Below, one piece after another: positions 1-64,000 of a stretch of DNA of 64,000 nt. Source of the stretch: Massalongia carnosa. Taxonomy: Eukaryota. The DNA lies in contig OZ287085.1 in NCBI GenBank assembly GCA_965645245.1, positions 806,001-870,000 of the forward strand, in the 5' to 3' direction. Every line of letters starts with the position of its first letter. The stretch's first letter is position 1. The translations under genes and the position numbers were made by a program. The notes under the pieces were generated by a model. That model saw only the letters and a list, made by a program, of their open reading frames with translations, was not told the DNA's origin and did no database searches.

Positions 1-1520
1 AAAAGTGATAAATTTGAAAAATCAAATCATTTCATTAAACCTTGGAAATCGTCTTGCAAAATCGAATTTCAAATCGAAAATACAAAAGAATCTGCAAAAT
101 CGAGTTATTATTCGACCTTATCCAAAATCCAATCAATGAATTCCGATAAATCCCGAGTTTTACTTTGTACGGATGTATCAAAAATCGAATTCGCAACGTC
201 TGCAGTTACATTTGCCCCAAATATGCGGAATTGGAGTATTATTATCAATAATTTTGATCGATTTATCGAAAAAGATTGTCTGATAAAGTATCATACGATT
301 TCGAAAAGCTGGAAATTAAGCACACAGTCAAGCATTAAAAACGCTGAAATGCATGCGATTTTACAAGCAATGAAATGTGTCTATAAACTCTCCAATACCA
401 ATAATCCATCGAATTCAGAAAATACGATTTGGATTTTTTCTGATAGTATAAACGCGATAAACGAAATTCAGAACCTGAAAATTTATATTTTCGCAAAACA
501 AATTCGAAAGATCGCAAAACACTTATTTGAAAGCAATTATCAAGTTATTTTGCAATGGATTCCGAGTTATCCAAAAGTTACCCAAAACGAAATTGCAAAA
601 AAAACAGCAAAGACGGGCCATAATCGAATCCTAGGCGAGTTCTCTGCCGTAACATTTGATTATGTGAAAGATCAAATAAATCAAAATATGCTAACCGCAT
701 GAACTAATCAATGGCAACATTGCAAATCAAAAGGCAAATACTACGAGAAACTCGAAATGAAACCTGGCAAATCGAATTTTTATTATTTATCAAACAACTG
801 TTCAAAATTGATATTTGCTACTATTATGCAAGTAAAATTCGGACATGGCTATTTTCGATCATATTTACATCGATTAAAAGATTATAATTCGTTAAAATGC
901 ACAAATCGATACAATCAACGATAAACGCAAGAGTGCACAGCGAGCAGTCGGGCTTCCGATGGGTAGATCATAGAAAGAATCTACTTGCTGACGTAGTTTT
1001 CATTTGGAGGGCCGCAATTAGTAACAGGATACCCAGGTAGAAGAGCCGAACTTATGACTACGTGTTGATATCGCGATAGAAGCATCTATGTCTATCACGC
1101 TACGTAACGCTCTTCGCATCTCAAGTCGTCAAGTTCGAGGTTGTCCACTTACCAGAACACTTGTTATTGTATTGAATTCACTTTTTCGATGAAATTCAAA
1201 ACATGAAACAAACTGTCGATACTACGATCAACTTGATAAGGTTTTTTAACACAAAAATCGGAAATGATATTTTGATCAAATTCATTATCAATAACAAAAT
1301 CGCTACTAGAAAATTGATACTAGGACAGCTTGATGACGAAATTGTCGAAAATAGAGGTTGGGGAGAGATCGAACAGTAAAATCAGAAATGATTTATGCTG
1401 AAACATTTCCGAACTTACGAAGACAAATTGTAAAATCAATAACTTTTCGATTACTATAGGTTGTTACTAACACGGAAAAAAAACAGGGAAAAATTAACGA
1501 TACATAGATGGGTTATAAAG
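1..1520 (+). mobile_element. Tad1-clade LINE, 3' part of ORF2 (RNase H + C-terminal zinc-finger region), degenerate
   Basis: ORF 136-702 has RNase H-like motifs (AEMHAI, IFSDS, LQWIPS). The frame continues past stops as GHGYFRSYL...*T/PEHLLL...IATRKLILG to about 1378, interrupted by a 224-bp insert at 928-1151. Confidence 0.8.
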
Positions 1521-1523
1521 GGT

Positions 1524-1827
1524 TTATTTATTTGTATTATAAAAACATATCCTAAAATAGTTTAGTGTCATAACCTTAGGTAGAATACACTTAATAAATA
1601 AATTAATAAAAAAACAACGTGTGGTTGATTTATTTGTATTATAAAAACATATCCTAAAATAGTTTAGTGTCATAACCTTAGGTTGAATACACTTAATAAA
1701 TAAATTAATAAAAAAACAACGTGTGGTTGATTTATTTGTATTATAAAAACATATCCTAAAATAGTTTATTGTCATAACCTTAGGCTGAATACACTTAATA
1801 AATAAATTAATAAAAAAACGTGTGATT
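1524..1827 (+). repeat. Three tandem copies of a ~101-bp unit (LINE 3' end plus flank)
   Basis: The unit TTTATTTGTATTATAAAAACATATCC...CCTTAGG.TGAATACACTTAATAAATAAATTAATAAAAAA(C)AACGTGTG occurs three times. Confidence 0.9.
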
Positions 1828-2577
1828 GATGACTATGTCTTTTCTGACTCTGTGTTTCCTCGATTCTATTTAACAGGCCGGGCATATTAAAATAGGATAT
1901 TGTTATTCTACTCCGAGATGGAGTTTTCTTGAGGTGACAGCATTCGCCCCGGGGTCTTCACGCGTTCTGATGATCCCAGCGGATGATTGCATAGCGAGAC
2001 TTGAACTCTCAGGAGCTAGAACGCGTGTCGACTGTGCCCGGGAAGGGGATGATGGGGCTCCGTAGGTCCACATCTTCTTCCAGCTGATGACTGCATGAAG
2101 GGACTTGAACACCTGGAAGCATGGTGCAGGGACGCGTGCATTCTACCCTCCGGCGGTTGGCCTTCGTATCCTCTTCCGTACGTACGTCTGCGACGCGTGT
2201 GAACGCGTTAAATTAGCATTGTTTTGATGCGAAGAGATAGGAGAAATTCTATGTATTTGACGGTCGCCCCACGGTAAGGCCTTTGGCGTCTCCGTGGTGA
2301 GGACCGATGGTGTAGAAAGAGGACGACCGATGGTGTAGAAGAGAAGGACCGATGGTGTAGAATGAGGAGGACCGATGGTGTAGAAAGAGGAGGACCGACA
2401 GTGTAGAAAGAAGAGGACCGACGGTGTAGATAGAGGAGGACCGAAGGTGAAGAAAGAGGAGGACCGACGATGTAGAAAGAGGAGGACCAACGGTGTAGAA
2501 AGAGGAGGACCGACGGTGTAGATAGAGGAGGACCGATGGTGTAGAGAGAGGTGGACCGATAGTAGAGAGGGAGGAGG
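1818..2577. repeat. Unclassified dispersed repeat, homologous to 14622-15155, ending in a 21-bp minisatellite
   Basis: 1818-2330 aligns by eye with 14622-15155. GAGGACCGA(T/C)GGTGTAGAAAG-type units run from about 2297 to 2570. Confidence 0.8.
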
Positions 2578-3655
2578 AGTATCCGCTTCATCGAGGGTTC
2601 GCCGCTCCCGCGGATTGATTCCTGTATCTCGAAAATCTGCGATACCTGTTTTTCAAACTGTAGAGAGACTGCCCGGCTGCTGTTCAAGCAGTTGCGTGGC
2701 AATGGAATACTGTGTTATAATACCTGTGCGCATGAGCCAGGCGGTTACTACTTTGAGAGCTTTGGGTTCGGTGATTAGCTTGCGGTAGTCTGACGAGCCT
2801 GCCCTTCGTAGGATGTGCGTTCTGTATTCGTGCAGTCTGCAGAACATGATTACATGTTTGGCTGTTTGTAAGAGGCTTCCGAAGGGACATGCCGCCGAGT
2901 TAACACCTGGGACCTTGCGCAGATATAGAAAGTTGGCCAATCCGATTTTTTCCGTTCTTATCTGTTTTGCTAGTGAGCTTTGCGCTTTGTCTAGTAACTT
3001 GTGTGCGTTAAGCCTTTTACTGTGTATAGGCGCCTGTTGTGCGATCGTGGGATATAACGTGTGTTTTGCTTGATATGCTTTCCACTTGTTGATCCACTGA
3101 TTCTCAAAGTGCTTCTTTATTATCCCGTCTCGTTGGTTCTGCGTCGTTACTTGCGCTGTGCGTTGTCTCTTCTGTACCTCGTCGATCGTTGTCCAGGGAG
3201 GGGGAGAGGGTTGATCCAGTTTAACTGTTTTCGGTGCGTCTTTCGTCATCTTTGTTACCCATTTTCGTTTACGAGTTCCCGGTGTTTTCTCTGCGACTCG
3301 CGATTGACCTCTTTTGCCTCTGAGTTTCACTTGAATTCTATTGCACGCCTGCTTTATAATTTTTTCCTGTTCGCTGTTCGAGATTCTGGATCTCGTTTTT
3401 GCTTGTAAGCGGTCTAGATGTTGCGTTAAGGGAGGGATGTAGGTTTCTGCCTGTAATACTTCAATTGGGGTAGCCTTGTACGCTCCGGCTATGACTCGTA
3501 AACACTTGTTTTGTATGAATCCGAGTTTGCTTCTTGATTCGACTTTGGCTTTCTTTCTTGCTTCGGCTGGCTTGTGCAATGCTATCGAGCCGTGCGACAT
3601 GGCGGGGCGTATTACTGCTGTGTACACGTGGCGGGCTCGTAGGAGGGTCGCCCCC
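2578..3655 (-). mobile_element. Tad1-clade LINE 3' fragment (ORF2 C-terminus)
   Basis: ORF 2653-3627 reads YTAVIRPAM, QNKCLRVIAGAYKATP, QIRTEKIGL, CPFG..QTAKHVIMFC. 2578-3175 is nearly identical to 18067-18664. Confidence 0.9.
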
Positions 3656-5537
3656 TAATTGTTAGTTTTCACTTGATTAAATAATTTATTTCTTCCGTCT
3701 ATCAGCTGACAGTGCATGATGACGTGTTTAGCCGTCTGCCTTGGCCATCCACATATGCACGCCGGTGAGTTTACATTGGGTACCCTTTGGTAGAAATGAA
3801 AGTTGGCTAGCCCGATTTTCTCCGTGCGAATTTGCGTTGCTAGTGAACTCTCCGCTTTTGCCAAATTGCTGTAAATTTTTAATCTCTTTTTGTCAAGCGA
3901 AGCTTGTTGAGCCTCGGTGGGGAGTGGAATGCGATTTTGATAAGTCGCCCATGTTGACTTCCATATTTTCATATGATGCTCCATGAGCCGCGTATGATGT
4001 GCCCGTTGGGCCGTTCGCGCTTCTCTCAGCTCCTTGAGATATTCTGGACTGGCCTCGTACCACGGGGGCGCGGAAGGCGGTAACCTGACGGCGGCCTCTC
4101 TATTTAAAATTGCCTTTGCCCATGTGTGTTTCAGTTCTCCGGGTGTTGGCGGCGGAGTTTTTATTCGACACGCTCTTTCCCGTAGCTTATTAGCTATTAT
4201 CTTGCATGCGGAGTTAGCGAGTGCTTTTTGCCCCGTGATTCGTAGTCGATATCTGGCTTTAGCCTGTAGTTGATCCAAATACACATCTATTGGGGCTATG
4301 TGTGTTTCTGCCTCCAGCACCGGTATCGGGGTAGCCTTGAACGCTCCGGCGACTGTGCGTAGGCATCTGTTCTGAATGACCGCCAAATTGGACGTTATAG
4401 ATTTATTTCTATTTACGTCTTTCGGGGTGTGCCAGACGATTGAACCATATGTCATGGCCGGCCGCACCACCGCCGTGTATACTTGCCTGGCCCTAGCGAA
4501 CGAAGCTTCCCAGGTAGACGTGGAAATTTTTTCTAAGGCCATGCTCTGCTTGACCATCTTCTCCTGCGTTTTCTGTATGTGAGAACCCCACTTAAGTTTG
4601 GTATCTATTTGAAGACCGAGTATTCTTATATCCGCTTTTGGTTTGATTAGGCTGTTTTCTATATTAATAGTAGCCGTCATATCAAATTTCTTTGGATTTC
4701 TAGATAAATGAATAAGCTCGTACTTAGTCGGAGCAAATAAGGATCCGTGTCGTAGAGCCAATCTTTCACATTCTCTGTTAATTCTTTCTAGCGTTCTGCA
4801 ATTTTCTTGCGTGCTTTTCCCATATGCTAGTACATTGATGTCATCGACGAATCCGAGTCCGCTCGTTTTCGTGCCGGGCCTGTTACATATATCTAGTAAA
4901 TCCGCATTGTAGAACAAATACAGAATGGGAGAGATGGGTGAACCTTGCGGAATTCCGGTTCTCGCATCAAACTCGTCGGTGGTTCGTCGGTTGATCGTAA
5001 GAGTGGTCCTTTTGTTTTTCAAAAAGCATTCTATCCAGTTGGTGACCCACTGTGGAATTTTTCTTCTTCGAAGATTGTGGATCACTCTTTGATGCGAAAC
5101 CGTGTCGTACGCGCCGGCCACGTCTATGCTGAGCAGCGTGGCGACTTTATCATTACCTTGACCCCACACTGTGTGAATCTGTTCGGTTAACAGCTCTAGT
5201 GCTGCCTCGGTAGACCTTTCCCGTCTGGCTCCCATCTGGGTGCCTGGTAGTAACTCGTGCTTTTCGGCCATGTGAGTGATCTTGCTTGCCATGATGGCTT
5301 CCATCACCTTGCCTAGCGTATTCAGCAGTGCTATCGGGCGATAGGCCTTCGGCGTTTCGTAATTGTCTTTGCCCGCCTTTTTCAGCGTTATCGTGTGCGC
5401 TGTTCTGAATGCTCGCGGGTGATATCCCAGATTTACGCACGCCTGAAATAGAGGAGTTAACAACTCGGTCAGCGGCTCAGAGCACGCTTTGAGAACTCTA
5501 TTGGGTATGCCATCCGGTCCAGGAGTCGTGTCGGGCT
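3655..5537 (-). mobile_element. Tad1-clade LINE ORF2 reverse transcriptase, truncated at both ends
   Basis: ORF 3655-5463 has PKAYRPIALLNTLGK, DVAGAYD, GIPQGSPISP, FVDD and a C-terminal CICG..QTAKH..C knuckle. Confidence 0.93.
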
Positions 5538-6063
5538 AAGAATGATAAAATAGAGTTGACATCTCCTTCGTGAAGTCTCTATCCCAGTTTTCGTTCATCT
5601 CACTGGTGCGTTTTACGGCCCAAGATTATTGATGAATTCTACGATTGGGGTGAACGACGTCCCTTTCGCCCAGGTCAAACCCAGTTTACTCCTTAAGCAT
5701 ATATCAAGGGCGAATCTAGCCGTAGCCCATGCGCCGGCGAACCGGCGGGGTCTCGTTTCGAGCGAGATAAACATTCCCTGCTCTATATACACCGACATGC
5801 GCATACTGTCCTCTCGGGCTATGCAGACGGTCTCCGTACGGTGGCCGCCATTGCATACCACGCCTCACGGGTTTTTTACGCCTACTTCGCGTTATTCACA
5901 AAGGTCTCCTGTTTATGAACCGACCATGTCTCGCAGGGATTGTGACCACTATGCTCCTGACCAGGTAGTATAGTATCGATTTTCCGTCCCTACCAACCAA
6001 AACGAGTCGAGGACAACTCGGAGGGGTGCTCGTTTGAAATTCGTCTATTAGCTCAGGGCCTAG

Positions 6064-6548
6064 TGTAATAGGGTAGGCCTAGTATGCGTTCGTTGAACGT
6101 AAGACTGGCCTATGTGGCTATATGGGATACGTACAGCCAAAACAACCACCAAGACAATAAGGTCCCGCCTAACCCAGTTATGCATAGTGTGGGGACTTAA
6201 CTTATTATGGAGGTGTTTTCGTAGTACACGAAGTATCCCCTCGCCTCGCCTCACCTCCCCTAGCTCACCTGCCTAGTCTTATCTACCCGTGTCTTTCGGT
6301 GTCCGAAGTATTTCGGAGTCCGAAAATACCAGGTAGTATGGGCAAGGTATGGAAGAAGAGCTTAGGTTATGGATTGTCCTATCCTATATAGATCAATGAT
6401 CAAGCACTTCAAAAGGGTAGCATTTAGTCTACCCTTTGACCCGACCCTATCTATTTTGTACCTCTATTGTGACCATCACGTTGTGTAGCCCCTGTGGATC
6501 CCATCTTCCAGTAGTGAATGCCTGCTGGGAGAAGGTCTCCCCGTTTCA
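6064..6548 (+). repeat. 5' LTR of the Gypsy element (485 bp)
   Basis: TGTAATA...GTTTCA; differs from the 3' LTR by 6 substitutions and 1 indel (manual count); TATA-like box near 6385. Confidence 0.97.
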
Positions 6549-6907
6549 ATTCTAAATGCTCTATATATCTCCGGATTAGCACGATCCGGTGGTCGCAATA
6601 AGGGTGCTGCTTTTTACCGCTTTCGCCATCCAGCACCATTTGGCCTTTCGTCGTTCAGGCCAAACTTCCTCATCGATTCTTCCATGGCCACCCGCAGCCA
6701 GTCCGCTGCAATTAGGGCCTCAATGGATCCTTCTCTCCTCGGCACCTCCGGTGCTTCAGCTAAATTCAGCCAATGCATCTGGTGCTCCGCCGTCTAGTGG
6801 CCCCCTTCCTGTCGGCCCGCACGGCTCCTCCCGTCCTTCCTCTGGCACGTCAGCTACCACAGTGACTCTGACTGCCGAGCAATGGGCTGCTATCCAGTCT
6901 ACCCTGG

Positions 6908-8234
6908 CACGCGGGTGACAAAATAAATTGCAACGTGTAAGCGAATTTACCCCCCCTTTTTTATTCAAATTTTCATCTCATCATCAACCATCATCTGCAT
7001 AGCTGATAAAATTCATCTAAATTACATGAGATCAATAACCAGTCATCGCCCCCTTTGCATCTTTCACCTCTTTCAATCTTTTGGGCATGGATAACACCCT
7101 TTCATTGATAAATTCCTGACTGACTCGAGCCCATCCCTCCCTAATCAGCTGCTCCAAACTTGCATCGTCCCAATGAGGAAATTTACGAACATGCTGCTTT
7201 GCGGGCTGCGAGCAATTTTCAATAGGAGCTAGATCAGGAGATGAAGAACAATTGAAATAGTGCTCTAAATCGTGATCTAACTTCCACTTTTTGACCGCGT
7301 TTCGTCTCTTGCCCGTGCCATGACCAGAGTCTCCATCTTCTTCAAGTACGAAGTCATCTCCACGCTCCAACCAGGGCTTGACGACGGGATCAAGAATAGC
7401 GTCAATATACACCTGATGAGTCATGTTTCCATTGCTATTGCTGGGCACATCGTAGAAGTAGATATCCGACTTGAAATTGTAACCAACTGCTGCCCAGCAG
7501 TGCTTTCTTTTACGATCTTTCTCAGGTGGTGCATCACGATGCTGAATACAATCCCAACGATATCTTGTTCCGGGCTTACGAATGATTCGTAACTGTCCTT
7601 CAGGCCCGTAGCCAAAATGAATCTCATCGCTGAATCGTACGCGATGCCAGTCTTCTGACCGAGGATATTTATTTAACATAACTGTAGCAAATTCTTCTCT
7701 TCTTTCTTCTGATGCCATTGCCAGCCACCCTTTGACACAGGCTAGACATTTGTGATAATTCAAGGCAGCTGTAAGAGTTCTCTTCATTGTAAGTCCCATC
7801 ACGTCGGCCCCAATCTCCTGTGCTAAAGCATCCCATGTGTAGCGTTTTCCTTCCAATTGTAGATCTTGATCCTGCAGAATGTGATCTGCCTCCTTCAGCT
7901 GATCATCACTAATCTTTCGCTTTCGACCCCGAGTCTCAACGAGAGAAGAATTGTGACGTGTGCGAGAAGAAGCTCCGCTTTTGATGATGTTATAGCCCGC
8001 GCGCTCGGCCACGCCAAATTCCTGAAAAATGGCCCGGGGATCGAATGAAATTGCATGTGAGATGAGAAATTGATAAGCTCCTTGAACTTTGGCCTTTGTG
8101 GGAGTATCATAATGAGGCCTTTTGGGTCGAGACATTGATGATGAGATAAAAAGTTGAAAAAAAGGAGGGTGTTTTGATGGGGCATTCAGGGGTAAATTCG
8201 CTTACACGTTGCAATTTATTTTGTCACCCGCGTG
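6908..8234 (-). mobile_element. Tc1/mariner-superfamily DNA transposon, intact, with 46-bp perfect TIRs
   Basis: TIR CACGCGGGTGACAAAATAAATTGCAACGTGTAAGCGAATTTACCCC at 6908-6953 and inverted at 8189-8234; CCTGG on both sides. Confidence 0.95.
7032..8135 (-). CDS. Tc1-like DDE transposase (DD38E), 367 aa
   Basis: Uninterrupted ORF with FSDE, EEDGDSGHG and SPDLAPIEN; 38 residues between the second D and E. Confidence 0.92.
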   Translation of the reverse strand: MSRPKRPHYDTPTKAKVQGAYQFLISHAISFDPRAIFQEFGVAERAGYNIIKSGASSRTRHNSSLVETRGRKRKISDDQLKEADHILQDQDLQLEGKRYTWDALAQEIGADVMGLTMKRTLTAALNYHKCLACVKGWLAMASEERREEFATVMLNKYPRSEDWHRVRFSDEIHFGYGPEGQLRIIRKPGTRYRWDCIQHRDAPPEKDRKRKHCWAAVGYNFKSDIYFYDVPSNSNGNMTHQVYIDAILDPVVKPWLERGDDFVLEEDGDSGHGTGKRRNAVKKWKLDHDLEHYFNCSSSPDLAPIENCSQPAKQHVRKFPHWDDASLEQLIREGWARVSQEFINERVLSMPKRLKEVKDAKGAMTGY

Positions 8235-9257
8235 CCTGGACCAAATCAACCAGGGCCAGGGCCGAACTCCCTCTCGGTCTGCTCGCCGATCTCGATCGGC
8301 CCCACGATCTCCTCGGGCACCCCAGTCGCCTGAGAGGTCATCCAGGCGGAATAGTCATCATACCCGCCGGGACTCTCGCTCTCGCTCGCCCGGCCATTAC
8401 CATCGCCGCCTGTCACCTTCGCGTGACTACTCAAACCGCCGTTATGACGGCGCTTCTCGTCCCTTACTGAAGCCCAAGGTTCCTGACATATACAAGGGAA
8501 GTAGTCACAAGGAGCTGCATGAGTTCGCTCGTCAGTGTCACGAGTACTTCAAGACTGCACGGGCGCATCCCGATGACTCTTCCTCAGTCTCTTTCGCGGC
8601 TTCCTTTCTTCGCGGAGAGACTGTTGGCCATGTATGGTCAGAATACGTCAAGACATTGCCGCTTGATTACGACCCACCCTGGGCCGAATTCTTAAAGGTC
8701 CTCCGGGATGACCTTGGCAACGAGAAGACCTTCGTGGACAAAACCTGGGGAAAGTTCTTTAGTTTTGTTCAGCGCCCTGGAGACAACGTACGCACGTTTA
8801 GCGTACAGCTTCAACAATTGTGCTCCGTTCTTCAGGAGTATGACCTTCATTTCCCCCGCGAGTCCGACATGATTCGCCGCGCTCGAGATGCTCTGCGTCC
8901 TGAGATTAAATCAGCCCTTTACAACATGGTTGACAATGCGAGCACCTACTCGCAATTCGTCGCTCTCGCAATGCAGGCCGAGGCATCCGTTAATATGCAC
9001 ACCTCGACCAAGAACTCCTCACATCGCGACTCTCGTCGCGATAAGTCAAGGGATGCCTCGCAAACTCGATCGTCGAAGACTCAGGGTAAGAATCACAGAC
9101 GTGGCAAGGGTAACAACAAGCCTACCGAATCTTCCGGCACCTCTGCCAACAAGACGCCTGACACTGGCGCCAACGCAGAGCCTCCTGCCGAAGTCACCTG
9201 CTATAGATGCGGTGAAAAAGGGCATATCTCTACCCACTGCACCAATCCTCCCAAGCC

Positions 9258-12200
9258 AAAAAACTAGCTGTCGCCGGCGTTACTTCCGAACCGGTGACTG
9301 ACCCTAGGGAGGCAATTGCCAAGCATGCGCCCCGTTTGCAAAGAGAACCCTCTACGATAGATGGTTCTCGGTTGACTACCCATGGCATGGTGTTAGCCAA
9401 ATTCTCTCTTGATGACAAGCTTGAACGAACTCGCTGGTTCGAGGAGACTTTTCTAATAGCAAACGTCTCTCATGATGTTGTGTTGGGGATGCCTTTTCTG
9501 AAACTCGGCAACCCGGACGTCCACTTCGCTGAAGGGTCTCTCACTTGGAGAGATTATTCTGTCTCGACTTCTTTGCCGACCGAAAGGCGCATTGAGTTAG
9601 TTGAGCCGGAGACCTTCGCAGAGGATGCTCGGGATGATAAGTCCGCTTGCTTTGTCGTACAAGTAGCCGCCATTCTTGATGCGTTGGACGACGCTAGGCG
9701 CGTGAACCTACAGGCTATTTCGACTACAGAGGAGATCAAGCTCCCTGTGGAATACGCCGATTATGAAGGGGTATTCTCTGCGGAGAAAGCTGACGAGTTG
9801 CCGTCGCTGACCCCGGATGATCACAGAATCGTCCTAGAGGAGGGCAAGTCGCCTCCTCATGGGCCTATCTATAGCCTCGGTCCCACGGAGTTAGAAGCTC
9901 TAAGGGGTTATATCGAAGTCAACCTCAATAACGGGTTCATCAGACCGTCGACTTCCTGCGGGGGCGCCTATCCTCTTTATTAGGAAGCCCAGCGGAGGAT
10001 TGCGGCTATGCGTCTACTACAGGGGTCTCAACAATATAACGATTAAAAACCGTTACCCCCTGCCGTTAGTAGGCGAGGCCCTAGATAGGCTCGGCCGAGC
10101 GAAGGAGTATACCCAGCTTGATCTCATCCATGCGTACCATAGGGTGCGAATAGCAAAGGGAGACGAGTGGAAGACTGCCTTTCGAACTCGCTATGGCCAT
10201 TCCGAATATCAGGTTATGCCCATTGGGCTTTCCAATGCACCAGCGACGTTTCAAGCTTTGATTAACAAGGTACTCGCTGAAAAACTTGATGTTTTTTGCA
10301 TTGTCTACTTAGACGATATTCTCATTTACACTGAAGAGACTGGTTCAGCGCACACTGATGCGGTTAAGTGGGTGTTTGAACAGTTACGAAAGCACGGCCT
10401 GTATGCCAATTTGCAGAAGTGCCGTTTCAGTCAGAAAGAGGTTCGCTTTCTTGGGTATATTATTTCACCTGAAGGTATTCGGATGGAGAATGATAGGATA
10501 GAGAGCGTGCGCAGCTGGCCTAGACCCCAGTGCGTTCGCGATATTCAAGTCTTTATAGGCTTTGCCAATTTTTACCGCCGGTTCATCAAAGGGTTCAGTA
10601 AGATCGCTAGGCCTTTGACCGCGATGCTGAAGACGACGGGCCCTAAGATGCCGAAATCGGACCCGTTTCTGACTGCTGAGGCGTTAGTAGCGTTCGATCA
10701 ACTGAAGGGGGCCTTTGTCACGGCCCCAGTCCTCAGGCATTTCGATGCGGAGTGACATATACGCGTGGAGACTGATGCATCTGGGTATGCCATCGGTGGG
10801 ATACTATCACAAAAGGACGATGAGAGTCATTGGCATCCAGTAGCCTACTTTTCTAGGAAGATGATTCCCGCGGAGCGTGATTATGAAACGCATGACGCGG
10901 AGTCGCTGGTCATTGTCGAGGCTTTTAGGCATTGAAGGCATTATCTCGAAGGCAGCACTCATGAAATCCTAGTTCTCACCGACCACAACAACCTAAAACG
11001 GTTCATGGATACCAAACGACTCGGCGGACGCCAGATCCGTTGGGCGCAGGAGCTCTCCCGGTATAACTTTCGGATTGACTATCGTCAGGGTTCTCACAAC
11101 CCCGCAGACGCCTTATCTCGCCCCGCCCAGGCTGAGGCGGATGACGATGAGTTAATAGTTGAGAATAAACAGATATTGCACCGCTTGAAGGATTCTTTGC
11201 TGTTGAACGAGCCCGTGACCATTCGGGCCTGCAAGGCATTAAGCCAACCTAAGAAGCCCCGCGAGCGTGACTACTCGCAGGGGTATAGGAAAATGATGTT
11301 AGAGGTGATTATCTGTGGGACTGCGGTGGTCCCGGACCTCGTCAAGTCATGGGCTGTTATAAGGGCAGTCGTGGCTGAAGAGGGTCCCTACACTGCAATC
11401 GGTTCATTACTTCCACGTCTTCCTGAGTTGCTTGCGGAAGACAAGGGCTCCCAGGCTGTACGAAAGAGGCTAGCTACCTCCGAAGTTAATGCGTTTTCTG
11501 GTGTTTCGGGCGAGCCCTGGAAGGAGTCCGGGGATGTCTTATATTATGAAGGCAAGCCTTATATCCCCGAGACGTTACGAACTGAGATAATGGCGCGCCA
11601 TCATGATGACCCCTTGGCGGGGCCTTTAGGCATTGAAAAGACCCAGGAGTTGCTGACTCGGAAATACCACTGGGACACTATCAAGGTGGACGTTGAAAAG
11701 TACGTGGATGCGTGTGACGTATGCATGAGGTCGAAGTCGCAGAGGCATAAGCCGTATGGGAGTCTCCAGTCCCTGCCGATTCCCTCGCATAAGTGGAAAG
11801 ACATTACGATGGACTTCGTTACAGGGCTCCCGCGCAGTTGCGACTGGCGTGGAGTAGGATATGACTCCATCCTCGTCATTGTTGACTGCCTGGCGAAGAT
11901 GGTCCATTACGAAGCAGTGATGAAAACGCTGACGGCTGAAGGCCTCGCGGAAGTAATTATTGATTCGGTCGTGAGATACCATGGGCTCCCTGACTCTATA
12001 GTTATAGACCGTGGCTCCCTGTTCACATCGCAGTTCTAGCCCTCGCTGTGCTATTTTGTTAGCATTAAGAGGAGTCTCAGCACGGCTTTTCACCCACAAA
12101 TTGACGGCCATACAGAGCGTCAGAATAGCACGTTGGAGGCGTACCTCCGGTCCTTTGTCTCATTCGAGCAGGACAACTGGGTGCAGTATCTGCCCATGGC

Positions 12201-12939
12201 TGAGTTCGCCTTCAATAACTCCAAGCACTCTAGCACCGGGTTGACTCATTTCGAGTTGAACTGCGGTTATCATCCGCGGATGAGCTATGAGGATGAGCTG
12301 GAGCCCCGTTCGCGGTCTAGGGCGGCGGGGGCTGAGGTCGCGGAACTCAAAGAGCTTATGGACCTGTGCAAGGCAAACCTTAGAGGTGCACAAGAGTCTC
12401 AAGCTCGCTACCATAACAAGGCTACAAAGGATCGTGTGTACAGCCCCGGCGAGTCAGTTTGGTTGGATGGCAAGCACTTTAACACGAAGAGGAATAGGAA
12501 GCTTGGACACAAGTTCCTAGGTACATTCATGGTTATTGAGCCGATTGGCAAGCAAGCCTATCGCATCCAACTGCCACCGCGTTGGCGAATCAACGATGTC
12601 TTTCATGTGTCTCTTCTGGAGAAGAATGGCACTAAGAAGGGGGGAGTCGATAAAGAATTAGCGGAGCAGATAGAGTTCAATGAAAATGAACCAAAGGAGT
12701 ACGAGGTCGAGAGTATTCAAGATTCGGCTGTCTATGCTAGGGAGTCGGAGGACGGGAGACCTGTAGGGCTTTATTATCTGATCCATTGGAAAGGATACCC
12801 TGAGTCTGAGGATAGCTGGGAACCGTATGCGGCCATCAAGCATTTACGCAAGATGGTGAGGTTATTCCATAGGATAATCCTTCAAAATCCACCGCAAGCG
12901 GAACCCCAGTCGATTCAGGTCCTCCACGTCCTCCTCTAG
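9258..12939 (+). pseudogene. pol: Gypsy pol (PR remnant, RT, RNase H, integrase, chromodomain) with stops and frameshifts
   Basis: [14 protein letters not shown]; integrase HH...CC and ITMDFVTGLP; chromodomain YEVESI...YYLIHWKGYPESEDSWEP. Confidence 0.95.
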
Positions 12940-13423
12940 CGAAGAAATCGACGTACTCCGCGCTGCAGCCGGACTCCCCGCCTGGCCCTGTCGATGAGGC
13001 TTTGCCTTTAACCTCGCAAGTGGGGGTCGACTTGGTAACACCGCTGCGTCTAGGACGTCCCACGAGGGGTCGTCGGCAGTTAGGTATAGATGACGCTGGC
13101 GCGGCTGGGACGGTCCATACGCGCAAGAAGCCGCGAGTCTGGTCCTAAGGGACAGGCGAAGAAGTCCAATGCTGCGGCATTGGCAGTGAGTATGTAAGTC
13201 GGTGCCTAATGGCCGGAAGGGGCTGCATACTCACAAGGGGACCGTCGGCGCAGTGGATCATTCGGCTAGGCCGTACCTGTCATGACAGCGATGCCTTTTT
13301 GCCTCTGTCCCAAAGGGTCAGAGGGTTTTTATGGAGTTGTCTAGGTACGCACACTAGGTCGTCATGAGGCTATCTTTTGCAGTGCATGTCTCGGATGGGA
13401 CTCGACCATAGGAGGGAGGCAGT

Positions 13424-13907
13424 TGTAATAGGGTAGGCCTAGTATGCGTTCGTTGAACGTAAGACTGGCCTATGTGGCTATGTGGGATACGTACAGCCAA
13501 AACAACCACCAAGACAATAAGGTACCGCCTAACCCAGTTAGGCATAGTGTGGGGACTTAACTTATTATGGAGGTGTTTTCGTAGTACACGAAGTATCCCC
13601 TCGCCTCGCCTCACCTCCCCTAGCTCACCTGCCTAGTCTTATCTACCCGTGTCTTTCGGTGTCCGAAGTATTTCGGAGTCCGAAAATACCAGGTAGTATG
13701 GGCAAGGTATGGAAGAAGAGCTTAGGTTATGGATTGTCCTATCCTATATAGATCAATGATCAAGCACATCAAAAGGGTAGCATTTAGTCTACCCTTTGAC
13801 CCGACCCAACCTATTTGTACCTCTATTGTGACCATCACGTTGTGTAGCCCCTGTGGATCCCATCTTCCAGTAGTGAATGCCTGCTGGGAGAAGGTCTCCC
13901 CGTTTCA
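13424..13907 (+). repeat. 3' LTR of the Gypsy element (484 bp)
   Basis: Direct repeat of 6064-6548, preceded by a PPT. Confidence 0.97.
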
Positions 13908-14159
13908 CCTAGACTGTTATCAATTAACGGGTTCCTCGTATATTGCCCTCTTCTTGTCCCAAGGGTGTCTTATTTGATGACTAGGTTGCCTTCACCATCC
14001 CCGGTACGACTCCGGTTCGGGCTTGTTGCTCACGGTAGCCATCAATCGGATGGTTTTCATAACCCAAATCCCTTGTATCGTGTAGGGTGTGACCCTACAC
14101 TATTTGTCTATATGTTTTATTTCTTTCAGCCGGAGGGCTCCGTGTTGTAGACGAAGGAG

Positions 14160-15160
14160 ATCCGTGTGATAGACATAGCTGACCCGTGTCGTACGTCTTT
14201 AGCTCTCAGCCGATAACTGCATAAAAGGACTTAAACCTTTAAGAGTACGACTGAAGGTTGTTAACGAGGTCTATGAAAATCTTATTTACGAGGTCTTCGA
14301 GAACAATATTAACGAAGTTCCGCTGAACTCTTTTCATTTGTTTTGTGATCCATCGAGGTCTACCCGTGTCAAATCCACACCATGTCCGTGTCAAAATGCA
14401 TCATTTTCAGCTGATGACTGCAAGAAAGGACTTGAACTTCTAAAAATATGTACGCCGATATTAACGGGGTGCAGATCTGTCTTAACGAGCCCCCGCAGAA
14501 TCCCCTTCACAGGGAGATGTTATTGATTTGTGACTGTGTGTTTCGTGACTGTGTGTTTTTTGACTGTGTGTTTGTGACTGTATGTTTGTGACTGTGTGCT
14601 TTGTGACTGTGTGCTTTGTACAACGTGTGATTGATGACTATGTGTTTTGTGACTCTGTTTTTTCCTCGATTTTACTTAACAGGCCGGGCCTATTAAATGG
14701 GATATTGTTATTCTGCTCCGAGAGGGAGTTTTCTTGAGGTGACAGCATTCGCCCCGGTGCCTTTACGCGTTCTATTGATCCCAGCTGATGACTGCATAGG
14801 GAGACTTGAACTCTTAGGAGCTAGAACGCGTGTCGATTGTGCCCGGGTGGGGGATGATGCGGCTCCTTTGGTCCACATCTTCTTCCAGCTGATGACTGCA
14901 TGAAGGGACTTGAACCCTTAGAAGCATGGTGCAGGGACACGCGCATTCTACCCCCCGGCGGTTGGCCTTCGTATCCTCTTCCTACGTACGTCTGCGACGC
15001 GTGTGAACGCGTTAAATTAGCATTGTTTCGATTAGAAAAGATAGGAGCAAATCTATGTTTGTCGGTCGCTTCACGGTGAGGCCTTTGGCGTCTCTGTTGT
15101 GAGGACCGAAGGTGTATAAGGAGGAGGACCGATGGTGTAGAAGGAGGAGGACCGATATAT
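14160..15160. repeat. Unclassified repeat (second copy), with an internal CAGCTGATGACTGCAT...GGACTTGAAC motif and a ~13-bp TTTGTGACTGTGTG array at about 14526-14618
   Basis: Homologous to 1818-2330; the internal motif recurs near 14210, 14408, 14782 and 14887. Confidence 0.7.
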
Positions 15161-15299
15161 AATAATGTGATAGTAAATGTGATAGTAATTTAAATGATGC
15201 GGTAGTGCTTTAGTGATGTAGTGGTGGAAGCTTGACTAGAAGCGAATTCTTCTTCACTAAAATGTGCATAGATCAGGTGTATTAAGCAAACCACACTTG

Positions 15300-15835
15300 T
15301 TTTAATTTAAACATTTGATTAGATTTTTAAATCGAATTGCATGCTGAATTTTCGAATTCCACTAGTTATTATATGCATTGAAATATCCACATATGACAAA
15401 TTAATTTGTGAATGTTGGTTGATATTTATATAAAAGTCGGTCGATTGTATATGATTCTCGATCGTTTTGACTTTTTTCATTATAAAAGATGACAATCTTC
15501 CCTTTTCGAACTTCATAAATTGTAATCTAGATAATTTGTATATCGGAATCGTCAATAAGATCAGTTCTAGGCGTGCATTGTAATTTCGAATTGCATTTTG
15601 TGACAAATATAGCTACTCTCGAACGATAAGTAGCTATTTTCGGCATAATGCATATGAATGACGGATGAGAAATAGTTTGCTTTATCGCGTGTCCAAGGTT
15701 TCTGAAACAAAACAATATTAATTTGATTTAATAATGCATATTCTATATACGAAATCGTTGCATTCGTTGACTTTGAATAATTGTATCGAATAAATTTGAC
15801 ATTTTGGGCATTTTCGATGTTTGTCAATGGCACGT
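15300..15835 (-). pseudogene. LINE ORF2 apurinic endonuclease fragment, AT-rich
   Basis: IRYNYSKS...INIVLFQKPW resembles the APE N-terminus (QxN...DIVLxQEPW), followed by RVAIFV and RTDLIDDSDIQI. Confidence 0.65.
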
Positions 15836-16880
15836 GACCTACTTGATAAACCGCGCTCTAGAAGTTGTAAAAAATATCAAATATCAATAAAATCATTAAA
15901 AATAGATATTTTTTCTTCTTTTCTTCTGTTCTGTTGTCGCAAGACCTTCAATTATTACTATAAGAATTTTCTTCAAATCGAAATGAAACCTGGCATTTCA
16001 AGTTTTTATTATTTATCAAACAAGTGTTCTATATTGATGATGAGGATGATGATAATTCTTATTCCGATGTGGTACCGGCCGAAGGCCGGCCCATGCGGGC
16101 AACTCTATGGAATTATATAATACATGGAAAACCTTTTAAGGAAGAAAAACCAAGTAATCCGACATCTTTCCGAAAATTTTTCGAGTCTCGGTCGAGGGAT
16201 CTATCTGAAGAACAGTTGACCGGTGAGAGGTTAAAGGAAAGGAAAGTCGCCTTTTAGCGACTCGACATGTGGTTGTCAATAATATAAATGCTGTGCTGTC
16301 ATTGAAAACTGAGTTAGTAAGCCGGTCTTCATTAACCAAGCGGTGACTAGTTTTATCGCTCAGGATAAGTCGGTAATTAGTCGATAGTTGATTGTGCCTA
16401 TAGAACTTAAAATTGACTGTCTGTTGCTGTTAAGTTTGCAAAACATGATTACTTTTCTCGCGATTTGTTTCGGCCAGCCACATGGATAGTTTGGTGTTAG
16501 GACGTCGGTGACGTGATGTCTAAATAGAAAGTCGGCTAGGACTATCTTTTCTGAGCGTATCTGGATAGTTAGAGCGCTTTCAGCTTTGGCTAGAGTTATG
16601 TGTAATTTGATGCGTTTTTTGGTTAGTGGGGCTGCCTGTGCTGGAGTAGGCGTAGATTTGCGATTCTGATATATTTTCCATGAGGTCTGCCATGCGTCTA
16701 TATATCGTTTTTTTATTTTTGCGGTTATTTTACCTTGAGCAGCCCGCGCCTCTTCAATTTCTCGAGCTGTATTCGGGGGGGGGGTTCGGCCCATGTTGGG
16801 TGCGCAACCGGCGACGCGATTTTATGTGTGTCCGATATTATTTTCTTGGCCCATACGTGTTTCAGCATTCCCGGGGTACT

Positions 16881-17449
16881 TGTAACGGTTCGACCAAGCG
16901 TTGTGCGGACGGCAAGACCTACAGCGAACATAGCAGGAGTACCAGGTATAGTAGAATAGAGATTGGTCTGCGGACTAAGGATTGTGCCTTTTGGACGGGA
17001 GCATAGGTGGCACAATTGTAGAAATCTATTCACTATCTCGCTTCGTCACAGAATACTTAGCCATCAAACGGTGTACTAGTCGTGTGTTCGATTCCTGACC
17101 TGAGTTCCTCGCTTTTTCGCCTTGCTTTAACGAACTGAAGCTAGGACGAAACGGGAAAGCGTTGTATGAAAACTCTCTAAGTCGGATCGGCGAGGGCCGT
17201 ACGCTAAGAATTGCCCATTCTTCGGTGCTAACTATAACTGGAAGCTGCTATGGGCTAGCCGCAGCTAGACGAGCGGTAGTATAACGGTTCGACCAAGCGT
17301 GCTGCGGACGGCAGGACCTACAGCGAACATAGCAGGAGTCCCAGTTATAGTAGAATAGAGCTTGGTCTGCGGACTAAGTATTGTGCCTTTTAGTCGGGAG
17401 GACAGGTGGCGCAATGGTAGAAATCTATTCACTATTTCGCTTCGTCACA
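16881..17449 (+). mobile_element. TRIM (terminal-repeat retrotransposon in miniature), 569 bp
   Basis: 170-bp direct repeats at 16881-17050 (TG...CA) and 17280-17449; 229-bp non-coding interior; TSD GTACT at 16876-16880 and 17450-17454. Confidence 0.9.
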
Positions 17450-17950
17450 GTACTCGAGGGAGCTCGTTTGCGTCCAGCCCGGCCTATGAGTTTGTTTGCA
17501 ATAGAGTTGCATGTATTGAGGATGAATTTCTTTTAACCTCCCTGACACAAGTGATGTCTAGCCTGCGTCTGAAGTTGATCTAGATATATGTCAATAGGAG
17601 CTATGTACGTTTCTGCTTCCAATACCGCTATTGGGGTCGCCTTAAATGCTCCAGCTATAGTTCGTAAACATTTATTCTGTATGACGGCTAGCTTATTTGA
17701 GATGCCGTTCGATTTTTTTTATATCCTTTGGCATGTGCCATATAGTAGAACCATGGGTTTTGGCCGGGCGAACTACGGCGGTGTATATCTGGCGCGGTTT
17801 TGGAAAGGTGGCGCCCTATGTAGAGGTAGAAATTTTTATCAGTGCCCTGGTTTGTTTTCGCAGTTTTTCCTGAATCTTTCTTATATGCGGACCCCATTTC
17901 AATTTGGTGTCGATTCGGAGTCCCAAGATTCTACTATCTGTTTTTGGTTT

Positions 17951-18659
17951 GATTTGATTTGATTATTCTTACGCCGTTGTGTCACCGGCCGAAGGCCGGC
18001 CCATGCGGGAGATGCTATATAAGATATGTAATAAATAGATAACCCAAAGGTGAGAAACTACTCCTGCGTATCCGCTTCAGCGGGGGTTCGCCGCTCCCGC
18101 GGATTGATTCCTGTATCTCGAAAATCTGCGATACCTGTTTTTCAAACTGAAGAGAGACTACCCGGCTGCTGTTCAAGCAGTTGCGTGGCAATGGAATACT
18201 GTGTTAAAGTACCTGTGCGCATGAGCCACGCGGTTACTACTTTGAGAGCTTTGGGTTCGGTGATTAGCTTGTGGTAGTCTGACGAGCCTGCCGTTCGTAA
18301 GATGTGCGTTCTGTATTCGTGCAGTCTGCAGAACATGATTACATGTTTGGCTGTTTGTAAGAGGCTTCCGAAGGGACATGCCGCCGAGTTAACACCTGGG
18401 ACCTTGCGCCGATATAGAAAGTTGGCCAATCCGATTTTTTCCGTTCTTATCTGTTTTGCTAGTGAGCTTTGCGCTTTGTCTAGTAACTTGTGTGCGTTAA
18501 GCCTTTTACTGTGTATAGGCGCCTGTTGTGCGATCGTGGGATATAACGTGTGTTTTGCTTGATATGCTTTCCACTTGTTGATCCACTGATTCTCAAAGTG
18601 CTTCTTTGTTATACCGTCTCGTTGGTTCTGCGTCGTTACTTGCGCTGTGCGTTGTCTCT
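17951..18659 (-). mobile_element. 5'-truncated LINE copy with an (ATCAA)n tail and a 14-bp TSD
   Basis: Nearly identical to 2578-3175; TCTGTTTTTGGTTT at 17937-17950 and 18660-18673; the host LINE frame resumes after it. Confidence 0.88.
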
Positions 18660-19979
18660 TCTGTTTTTGGTTTAATGATGCTGTTTTTCTATCTTAACAA
18701 CAGCAGTCATGTTAAATTTCTTCGGATTTCTTGACAAGTATATCAATTCGTACTTTTTCGGTGCCAAAACCGATCCGTGCCGAATGGCCTATCTTTCGCA
18801 TTTCTTGTGAATTTCCTCTAGCGTATTGCATTTTTCTTCGGTGTTCTTCCCATATGCTAACACGTTTATGTAATCTACGAAACCTATAGCGCTCGTGTTG
18901 GTTCCAGGTCTTTTACATATGTCTAGTAGGTCTGCATTATAGAAAAGATAGAGGATAGGGGAAAAAGGAGATCCTTGTGGTATTCTGGTTCTTACTTCGA
19001 ATATGTCTATAATTCGGCTATGTATTGCTAGCGTGGTACTTCGTTCGTTTTAAAAACTGTCTACCCAGTCAGTAAAGTAATATATTTTGGGATTTTCCGT
19101 TTGCGCAGGTTATGGATTAAACGTCTATGTGACACTATATCATAAGCTCGTGCTACGTCTATGCTCAACAGAGTGGCTACTTTGTCGTTGTATTGTCCCC
19201 ATACTTGGTAGATTTGTTCCGTTAACAATTCCAATGCAGTTTCTGTTGCTCTTCCTCTTCTGACACCTATCTGGGTATCGTGTAAAAGTCGGTGTGTTTC
19301 CGCTATGTGGGTGATTTTCTTGGACATGATGGATTCCATAACCTTGCCAAGCGTGTTCAGGAGCGCTATAGGACGATAGGCGTTCGGAGCCGTATAATCA
19401 TCTTTATCTATCTTTCTCATTGTGATTGTCTTTGCGGTCTTGAACGCGCGTGGATGATACACCTGATCTATGCATGCTTGAAACAAAGGAGTTAGTTTAT
19501 CGGACAGCATTTCGGAGCACGCCTTTATAATTCTATTGGTTATTCCGTCCGGACCAGTGGCCGTTTCAGGCTTGAGTCGGCGTATCGATTCTGTTACTTC
19601 CGATCTGGTTACGATTATAGGACAGTGAGGAGGACTAGGATAAAAGGAGCCCTTTATGTCGCTGAGATCGGCAGGAGGTACAGGTGGAAAGAATTTCTGT
19701 TTCAGCATCTCAGTTTTTTCCTCGAACGTGGAAGCTATTTGATCGTCTCGGGTAAGGCTAGACATTTTTGGAATTTCTCTTGGCTTCTCACTTTTATCCT
19801 TCGCCCACTTAGCCAGCCGCCATAATCCCGTAGGCGATTCAGTAGCTTTTTCTATTTCCTTGCGGAACGATAGTCACTTGGCTTTTTGAATTATTTTTTG
19901 TTTTCTATGATTAGACTTCGTGTACGTTATCCAATCTTAAAGATCTCTTCGGGTCTGAATAGCCTCCAACTTTCGAATT

Positions 19980-21236
19980 ACCATATCGGGATTGTAAGGC
20001 ACCAAACTCGTGTTTCCGAATGACGATAATATAGTAGCAGAGGTGAATGTTTGATTTCGCATGCGCTGAAAAGTCGACAAAAAGTCGAGTTTGTCGAAAT
20101 CTGCCCCTCCGAGTCGTACCAGTTCGTCAATGCCTTCGGAATGATAATTTTTAAATAGCTGGAAACATCTTACATCTTATGGCTGAGTGAGATGTGTTGA
20201 ATGAGGCGGCAAACGAAACAATTCAATCTGATTTCGTTTGACATATGTAAAGAACTCGTATGTCATATGAGATCCATATCCGTCTATAATCAACATACGC
20301 CAGGCACCTACCTGACCCTTTCAACTATGTTTATCAAGCTGTTTCAGCCAATCAATGGCCTAGTCATTATTGGAATAGCAGGTAGGACTAATAGTCAATA
20401 AAATATCGTCATTCAGGTCGTTCTGCTGCGCCCATTTTTCAAGAATCAAAACCCCCGCAATAATCAATATTAGGGGAATGTCTCGACCACCAGGACTAAT
20501 ACACTTACAGGAGTTGACGTATTCTCTGTTATCTGGGTCTGTCAACAATAGAGGCTTTCTGGAATGACCTGACACCACACAATGAGCCCTGCCACAGCCA
20601 ATTCGAAAGCCTATTTTATCTATATTCCAAACATCCTCGTCCACTATTCCCCGCGCCTCGCGTGCAGCCCGAAATACCTCGAAGTATTCACATATTTTCT
20701 TTGCATTGTGCGCGTGTTTTCGCTCGGCCGCTAAAGGTTTTTGTTTTCGTTTGAAGAACTGAGGATTGCGATTGAGGAAACGTTTGGTCTAAGAATTGCT
20801 GACAATAGGAAGGGGAGTGAAGGTGTCTAAATAGGCTTCTCGAAGTAGATAATTGGCAGCTCCAGGAACCATTGGAAATCTGGCTGATTGTTCAGCTTGA
20901 TCGAGCATTCAAATGTAATCACAAATAGCTAATTCCTGTTTATCAGATAACGCCTTGTTTGGAGGAGTTCGGCCAATGCGCGAACCTCCTCCAGCAAGTC
21001 GTCTTTGAAGAGTACAAACATCCACGTTAAAATCAATGGCTGCTGCGCGTATACTTCGAAATTTTCCTGTGTCCCACGCGTTTATAGCGTCAACAACTCG
21101 ATTCTCCTTATTAGAATATGAATTAGTCATAGTGGTAGTGGATGAACGACGTGGTGGAAATAGTAGTAAAAATGGAAAAGGGTGTCAGTAGGCTGAATGC
21201 GTCAGTAGGGTGAAAGACACTAGGCCCTGACTCGGT
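19980..21236 (-). mobile_element. Fot1/pogo-like DNA transposon relic, 3' end missing
   Basis: HTH (SIRAAAIDFNV..TLQRRL), VWNIDKIGFRIG and DDE_1-type fragments similar to 30575-32290; probable end ...GACTCGGT|TA. Confidence 0.8.
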
Positions 21237-22054
21237 TAGGGTTTATTGTCTTGACATGATTACCGTTAATGCGACGTATATTATAGTAAAACGACTCTTT
21301 ATAAGACTAACTCTATAAGGGTTATCTAAAAATCTATATAGTACTGAAAGAGTAACCCTGCTACTTTGGGCAATACTACTTCATTCGGTTTGACTTAACC
21401 TGAAAAAGTGAAGGCGGCTTGCGGAACAGTACTGAATTATCAAATAATGCGGAAAGGACGCCGTACGGAAAGGACCAAAAAGAGGCACCTCATTGCGAGC
21501 ATGCATTTCATCATATGATATCGTAAAACTTTGCAGACCTATTAATCATATCAACAATAGTCAATATCTCGAAACTTGCGTGCTTTTCGCCCGTTTGCCG
21601 TGGGAGGAGGTCTCTTCGAGAATTATCAGATTTTCTTTGAAATTATCCCTAGGAGGTTTAGCGCGGACTCGATTGGGATTTACGGTGCTTTCGGTATTGT
21701 TTACCTATTATCGCAGCTCTTTTCATCCTAGCCTTTTTACCGCAGCTTATTTCACCGCTGAATCTCAACGTGAACTCGATACAGGAATATTAACGGAAGA
21801 TATTTTGACGAAAAAAATTGACGATGATATAGATTAGACTTGAGACGGACGAGCTTATAATCACGTCAAACGACATATAATAGAAAATCGGGTTGGAAGG
21901 GAGAAAACGGAGTCGATTATTTTTACGCTTCTAGAGCACCTCATTTTCGACAGCTTCGAGAAAATAGATGAATTCAAGATGCACGAGACCAAAAAGCTAA
22001 AGAAGCTATGCGAAAAGCGGCGGAAAAAGAAAATTGATAATGGGGGAGGTAGAT

Positions 22055-22615
22055 ATTGAGGCTATTTAAGAGGCTATCTGATAGCTATTTAGGAAACTAT
22101 TTGGGAGGCTATTTGAAAGGCTATTTGAAAAGCAGCGGAGATTATCTAAGAGACTATTTGGGAGGCTAATTGAAATTTTATTTGGGAGGCTATATGAGAC
22201 ATTATTTGATAGCTATCTGGGATGCTATTTGAAGAGTTATTTGAAAAGGTGCGCAGAATATCTGGAAGGCTATTTGGGAGGCTATTTGGGAGGCTATATC
22301 TGAGGTTTTTTGCGAGGCTATTTGAAAGGCTATTTAGGAGTCTATTTGAGATGCTATCTGAAAAGCAGCGGAGACTATTTAGGAAGCTATTTGGGGGAAT
22401 ATTTGGGAGGCTATTTGGGAGATATCTGAGAGATACTTGGGAGATAATTGAAAGGCTATTTGGGAGGTTATTTGAAAGGATTTTTGGGAGGCTTTCGGGA
22501 GGCTATCTGGGAGGCTATTTGAAAAGCAGCGGAGACTATTTGAAAGGCTATTTAGGGGCTAGATGTGGGGCTTTATAAAAATCAGCGGAGACTATCTGGG
22601 AGACTATTTGGAAGA
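22055..22615 (+). repeat. 12-bp minisatellite (GGGAGGCTATTT), degenerate
   Basis: Dozens of imperfect copies, with a recurring higher-order GAAAAGCAGCGGAGA unit. Confidence 0.9.
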
Positions 22616-22944
22616 TGGTTTGATAGATGCTTTAGCGGGTGCTAAGGAGGAGATAGCGCAGGGCTGTTGCGGAGCGAAGCGGAGCAGGTCCGGAGCAGAA
22701 ATCAGAGATATTTGAGATTCGAGTTAAAAGGAGACTCTGGTTGCAGGTGATCGCATTGACTATATGGCTATCGAGAAGGAAAAGAGCAGACTTTTCACTA
22801 AAGGGCAAAGCACGCTAAACCTAAAACCTTCCTAGAGAATATTAGACTAACCGCTATCCACGTTATGAGGCAGTGAGCCCAACAAGCTATTATAACCATA
22901 ATCGCAACCGCCATTCAACATTCCCCCTGCGGTGCGATACTATC

Positions 22945-25900
22945 TTACTCTTTCCATTTTTGCAGTCCCAATTGACCAATGAACAGATTGAAGATGGGCT
23001 TATTTAGAGGCTTGGTTAGGCCGTCGGCAATCATCTCTCCGCTGGGTATGTACTCGACCTGAATTCGATTTCGCTTGTGCAGGTCCCGAATGTGATGATA
23101 GGCAACGTCGATATGCTTAGATCTATCATGAATGTGAGCATCTTTTGCAAGTTGGATAGCGGCTTGATTATCTCCTTTTAACCGCATCGGGGAGTCAGCT
23201 TGATGCTTCAAGTTCTCGCGAATATTGACGTTATGACTGAAATATTTCTCGAAGCCTATGTCTTTCATCAGCTGAACGAGCCATAAGCCCTCCTTAGCAC
23301 AAGTTGATAAGGCCATGTATTCTGCCTATGTTGTAGACGTAGCAACCGATTTTTGCTTTTTGCTCATCCACGATATAGGCCCTCCCCCTAGCATGTACAC
23401 GTATCCCAAGATCGATTTCTCTCGAGCCTATCAGCTGCGTAGTCTGAGTCGGAATACCAAATGAGGCCTTGGCCATGATTCCCCCCAGCCCCATACAGTA
23501 TACCGATATCAATGGTTGACCGAACGTATCTAAGCAGCGTCTTTAGTGCATGACCGTGATGAGCAGCTGGATCACTGAGATATTGGCTTAGCCTTCCAAG
23601 AGCAAAAGCTATATCTGGCCGCGTATGAATTGCCGCGTATATCAGGCTTCCAACAATTTGCTAATATTCTCTTTGATCTATACGCTTATCATCTTTTCCA
23701 GCCGGTCGCAATGAATCATAGCCGTTCATTGGAATTTCGGTAGGCCTATGTTTGTCAGCGCTCATATGTGTTCTCTCCATCACATCTTTGAGATAATGCG
23801 TCTGGTCTACTCGTATTCACCCCCATTTGCAACACACCACCATTTGCAACACGCTAGTTAGTAAGCATCCCACCAAAATCCGAAAAACCTTTACCTTTCA
23901 GCTTCGCATGCTACCCAAATTGCTAGTAATTGCAAGCCAACTGATGAAGTTGGTTCGGAATAATCTGAAGATTTATTGACCTCAAATCTAACCGAATGGC
24001 TGCTTCAAAAGAACTGGAATTGAGTTTTGTATGTACGTTTAAACCTCATCTTTTCACTTCCCCTCCTTTTCCACCCCACTTTCCAGCTGTCTGACAGCAG
24101 CAGACTGTCCTAACAACTTTCCCTTGACCAATCGATGTCCTCTAATCAACGAGGTCTTCCAGTTTGAGCTTTGAAAAAGCGATACTGTTGATCAAGAAGG
24201 CGTTGCTTGTGTTGGATCGGAGGGAGTTTTTTTAGGATGGGTCCTGAAGTCCCATCAACATCATTTGACAGATAAACTCTGGGCAAATGAACATGTGAAA
24301 GGACTGTTTATACGTACAGAGACTTTTTATTGGCTAGGAGGAGGAGGATCATGCGTACGAGGCGAGTTTCTAGTTCTTTAATCAAGCCTTTGCGACGGCT
24401 TTATTGTCCTACCACTTCGACTGATGCGCATTTCTTTCATTCTATTCACCTCCGGCTCAATCATGAAAGTCTTTTTTGGCAATGAAGTTCCTCTCGATCG
24501 CTTCTTGATAGGACTGGGCGAGAGAAATATGATTGAATCCGAAGGCGCAGGAAGCATCGGAGGCCTTTGAAGAGCTTTCTTGATGGGACTGCGTTGTTTT
24601 GACTCCATGAATAAATCGGGACTGAGTTTGTTGAAAGATTTCACCAAAAGATTGAACTCTTTAGTCATTTGTTTATCAATCTTTTCCTTTTCTTTGCTAG
24701 CTAGTTTTTGCTCTCGTTCCTCGAGAACCTCCGAATTCATGATTCTAGCAGTACCATAATGTTCCTTCGCTCGATTTGCTCTCTCGTGTTTACGACGAGC
24801 AGCTACAAGAAGTTCTTCGTTTGTAATCCTGAGAAGATGACTGCTTGCCAATGCGGATTTACAGGCCTTTCCAAGCTTGTCGAGAATCAATTGATTTGAG
24901 TCATTAGCAGTCAATTGCTCCATCAAATTATTGACTTGATCAGCATTTGCTGGAGTAAATGCCACTGAAACAGAGACATCATTTGAACTCGTGACTGTCA
25001 TTTTCGGAGGCGTAGAAGGATGAGGTGGACTAGGAAGTTTTTGAAGAACTATAGCAGGATTGAATGGAAACAACCCACTTTTGGACTAGGCATGCTGAAT
25101 ATTTTGAGTGGATAAAGCTCTGTTTCGAGCCTTTTGATAAAGAAGCAGAAAGTCTGATTTATCAATTGAATAACCAACTCCTAGTCTAGTATGCTTCTCC
25201 AGTTCCACCCGATAGGCCGTAGACAATGGATGAAAAACACCAACGTCTAAAGGCTGAAGCATGTCCGTTGAATGAGAAGGAAGACAGACATAAAAGAATG
25301 ATGTCTTTTTCCTTAAAAAACTGAATCGCTTCTGAAGTAAGATGAGAAGCATGTCCATCGAGAATAAGAAGACGATAGCGACCTTTTAAACGGCTTCGTG
25401 TTTCCGGTTCAAAACACTGCTTTAACCAATCCAGACCGATTTCATTGTTTGTCCATCCATTCTCACTGAGAGCAATGTGACCACCTTCTTTGATAAATGA
25501 ACGCCAGGCCTTTTGCTGTTGTTTACCTTTGAAAATAACCCATGGTTTAAGAACCGCTCCATCAGCAGATACACATTCGATCAGAGAAACCCATTCTCTA
25601 TTACCGCATTGAGTCAATAATGCTATTCGATCATGCTTAGAGCAAATTACTCTGAGCTTGCCCACTAGTCCCATAGCAAATCCTTTTTCATCCATATTAT
25701 AGCAGTCCTCCTCATTGAATTTATATTGATTAAAATTCTTTGCGTACAGCTGAAACCATTGATTGAGCATTTCCGCATTATGCATTAAAGCTCTTTCCTT
25801 GTCCAATGCCTGACAAAACACAGTATCCAACTCTTCATGACGGGATAAAAATTTGCTCACCCAATTGATACCCAAATCATTGCAATCGTCTCGCTTTATC

Positions 25901-28900
25901 AGCATTTCTAACGCCATAAAGCGAAGCTGTGTTACACGAGGAGGCCAGCCCCATGCCTCCATTTGTATTGTCCAGTCCACGAGAGCTGATTCCTCCTCCG
26001 GAAGTAATCGCTGCTGCAATAGAGCAGCTTCTTTATGAGTTTTCGTTTCTGCAAGTCGTCTAGTAAGGGTGGAATGAACGATACCATGTTGACGGGCGAT
26101 TTTTCGAACGGATGGCTTGTCTTTGAAAGCTTTGGGACCGGCTTCCCAGTCATTAAATGACTCTCTATAAGCAGCAATAGCAAGCTGAATGCGCTCCTCT
26201 TTGGGCAGTTCGTCTGCTGATTCATAATGAATTAATAGAAATGTAAAAAATTTGATATACCGGAGTTAACGGATTTTAATGCGGGTGCTTACTAACTAGC
26301 GTGTTGCAAATGGGGGTGTGTTGCAAATGGGGGTGAATACGAGTATTCGAAGAGTTCGATTTTTCCGATCTCTGGTTACTCGTATGCCCAGAACCTTCGA
26401 CACTTCTCCTAGGTCCTTGATGCTGACGGCAGCATTGAACTCTTTCTTGAACCAATTAATCTCTTTCATCATTTTGGAGGCGATCACCAGGTCATCTACG
26501 TGCATGAATATGATGATTCCCTTTTTAGGATGAGTAAATAGGCATGGGTAAGATGAGCATTGAATAAAGCCTAGTTTGGTCAGCTCATTTGTACAGCGGC
26601 TATTCCATTCTCTGGCGGACTGCTTTAAACCGTACAGACTTTGCAGAATCTGAAGAACTCTACCAGGGGCAACGTTTACTCCTTCTGGTGCGGTCATGTA
26701 AATGACATCTTTCAAGGTTGATTGGGTAAATGCGTTATTCACGTCCACTTGATGACATTCCAGGTTTTCCATCGCTACTATGGCAAGCACTGCACGTAGG
26801 GTATCTGATCTTACCGTGGGGGCGAAAGTGTCCTCATAGTCCATACCGTATTTTTGAGTAAACCCAAGGGCGACTAATCTTGCTTTAAACTTCTCCAATG
26901 AACCATCGAGGTTGGTTTTTACTTTAAACACCCATATGCAGATGACGATGTTCGTTTTGGGAGGTGGAACAACTTCTTTCCAAGTCTTATTACCGATGAG
27001 CGCCTTAATATCGGTGTTTACTGCTTCTTTCCATAGTTCCCCCCACACCGGATCATTTACTGCTTCCTTGTAAGACTTAGGCTCGGGTATGTTTCTTTCA
27101 AATAAAGAAGCACCAGCCGATAGGGCAGATTCGAATTTGAGATAGCCATCTTCATCCTCGTTATTATCGTCGGCGAACAGCGCTAGAAAAGCGCGCGGTA
27201 TTTTGAAAGCCGGTTCTTCGGGAACTGAGTCTTCATCAGATCGCTTTCGCTTCGGGATTGCAACATGAGAGAATATGCTAGTGCTAGCCTTAGGCACAGC
27301 TGCGGCTGGGATTAAATCATTCGCTATGGGCGACTCTTCGGAAGTTGGGATTGGTGGTACGTTTTGAGTGATATCATCTTTCGGGTTTGGTTGGTCATGA
27401 GTTTGATTCTGTTGACTAGGAACTTCCACGTGCGAAAATCTTTCTACTAATTTGGCGGGTTCGCTGATTTTCGTTTCTTTTGTCTTTTGTGGTCTTCCTA
27501 CTGGCCGTCTTTCTGGTAGCATGTTGGGTGTCTGCTTCCGCAAGTTTAAATCAATGCTGCCACCTTTTAAATTTTCATCAAATTTTACGACATGGCTTCC
27601 GATGATTTTTCCCATGTCGGGTGCCCAGAGACGATACTGTTTAGTGGTCTCTTCTACATATCCCATAAAGACTCCGATTCTGCCTCTGTCCATGAACTTG
27701 TCTCTTCTGTCCCCCGCGGGTAGCGATTTGGGATCGACGTACGAATAGCATTTGCATCCCCATACCCTAATGTGATCAATGGATGGCTTGACGCCCGTGA
27801 AGGCTTCTTCCGGTATGCTAGCATAGCCGTCGATGATCGGTCCGCATCCCGTGCGATTCCGAAGATATGCATCAGTTTCCATGGCTTCCTTCCAGAATTC
27901 GATTGGGAGTTCTGCGTCCTTTATCATGGCTCGCACCGAGTTCTCGGTGGTACGAATTGCTCGCTCGGCGACTCCGTTCTGAATAGAAATATGAGGAACG
28001 GTATATTGCGGAATAATACCGATTGAGGAGCACCATTCATCAAGAGCAGACTTCAGCTCGGTGGCATTGTCACTCCGTACAGCCAATAGTCTTTGTGCAC
28101 TTTGTAATTCGACTTTTATTCTCCATTTTCGCAATTCACCTGGTGCTTCGTCTCGCCTTTTGAGTGGAATGGACCATATCTTTCTAGAATAGTTGTCCAC
28201 AATTTCCAAAAAGTATGTGTATTCTTCTCGAGAGGCAGGCAAAGGACCGCAGATATCGATGGAGACCAGAGCCAGAAGAGAGGTTTTTCGCTCGGTCGCT
28301 TTGCCTCTTTTATTGGTGAGCTTAGTGAGCGCGCATACCTCGCAAATCTGATCCTCTTCTTTGCTGACCGGAATAGGTTTTTCTAGGGTGGTGACCTTAT
28401 GCAGGTTACGAAGCTTTTCTCGGCCTAGGTGAGCGAATCTTCGATGCCATAGCCTGTACGTTTCAGAGTGTTTGTCCGTCTTGGTTGGGTTAAGTGCGGG
28501 TGTTGACTCAATCTCGATTTCCTTATTGTTATGTGTTGTTGGACATGTTAAACCCGCGCCGCGCGGCTTTAACGCCTCTGATGATGACGAGAGTGATGCA
28601 ATATCAACTTTGCTTGGAAAGGCAATGTCATGATGCATGGACGCGGTTAATGCGAATTCATCGAGATCCTTTGCTATTTTCTCGACGATATATACTCCCC
28701 CTCGCTGCCGTGCCTCCATGATCTCCTTGCCTTGCTTGTCATGCATCTTCAGCCCGTGCTGATCGAAACTTCTGATGAGGCCCTTCTCGCACATCCGCCT
28801 TCCAGACAAGAGATTAACCCTTAGCTTGGGGACATAAATGACAGAAGAAAGAAATCCCTGATTTCCGTGCCCATCCTTGATCACGCACGTACCGCGATGA

Positions 28901-30119
28901 CATGCTCTCAATTCTCCCCCGTCGACCTTTATTCTTCTTTCTCTGATCTTTGTCAGAGGTCCGTTAAAGAGCTGAAGCTTGTCAGTCATGTGGGATGATG
29001 CGCCAGAGTCAGCTACCCATTTTGATCTGGGAATCTTACAGACTGCTTCTCTGGAGAGGGCCGCAGTTTCCTCGAGATTATCTAGATCATCGTCATTGTC
29101 GCCTGATGAGAAGCTATCGTTCTCGTCCTCTTCTTCTGACTCGCCAGCGAGATAGCTCCGATGGCGCTTGACGGATGATTTGCCTTTATTGACCTCTTTC
29201 TTCTTCTTCGCGAGGCTCCTGACGTGGCTGCGAGTGCTTTCCAAGAAACTCCTTGGTCCAGTGGCCGACTTCTCCACAGATTAAGCATCCCTTTTGCGAG
29301 TTGTCCTTGATTTCCGTTTCTCTCTTTGCACTTGAGGACCTTTCGTGCCGTCTGGATCGCTCCTGCCTGGAGTTGTTGAATGCTTCGACTTCTGGATGGG
29401 TTGAGAGGCCGTCGCTACTCTCTTCGCTGTTCTTTCTGCTTTGCGAGCAAGGCTAAATCTGCTTTCGCCTGTGTTAGCTGCATTTCTTTGTCTTCCAACC
29501 TTTTTATGCCAATTTCGGCATCTACTCCCCCAATTGCATCAATTCCGTCCCTAATGACCGCATACTCGGCTGGGAGAGATTGCAAGAGTAATTGGAATAG
29601 TTGCCGAGTGGGAAATGCGTCTCGAAGTGTGGGTGTGGCCATGACGACCTTGTCTCTCAACAACAAAAGTTCCCCCCATGCCTCCTGAACGGTGGTGTTC
29701 TCTTTCATTTTATATGACACCAGCTCTTGAAGGTATTGCCTTCCTGAAGTTGGAAGGATGTTGTTGTACTTCTCCGCCGCTGTCTTCATCATTCTTACGC
29801 GTTCTTGATCGAATTGGCTTAAGCAGATGGTTATAAGATAGCATGCTTTAGCGTTGTCCTTTCTCCATCTTTCCGAATCGATAATTGGGGTTTCCGGGGT
29901 GAGGGGTGTGTCTGATTTATCTATACCTTTTCCATCAAGGCTTAATTTGTCCATTCGCTGCTGAAGGTACGAGGAATTGGGCTGTGGCTCGCTTATTGTA
30001 TGAAAGATGCCTTCCGCTTCGAAATGCATTTCGGCCAGCTCGAACCATCTTTGATAGTTCTCCCTTGTCAGAACGGGCAAGGGTCTTCTTTTCGCTAGAT
30101 CGTCTGCGATTGTTGTCAT
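22945..30119 (-). pseudogene. pol: Copia-1 gag-pol (gag, PR, IN, RT, RNase H), disrupted
   Basis: WVADSGAS; LWHRRFAH..CEVC; SDNATE; NGVAER; FKARLVA; SLYGLKQS; HVDD; KGDNQAAI..KHIDV..ADGLTK. Confidence 0.93.
23810..26343 (-). mobile_element. Fot1/pogo-like transposon in the Copia-1 RT; frameshifted transposase at 24378-26225
   Basis: TIR of about 59 bp starting CTCGTATTCACCCCCATTTGCAACAC; TA on both sides; removal restores TLRIDQTHYL. Motifs YNMDEKG, LILDGHASH, QPLDVG. Confidence 0.93.
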
Positions 30120-30157
30120 TTTTGATATTTGATTGTGCTTGTTGGATCCGTCGTATC

Positions 30158-30345
30158 AAGCTGCCGGGAGTGCTGGTTTATCCTGCCACAGGAATCGTAA
30201 GGAGCTGCCGAGGTGCTGGTTTATCCTACCATAGGAATCGTAAGGAGCTGCAGAGGTGCTGGTTTATCCTACCATAGGAATCGTAAGGAGCTGCCGAGGT
30301 GCTGATTCTTCCTACCTAAAAGAATCGTAGTCGAGCTGCCGAGAT
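30158..30345. repeat. 43-bp tandem repeat (about 4 copies) in the Copia-1 leader
   Basis: GAGCTGCCGAGGTGCTGGTTTATCCTACCATAGGAATCGTAAG units between the PBS and the gag ATG. Confidence 0.9.
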
Positions 30346-30453
30346 AGCAATTTGCGAAGAGTTATATCCTTTTCTGATGTTCGGAAGCTTGTTGCTGACC
30401 GTGCTCATAACCAGTTAAAAGGAGACTCTGGTTGGAGGTGATCGCATTGACTA

Positions 30454-32361
30454 ATCGTGCCACGCCTCACCCCCTAGCGGGGGTGCTGGCCACCCAAATG
30501 ACGTACACCACCCATATGACGTTTTTTTCGATTTTTGACTTCAACTATTTCAACGATCACCATTCAACAACACAATGCCTACCAATTATGAAGAATTGGA
30601 GCATCATATTCAGGATGCCCTGGATGCTATTGGCGATGGCGAATACCGCTTTGCAACCGATGCTGCCGTCGCATTCAACGTCAAAGTCAGAACTCTTCAG
30701 AGACGCATTGCTGGAAGCCATACTTCCTTCTTTGAACGTGAGCCTCATGGTCATGCTCTAACTGACGATCAAAGAGGTGCAATAGTCATATATTTGACAA
30801 GACTGGATAAACTATCGATTTCTGCGCGCATCAGGCATCTGCGGGGTGCAGCAAATTACCTTCTTGCTCAGGCGAATCCTGTCGATCCTCCCCGAGTCGG
30901 ACAGCACTGGCCAGCACGATTTCTAGCTCAGCACCCTCAATTTCATAGGAGGAAGCAGACACCTCTTGCAGTCGAAAGGAAGACTTCCCTTACAAACGAT
31001 GTTGCAAAGGCTTACTTCCATGAATTTCGTCAAATTTGTCACGAGAAGGGGATCGGACCCGAAGATATTTGGAACATGGACGAGTCAGGCTTTCGGATAG
31101 GCGTTGGCAGGGGTCATACTGTCATCACATTGCTTGCCAAAGGTCCTGTTCGTGTTACTGATCCGGGTGTACGTGATCTGATCAGTGACGTTGAAAGTAT
31201 TAGTGGTGGAGGAGCGACGATCCCTCCGATGCTCATCGTGCCCGGAGTTTATATTCTAAATAAATGGATGCAAGAAAACGACCTCGACGACGATATACTG
31301 CTTGCTACTACTTCCTCTGGGTATTCCGATGATGTTAAGGCTTATGAGTGGATACAGCACTTTGAAAAACATAGTCGGAAGACTCAGGTAGGTGGCTGGA
31401 GACTCCTTATCATGGACAATTATGGATCTCATCTTACATACGAATTTATTGAGTACTGCAATCACAAGAATATCATCTTGTTCGGTCTTCCCCCGCATTC
31501 TACACATGTTACTCAGCCATTGGATGTGGGAATATTTCAGCCCATGAAGCACTATCATTCCGATGTAATTGACGATGCTGTTCGACTCGGGAGCGATAAT
31601 TTCAACAAACAAGACTTTTTTGCCGCTTTCACAGACATGCGAGCAAAGGCCTTTACTAGATCAAATATTCTATCGGCCTTCGAACACACTGGTCTAATTC
31701 CTTACTCACCCAAGATAGTGCTAGATAAAATAAGTGGCTGGCAACCCCCTTCAAAGGAGCCAACTCCGGACCCTTTCGGCTCGTCACCATCCTTTCAAGG
31801 CACTCCACATGGTCCTAAGCAGTTGTTTAGACGCGGAAGCGAGTTACAAAGAGGTCTAGAAGACTTTTATCTGCCCGAGGATCGTCGTAAAAAGATGGAT
31901 CAATATTTAAAGGGGTCGCTCGAAGCTGCGAATTCGCTAGCGTTGGCGGAGCGAGACATTGCAGCCACTCAAAATCATCACAAACAACGCTCAAAAAGAG
32001 AAGCACTAGATGGATCGCTTGCTCAAAAGGGCGGTGTTATAACTGTGGGCGACGCAAGAGGAAAAATTAAGGCCTGGAGGATAGAGAAAGTGGCTAAGCA
32101 TAATAGAGCGAAGGAGCGGCAAGAGAGGATCGATGCAAATGCACGAAATAAGTGGAATAAACAGTGCGCCAAAGGCTTCAAATTGATAGGTAAGAAAGCT
32201 GATCAGTGGATCAACACCAGGATAGAGTTATTAGACATAGAATATGAGGATGGGGCTACCTTTGAGGAGGTAATACAACTTTTTAATTAAAAACGTCATA
32301 TGGGTGGTGTACGTCATTTGGGTGGCCAGCACCCCCGCTAGGGGGTGAGGCGTGGCACGAT
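30454..32361 (+). mobile_element. Intact Fot1/pogo-like transposon in the Copia-1 5' LTR
   Basis: Perfect 73-bp TIRs (30454-30526 and 32289-32361). The TA duplication is confirmed by the empty site GACTATATGG in the other LTR. Confidence 0.97.
30575..32290 (+). CDS. pogo/Fot1 transposase (DD35D), 571 aa
   Basis: Uninterrupted ORF with HTH domains, WNMDESG, LIMDNYGSH and QPLDVG. Confidence 0.95.
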   Translation: MPTNYEELEHHIQDALDAIGDGEYRFATDAAVAFNVKVRTLQRRIAGSHTSFFEREPHGHALTDDQRGAIVIYLTRLDKLSISARIRHLRGAANYLLAQANPVDPPRVGQHWPARFLAQHPQFHRRKQTPLAVERKTSLTNDVAKAYFHEFRQICHEKGIGPEDIWNMDESGFRIGVGRGHTVITLLAKGPVRVTDPGVRDLISDVESISGGGATIPPMLIVPGVYILNKWMQENDLDDDILLATTSSGYSDDVKAYEWIQHFEKHSRKTQVGGWRLLIMDNYGSHLTYEFIEYCNHKNIILFGLPPHSTHVTQPLDVGIFQPMKHYHSDVIDDAVRLGSDNFNKQDFFAAFTDMRAKAFTRSNILSAFEHTGLIPYSPKIVLDKISGWQPPSKEPTPDPFGSSPSFQGTPHGPKQLFRRGSELQRGLEDFYLPEDRRKKMDQYLKGSLEAANSLALAERDIAATQNHHKQRSKREALDGSLAQKGGVITVGDARGKIKAWRIEKVAKHNRAKERQERIDANARNKWNKQCAKGFKLIGKKADQWINTRIELLDIEYEDGATFEEVIQLFN

Positions 32362-34166
32362 TATATGGCTATCTAGAAGGAAAAGAGCAGACTTTTTACC
32401 AAAGGGCAAAGCACGCTAAACCTAAAACCTTCCTAGAGAAGATTAGATTACCAACTATCCATGTTATGAGGCAGTGAGCCCAACAAGCCATTATAACCAT
32501 AATCGCAACCACCATTCAACAATTCGCATGAAAAAAGATTAAGCCAAATAGTAAGTAAATAAAAAGCAGTAGTGAATTAGATTTTTTCATTCGAAACATC
32601 TCAAGTCTGAGATGGCACTTTCTCGTCTATATAGTACTGAATTACCGTTTAATGCGGAAAGGACGTCGTGCGGATAGGACCAAAAATTCTCCTCTTGCCT
32701 CGACCGTATTACATCGTTTTACTTCGATAAAACTTAGTAAACCAATCGATCCTATTGATATCAATCCGTATCGCGAAAACTACGTTCTTTTACGTTGGTT
32801 GTAGGCCGCGAGAGATAGTCGTTGTTCGCGTTTTTCATGTTTTGATGTTTCGGAAAACCACGCTAAATCCGTCCGATCAATGAACCTGCGAAGACCTTTG
32901 ATTTAGTTTAACGTAGTCTTAATTGGATTTACGATAATCTTTACACCAAAGCGTTATTTTATTTCGTGTCTGTATGTATTCATTTACAATTATCTGATCT
33001 AATCACAACAACAGCAACGACTACCGCTATTTCTTTGCAGCCTAGCTCTTCTCCGCAAGAAATCGTTTCTCGACTTCCCATTCCGCTGTGGAAGGATAAA
33101 CTGGGTTGTGTGCGTGGTCCACTACTGCTAGGAGTGCAAGAGAACAAATAAACTAGAGAAGAACAGGACAATAGAATATAAACAATAGCTAGACTGGTCA
33201 CTGTATGCCTCGTGCCTCGTGCCTGTGAACTATATGTGTTGATGCTATATGTTGTGTAGCTATTGCTACGAGCATGCTTGCTCCATGTCTAAAAGGAAAA
33301 AAACTATCTATAACTAAAAGAAAGACTGTCACCTAACTTCCCCGCTACCTTTACCGAGTACCAGCAGAAAAGAACCAATTCCCGAACCGCTAGCAATTTG
33401 AATTTTAAGCATCACCGCTCCACCCCCCTATACCGTTTTGACAATCGTATTCTCCCCGTAGGCCGCAAAATAAAGTGAATTCTTCGGAAAATCCTCCCGC
33501 AAAACGCGTTCGTCTTATCTTACGACTACCGAAACGTTCCGTTCGTCTTTTCTTGCGTCCGCCTGCTTCTCCAAGAAGTTCGATTGTATCTCCGTTCAGT
33601 TCTCCGTCTTTGCAGAGTTCGCCTGACAGTTCAATGACGAATTCCGTTTCTACCGTATCGTCAGCTTTCCACTCGCCAAGCCCGACAAATCGAAATGATT
33701 TGAAGTTGGAAAATCCGAATATTTGGGAAGAAATGCTGCTCAACGAAGCAGAAGCGGGTCAGAACCATCCCGACCAAGCTCGCGGTTCTGTAAGGTCGAG
33801 TATCAGACGTATTTCTCTATCTATTGCGAGTTCCAGACCTGTTTCTACACCTTTTAATCATCGTGAGTCACGAGGAAATCGTCGAACACGTCGTTTCGAG
33901 CGTACTGTTGCAGCCCGTGACTATGCGGCTGCAATTCGTGACTTTCCTGCCGCATTTAAAAGTCAGTATACTTTGGAACCCGCGATACAACAAGTTCAAC
34001 TTATGACAAATCATTGCAGGCACTGTGGTGCGTGACATTGGGAAAAGGAAGCAGTTCAGAGTGACAGAAGACGAGATCGAGTATACGAATCCTGTTGCAA
34101 GCGAGGTGATATCGTGTTGCCACCGTTTCAGCCTCCTCCTGATTATTTACGGCAACTGTTAATTGG

Positions 34167-34614
34167 TGTCATGAAATCGAACCAACCCGATCCAGAATCA
34201 ATCCAGCAGATGAATCTGACTAAGCTCCCGTTCCTCTATTCAGCTTAGTCAGAATCTCATTAACTAAATCGAGTTTAGACCCCTCTCAACGGCTTCAGGT
34301 CAAAGCTGTACCATCACCATCAAAGCGTACCAACGACAGGAGAACCTCATCTCCACCTTTTATAGTCAAACACCTCGTCAAACCTTCGTGCCGTACGTCT
34401 CCTAATAGGGGGAGATGAACACTGATCGAATCTTCATGCAAAGGGGTTCGAGACAAATATAAAAGGAAGGACAAGTTAATTAGATTGTTGACTCCTTGTC
34501 CGACGTCTTGTATAGCAATCCATCACCTAGCTATAGCCTTATTAATAAAGACATCTTAATCACCCAATCCAATTCCTAGGAACATTAGTTCAATCCCCTG
34601 CCCAGTCCTTGACA
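34167..34614. mobile_element. Solo LTR (448 bp)
   Basis: TGTCA...TGACA with TSD ATTGG; removal restores the Helitron frame LLIGNDIR. Confidence 0.92.
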
Positions 34615-35939
34615 ATTGGTAACGATATTAGAACCCGTATATTTCGCAAAAACCTCCGAAAATATAATTCCGCGTTGACGTTCACCTCAGTAAACTACAA
34701 ACCCAATCGCCAACTTCCTCGCAACGGTCGTGGACCGGTGTGTTTTCAAATTCACGGAGAATTGTATTACCTGCAAGGTCCTTTGGATACCGTTGACGAT
34801 TCCCCTCGCTTTGCTCAACTGTTTTTTTACGATCCCGACGAAGCAACCGCGATTCTTACTCGACAACATACAGAATTGGATCCCGATATTGTACGACGTT
34901 AAACAGAGATGCTGCACAATATGAATCCGTTTCTCATGCTTTACAAAACCGCCAGCGAGGCTTTACGGGAGAATGTGGCCACAACCGATAATCGTCGTGT
35001 TACGGATCCTACGGCCTTATGGATTCGATACGCAAATGATATATGTGACAATTTACCGCATCGCTTACGATCAATAACTGATGATCCCGACGATTTAATG
35101 AGTCCGCATTTAGATTACGCCCTTTGTTTGTTAAACGGAGTTCTTTCGGATTTAGGAAAACGATTAGATGATTATAATATGCCGCTGTTTACATACGATT
35201 GAGGTCGGAGTACTGGAAATCCGTTGATCGCATATGAAATGACTTACGATTTCAACGAAGAAACGACGTTACTAAATAAACGATATACTCAATTAAACGC
35301 AGACCAAAAATACTATTTTGATATCATAACTGCGGGAGTTAGACACTATCCTAGAACGGCGCATTTTTTTATTCACGGACCTGCAGGAACAGGTAAGACT
35401 TTTTTGTATAAGACTCTTTGCAATATTTTCGGGCGGAAAATAAAATCGTTCTTTGTATAGCGTCTTCCGGCATTGCGGCATTATTTCTTCTTGGCGGACA
35501 AACTTTAAATTCCCGTTTTAAAATTCCTTTGATTTTAAATTAGGACAGCATGTGTAATATTACCCGCAACACGTATTTACACGGTCTTTTATAATGCACA
35601 GCAATAATCATTTGGGTTGAGTTGCCGATGCAACAAAAACAATTTTCATGGCCGTAAATCGCACTTTTACGGATCTTTTAGACAACGACGATCTTTTCGG
35701 AGGTATTCCGATGGTGTTAGGCGGAGATTTCGCTCAAATCTTGCCCGTTGTTCCCCGTGGAAATCGGGAAGCTATCGTTGCGGCGAACATTTAAAAGCCC
35801 TTTCTGTAGCCGCGATTTCAAAAACTGTTTTTGCGTCAAAACATGCGAATTCGTAACGGAGTCGCCAATGAGGCGTTTGCGGACTGGATCGGGAAAATGT
35901 CTTATGATCCTGCTTTTTACGGTCGTGTTCAGCTTCAAT

Positions 35940-36970
35940 TGTAATACGGATGGCGCTAGAGGGATACGTGATCGCCTATGGCGGTTGCGGGATTAACTAG
36001 CGTGGACCATGCCGTAGTACGAAGTCGCATAAGCCGTCGAGGCTGACACACTGCCATTTTGCCCCGAAACTTCGGAGTTATTGTTATCACGTTCTTGACT
36101 ACTTACAGATCAAACACCTGTCGAGGCCGTGGTGGTAGATTGCCATGGAGTGTAAGGCGGACTCCTGTGGAGACGCCGAGGAACTCTATATGGAATCTAC
36201 TGGCCTACTCGGAGCTACTAGATCTCTTGATGGTTCAAAAGAGGTAGCAGGAGGCACGGCTCGCTGGACGCAGCTTGAGTATGGCCTCCCCGGTGTAAAC
36301 TTCAGCTTCAACCTTTATTACTACGTTGGTAGTGATGTCGGCTGAATGAACCTACATGACCTCGTTGTCTAGACCTTGTGTCTAGAGGCAGGTCCGCATT
36401 GTAGCGAGGTATTCAGTCGGAGGTAACCTTCCATCACTAGGTAGTGGTGACGGCGAAATGAAGCTACATAGCCTGAGGCATGTAGTGAGGGATCTAGCCG
36501 GGGGTAGAATTGTTCTACCTTGCAAGGGAAGATATAGAAGGCTGCTCGAGGCTGACTAGATGATCCAGCGAACGCCGAGTTCGTGGATGGATCCTGAGGG
36601 ATGGTTGGATGTAATGCGATAAAGTCGGATGTGGATTGCAAGGCTGTAAGGCTCGCAAGGCTCCCAAGGCTTGCAAGGCTCCTAAGGTGCCAAGGCTCCC
36701 AAGGCTATAGGCTTGGGGTGAGTAGGATAAATATCAGAACGAATCTTGTAGTATTCGTTAGCAATTAGTCTTTATTCTATGAACAACCTACGTTTGGGTC
36801 TCGGACGAGATCTCTTGGTCCAAGTACTTCCACATCCATTAGTTCTTTGGATCACCTATACTCTCGGAGACTAGCACGTAGTAGCTATCTTCCTCCTCTC
36901 ACGCTAAGCATTTCTCCTTTCGAGATCAGTGTCGCTCGTGATAAGCTTACTGGTCTCGTAGCCCATTACA
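35940..36970. mobile_element. Solo LTR (1031 bp)
   Basis: TGTAAT...ATTACA; AGCTT at 35931-35935 and 36971-36975, with 4 extra nt on the left; removal restores GRVQLPEQ. Confidence 0.85.
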
Positions 36971-37450
36971 AGCTTCCGGAACAAGTCAATCAATTGAACA
37001 ACTTAGACAGTTTCGTGGACACTGTTTTTCCTTCGGACGCATGCGGCAAGCTCATGTAGATACGGATTTTTTCGCAAGTAGAGCAATTTTGACTTTGCGA
37101 ATTGATATCGTCGCGGAGTTAAACGGTGCAATACTGAATAAACTGCAGGGCGGTTCGCAAACCTTACATTCCGTTGATCAAATAGGGAACGATACGGAGC
37201 AGGAATGAGGGGACTTTCTTCCTCCCGAGCTTTTACAAACCTTGCAAACATCGTCTTTATCACCTTCACAATTGCAACTGAAACTTAGAGCTCCGATTAT
37301 TTTCTTGCGGCATATATATCCCAAACTTGGTCTCTGTAATGGCACCCGATTACGTCTTACTCATATTTCGCGGACCTGTCTAGAGGGAAAGATTTCGGTA
37401 GGAGAATTTATTGGTGAATCGCGATTAATTCCCCGGATTCTTCTTAATAC

Positions 37451-37719
37451 TGTCACGATTCTACAAGGCACGACCTCGGCACTCGGCACCGCCTAGGGTA
37501 ATCGTAGATATAATATGTAGGCACTTTCGATTTCGTTCCCGCAACTACTAGAAGATTCCATGACGACTATACCATATGGGTACTAGCGCAGTAGTGCATA
37601 TATAGGAGCAGGTTCTGGTTGTCGATGGTTTTTTTCCTTCTTGATCTTTACTGTATTCGTTTCTAGTGTCCCTATGACTTGTCTCTAAGTAGATTATAAT
37701 AAATTCCACGAAAGACGTG
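37451..37719. mobile_element. Probable solo LTR, right end lost
   Basis: Starts TGTCACG and ends ...CGTG. It interrupts the helicase between IPRILLNT and RKQF.IRLCFAMT; no right TSD. Confidence 0.6.
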
Positions 37720-38681
37720 TTGCCCTAGATTATAAAGTCGCAAACAGTTTCTGATTCGATTGTGCTTTGCTATGACTCTAAACAAGTTGCAAGGTCGATT
37801 ATTAGACATGGTAGGAATCGATTTGCAAGCTTCTCCTTTTACTCATTGTCAGTTATATGTGGTATTATCTCGAGTTACAGATGTGTCTCGATTGTGTATG
37901 TGGTTTCCGGAACGAAATGACGAAAAAAGGGATTACATTATATATCCGGAAGTAATTCTGCGATCGTAACATGATATTATAAATCCTGTTCCTCTAAATC
38001 CTGCTGTAAGTTTATGATAATATACGGTATCATGTCACTTAGAAATTGTATTCAATTGCAAAATAGACAGCAACTTTATTGTGCTATAAAAATTAATCGT
38101 CCGGGTAATCAAGTATGACATTTTCGCTAATCTCGCAAGTATCGTAAATTCTAGAAAAGTTTTCATTTTTTCGATTTCAATGCTGCGAATATTAAATTAA
38201 ATAGATAATACTGTGGTTTAGACTTTACAATCTTTTACAAACTGTATCGATCGTAAAAACTTGAAACCGGTTCCAAAATCTCTGTTCTGAGATGGCACGG
38301 TCTCGTATCTAGTATACTAGAATTAATAAAGAAAGAATCGTTCATGTCTTAACTTGATGTAAAGTCGGAAAAGAGTCTCAAGACTCGGTTCAAAGAGAAT
38401 CGGCTCTCTCGACGTCTTTTCTCTCGAATATTATTCGAGCAAAAATGAGGTCATGAACCTTGAATGTATCATTCTACTAAAGGATATGATATTAAATTAA
38501 GGCTTTAAAAATAATTCTATCTATATAGATCAAACAGGTCGACGAGAGCGCGTCGTTGGAGGCTTAAAGCGCCATACCACTGTCCGTAAACTGCTCCTCG
38601 CTATCCGGGATATCGTCGATGCAGGAATACAGAAGACGGATGATGAGATCAATTAGTGAAGACCGAGAGCGAGAGCCAAAT

Positions 38682-38894
38682 CAAAGACTAATATAGATAG
38701 TCATCGAGGGTTTGCGGAAACCCTCGCGATTACAAATGTAACCTAACCCTAAGGCTTTTCATCGCCTGCTTCAATATCTACCATGCCCAAAGACTAATAT
38801 AGGTAGTCATCGAGGGTTTGCGGAAACTCTCGCGGATTAGAAATATAACCTAACCCTAAGGCTTTTCATCGCCTGCTTCGATATCTACCATGCC
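38682..38894. repeat. Tandem duplication of a ~106-bp hairpin-containing unit
   Basis: Two copies (38682-38787 and 38788-38894); the first has the perfect stem CGAGGGTTT-GCGG-AAACCCTCG. Confidence 0.85.
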
Positions 38895-39803
38895 TAGCGG
38901 AATCTAAAACTTGGCTCCGATAGGGAATATCTATTAATCGCCTTTTATCCTCAGTAGTTACAGAAACGGACGGAGATAAATAAAGATTGCCGATATTTAT
39001 GACGAAATTGACTAATCAACTAACGTCTAAACGGCTCTCATTCTCTGATGACATGTATAGTGATCTCGTGATCGAACATCGAGTAGTGCACACCAAGGCT
39101 AATAGTGTACACTACGATTCGTTGTGTAAGCAACGTCTAGTGTCGGGCGATTAGGAGTCATATGACCCGCCATGGGTCACATGACCCATGAACCTCTATT
39201 AGATATATCCCTCAGTTAGCTAGCCTAGACCTCCCATATATCAATACACACCACTCCTTTTCACCTATATTCCACATAAGCCCATACAACTTGATATCTA
39301 GTATACACCACGGCTGATAGCGTAGACTATGAATCGTGATGTGAATATTATCTAGTGTACACGACTGATAATGTTGACTATGATCTGTGGTGTGAATAAA
39401 GCTTAGTGTATGCTGAGAAGGGGTAGTCAGGGGAGGTGCGTAGCTAGATGACCTCGAGGTGACAGATAAAGCAAATACAGAATACACGTGATAACATCAA
39501 GAACTCCGGATACAACAAGATCCGAAACACGAAGTCTGACTCTCCCAAACTTGATAGATAGTGTATGTGACTATCTCTGTATAAAAAGCTATCCGTCTGG
39601 ACTCCCATCTATAAAGAAATGCATGGGCCCCGGAAGAATCCGCTGCCGCTCCGCCTCCTAGCACCTACCTTCCTTCTCCTGTTTACCCCACCACAATACC
39701 ACGGCTGATTGTGTAGACAATGAATAATTCAAAATTGGAGGAGTGTTGCCAGAACAGTTTGTCAGGCCATCTACAATCTATCTAATCGTGTCTCGGAGCT
39801 GGT

Positions 39804-40528
39804 CACGCGGCTGATAAAATAACCGGGAATCGGCGAAAAGTTTACCCTAAAAATTCTCCCCTCTATTTACCATTCAACCTCTCAATATTATAGCTTCACA
39901 GCGACCTACCACCCCTAACTTGTAGCTCCGGGCTACTAAAGCTCATTATTCTACTCCACCCAAAGCTGCAGTTCGAAATGCAGTTCATTTCGCTGAGCGA
40001 ATGAATTTATCCCACAAAAAACAGGACGTTTTCAAATAATTCAACGTTAGTACAACGCGTAGCTATGAGATACTTCGGAATAAATCTTATTGTTCTTCTT
40101 CTCGTAAATTTTATCATAGTTCTGATGAAGAATAAACTCGAGGAAGAAAACAGCTTATTTCTTCCGTCAAAATTCGGGAGATGGAACGAATTCTAGAAGA
40201 AGAAGGAATTGAAGCTCGCTCCCTGACTTGGCAACAATTGGGCTACGATGTGGGATTAGATTGTAGTGGTCGTACGGTGTAAATAGCTATGGGGACAATG
40301 GATTATCATAAATGCGTATCTTGCAATAGCTTGATTTATGAGGGGTAAGAGCACGTGTCTCAATCATTTATAGATGAAAAAGTAGCTAGCATGCCAGAAA
40401 GGCTAAAAGCGGTCATTGACGGTGAGGGTATAATGACTGGTTATGAATTGTAAGTAGCAATGCAGAAAGGGATAGTTTTTGGTGGGGTAAATTTTGGGCC
40501 GATTCCCGGTTATTTTGTCTGCCGCGTG
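39804..40528 (+). mobile_element. Internally deleted relative of the Tc1-like element at 6908
   Basis: TIR CACGCGG.TGA.AAAATAACCGGGAATCGGC; peptides HYSTPPKAAV, RGRK, LTWQQLG, YHKC and SMPERLKAV..G.MTGY match both ends of ORF 7032-8135. Confidence 0.85.
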
Positions 40529-40975
40529 GCAGGGTCTTATTTGCCAGATAATACGGTAGTCCTATTGATAAACCTGCTTAATCATACATTTCTGGTTCCC
40601 CCGTTATTTCTGATTCCCTCTGGTCTCCCTTTCGGTTGTCATAATATTTGTAAACCCAACTGCCAGCATTTTATGGACCAATCGGGCACATTCTCGAATT
40701 CATCCTCCCATGAAAAACCCGTAACGATATCGTAGGAGTATACTCAGCGTCTTCTTCAACTAGTCAAACTCTTTAAACTTGATTATCCGAAAACAATCGT
40801 ATACAAAGCTCAATATTGCTGAAAACGTTCTTTTGCCAAACAGGTCTTCGAAAACAAGTAATTTAATACTATTCTCAATTACGGTTCTCGCCGCGCGTAA
40901 ATTGCTGAATCGATGATTATTAGCTATAAGATATCCTCCAATATGTCTGCTTGTTCGTTTTTGTACACAACTTAC

Positions 40976-42948
40976 GAGATGCTTAGGGACAGTCCCCCCC
41001 TGTGTAAGTCTTTGCTAGTGAACAGCCATTTCACTACTCATCTAGGGTGCGTACAAGCTAGTAATGCAACTGGCAACAGCACATTAAACTCTTTTCGGTT
41101 TAAATCGTATGATGTTTTATTGCTACTTATAATTATCCTACTCGGCTAACGCTATCTCTTTCGTAGGATTATCTCAAGAATTTCTATCAACATCAAGAAA
41201 TTCAATTCGTGCATGCATATCTACTAAACTCCCTAATTTAGGCGCACACAGCATACAGCGTTCAGAAGGTCTGTATTTATTGTTTAAAAATGTGATCAAT
41301 AGAAACACTCTTATAAGAAAATTGGGGTTGAAAATATGTGATGAGGTGCGGAAAAACCAATTAGATCAGGAGATTTATGCAATCAACAGCCAATACGCAA
41401 TCCTAGATTGATAGATAGAAATGCTTTTACGCGACTCATTGAGAAAATTACGCATCATGCCATTGGCCTCGTTTCAAGAGAACTCGATGCCGCCAAATCA
41501 TTAGCTGAACGAATCCTTTCAATTGTCCTTGATTATGAAAGCTGTGTTTATGATTGTGAATTGCCTTTAATGTACGGTCTCCCATGTAAATGCTGATTGT
41601 ATAAATGCATCATCGACTCGATCTTTATTCCCGTTTCCCTCATCTACCCTCGCTTGGTTTATGATGGCCCACCTTATGCGGTCTCCTGATAAATGACCTT
41701 CGATCTCGCTCGCGACTTGAAGCCCGAGGTCGAAAAGATCATCGAAGAGATCGAAGGGACGAGAGAGATTGAGGCGAATAAGGATGAGGTCGAGCTCGAA
41801 GAAGGCGTGTTGAGTGAGGATAGATTTCGCCACGGGAGCCTTGGTTTGCTACATTCTGTAGCATATCAATCTATTGACCTGCATCAATCAATAGAGATTC
41901 TTATCGAAGGAACGATTACGCTCGCGAGTATACTTATATCGTTGAAAAGTCCAATAAGAAATGGCAAAAAAAGGTGCTGATAAGACCTCTCATCCCCACC
42001 ACATTCCCCGACGAAATTCGGCCCAAAAGAAACCTCATGTATAAGAAAAGAGGGAGTCGTCGACGTGCCTACACTGATCGCGAGGCAGCTAAGGCTAGAG
42101 AAACTGAACAGCGACGTACTAGGCGAAGGGACTCTATTGAACAAGGGAGGGGGCTTAGATATAATTGATTGCGTGCTGGGGGCAACGATGAGGTTGAAGG
42201 TGAAACAGAAGATAAAACTCACGATGTTGCAAAGTTATTGCGCTTGGGTTGGCTAATATTGGGTACATTAGGTTTAGGAGAAAACTAAGTTATGAAGAGA
42301 ATCGAAAACGCGCCTATCGTCTCCGACGACGATGACGAGGTGCAGTATATAAGCTCTCAGCCCAATCTCGGTCGCTTTATGGGTCCTATGCTTCCTTCGG
42401 ATAACGATAATGACGTTATTCTTACATCAGAAGCCTCGTCGGATTCGCTCGAAGATATTGACGATGTGCTTGCCAATCATAGTCATAAAGCCCTACTTCA
42501 GGCAGCGCCGACTTCATCTCTTTATAGTCTTAGTCATAACGTGCGCACCAGTCAAATTCTCCCTAATTCCTCTGCAACAACGCGAAGATCTCGGGGTGTG
42601 GCGAAGAAAACAAAGGCTCAGTTGGAGTTGGAATCTCAGCAAAGAGTCGAGAAATCAGTCAAACAGGCTAGGGCTCAAGCGAGAATGGTAGCTAAAACCA
42701 TGAAGCCTAGAAAAGATGATGTATCGCAATTGGCTGATAAGTTTTTGGAGCTGAAGTAATCGCAATAGGTAGATTTGCAGATGTTGAATAAATTTAGTCA
42801 GTAACAGCAACATTATTAATACGTAGTGTAACTGCTAGCTTGTAAGCACCCTAGATGAGTAGTAAAATGGCTGTTTACTAGTAAAGATTTACACAGGGGG
42901 GGGGGGGGGGGGGGGGGACGGTCGGAGGGGACTGTCCCTAAGCATCTC
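40976..42948 (+). mobile_element. MULE deletion derivative with ~100-bp TIRs
   Basis: GAGATGCTTAGGGACAGTCCCC... is inverted at 42948; the interior is homologous to the 3' half of the MULE at 54702-58120; no TSD seen. Confidence 0.82.
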
Positions 42949-42960
42949 GTTCTCCCTCTA

Positions 42961-45104
42961 TCCCTTCGTCTGGCAATTTCGCAGCCATTTAGGTAATATT
43001 CAATTTTACACGCGCCGTCTCCGGGTAATAACTAATAACTTTAATCTGGCCAATCAGATTTTCCCTTTTCAACGATAATGGGTACAACACCTCAATCACC
43101 CCTCATGATCTATGTAAAATTTCCCAACATGCCTCCTTTTTGCAACATGGTCCACAGCTCTTACATTGCTATCTAGTCTGACTTGCACGTCGTCTTTTGG
43201 TGCAATTTTCATCAATTTCCGCAAGTGGGCGGCGTCGTTTGAGTCTTGGCACTTGCCTTTTGCAGGCCAAACAATAGTCCTTCTTATTCGAATGCTCCCA
43301 TTTGCAAGTTGACTCGACGTCTTTATTAACGTCTTGATTAGTAGTAACTATAACATCTGTCGGACGTTTCCGTAGGGCACCGGCTTGATTGGATAATAGG
43401 GCATTTACTATTTCTTTTTGAAAGTCCAAATGGCTGAGTGATGGAATTCGGATACAGAATTCTCCACAATTTGAAGGCAATTAGAACGGCTGCATCCAGA
43501 AGAAAGATGAAAATTGACCACCAGTAGCGACGATCAGATCTTTGAGGTGAATAATATGCTCTTTGCTGAGCAATCCCATCTGACCCGCCTATGTGCTGGT
43601 TATATTCCACGATGGGCATGGGAAATGGAAGCTTTTCTTCTTCATCATCAACGATAACTCTGGAATTTGCAGGAATTCCATGACGTCGACGGGAATTCTT
43701 GTAGAAAGAAGTCTTCAAATCCTCAATTGTATGAACCGTGGTCATGAATTGCACGGTGTTTAAATCTACCCATGCCATACACAGAATGTCCCCGTCATCA
43801 ATGTTTGATTTTTTCCTTTTATTTGCAGGTACCGTCATCAATGCCTTCTTTCCCCAGTCTTTATTCTTGGTGGCTGCAACCCTCAGACGTAGAAGATCAA
43901 TAGGAAAACCGTATCCTGATTTAGCCGTCACACAGGCACCAATTCCAATGGTTTTCAGAGCTTTGAATAGCTTCTTATTTGTGAAGAAGTTGTCCAGAAA
44001 GATGCCGTATTTCAAGCCTTCATCAGACGGTAAACTTCGAGCCAGTTGAATGACGACTAGGGAGGAAGGAGACAAATCCCATTTGGTTGTCGGAAATTTC
44101 AATTGTCCAGGCGTTTTTAACTCACTAATTTGGGACACCTGTCTTGCAATTAGTACGATGCAAATTGAGGCCTTTTCTACTCTCCTTGGAGGTTAATAAG
44201 AAGTCAAAAAGATAATTTTCCTGACATAAACTATAGATTTTGAAGCCTAGACCAGCCGCCTTGGTGGCTATTTGCATAGTATGGCAGCTCCTACCCCTGA
44301 ATAAAATCAATTGCTCGTCAACTGATACATGACTTCCAGGAATCTAGTATTTCTTTGATGCTTTTCGAAAGTCTGTGGCCAATAGTTCCAGCTTTTTCCA
44401 CCAATCAGGGCCTCGAGTATCAATGATCTCATCTTCGTCGGGGTTGGATATCTTCAAAAATCGCTTGAGTTGCTCCCATCTTAAAAGATTCATAGCTTGA
44501 ATCACCATGTCATGTATGGCAAATTTAGGAGACGTGTTCCAATAGTCAGTAAGACGTGGCATCAGTGTATACTCTATATATAACAGAATTCCCAGAAAAG
44601 CTCCTACTTCAGAAGAAGAGATGTCATGCCATTGACGTCTCTTGATGTCGTTTAGGGCATACTTCTTTTTCGCTTTAAGATTGGTGTTTTTAGCTATGAT
44701 TTCAAGCATTTCAAAGCTAAAGAAGAGGCAGAATAAACTGAAAGGAGTCTGATTTATCAAGCGCAACGTCTCGTCCGGCTGTGGTTTTCGAAATGGGATC
44801 GAAATTGGACAATAATTTGATGACGGAGGGGGCATGGAGTCAATTATGCTTTGTTCGCTGGGTTTATTCTTTTTGGCCTGTTCTTTCAGAATTGAGGGGG
44901 GCAAAGCGTCTGATTGGTCAGGAACTTCTATCTCAATGCCTCTCATGATTATTCTAAAGAAATTGTAGATGTTTTAATGATTTTCAACTGATGTTTACCT
45001 TCTTATTTACAAAAATGGGGAGAATGTTTTGAAGTTCGCGACTCAGCCCTACGGTATCTCACTAAGCCTATTTAAGGTTGCTGCCAAATTGCCAGACGAA
45101 GGGA
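42961..45104 (-). mobile_element. piggyBac-type DNA transposon; transposase (about 43110-44946) disrupted
   Basis: 25-bp TIR TCCCTTCGTCTGGCAATTT(C/G)GCAGC; VSVDEQ, GFKIYSL, FLDNFFT, AWVD, YNQHIGGSD, RYWWSIF and a Cys-rich C-terminus. Confidence 0.9.
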
Positions 45105-45475
45105 TAGAACAATCAACCGTCTCAAGTTTCAACAGTAGTAAGTGCCTCACACCAACAATATTCACATTACATTTACCCCGCACTTGAATACTATCAGAGC
45201 GAAATACGGGATACGTTCATCATTTGCTTGAAGGATTGTGGCGAAAGAGTTTCGCCTCTTATTGTACACAAGCCTGGCCGTCAACGAGGCGGCGAATCAC
45301 TCTTCAAACAGCAACTTTGGATGCATCGTGTCCTTGTGAGCGCATTATGCAACGAACCCTGATGCCTTTCGGATGCAGGTTACCTTTCCCCATTCAGCCA
45401 CCAATCCTCAGAAGAAAAATTAAGGAACTGCTCCCGCTAAACTGGCGGTTTGCTGTGCTGGCATGTCAAGTTATA

Positions 45476-45866
45476 GCCTTTTATCCCACACTTTTGGCGT
45501 CCACTAGCCAGACATGCCATACCCGGACTTTTAAGCCATTGTTTACCCCACCCTTTCAGCGCTGATGCTCGACGAATTTTTATCGTTCTTCCCACTTCCC
45601 ACTTGATTTTATTCTTGTCTGTAATGATAAGTCATGCTATTTTCATGCGCGTATGCCTGCGCTATGATGAGAGTTGCGAAAATTGACATCAAGTCGAAGA
45701 CAAGCGATCGATGGTGCCTATGGGGAGGGGGTCATGACTTGCGTGTTCAGAGAGGCGGATACGGACCAGGCAATGGCTGTTTAGGGAGCCGCCTGGGGGC
45801 GGGGTAAGGAATGGAAGGAGAGTGGCATGTCTGACTAGTAGACGCTAAAAGTGTGGCATAAAAGTC
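45476..45866. repeat. MITE-like inverted repeat
   Basis: 44-bp arms at 45476-45519 and 45823-45866 (39/44 match); non-coding interior. Confidence 0.6.
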
Positions 45867-46183
45867 TTTGCCTCCATGTCGTACAAGGCCACCCATTATC
45901 ACAGCTCGAACCTTTGCTCACGAATCAAGCGCTGTGCGGCGAGGACCGAGTACGTGATGGCTTGAATGGAGTTTGTCTTGTGGTTCAGTGGGAAGTGTTG
46001 TGTTGTTAAGGCAAAATGGCTGCAACTTATTTCATAGAGATGTGGAGGCTCTTTTATGATTTGAAGGTCCTCGTTAGTTAGCTGTACGTGACAGCTCTTT
46101 TTATGCATCACTATCTCTCCCCCTATTCTCACAAAAAGAGCACACGTTTACTTTTGAGAAAGCACGGCTGAATACGCATCAGC

Positions 46184-46666
46184 ATGCCTTCCAACCCGCA
46201 AACAACGATTGCCCCTTCCACTGTCCCAACAGTGGTCACCAATAGGGTCTCACCAAATACAAAGAAACCATCTTCATATACTGATCAGATCCTTGCCTCT
46301 GGATCCTTTCGCAGGCTCGTCAGTGCGGTTAAAGAGTGTGTAAAATATGAAGCAATCTACAATGATGTTGAAGGCACGCAGGACCGACTCTCGCACATGG
46401 AACTTGAAGTATCAGCCAAGAATGCCGACACAGAGAAGCAGAAATGTGATTACGAACGCCTAATGGACACTCACGAGACACGCTTGATAATGTGGACACG
46501 TCAGAAGGAGGCTCTAAAGGCAGCGGAGGAAGAGTTGCAAGAAAAGTTGAAAGAGGAGAGGAGGAAGACAAAGGAGACTAATGAGGAGGAAAAAAAGCTG
46601 AAGAGACTGTTGAGGCAGAAAGAAACAGAATTGATCGATCTGGGGAGAGAACTGAAGATGTTAGAA
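46184..46666 (+). pseudogene. 5' part of an unknown coiled-coil protein gene, cut by Copia-2
   Basis: E/K-rich helical ORF running into the LTR at 46667; no continuation found. Confidence 0.5.
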
Positions 46667-47086
46667 TGTAAAAATCAGGCTACTTCATTTCAGCGGCACT
46701 CACCTTCTACCGCACGAGTATGACGCACGCTAATGGCTAGACGTATTGCTAGTCTAATACTAGGATACCGTACATTGTCTATAAATCTAGCTATTCCCAC
46801 TATATAGAACAAAGGCAAGCGTTCTATCCTCTATCTACTATACTGCCTTTTGATAGGTTATGAGCCCGGCCGCAGGGCGCTTCTTTACATGCGTTTGCTT
46901 GTCTTACTTTACCTACCCTAACACAAGCCTCCTTACCGTCGCAAGCAATTACCGTCGCGAATAATCTCCTACAAAAAAATCCGACAAAAATCGACAAATA
47001 TGAAACAGTCGACAGTGTTTGAGATGGCTAAGCACTACTATCGGGCGCCCGGCTTCTTCTTTGCCCCTTACTAAACGAACGCTAAC

Positions 47087-47225
47087 ATTCCCAACAAAAA
47101 CTCGGGAATGTGACATCCAGGTGTCTCGGATGATCTACATTTCCAATAAAAAACCGGGAATGTGACATCCAGATGTCTCGGATGATCTACGTTCCCAACA
47201 AAAAATCGGGAATGTGACATCCATT
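47087..47225 (+). repeat. 52-bp tandem repeat (about 2.7 copies) in the Copia-2 leader
   Basis: CATTCCCAACAAAAACTCGGGAATGTGACATCCAGGTGTCTCGGATGATCTA units. Confidence 0.85.
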
Positions 47226-49326
47226 GGGATGAAACGAAATCCCCCTGCAATCGATTTTGCCCTCTATTCATAGTCAGCATCTGCGTATCAGTTATAAGAC
47301 TGCAGGATTATGGCTTCGAGCAACAAAAAACGCTCTCGATTTATCAATCCCAAAGGCACAACTAAACGCCTCAAATCTATCTTTGCACCTGCATCTGCTT
47401 CTGCATTTAGATCTATTATATCAATCACTGCCCCATTCCTACGTGGCACTCTTGCCGAGATCCAATGACTCTCAGAGCCTCAACCAAATAATAGGCCGGC
47501 AACAAGGCTTGAACGAGATTCTCAACATAAATTACAGGCGGCTAGTGCGCCAATCGTTGCTTTTCTCTTAGAGGATAACTCAGATTAATCAAAATTGGAT
47601 TGCTTTGTACTATACCATCATCCCTGAGCCTCCAGTCACTCCCGTTCAGTCCACATCAAAATCAGACCTAGAACCGCCCAGCGACTGTGATCCTTTCGGT
47701 CTAAGAGCCAGAACCAAGTCACCAAGCACTTATAATAGCACTCCGTCGGAATCCGGTAAAACCAAACACCAGTTCAAGCCAGTCCGTTAACAAGGACAAT
47801 CCATCAAGCTCTTCCAATAAACCCTTTCCATCATGAGTGAAAAAATCTCTGGGTCGGGGTCCTATTGCGCTATTGATAGGATCCCTAAGCTAGGGGACCA
47901 CGAGGGTTATCCAGCATGGAAGCGAGCCATGCGGGATTGCCTCAAAATGATAGATCTTTGGATCTATTGTGATAACACCCAAGCTGCACCACGCCCAAAC
48001 GCTCCCAATGATGGCTTCAACAAATGGAAAAAGGGCCAAGATAAGGCCTGCACTGCTCTTGATTAGCTTGTGAAGGAAATGCTTACACCTATATAGAAGA
48101 CCATACTACTGCTTCCGTCGCCTGGGACCTGCTTGAGTCAAACTATAAGCCTCGCGGTTCGGGATTCCTCAATGACACCTTCAAAAAATTAGACAGCCTT
48201 ATACTATCGGATTGCAGCAGCCCTGCAGACTATGTTATCCAATTTCGCGCCACGCTCAATAAGCTTCGCACCTTCTCAAGCAAGCTAAGCTGGACGAAAA
48301 CTGGCTTATCTATCGCTTCCATACCAATTTAGGCTTCGAATACAACAGCTATTTCGAACGATACGCTCAGGATCATGATCCTTTCAATGAAATGGGTGAA
48401 CCCAAGCACACGTTAAGTCAGGCTATGCAGCATTTCCAAAACACGGTGACCAACCCAAGCAAGTCCAGCGATAAGGCCATAATCGCAATGGCAGCTGTTT
48501 CAAACGCTCAAACCCAAGCAGGAGCACAATCCGGAACAGCCCATTCTCGAATCATCACCAAGACCATCAAGTACTGCAACCACTGCCGAAAGGACTATCA
48601 CGTAGAGAGCGAGTGTCGTGAAAATTATCCACACCTCGTTAACCAAGACTCACAGCGTAAGTCCAATAAGCGTCGCAGGAATTCCAAATGTCAAGGTCAA
48701 AGTCAAAAGCCAACCAGAAACAATGACTCAACCAAAGGAGCCTTCTGCGCCTACATGGCCACCGCGGATATAACCAAAATATCTAAGCTCTGGATCTGTG
48801 ACTCTGGAACTAGCCAACGTATTACCCACGATCGCTCCATCTTCGCCTCATTCAAGACATCCGATTGCCCACCAATTCAAGGTATTGGAGGAGTATTAAT
48901 TCCCAAAGGAATAGGTAACGTCATGTTGCGGTGTGCCGGTAACAAGGGTCTTCGGGAGTTCCCTCTTTTCGATGTGTTATACGTTCTGGACGGAGGCCTA
49001 AATCTCTTCTCCCAAGGACAATTACAACGAGATGGATGTCCCCTGAAGATCGTACCAGAGGGAATTGAAACCGGGAACTATGGTATCACCGCTCGCCGCC
49101 AGGACGAACAATCTGTATATCCTGAACATGTGGAACGTCTCTGAAGCCGCTCTCGCTCTCGCTGCAATTAATAGCGAGGCGATAAAAATGTGGCACGCTC
49201 GTTTAGGCCATCTTGGAAATCAAAAAATTCTTAAGCTCGCTGGCATGTCAAAAGGAATGGACCTCACCAAGCCCCCGCCCCAAGACGCCTGTCCTCCGTG
49301 CGCCATCGCTCAGTCCCAAGTAGAAC

Positions 49327-49658
49327 TGTTGCGAATGCCAAGCCAGCTAGATCATATCTGACGTAATATGCGAATGCCCTCGCGTATTTTACTGATATGG
49401 GAATAGTTACATCTGAGAATTTCTGGTATCTTCGATGCTTAGAAATTCAGGTCTATAGACGTTCGAGGAGAATCTCGAATGTTCTATGATCAACATGTAT
49501 ATAACATCACTCCTACGCATAGCTTAGAGATCAGTCGCAATAATCTGAATTATTTCATTCATAGAAGTTCTGTACTATCCAGAGACTTCTGGCACTCTGC
49601 CACCTATTTTCTGTGCATTGGGTCCATCATTCTCCATCCATCCCTCCTATTTTAAACA
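49327..49658. mobile_element. Solo LTR (332 bp) in the Copia-2 integrase
   Basis: TGTT...AACA with TSD AGAAC; removal restores QVEPHQ...DLIHSDV. Confidence 0.9.
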
Positions 49659-51581
49659 AGAACCACACCAGGCCCCCATCCAACCCGGCAAGCACCCGCT
49701 GGACTTAATTCACAGCGATGTCCAAGGACCTTTCCTAGAAGCCTTGAATGGTGACCTTTCTTTGCGATTTCGATAAATGGTCCTACGTCACCTTACTGCG
49801 CGTCAAAAGCGGAGTCCTTCAAGCTTTTAAAAACTACAAGAAGCAAAATGAATATGGGGACAAACGAATTAAGCGCTTGCGATCGGACTGTGGGGATGAG
49901 TATGACTCCAAGGACTTCGAGAATTTCAGAAACGAGCATGGCATTCAGTGGGAACCTACCGTACCGGGAAATCCACCCATGAACGGGACAGCCGAGCGCC
50001 TAGGTCAAACGCTTCACAAGTTAGCCAGCACCATGCGAGAAGGCGCTAAACTCGACATCAAATATTGGGCTGAAATGGTTCTCACTGCCAACTACCTAAG
50101 AAATCGACAACCAACTGCGGGACGCTCCATCACCCCCTACGAGTCTCACACCGGCAGCCCACCAGAACTAGGACATCTAAGGATAATAGGACAGATTGGC
50201 TATGCGCAAAATCGCAAGCCCTCCACCGGATGGAAGAAATTTCAGGAACGAGCCACCAAATGTACTTTAGTAGGATACGAAGGCGATCACATCTATCGAA
50301 TGATAAATCCACGGGGCGCGGTCATGCGTTATTCCAATGTTCAGTGGATAGATAACAATCCCCCAACTCCTCCTTCCTTATCATTCTCTCAAACCAAAAG
50401 AGCCCTACACGTTGGACAGTCAGGACCGCCCACAAGAAAGCAAAAAATTACCCATCATACGGACTCCCCTCATACGGACTTAGTCGACGCTCATGAATCC
50501 ATAGAATCAATTTCCACTGGACCTCTCCCATCAAACGCTGGACAAGAGGCATTGGCAAACCAACTGCCCATTGAGCCTCGGTCCCAGGCAGATATTCTCT
50601 CTAAGCACCCAAAACTTCGTGCCCCTCGCCTGACCCGCTAGCTCTTTTGGCTCTTCTTGCTCGAGCCAATGACCCAGAGCCATACGAGCCTAAAACCTAT
50701 AAACAGGCCGTAGATAGTCGGGAGGAAAAGGATTGGCGAAGGGCAATGCAGGAAGAAATTGACTCTATCAACGAAAATGATACCTGGATCCTCACCTCCC
50801 TGCCCCCGGATCGCAAAGCCCTGCGAGGAAAATGGGTTTATAAAATCAAACGAGGCCCGGCTGGCGAGATTCTTCGTTACAAGGCTCGATGGGTAGTCAG
50901 AGGCTTTGAGCAACGTGAAGGCATTGACTACAATGAGACTTTTGCTTCAGTAGTGAAGCCAATGAGCTATAAAGCCATCTTCGCTATCGTTGCAGCCAAT
51001 GACTGGGAAATTCACCAAATGGACTTAAAAACAGCCTTCATGTACGGAAGGGTGGACGAGGAAATCTACGTGGAGCAACCAACCGGTCTGGATGACGGGT
51101 CAACGAGAGTTTGCAATTTGAAGAAAGCTCTTTATGGCCTGAAACAGTCGTCTAGAATCTGGTATGAAACGATCACTACTTTTTTCAAGTCGCATGACTT
51201 CGTTCTAGTCAACGCCGACCTTAGCGTTTTCGTTAAAGAAGGGATTATCGTAGCCATTTACGTCGATGATTTAATCATCACTGGCCCTTCTTCTTCCGAG
51301 ATACAACGTGTCAAGAAACTGCTGAGCGACGAGTTCTCGATGGTTGATTTAGGCCCTATCAATTATTACCTGGGCATGACGATAACTCGGGATCGGGCTA
51401 ATAGGATTCTTCGCCTTGGTCAGCAGGCCTATATGGAAAAAGTACTACGCGACCATGGCATGTGGGACACTAACCACGTAGCTATCCCGATGGATGGGCA
51501 ACTGGAGGCTGCACCAGAGGGCAATCAGGCCACAGATGACTCCCGCCTCCGCTGCCAATCAGCAGTGGGCTCTCTCATGTA

Positions 51582-52914
51582 CAGTACTAGGCCAAAAGTC
51601 TGCGGCCCCGCACCCCACCAACATTTCAATCATTCTATTCAATCAACAATCAACCACGTCACGATTGCTGAAATGTCTTGAAACTTTACATAATGATTAC
51701 ATACATACTAAACACGAATTCCCCCAAAAATTGATTTTTAATATTTAGTATACCATCCTTCCGACGCTATACACGCTTTTATCCTCCTATTCATGCTCTC
51801 TATTAACCTCCTCATTATTTTCACATCTATCAACGTCCAGGCTTCTTCTAACGCTTTCCAAAGTACCTCACGAACAGTTTCATCACTGCCTATCACCAAA
51901 TCTATGTTCGGGTTGACTTGATAGACGAGCTTTTTGAGCACATACCAAACGTGCTCGATGGGATTTAAATCAGGTGAATAGGTGGGCCAATCGATGACCT
52001 CTATGCCGTTCTCATTGAACCATTCCATCACCTTTTTAGCCTTATATATAGGTGCGATATCCTGCATGAAAATGAGGCCCGGTTGCCAAATTCCAAGCAG
52101 ATTATCGTTCAATAATTCCAGATATGAGTTCGCCGAGTACCCAATCTTCTTCGCAGCAAAATCACGAGCCAATTTGTAAAGATCTGACCTGTCATCTCCC
52201 CAAAATGCTGCCCAAACAATGACACTGACTCCTTTGCCTCTGGGGAGAGGTTGTATCATCTCTTTATTCCATTTTCTTTCGGCAATCTGAACACCCACTG
52301 ACGCTGTTTTCCTGACCCCTTTTCCACCGAGCACTCATCTGACCATATAACTCTTGACCACTGCTCAAAAGTCCACTCACGCCGCAGCAAGCACCAATCC
52401 AATGGTTTCTTGGCCACCTCAGACGTCAATAAAGGTCCTTTTTTAGCCACCCAGTTGGTTAAACCATACAGTTTGAGTGCCCGATAAATGGTCGTACGAC
52501 TACAGGCGAGCCCCACTTCTAGTTTGATTTGTGCATAAGTGATTCGTGGATTGATTCGTGCATGCTTGATGATATAACGTCGATCGCGTTCTGACAGCAC
52601 TTCAGGCCGTCCAGAACGTGATTTAGACACGCCGTCGTTGCGAATTGAGTGCTTCTGAATGGTGCTCTGCACGGTCGATTTAGTGAAATTAAGAGTCTTC
52701 CCAATCTCGGTCGGTGTGCCCCAACGCCTGGGCTCCAACAATCATACCACGTTGATATGGCGTCAATTCAGTTACGAGGCCGATTACCACTTATGGGGGT
52801 CAAAGAAGCACGAAGCATGGTGAAATGATGAGGTGGAAGATGGGGGGTTGATGAGTTGAAAACGCGAAATCACGTAGATCACGGGTTGGGCCGCAGACTT
52901 TTGGCACGGGACTG
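51582..52914 (-). mobile_element. Tc1/impala-like DD34E transposon, frameshifted
   Basis: TA|CAGT...GCCAAAAGTCTGCGGCCC TIRs; WSDE, MQD and SPDLNPIE with DD34E spacing. Confidence 0.92.
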
Positions 52915-52916
52915 TA

Positions 52917-53314
52917 CTAGCCCTCCACAACTTTGCTCGTAATGTCCTAACGGTATACGCTCCAAAACTGTTGAAACGGCTTCAGAAAGCAATCGCAGCT
53001 CTCTCAGTCTCATCTACGCTATCATTCTCTGCAGGTACGATGAACTTGGAGGACGATTCGCAGCAAGGCTCTTAACAATCCTCGCAGGGTCGAGATGCTG
53101 AAGGTTTCGCGACTCCCGTTCTTCCTGCTAGCATCCAAAAATTGTTCGACGAGCAAAAGGAGCAGATTGACAAGCTCCTTCAGCAAATAGAACGGCAAAG
53201 GGAGGAGAACAAGGAGAAGGAGATAGAGCAGCAGATGAAGGAGAACAAGGAGAAGGATAAGCTGAGGGAGCAAATCAAGGGACTCATGGACATACTCAAA
53301 AAAATGAAGAGCTA
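52917..53314 (+). pseudogene. C-terminal fragment of a fungal hypothetical protein (possibly DUF7924-like) with a coiled-coil tail
   Basis: LALHNFARNVLTVYAPKLLKRLQKAIAAL...KDKLREQIKGLMDILKKMKS*, one internal stop; the family call is from memory only. Confidence 0.4.
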
Positions 53315-54369
53315 GCTTTAGAATACTGCGTGCTCATCCGGCCCGGCAGATAGTTATGTGGATAGTTGCGGGTAGCATTGAATTCGCCCTAAACTCACAT
53401 TCCGGAGTTAAGGGCGTTTGGCCGAAAAAGTGGAAACAACGCTGAGGAAAAATGATTGATGGAGGTACTAATAAAACAATCATTGGGACGAAAGAGTTGT
53501 TTGAAATCGTTTGCGTTGTTGATTTAAATATCCTCGCGTTGCACGTCCGCGGTCTGAACGCCGGGCTCATCGTTCGGAGACCTCCAGATCAATATTCTTC
53601 ACTAGCTATCAAACCTCCTAAACGATTATCCCACCGCTAGACTCCTGATTTCTAAATAATCCTTTTTTTCATCTCCACGAATCTCTCCTAAATTGCTTTG
53701 GTCTAAAAAAGATGGTATCGCCGAGTTGCAATGCCTGGTAGATAGAGATCAAAATAAATAGCTAAAGGACAGATATGGACATACCACCTGCTCCCGGCCT
53801 GCCCGCTCGCTTGCCCTACCTCTGCGTGTTAGCCATCTCATCACATGAAAAACTTTTCGAAGCCTCAAACTTTGACAATCGTCTATTATCAAACGGCTCT
53901 TTCATGATTCTAGCCACAGGCCATTAGCCGAGGTTGAGACGAACTGCGCCTAATCGGTTCGATGCTGAAGGGCTTCCATGTGGTTAGCTCAGGTGAAGAG
54001 GAATGTAGGCACTACCTATCTATAGAACATAGGCTTAGGCTTTGACGCGACGAGGAAAGCGGCATATGTATAGCATAGGAAAACATTAAAACAAAAAAGA
54101 CAGCAAGATTGGCCCCCTTAATGCAGAAAATTTAGACTTCGAAATTGAAGCTTCAATTTGAAACACTGTGAAACACTATGAAACATAATCGGAACGTTTT
54201 TTTGTCTGTACTCTGCCATTTTTCTGCCTCTGGAACATGGTCCGCTAACATTTAGAATTGCTGTCTTTGTTTGACCCTAGTGCATTGCGGTGTAGAGACA
54301 AAGTCACGATTGACTTACATAACCTGTACAACGCTAAGCCTCTTTGGACGCCATCCTTTTTTAAGGAGC

Positions 54370-54690
54370 TCCTGATCCAAATGATTCTGCAGTTTATTAA
54401 GAACGTAACAGACATTCCCGTCCCAAGAGTCCTCGAAGCCTATGAAGAAGATGGATCCTTCCACTTATGGACCGAGTTAATTCACGGGGCAACAATGGCG
54501 GAGCTTCTGACATCTAATCAAGTTATGATTGAAAGGCATCCTAAAACGTTCCATGATCTAGTAGAGCAGAAAATTTCCACTAGTCAGAGTTAATCACTGA
54601 CGCCTCACAACTTCTTTGTTGATAGCATTTCCCATTTGTATCGTCGTCTCCTCTACTCTGGACAGTCGTTCATACCTCCATTGAAGGCCT
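54370..54690 (+). pseudogene. APH/choline-kinase-like phosphotransferase fragment
   Basis: FIKNVTDIPVPRVLEAYEEDGSFHLWTELIHG resembles the N-lobe of fungal APH-like kinases. Confidence 0.6.
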
Positions 54691-54701
54691 ACTAGCGAGA
54701 C

Positions 54702-57700
54702 GAGAAGACTCGGGACAGTCCCCCCCCCACCGTCCCCCCAGCGAAAATCATTGCAAATTAGGACTAGCTACAAGCCACCTCCCCATACTAAATATGTGCA
54801 CGTCCACCGTCTCTCCGCAAGCTTCCTCTAGCTGATTTAGCTTAGCCCCGCATTCTGAAAAATCCTCATCTATTCATACAACTACTATTACTACTACTCC
54901 TACCACTCATTGCGATGATCTCAATTCTGAAAATGCATCACTCAATTGCGAAACATTATCCTTTCTAGGCTTCATAGTCTTAGCAACCTTTCTTGCAGCT
55001 GCGTTTTTCCTCTCCTCAGCCCTTGCTTGTTTGGCCGCTTGGTCGGCCCTCTGCTGAGACTCCAACTCCAACTGAGCCTTCGATTTTTTGGCTACCACAC
55101 CCCGTGACCCTCGTGTTGTTGTTGCAGACGATGTGGATGGTAGCTGGCTAGCGCGGATGTTTTTTTAACTGAGGCTATAAAGGGAAGGAGCTTTTGGAGA
55201 GGGAACCGTTTGGGAAAGAGCCTTTTGGCTATGTTTCGCCAGCACTTCATCAATATCTTCAAATGAATCGGAAGAAGATGCCGGGGATGGAGGGATAAAA
55301 TCATCATTCTCATTCAGAGAGAGTGGAGGATCGGGGGTAGGCTGAGTTGCTATATATTGCAGGGCATCGTCGTCAGATACGATGATAGCATCTCCGGAAT
55401 CTATACCGAATATTAGCCGCGCTACATCGATCGATTTGCTGATATCGTGGGTTTTTTATCATCAATCATACCCTTGTCTTCACCGCCTGCCCGCAATTCA
55501 TCCTCATGCCTTCTTCTCCTCCCTTCTTCAATCGAGTCCTTACGTTTAGCACGTCGCTGCTTAGCTTCATCTGCCTCAGCTGCCTCACGGCCAGTGTAAG
55601 CCCGCCGGCGACTCCCACTCTTTTTATACATGAGGTTGTCCTTCGGTCGGATTTCGTCGGGGAAAGTTGTAGGGATAAGTGGCCTCGCCAGCTCCTTGTC
55701 CTGCCATTTTTTATTGAAAATAGCAGTGAATTTGGCGAATTCACGAGCGTATCCCTCCCTTCTATGCACATTTTCTATTGATTTATGAAAATCAATTGAT
55801 TGATGTGCGGCCGCATGCAGCAAATCAACACCCCCGCGACGAAATCTATCCCCAGTATTATTGTCAACTGCCTTCTCGATTTCCTCCTCCGGCTCAGATT
55901 CTTGACTTTGTTGAGCATTCCCCCCCTCATCCGCCTCCTCATCCTGCTCTTCTGTGGTCTTCCTGTGAGCTGCTCTCCGAAACATCTCAGCGAAATTTAT
56001 GGTGGGGTCGAAAACCATGCTCCACGAGACCACAAAAGGCGGGCCATCGAAAAACCAGCGGGGATGAATGAGGGAGATAGGTATGGGGATAACATCAATG
56101 ACGCAACGATACAACCAGCATCTGCACGGAAGACCGTATCGTGGAGGCAAATCACAATCATACATACAATCCTCACCGGTTGGTTCGATTAATGCAGTCC
56201 CTTCAACTCCAAAAGAAACCTGTTGATTGAAATCTTCGGCTAAAATTTTAGCTGCATCCAACTCTCTAGATATGAGGTCAATAGCATGATGAGTTATTAA
56301 ACCTATAAGGTCTTTGAACGCACTTCTATCCATTAGCCGGGGGTTGTTGATTCGTTGATGATTGGTTGATATTTCGTAGTCAACCTAAACCCTTTGCACT
56401 GTTTCGCATATTTTCCGCACCGAGTCCTTAATAGGTGTATGCCTATTTGTCACATTCTTTACCAACGGATGCAAACCTTCCACCCTTTGTGTGCTATGTG
56501 CACCTAAATTAGGGAACTTTCTGGTGTATGCGGAAACAAACTGACACTCCTGACGTTGATAATAGCTAGTAAAATACTCCTGGAAATAGGAGTGAGTTAG
56601 CCCTTATTAACGTTTTTTGATGGCTTCATACCTTTTCTGAAGCATGAAGCTTCAATATCAACGCGTTTCTCTTCTCATCCAGCTGTTTAACGGTAGGAGT
56701 TTTGATCCACTCCCATATCAATTCATGCAGTTCTTTCCGTACTTTTAAAGGATATGAACCCGCCCTGATCAGGCGTTTCTTGATTGCCTCCGCTGCGTGC
56801 CACGAGCATAATTGCAACACACAATCCGGGTCGGTTTCGTGTATTGATTGGGCGACTTGCCATGCAACGGTCATTGCTGCATCCGGGTTTATTTCCTTAG
56901 CCCGTTTTTTATGCATCGCTGCAGTCAATCCAGCGGCGAAGTCTCCGAGGATGACCCTAGGACCAGGACATGTATCATGAAAAAAGAGATCTTTCATACA
57001 ATCAAATAGAAACGTAAAGCACTCAGCCGATTCAGAAGTTATATAACAATAGGCCGCGGGGAAAGTCTGATTTGTGTTGGTGATGCCAACCAATACCGAT
57101 AGAGGTAAGTTCAACTGATTTGTATTGAACGTAGCATCCGTTTCTATCAAAAATCCACTGACGAATCGTCTAGTCAGTCGGATCTGTTCAGCGTTACAGA
57201 AAAAGAAATGTTCAACAACACGTCTTCGGGGAGTATTGTTTTCAACGAGATATTTCTCCAAAGTCCGTACATGAAACCCTTCTTCTTCTAGAAATCCAAG
57301 TGCATAGATCAACTCTTCTTCAGGTGTATGTTTGCCCTGGGATCGAGCCAGGTTGTAATAGTCCTTCTTCGAAAGGCGCAGGCCAGTCATTCCCAAAACG
57401 CGAGATGCTTGACCGTATCTAGTTGATGCATCACGGAGACTTTTTGCTTGATCTAGGGCAGTTGCTCGATCGAGGTCTTGGCTACGATGCTCTTTGAAAC
57501 CGAAGGGGTCTGTAGCCATCTCGTGATTGTGATCAGGATTGGTGATGATTAATCTCCAGGATTCGTCTTTGTTTTGCTTCAGTCTTAGTCGATATTTGCA
57601 CTCGTTGAACGAGACCTTCGTGTTTTTTCGTACGCGGTCCTTCTCCTCTAGCTTTCTAGTGTTTCTTTCTCTTTTGTGATGACGGGTGCAATCTAGTATA

Positions 57701-58120
57701 ACGAGATGATTCTTCTTATCATTAGTCTCTGTGACCAATGCAAAGCCTTGAGTAAAGGCATAATTCTGAAGGCGGGTTTTTCCCTCCTCCCAGGAGATAA
57801 AGATTTCACTCTCACTCGGAGGAAGACGATGAGAAGACGGTAAACTCGCTATAGCCCTTTGCAAACGTGCATCCAGGGACGTTGATGTGAGGGCCATAGC
57901 AAAGAAAAAGATTAGGGAGAGAAGAAGTGCGGTCTACCTATCATAGTGATAAATTTATACAGAGGGTTGGCTGCCTATACCTATAATATTATTAATAGAG
58001 ACGGTGAACGAGGTATATGCACCTAATTATTTAGTATGGGGAGGTGGCTTGTAGCTAGTCCTAATTTGGAATGATTTTCGCTTGGGGGACGGTGGGGGGG
58101 GGACTGTCCCGAGTCTTCTC
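54702..58120 (-). mobile_element. Near full-length MULE/Mutator transposon; transposase 54907-57897 disrupted
   Basis: TIRs of about 110 bp starting GAGAAGACTCGGGACAGTCCCC; FAR1-like zinc finger, DATFNTN, GDFAAG, LQLCSWH and SWIM-like GLPCRC. Confidence 0.92.
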
Positions 58121-58313
58121 GGAGGGAGAAGAGCGGCTAATATACATTCAGCTGACTAAGCATAGAAACTTCCAGAACTAGGGCAGTGCAATTCAACAAC
58201 TACCCAGTGCAAAATAGATAAGATACTAATTCTTTCTCATCTGTTTTGCATCATCTGTCTTCACATATATATATCTTCAACAAGCTTTATATCAAATCAT
58301 CCTTTCCAATCAA

Positions 58314-58609
58314 ATGAGCAAGTCTGATTCGTCTCGAGTACAGTCGTCTCAGGTAAGGGCTATAGTTCTTTTCTGTTTTTTTGCATAATTTTTTGACAAT
58401 CTCGTGGATAGGCCAAAGGCGGTGGTGACATGTCATCGGGTGGTTTCGCAGCACGGGCACAGTCTGCCGGCGATCGAAATAACGTGTCGTCCGGCGGTCG
58501 GCAAAGCGGCACAAGTAGCGGCGGCAGAAGTAGCGGCGGCAACTACAACGGTAGATCTTCGACCGGCGGAGCTAATAACGGGCAAGGATCACATATTGAA
58601 AAGAAATGA
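58314..58609 (+). CDS. Two-exon, 78-aa Gly/Ser-rich hydrophilin (SMP/LEA-like) gene
   Basis: Exon 1 58314-58352 encodes MSKSDSSRVQSSQ. Intron 58353-58411 is GTAAGG...TTGAC...TAG. Exon 2 58412-58609 encodes AKGGGDMSSGGFAARAQSAGDRN...KK*. TATA-like run near 58266. Confidence 0.8.
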
Positions 58610-59197
58610 AGAACTTCTTTGAAATCTTATCTAGTTATAGGCTTGTACATGAGTTCGGGCGATCTTACTTTTAGAATGTATGAAGCCTGTTTAGAATCTG
58701 AGTGTTTCTTGCGTATTCATAATGAGGGTTGGTTTACAAGGCTCTCGTCATGGAGGTTAAGCCGGTAGATGGGAGATTTTCAAGATGACAGAAGGACTAA
58801 GCTACAAGAGAGCATCATGTCACTTGAAGAAATTTCAATAGGCTGGTATTTCGCTTAAATCCATAACTAGAACAAATCCCATGGATTCAATAATCAAAAT
58901 CGTTATCGACGAATTAGTTCACAGAAGTAGCCCTTATTATATACAGGATTCGAGCGTCCACCATAAAGCTGATCATAGCGGTGATCATTATCGCAATGAT
59001 GACCACTCTTATCGTAGTGACCAATATCAGTGCATGTACCTGCTCCGAGGTTCCGCCGTCATGATCTCGCCTATCCGTTCCTACGAAGGCGAAATCCGTG
59101 TTGCGTATACGGATCAAGTGTTGATACATAACCGATTCCCCCCTATGAAGTAGTTTAACTATACACAATGTATTCCTTACGAATATATATTCTTTCT

Positions 59198-60812
59198 CTA
59201 GGTCAGTCTGCCTCGCCTGGGTCTGTGTTGTGCTCCGCCTCTTGCCTTGTACTTTCGTAACAGTTCCGGTGCGTTAACCAGCTCATCTGTTGTCAGCCAT
59301 GAGTCGACCCAGCATACTCTATATCTTGTCACCAATCCAGTGCCTGCCTCCTTTACTGTATGTTCGTCAAGAATCCGCTTGATCTCCCATTCCTGCCCCT
59401 CAAGCTGTGCGGAATGGCCTTGATTCTGAGGCTGCTGGGGGATAGTGGTGATGATATCAGTTATAGTTTTTCGGTCTAGGCCAATTTCGCGTGCAGGATG
59501 CTTCTTTAAGCTCTCAAATAGAGCGACGCTACTTGATGTCACGGTTAACGTCGATTCATTGCAATCGAAGAAGGATCCGGCAAAGGAGATTGGTTTAACG
59601 CGGCAGCCGTACTTCCAACATGAAGTCCGCTCTGGCTGGGCCTCAGGTGGTGTAATGCTGCCCCAGTCTGACTTATGATGTAGAGTTGTAGATAACTTTC
59701 GACGCTTCGCAGGTTGTGGACCATCATCGTCATCGTCCTTGTGGTCTCTATTATAATTGTCACCTTTGTCGCCCTCTTCATCCTTCTCTTTCTTGTCCTT
59801 GCAATTCCCATCATTCCCACTATCCTCATTCAAAACGTTAAGAATAGTATCACAGGCTAGCTTGCCCGGATCATTACTGTCAGAATGCTTACGAATCCAT
59901 TCGTCGATCTCGTCTTCCGGTAGTTGACTAAAAGAGTGTGGGACGGAGTTGCAACGGCAAGAGATGAGACTTCCTAGTTCGGGGGACGATAGGCACTCAT
60001 TATTCTCGCTATCTCTGCTGTCATCATCATCTCCGGATGCTTCACGAATAGAAAGGGGGTCCGAAAGTCTTAAGTCAAAGCTGGTGCCACCCTTTGTTTC
60101 AACTTCTGAGATTTGAGGAGAAGCAGCTCCGCTCATCTTCACGCCTGTATCGTCGGCATGAGAATGACCGCACTCAATCTCGTATTCAGCGTCATGAAGA
60201 TCGTTCAGCGCGATGGGTTGCTCTAAGTACTGTGAGTAAAAATCTGGAGGCGATCATAAGAATAGATATACTCACCTCGACCAGTGCCTAGTCTTGATTC
60301 ACTGGATTCAGTAAGACTATCGCCCAGAGTTTGTGTGTCAACCATTCCAAAGGTACGATCGGAACTTGAATAAGTGTCCGTTGAAATCGCTTTTTGCTTC
60401 ATGAAAGGAAAAAGCTTCTCAACAGAAGGAAAATCGGTCGCTATCATTGTCTACATTATTTTCATGACTGTTCTCAGTCACAAATGAATCATCTATACTC
60501 TTCAGATACTGAAATAGAGTCGTTGATATGTGAACATACCTTGAGCCTCGACGTTGTTGTCTTCAGACGTCTGATACTGAGGGGTGATGGATCTTTCTCG
60601 TTCAGAAGTGTCATGTCTAGAACTTCTAGCAAGTCGCGTTTATCCAGAATATTGTTCAGTAGTATGTTGAACTCGTTGCGTTGCACTGTCGCCGAGTATC
60701 TCTTATTGTTAAAACAATCGGTCATGGTAGGAGCATAGGATGAGCGAGTGGATTCGTCGATGGAGGTTGCAGCTATCGTGGAAGTAGGTTGATAAAAGAT
60801 GATGGAACCCAT
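59198..60812 (-). pseudogene. Multi-exon acidic protein with a C-terminal chromodomain-like module, probably frameshifted
   Basis: EWEIKRILD...YRVCWVDSWL...LVNAPELLRKY; donor sites GTATGT (60539) and GTGAGT (about 60277); the spliced frame does not stay open. Confidence 0.55.
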
Positions 60813-63322
60813 GATGAAACGGAAGTCAAGATGGATACGCCCGACAAGTCGAAATAATTAATTGCTGGAATAATGGCAATGCTTTAACGATTTTGAAGAG
60901 GGAATGTCGATAAAGCTGAATGTTTATATAGACAGCAGCTGGCGGCCTGCTGATCTCCCTGGCTCGCCGTAATCTTCCTTCCCGCCTTGAATGACTCCGA
61001 CAAGCCAATTATCTGCTGAAATTGGCGAAAGCTAAGAAGCAAGAGTTACGAGAGACTAGCGTGACACTAGCCGCGCATTCATGGCTGAAATCATGCCGTT
61101 GTCATGTCGCCAATCGGTCCGATCGCAGGATTGATATGAGTGACCTTGAAGTCTAGAAAATCAGCTCCGCTATTTCCGCTAGAATTACCCATACGGCCAT
61201 CATTAACTGACACTGCACTACGCCTTTTTTCAAGAAGAAAAGGCAACTCCAACACTTCGCCATGATTCATCGATTCGAAACCCGGAAAGGTTGGAGAAAA
61301 TAATGCCCAAGGTTGGCATTAGGCCTCACGATACTCGTATTGATATTAACAAGGTGATCGTCAGTTCTATGGCGGAGTTTATTGTGAATTATGGTATGCC
61401 ATCAAATCACTCTTGGCAAGGCACATTTCAGAACCTCTTTCAAGGCGCGTATTCTCATTTCGATAGAGAAAACCCGCCTTGTGCTTGAGCCTAGAGCCTG
61501 CATATTGCATTTCCGGCCACAGGGGATGATCATGTATAGCCTGCCCCATTGTCTTGAATATCATAATCTTTCCCGCGACTGCAGCTGTGTCCAAATCCAG
61601 GCAGTACGCAGGGCTCTTCCTAATCGCCATGTCGCACTGTTGCGACCTTAATCTCCTAATGCACTAGATTAACAAAAACTGCCTTGCCTCGTCGTGGCGG
61701 GTCTCTTTCGTGATACCTTGTAAACTGGTTTCCGTATCAATCAGAGGAGCAGTTGAAGCGAGAACACAGGGCATCCAACTCGCCGGCGTCAAGCTATCAT
61801 GATCGAAATGATACAATTGTCCCCCTCGCCGGATCATTGGTTGAATGATGCTGCTGCAGCTGATTCGAAAATCTCCACTTTCATCCGATTGCTCATGCGG
61901 CACGTGCGCGCATTGGCAATTTCCATCCTTGTCGAATGTACACTACTGAATACGAGAACGGCCGCGTCATCGATTGCATTGCCCGCTCTCATTGATCTAG
62001 CGATCGCCGATTAGCTGTCTAATCGTCGCGATGAATTGATAATATTGTCGGTGAGCCCGAGATGGAGCTGAAACAAAGAGGAGACTAAGTGCATCTCGCA
62101 TCAATCAATGCTATGACATGTCCGAGGATCGACACAAAGGAGGCTTGAATTCGAGCCCAGACCCAACGAAATACGATGAGTTGAGACAAGTGAAGAAGGC
62201 GAAGTGCATTACACAGGCGTTAACAACAGCCCGGTCTCGTCGGCGGATTCAGACATTATTGAAGCGCATCAGACCAGACATTGTTAATATATGATTGGTC
62301 CGTAGAGAAGACACTCGACTATCATACAAGCTAGCGAAAGGCCCGAATAGAACGGCTGAGACACGGCGTAGAGGAACTGGAGGATCAGGCAGCAGTCAAG
62401 GAGAAGCGGTCCGAGCTGAACAGATGAGATAGAGGTTGAACGAAGTTGAAAAAACAGCGAGGAGAGGGAGCCTACTTAAATATTCGAGAGGTGATGTTGG
62501 ACTCAAGCGGCAAGCGCATCACGCTCGGGCGCGATCCCCGATATCGTAATTCACTGCTATTCGGAACACCCGCTTATTCGGAACTAACAAATTTGATACC
62601 AACCTTCGTAATCTTTTATCACCGCCGCATCCGCAAAATTTCTAGCACATGTACTCGGGAATTGATGAACAGGTTCTAGTGAATAAATATAGCTAGGCAT
62701 AAGCTTATAGAGCTACATTTTACGAGTGTTACAGATGACACGACCGCGCGAGCTAATCCGAAGCTCTAAAACTTCCTACTTCTCCCCCTTTCCTACTATT
62801 TCCACATCACCTTGTACCAACCTAGTGATATTTTTCTTTCTTGGTATACCTTTTCCTTTATTTCGAGCAGTTTTTTTAAATCCTAGGTCACCCTCAACTG
62901 TCTCCTTAAAAATATGAGGTGTAATCTGAATAAGGTCGTGAAAAGCGTTTTAAAAGATAGAATCGTCTCGTTTCTTATTTTTAAGTAAAGATCAAGATAT
63001 TACAAGATCAGGCACGTATATTAGGTCGGGCTCAAATCGCATTAGGTCTTTAGATACCTGAAAAAATAGTCGATCGTTCTGGTTTTCTTTCCTTACCTGT
63101 GATCTAGCCTCTTTCTCCTTTTTCTTATTTCAGCTAGTTGTCTTCTTTTCTCCACATCTTCTAACTCAATACACGATCCCCTTGAACATCATATTGAGTG
63201 CCCGTACGTTGAGCTCGTTGTTTTTTTCGTGTATTGGCTGCTAAAAGCTCCGTATTAGTACGATTCAAGACAATATGATCAGTCATAGCAAGCCTAGCTG
63301 CTTTAAAGGTTTTTTGTAGAAG

Positions 63323-64000
63323 AGTAAGCTTAGAGGAATCAAGTGTCTGATAGCGAAATAGTATATAAACTGTCAGGGCATAGAAGGAATAAGGGCTAAG
63401 CTAACTAAGCGGGGCTTAGTTCTACGGCTAGGCTTAGTCATATGGAAAGCAGTTGGTCTGCGTTACGCGGTTGGTATCTACTGCCGAGAGTATAGTACGA
63501 GCGATCGAGATATACGAGGATGCTCGTACGATTAGTGAGCGGATGGTACGATACAGTCAGCACAGTGTCCACGATACAGTCAGCACAGTGTCTACGATAC
63601 AGTCAGCACAGTGTCTACGATACAGTCAGCACAGTGTCCACGATGCAGTCAGCAGAGTGTTTAGCCGGCTTATCCGGTAGGAGTAATGGGCGGTCAAGAT
63701 AGTTACAGTATCAAGGGCCCAGAGGGTCAAGGGCTTCGGTCCGGGTATATAAGGAGGCTGCTCGAGGGAGATGCAATCTTCAACGATTAGTCTTCCGCTT
63801 TACCTACATACTTCTTTTAGTATATTAGTATAGCAAATCATTAGTGTCTTCACATTGTCACATATCCCTAGGCCTGGTGTCTGATAATCGCCAGGTCTGA
63901 CTCTTACAATTCTAATCGTTCTATCCTTCAAGGAGTGACGATCCGTTGACACATTTATACACCTTCTATACACTATCGTCCCGCCATGTCCGCGCAAGAA
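63323..64000 (+). mobile_element. 5' LTR (about 63323-63908), PBS and probable gag start (ATG 63986) of another Gypsy element; the left boundary is uncertain
   Basis: TATATAA at 63746; ...CTTACA|ATTCTAATCGTT mirrors the junction at 6548; 23-bp tandem repeat at 63549-63660. Confidence 0.7.

Follow-up and report, generated by a model that had tools for sequence, protein, structure and literature searches.

The window analysed here, a 64-kb stretch of Massalongia carnosa DNA, contains a Ty3/gypsy chromodomain LTR retrotransposon that carries a Tc1-like DNA transposon, designated E1 (Table 1). The LTRs of the host element, located at about 6064-6548 and 13424-13907, are 99-100% identical, and its pol region is disrupted by one frameshift together with two stop codons. 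Searches of the window for further copies of E1 by tblastn and blastn recovered only a decayed relative, E2, and an unrelated element, E3. The latter is bounded by TA at 51580-51581 and 52915-52916, and its coding region is interrupted by a frameshift and stops.

Table 1. Features of the E1 locus and of the other Tc1-like elements in the window.
Feature	Position	Strand	Details
Host element, Ty3/gypsy chromodomain LTR retrotransposon	6064..13907	+	E1 lies inside the gag region
E1, Tc1-like DNA transposon	6908..8234	-	1327 bp; ends CACG...CGTG; transposase on minus strand
E1 left target site duplication copy	6903..6907	+	CCTGG, 5 bp; identical to 8235-8239
E1 right target site duplication copy	8235..8239	+	CCTGG, 5 bp
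E1 left terminal inverted repeat (TIR)	6908..6953	+	46 bp, perfect
E1 right TIR	8189..8234	+	46 bp, perfect
E1 left subterminal imperfect inverted repeat	6959..6987	+	Partner 8135-8163 (29 nt, 90%)
E1 right subterminal imperfect inverted repeat	8135..8163	+	Partner 6959-6987
E1 transposase ORF	7032..8135	-	367 aa, ATG to stop, uninterrupted; D170, D267, E306; EEDGDSGHG
Incidental read-out ORF	8177..8470	+	ATG 58 nt inside right end; runs through TIR into flank
E2, internally deleted, decayed E1 relative	39804..40528	+	44-nt TIRs (89%); CACGCGG termini
E3, classical Tc1-like element, internal control	51582..52914	-	CAGT...ACTG; DD34E

The two arms of E1, taken from 6903 to 6953 and from 8189 to 8239, are complementary over 51 nt at 98%, and the sole mismatch between them falls at the centre of CCTGG/CCAGG (T/A); the 46 nt running inward from CACG are thus perfect. 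The 28-nt terminal pattern occurs twice in the window compared with an expectation of 0 from 100 shuffles, and the TIR pattern, when allowed up to three mismatches across the 64 kb, matches the two ends of E1 and nothing else. At the junctions, a direct repeat exists only at a length of 5 nt, with lengths of 1-4 and 6 failing, and no TA adjoins either end. An earlier note on this DNA had described perfect 46-bp TIRs, an intact ORF and CCTGG on both sides in place of TA, and each of these observations is reproduced here.

The protein encoded by E1 is a Tc1/mariner-type DDE transposase. It matches Pfam DDE_3 (E 1.3e-7; 32 bits, cut-off 28.6) and no other Pfam family, with no RAG1-like domain, and phmmer aligns it to the catalytic domain of the Sleeping Beauty transposase SB100X (5cr4; E 7.7e-10, 27% identity). 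In this alignment the second Asp of the E1 protein is followed by four inserted residues, giving a spacing of 38 residues between D267 and E306 rather than 34, in agreement with the DD38E signature and EEDGDSGHG motif that had been noted earlier. D267 and E306 are invariant in the family, and D170 is nearly so. An AlphaFold model of the protein (mean pLDDT 78.5) was compared with known structures using Foldseek, whose leading hits in the PDB are Sleeping Beauty (5cr4; E 1.3e-11, TM 0.78 relative to the target), Mos1 transpososomes and SETMAR. The N-terminal region, where the superfamily has a paired-like helix-turn-helix DNA-binding domain, yields no Pfam hit; in the model, residues 11-52 and 77-125 form helical bundles, and precomputed annotations of PF01498 are present in some homologs. 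E1 has the RNase H-like DDE/D catalytic domain of IS630/Tc1/mariner elements and TIRs around a single gene, while the TA duplication of that superfamily is absent.

A protein cluster whose representative (P0001) is 98% identical to the E1 transposase comprises 43 member sequences, which, together with the perfect 46-bp TIRs, indicates that the E1 family is young. The copy in the window bears two private substitutions, with N at the nearly invariant K237 and S at the nearly invariant W309, and both positions are intact in P0001. These two changes make the copy's own activity doubtful, contrary to the suggestion in the earlier note that it may still be active, and its mobility would probably depend on transposase supplied by a sister copy. 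In the 79 family proteins whose motif could be located by a simple pattern, 37 to 41 residues, mostly 37, separate the second D from the E, and thus DD38E does not hold up as the mark of a lineage. All named relatives are fungal, and several from Ascomycota are labelled in NCBI and UniRef as 'Tc1-like transposase DDE domain-containing'. A scan of bacterial and archaeal contigs with the family alignment identified relatives in 7 of 215 candidate stretches, all of them distant, IS630-like loci of bacteria (23-34% identity), which are of no use for the question of target duplication.

The reading frame of the host retrotransposon provides an indication of the sequence that preceded the insertion. 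Upstream of E1 this frame stays open between about 6643 and 6906, with ...AAIQSTL as its last residues, and downstream an ORF resumes with LDQINQGQG... and extends to a zf-CCHC knuckle. Removal of 1332 nt (3 x 444), corresponding to E1 plus one CCTGG, preserves the gag frame, whereas removal of either 1327 or 1337 nt breaks it. An empty host site with a single CCTGG would read ...ACCCTGGACC.... The argument from the gag frame made in the earlier note is thus largely sustained, although this evidence is moderate because the upstream stretch lacks an in-frame ATG and matches no Pfam family. Each of the two E1 flank patterns occurs once in the window, and blastn searches with the flanks of E1, E2 and E3 found no second copy of any of the insertion sites within it.

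The 5-bp length of the duplication is directly visible in one intact copy only, that in the window. Junctions of other copies were sought in protein databases using the ORF that reads out of the right end of E1 as a probe, with no function claimed for it. Nine such read-out ORFs from other copies were found, in which the first 19 residues, ending in HPR and encoded by the right end, are held in common before the sequences diverge. A search of a representative library returned the same nine junctions and added none; a tenth match (P0131, 3100 aa) was ignored, as it aligned only to the part of the query derived from the flank. The corresponding search with left-end read-out ORFs recovered the window's own (P0124) alone, so that no other copy has its two flanks paired. 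The codon that follows the R of HPR consists of the last G of the element and flank bases 1 and 2. Flank bases of other copies are thus deduced from amino acids, on the assumption that these copies share the terminal DNA of the window copy, which leaves base 2 and some other flank bases ambiguous.

Across 11 ends, comprising these nine and the two of the window copy, the residue following HPR is Ala in five, Gly in three, Asp in three and Val in none, and the first flank base is accordingly C in five, G in three, A in three and T in none. The rule for the superfamily, as given in passages of PMC7325037 and PMC7386202, is duplication of TA, and E1 might on this basis be an ordinary TA-duplicating Tc1/mariner element whose flanks have been altered or whose true ends lie elsewhere. 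A TA flank would, however, place Val (GTA) after HPR, and since no end begins with T, none of the 11 is flanked by TA. The identity of the inverted repeats extends right up to CACG, and the TA-flanked E3 displays the classical pattern within the same window. This explanation is effectively refuted. The non-TA target proposed in the earlier note is borne out by these ends, and the TA-flanked copies that, by its own terms, would have refuted it are not among them.

The same junctions establish the terminus of the element. Because the first flank base is variable, it is not part of the element, and E1 therefore ends in CACG...CGTG, with a duplication of 5 bp in the window. In an alignment of the E1 and E2 ends, conservation is invariant inward from CACGCGG, and the adjoining base is G, G, T and C. 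Duplications of 3 bp occur in a few relatives within IS630/Tc1/mariner, and an element ending in GCACG...CGTGC with a 3-bp CWG duplication would be equally compatible with the window junctions, owing to the quasi-palindromic nature of CCTGG; the base adjoining CGTG is indeed C in 5 of the 11 ends. Yet this base is G in three and A in three of them, even though the 19 preceding residues are otherwise intact, and it is T and G in E2. In several copies, moreover, the 3-bp duplications implied by such ends (N-G-C, N-C-A and others) are not CWG, and we regard this arrangement as improbable. Of the three duplication models entertained in the earlier note, CCTGG with CACG ends is thus the one retained; the other two, which pair CTG with GCACG ends and T with GGCACG ends, would each demand an unvarying C beside CGTG.

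The flanks of the other copies also bear on the choice of target. TGG occupies flank bases 3-5 in three of the nine copies outside the window (binomial P 1.9e-4 against a background of 0.0134), and in 4 of 10 right ends when the window copy is included, and AGG is found at these positions at the left end of E1 and the right end of E2. WGG is absent from bases 3-5 in at least three of the nine other copies (GCN, CAY, ACN), whose flanks include C-N-G-C-N, C-N-C-A-Y and G-N-A-C-N. These sequences indicate that CCWGG is a preference and not a requirement, and the altered CWG/CCWGG targeting envisaged in the earlier note survives as a favoured CCWGG-like site and fails as a strict rule. The preferred site is a palindrome whose midpoint is flank base 3, which matches the expectation for a 5-bp stagger counted from CACG ends.

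With one intact copy offering both of its flanks, the repeat in the window might be a coincidence, with the duplication of the family being of another length, variable or missing altogether. E2 has no TA at either flank. Its last five flanking nucleotides on the left (CTGGT) and first five on the right (GCAGG) form no direct repeat, which is in keeping with such a view; to agree with GCWGG they require one substitution and a 1-nt indel, and no clear ORF was found around them. A chance match of 5 nt at a fixed register is nonetheless expected about once in 1024, CCTGG is the ideal palindrome of a preference found independently in other copies, and the gag frame is restored only when the element and exactly 5 nt are removed. 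Coincidence is therefore unlikely, though somewhat less so than the 3-bp arrangement. We favour the interpretation that E1 inserted recently and belongs to a multi-copy clade of fungal, Tc1-like cut-and-paste transposons that has a non-TA target, a 5-bp duplication and a CCWGG-like preference, and assign this reading a probability of roughly 0.7.

A mechanism can be proposed in which a transposase dimer would attach both 3′ ends at target phosphates offset by 5 bp, in place of the usual 2 bp, with repair of the resulting gaps generating the 5-bp duplication. A palindromic CCWGG-like site would be preferred if each monomer favours a WGG half-site, read outward from its own end. Following the second catalytic Asp, the clade of E1 has 3-7 residues more than DD34E elements (D[GN]DSGHGxGK...), and this distinguishing segment is a speculative candidate for the source of the altered target geometry.

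E1 resembles the Tc1 family, as represented by Sleeping Beauty, Tc1 and Tc3, in having a length of ~1.3 kb, a single ORF of ~340-370 aa, short TIRs beginning with CA and a DDE_3 domain. It differs from them in the lack of TA at its ends, in a duplication of 5 rather than 2 bp, in CACG rather than CAGT termini, and in having 38 rather than 34 residues from the second D to the E. Impala elements duplicate TA, which E1 does not; compared by description, they are fungal and of like size, and the spacing of 37 ascribed to them is the modal value for the E1 clade. The portions of the literature that treat impala describe it as a fungal DD37E subfamily of Tc1 (PMC7325037) or place it in DD34E/Tc1 (PMC7731502). 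Intruder (DD38E/IT) agrees with E1 both in its spacing of 38 and in its Tc1-like architecture; the relevant section of PMC7731502 reports it from animals only, following TBLASTN searches of all kingdoms including fungi. Compared by description, membership of E1 in Intruder was rejected, as the named relatives of E1 are fungal and the spacing in its clade spans 37-41, a variation that makes the shared value of 38 coincidental.

Other groups depart further from E1. Fot and Fot-like elements are also fungal, fall within the wider superfamily and deviate from a plain TA duplication, although the TAA and TAAA described in part of PMC7386202 still start with TA. They belong to pogo, with a DDxD triad and proteins of 450-600 aa, whereas E1 is a Tc1-like DDE element with no T at the first flank position. 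Sagan elements have a long insertion between D and E and duplicate TA (PMC3164196), and assignment of E1 to them was rejected given its mere 38 residues in this interval and its lack of TA. Both 5-bp duplications and CAC-type termini are features of Transib and RAG-like transposons, and E1 shares the two with Transib. Membership in that group was rejected as well, since the 367-aa protein is of the DDE_3, Tc1 type, adopts a predicted Tc1/mariner fold and lacks a RAG1-like domain, so that the resemblance is convergent at most.

Searches of the full-text literature did not turn up any Tc1-like element for which a 5-bp, non-TA duplication is described, and the motif of the E1 clade has 0 occurrences in six text files from the supplements of PMC7325037. 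The duplication variants reported in the literature examined all start with TA, as in the Fot elements (PMC7386202), and fungal surveys, in the sections bearing on this point, give TA only (PMC4188875, PMC2836289, PMC4112212). Even so, the clade is widespread and already annotated in databases for several Ascomycota, and there is perhaps one chance in a few that the biology is as we describe it while a catalogue such as Repbase or Dfam already lists the family together with its 5-bp target. Should that be so, the present finding would come down to a well-preserved example of something odd but known.

It is conceivable, at somewhat less than even odds, that the entire Ascomycota-wide Tc1-like clade defined by D[GN]DSGHG, DD37-41E and CACGCGG termini has abandoned TA in favour of CCWGG-like sites and a 5-bp stagger. 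Insertion at TA, with duplication of 2 bp, is regarded as defining for IS630/Tc1/mariner elements, and the solved structures of Mos1 and Sleeping Beauty are those of TA-targeting elements. Annotation of transposable elements that relies on TA will misplace the ends of members of the E1 clade in fungal genomes, and might miss such elements. If our reading is correct, a close structural relative whose stagger is 5 bp and whose preferred site is a GC-rich palindrome would offer a natural comparison for the spacing of active sites on the target, and transposon tools could gain a wider range of integration sites. If it applies to the clade as a whole, these elements would show target capture re-engineered by nature inside the fold of Sleeping Beauty and Mos1.

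The element under study, E1, is a Tc1-like transposon of 1327 bp whose termini are perfect 46-bp inverted repeats starting CACGCGGGTGAC and whose single, uninterrupted ORF encodes 367 aa. A repeat finder returns 51 nt at 98% for these terminal inverted repeats (TIRs), because the flanking CCTGG/CCAGG pair as well, bar the central base. In the window a 28-nt terminal pattern has two occurrences, whereas 100 shuffles gave none; directly internal to each TIR is a second inverted repeat, an imperfect one (29 nt, 90%). CCTGG stands immediately outside the element at both ends, no TA abuts either junction of the window copy, and when the terminal k bases of the left flank are set against the initial k bases of the right flank, only k = 5 yields a direct repeat. 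The perfect TIRs, intact ORF and CCTGG flanks lacking TA described in the earlier note are therefore confirmed from the window sequence, in which neither a second intact E1 copy nor an empty E1 insertion site was found.

By both protein sequence and fold, E1 belongs to the IS630/Tc1/mariner group and is Tc1-like within it. Its protein matches Pfam DDE_3 (E 1.3e-7, over the curated cut-off), and phmmer against PDB sequences recovers the catalytic domain of Sleeping Beauty SB100X (E 7.7e-10). An AlphaFold model computed from a 40-sequence family alignment (mean pLDDT 78.5) has Sleeping Beauty 5cr4 as its best structural match (E 1.3e-11, target-normalised TM 0.78, 27% identity), followed by Mos1 transpososomes and SETMAR. 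Relative to SB100X, E1 has a 4-residue insertion right behind the second catalytic Asp; this extends the spacing from DD34E to the DD38E previously assigned to E1. Of 1615 candidates in a protein database search with the E1 transposase, 292 are relatives at an E of 0.001 or lower. Among the best 120 of these 292, a simple pattern located the D...E segment in 79 proteins; their D-to-E spacing is 37 to 41, with 37 the commonest value, and they share the motif D[GN]DSGHG. Because the spacing spans this range within the E1 clade, DD38E is one value of a variable loop and no family label; judged from these sequences its occurrence in E1 is incidental, and it does not mark a lineage.

Named relatives at 45-50% identity, among the matches listed, come from Clathrospora, Bimuria, Botrytis, Pseudogymnoascus and Orbilia, and are annotated as 'Tc1-like transposase DDE domain-containing'. 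The best relative, P0001, is 98% identical to the E1 transposase, represents 43 member sequences, and keeps both K237 and W309 (the W of ...PIENCW...), positions at least 90% conserved in the 40-sequence alignment at which E1 has N and S, respectively. The E1 enzyme may thus be impaired despite its intact ORF, making the earlier suggestion of a lineage that may still be active doubtful for this copy. It is probably non-autonomous in practice and, given its perfect TIRs, could still be mobilised by sister copies.

E1 is nested inside a Ty3/gypsy-type LTR retrotransposon with a chromodomain, whose ORFs downstream of the insertion carry zf-CCHC, RVT_1, RNase H, integrase zinc-binding, SH3 and chromo domains. 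Although this host element has near-identical LTRs, one frameshift and two stops disrupt its pol. The frame upstream of E1, open from about 6643, has the C-terminal end ...AAIQSTL, and downstream of E1 it runs on as LDQINQGQG... up to the zinc knuckle. Deleting 1332 nt (E1 plus one CCTGG) preserves this gag frame, and deleting 1327 or 1337 nt breaks it. The upstream gag region has no in-frame ATG and no family match, so the frame evidence is supporting and not decisive.

The earlier note had left three models of the duplication: CCTGG with CACG ends, CTG with GCACG ends, and T with GGCACG ends. Junctions of other copies could be read through an incidental frame, opened by an ATG at 8177, 58 nt inside the E1 right end, that passes through the TIR into the flank. 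In this 97-aa read-out ORF the first 19 residues are element-encoded, ending ...CHPR; the codon after HPR comprises the last element base, G, and flank bases 1-2, and the following codon comprises flank bases 3-5. A protein collection search yielded four matches among 24 candidates of 53-170 aa (E up to 10), three from other copies and one the window's own left-end ORF, and six matches among six candidates of 30-52 aa. A 1.84-billion representative library, searched at any length, gave ten matches (E up to 0.001), nine of them the same junction ORFs, which sit on contigs of 1.9-3.6 Mb; the tenth, a 3100-aa protein aligned solely to the flank-derived part of the query, was set aside as irrelevant. 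The residues behind HPR are AAV, AHV, GSV, AWY, DWS, GWS, DSQ, GTL and DRE in the nine other copies, and AWT and ARV at the right and left ends of the window copy.

Valine (GTA), the residue expected from a TA flank, follows HPR at none of 11 ends (the nine other copies and the window's two), so that T is the first flank base in none, and non-TA insertion extends to other copies of the family. The first flank base is C at five ends, G at three and A at three. As it changes although the 19 residues before it are preserved, this base belongs to the flank and not to the element, which excludes the CTG and T models, both of which fix the base next to CGTG. The E1 termini are CACG...CGTG and the window duplication is the 5-bp CCTGG, as the first of the three models had it. 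When the four ends of E1 and of E2, its decayed relative, are aligned, they are invariant from CACGCGG inward, the adjoining base being G, G, T and C.

Flank bases 3-5 read TGG at 4/10 right ends and at 3/9 without the window, the latter corresponding to a binomial P of 1.9e-4 against a background of 0.0134 (2.2e-4 when conditioned on sense codons); AGG occurs in the flank bases of the window's left end and of E2's right end. If each end reads WGG at positions 3-5, the ideal target is the palindrome CCWGG, with base 3 at its centre. A 5-bp stagger counted from CACG ends would have its centre at this same base, and CCWGG is the site occupied in the window. Three copies carry non-fitting bases at these positions (GCN, CAY and ACN), and two further copies, with Ser codons, offer A-G-Y at best. 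As far as these flanking codons indicate, a CCWGG-like site is preferred and not required; the altered CWG/CCWGG targeting proposed earlier survives as a preference and fails as a strict rule. The third codon past the element end is Val (GTN) at 4/11 ends (the read-out ORFs P0121, P0122 and P0123, and the window left end), placing GT at flank bases 6-7, and none of these four has TGG at bases 3-5. The GT may be due to chance or may point to a longer preferred target (AC-NNNNN-GT).

Features of the window (positions in the window)
Feature	Position	Strand	Description
LINE-like ORFs	1-5535 and 16360-19873	minus	several non-LTR reverse transcriptase ORFs
AT-rich segment	first 2 kb		32.7% GC
Repeated peptide	2143-2714	minus	two overlapping open frames
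Host retrotransposon	6064-13907		Ty3/gypsy-type
Host LTRs	about 6064-6548 and 13424-13907		99-100% identical
CCTGG flanks of E1	6903-6907 and 8235-8239
E1	6908-8234		Tc1-like transposon
E1 ORF	7032-8135	minus	transposase
E2	39804-40528		internally deleted, decayed E1 relative with stops
piggyBac-type frame	43338-44192	minus	284 aa, DDE_Tnp_1_7, E 5e-18
E3	51582-52914 (51580-52916 with TA)		decayed classical Tc1-like, TA-CAGT...ACTG-TA, DD34E

Of a related transposase, E2 preserves some 130 residues at the N-terminus and 43 at the C-terminus (33% and 58% identity over the two matched stretches), and it has TIRs of 44 nt (89%) with the CACGCGG termini of E1. Its flanks, ...GCTGGT on the left and GCAGGG... 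on the right, contain no TA and no clean 5-nt repeat; a fit to GCWGG needs one substitution plus a 1-nt indel. E2 therefore backs non-TA insertion with CACG ends, and not the 5-bp length. E3 lies within the reading frame of a copia-like reverse transcriptase and is itself disrupted by a frameshift and stops. It is an ordinary TA-duplicating Tc1 in the same genome; the odd flanks of E1 belong to the E1 clade and not to the host. The window is a nest of transposable elements. Its piggyBac-type frame aligns to the C-terminal half of the profile only and is a transposase fragment, and the repeated peptide of ~20 residues (...HRRSSSFYTVGPPLSTPSVLL...) suggests a tandem DNA repeat within or beside a LINE-like element.

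Three-base-pair duplications occur in Tc4/Tc5, ciliate TBE1 and Zator. In the openly accessible full-text literature we found no Tc1-like element that duplicates 5 bp at a site other than TA, and no paper joining CCWGG, target site duplication and transposase; Repbase or Dfam is most probably where such a family would be on record. As far as host range, size and modal spacing go, the E1 clade resembles impala; this fungal subfamily is DD37E according to Dupeyron et al. (PMC7325037) and is placed under DD34E/Tc1 by Gao et al. (PMC7731502). Intruder, a DD38E family whose authors searched all kingdoms, is reported from animals only (PMC7731502). In the papers covered, the departures from plain TA in the wider group are the TAA and TAAA of Fot and Fot-like pogo elements, all of which nevertheless start with TA (PMC7386202), and Sagan retains TA with a long D-E insertion (PMC3164196). 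For Tc1/mariner elements of Sclerotinia (PMC4188875), Paracoccidioides (PMC2836289) and Cochliobolus (PMC4112212), TA only is described, most elements in these surveys being of the larger pogo/Fot type.

We consider it likely, with a probability of roughly 0.7, that E1 represents a Tc1-like transposon with CACG ends that inserts at sites other than TA, duplicates 5 bp and prefers CCWGG-like targets; the chief risk to this reading is that the 5-bp length comes from one copy. Directly observed are a DDE enzyme of Tc1/mariner fold, CA...TG termini, non-TA flanks, one 5-bp direct repeat and a WGG-biased half-site. In a cut-and-paste reaction, the two 3′-OH ends would attack phosphates of the target that lie 5 bp from one another, gap repair would then yield the duplication, and a dimer would recognise CCWGG-like DNA symmetrically. 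The insertion past the second Asp is 3-7 residues longer in the E1 clade than in DD34E enzymes, and one might speculate that this clade-specific segment (GxGK..N) alters target capture.
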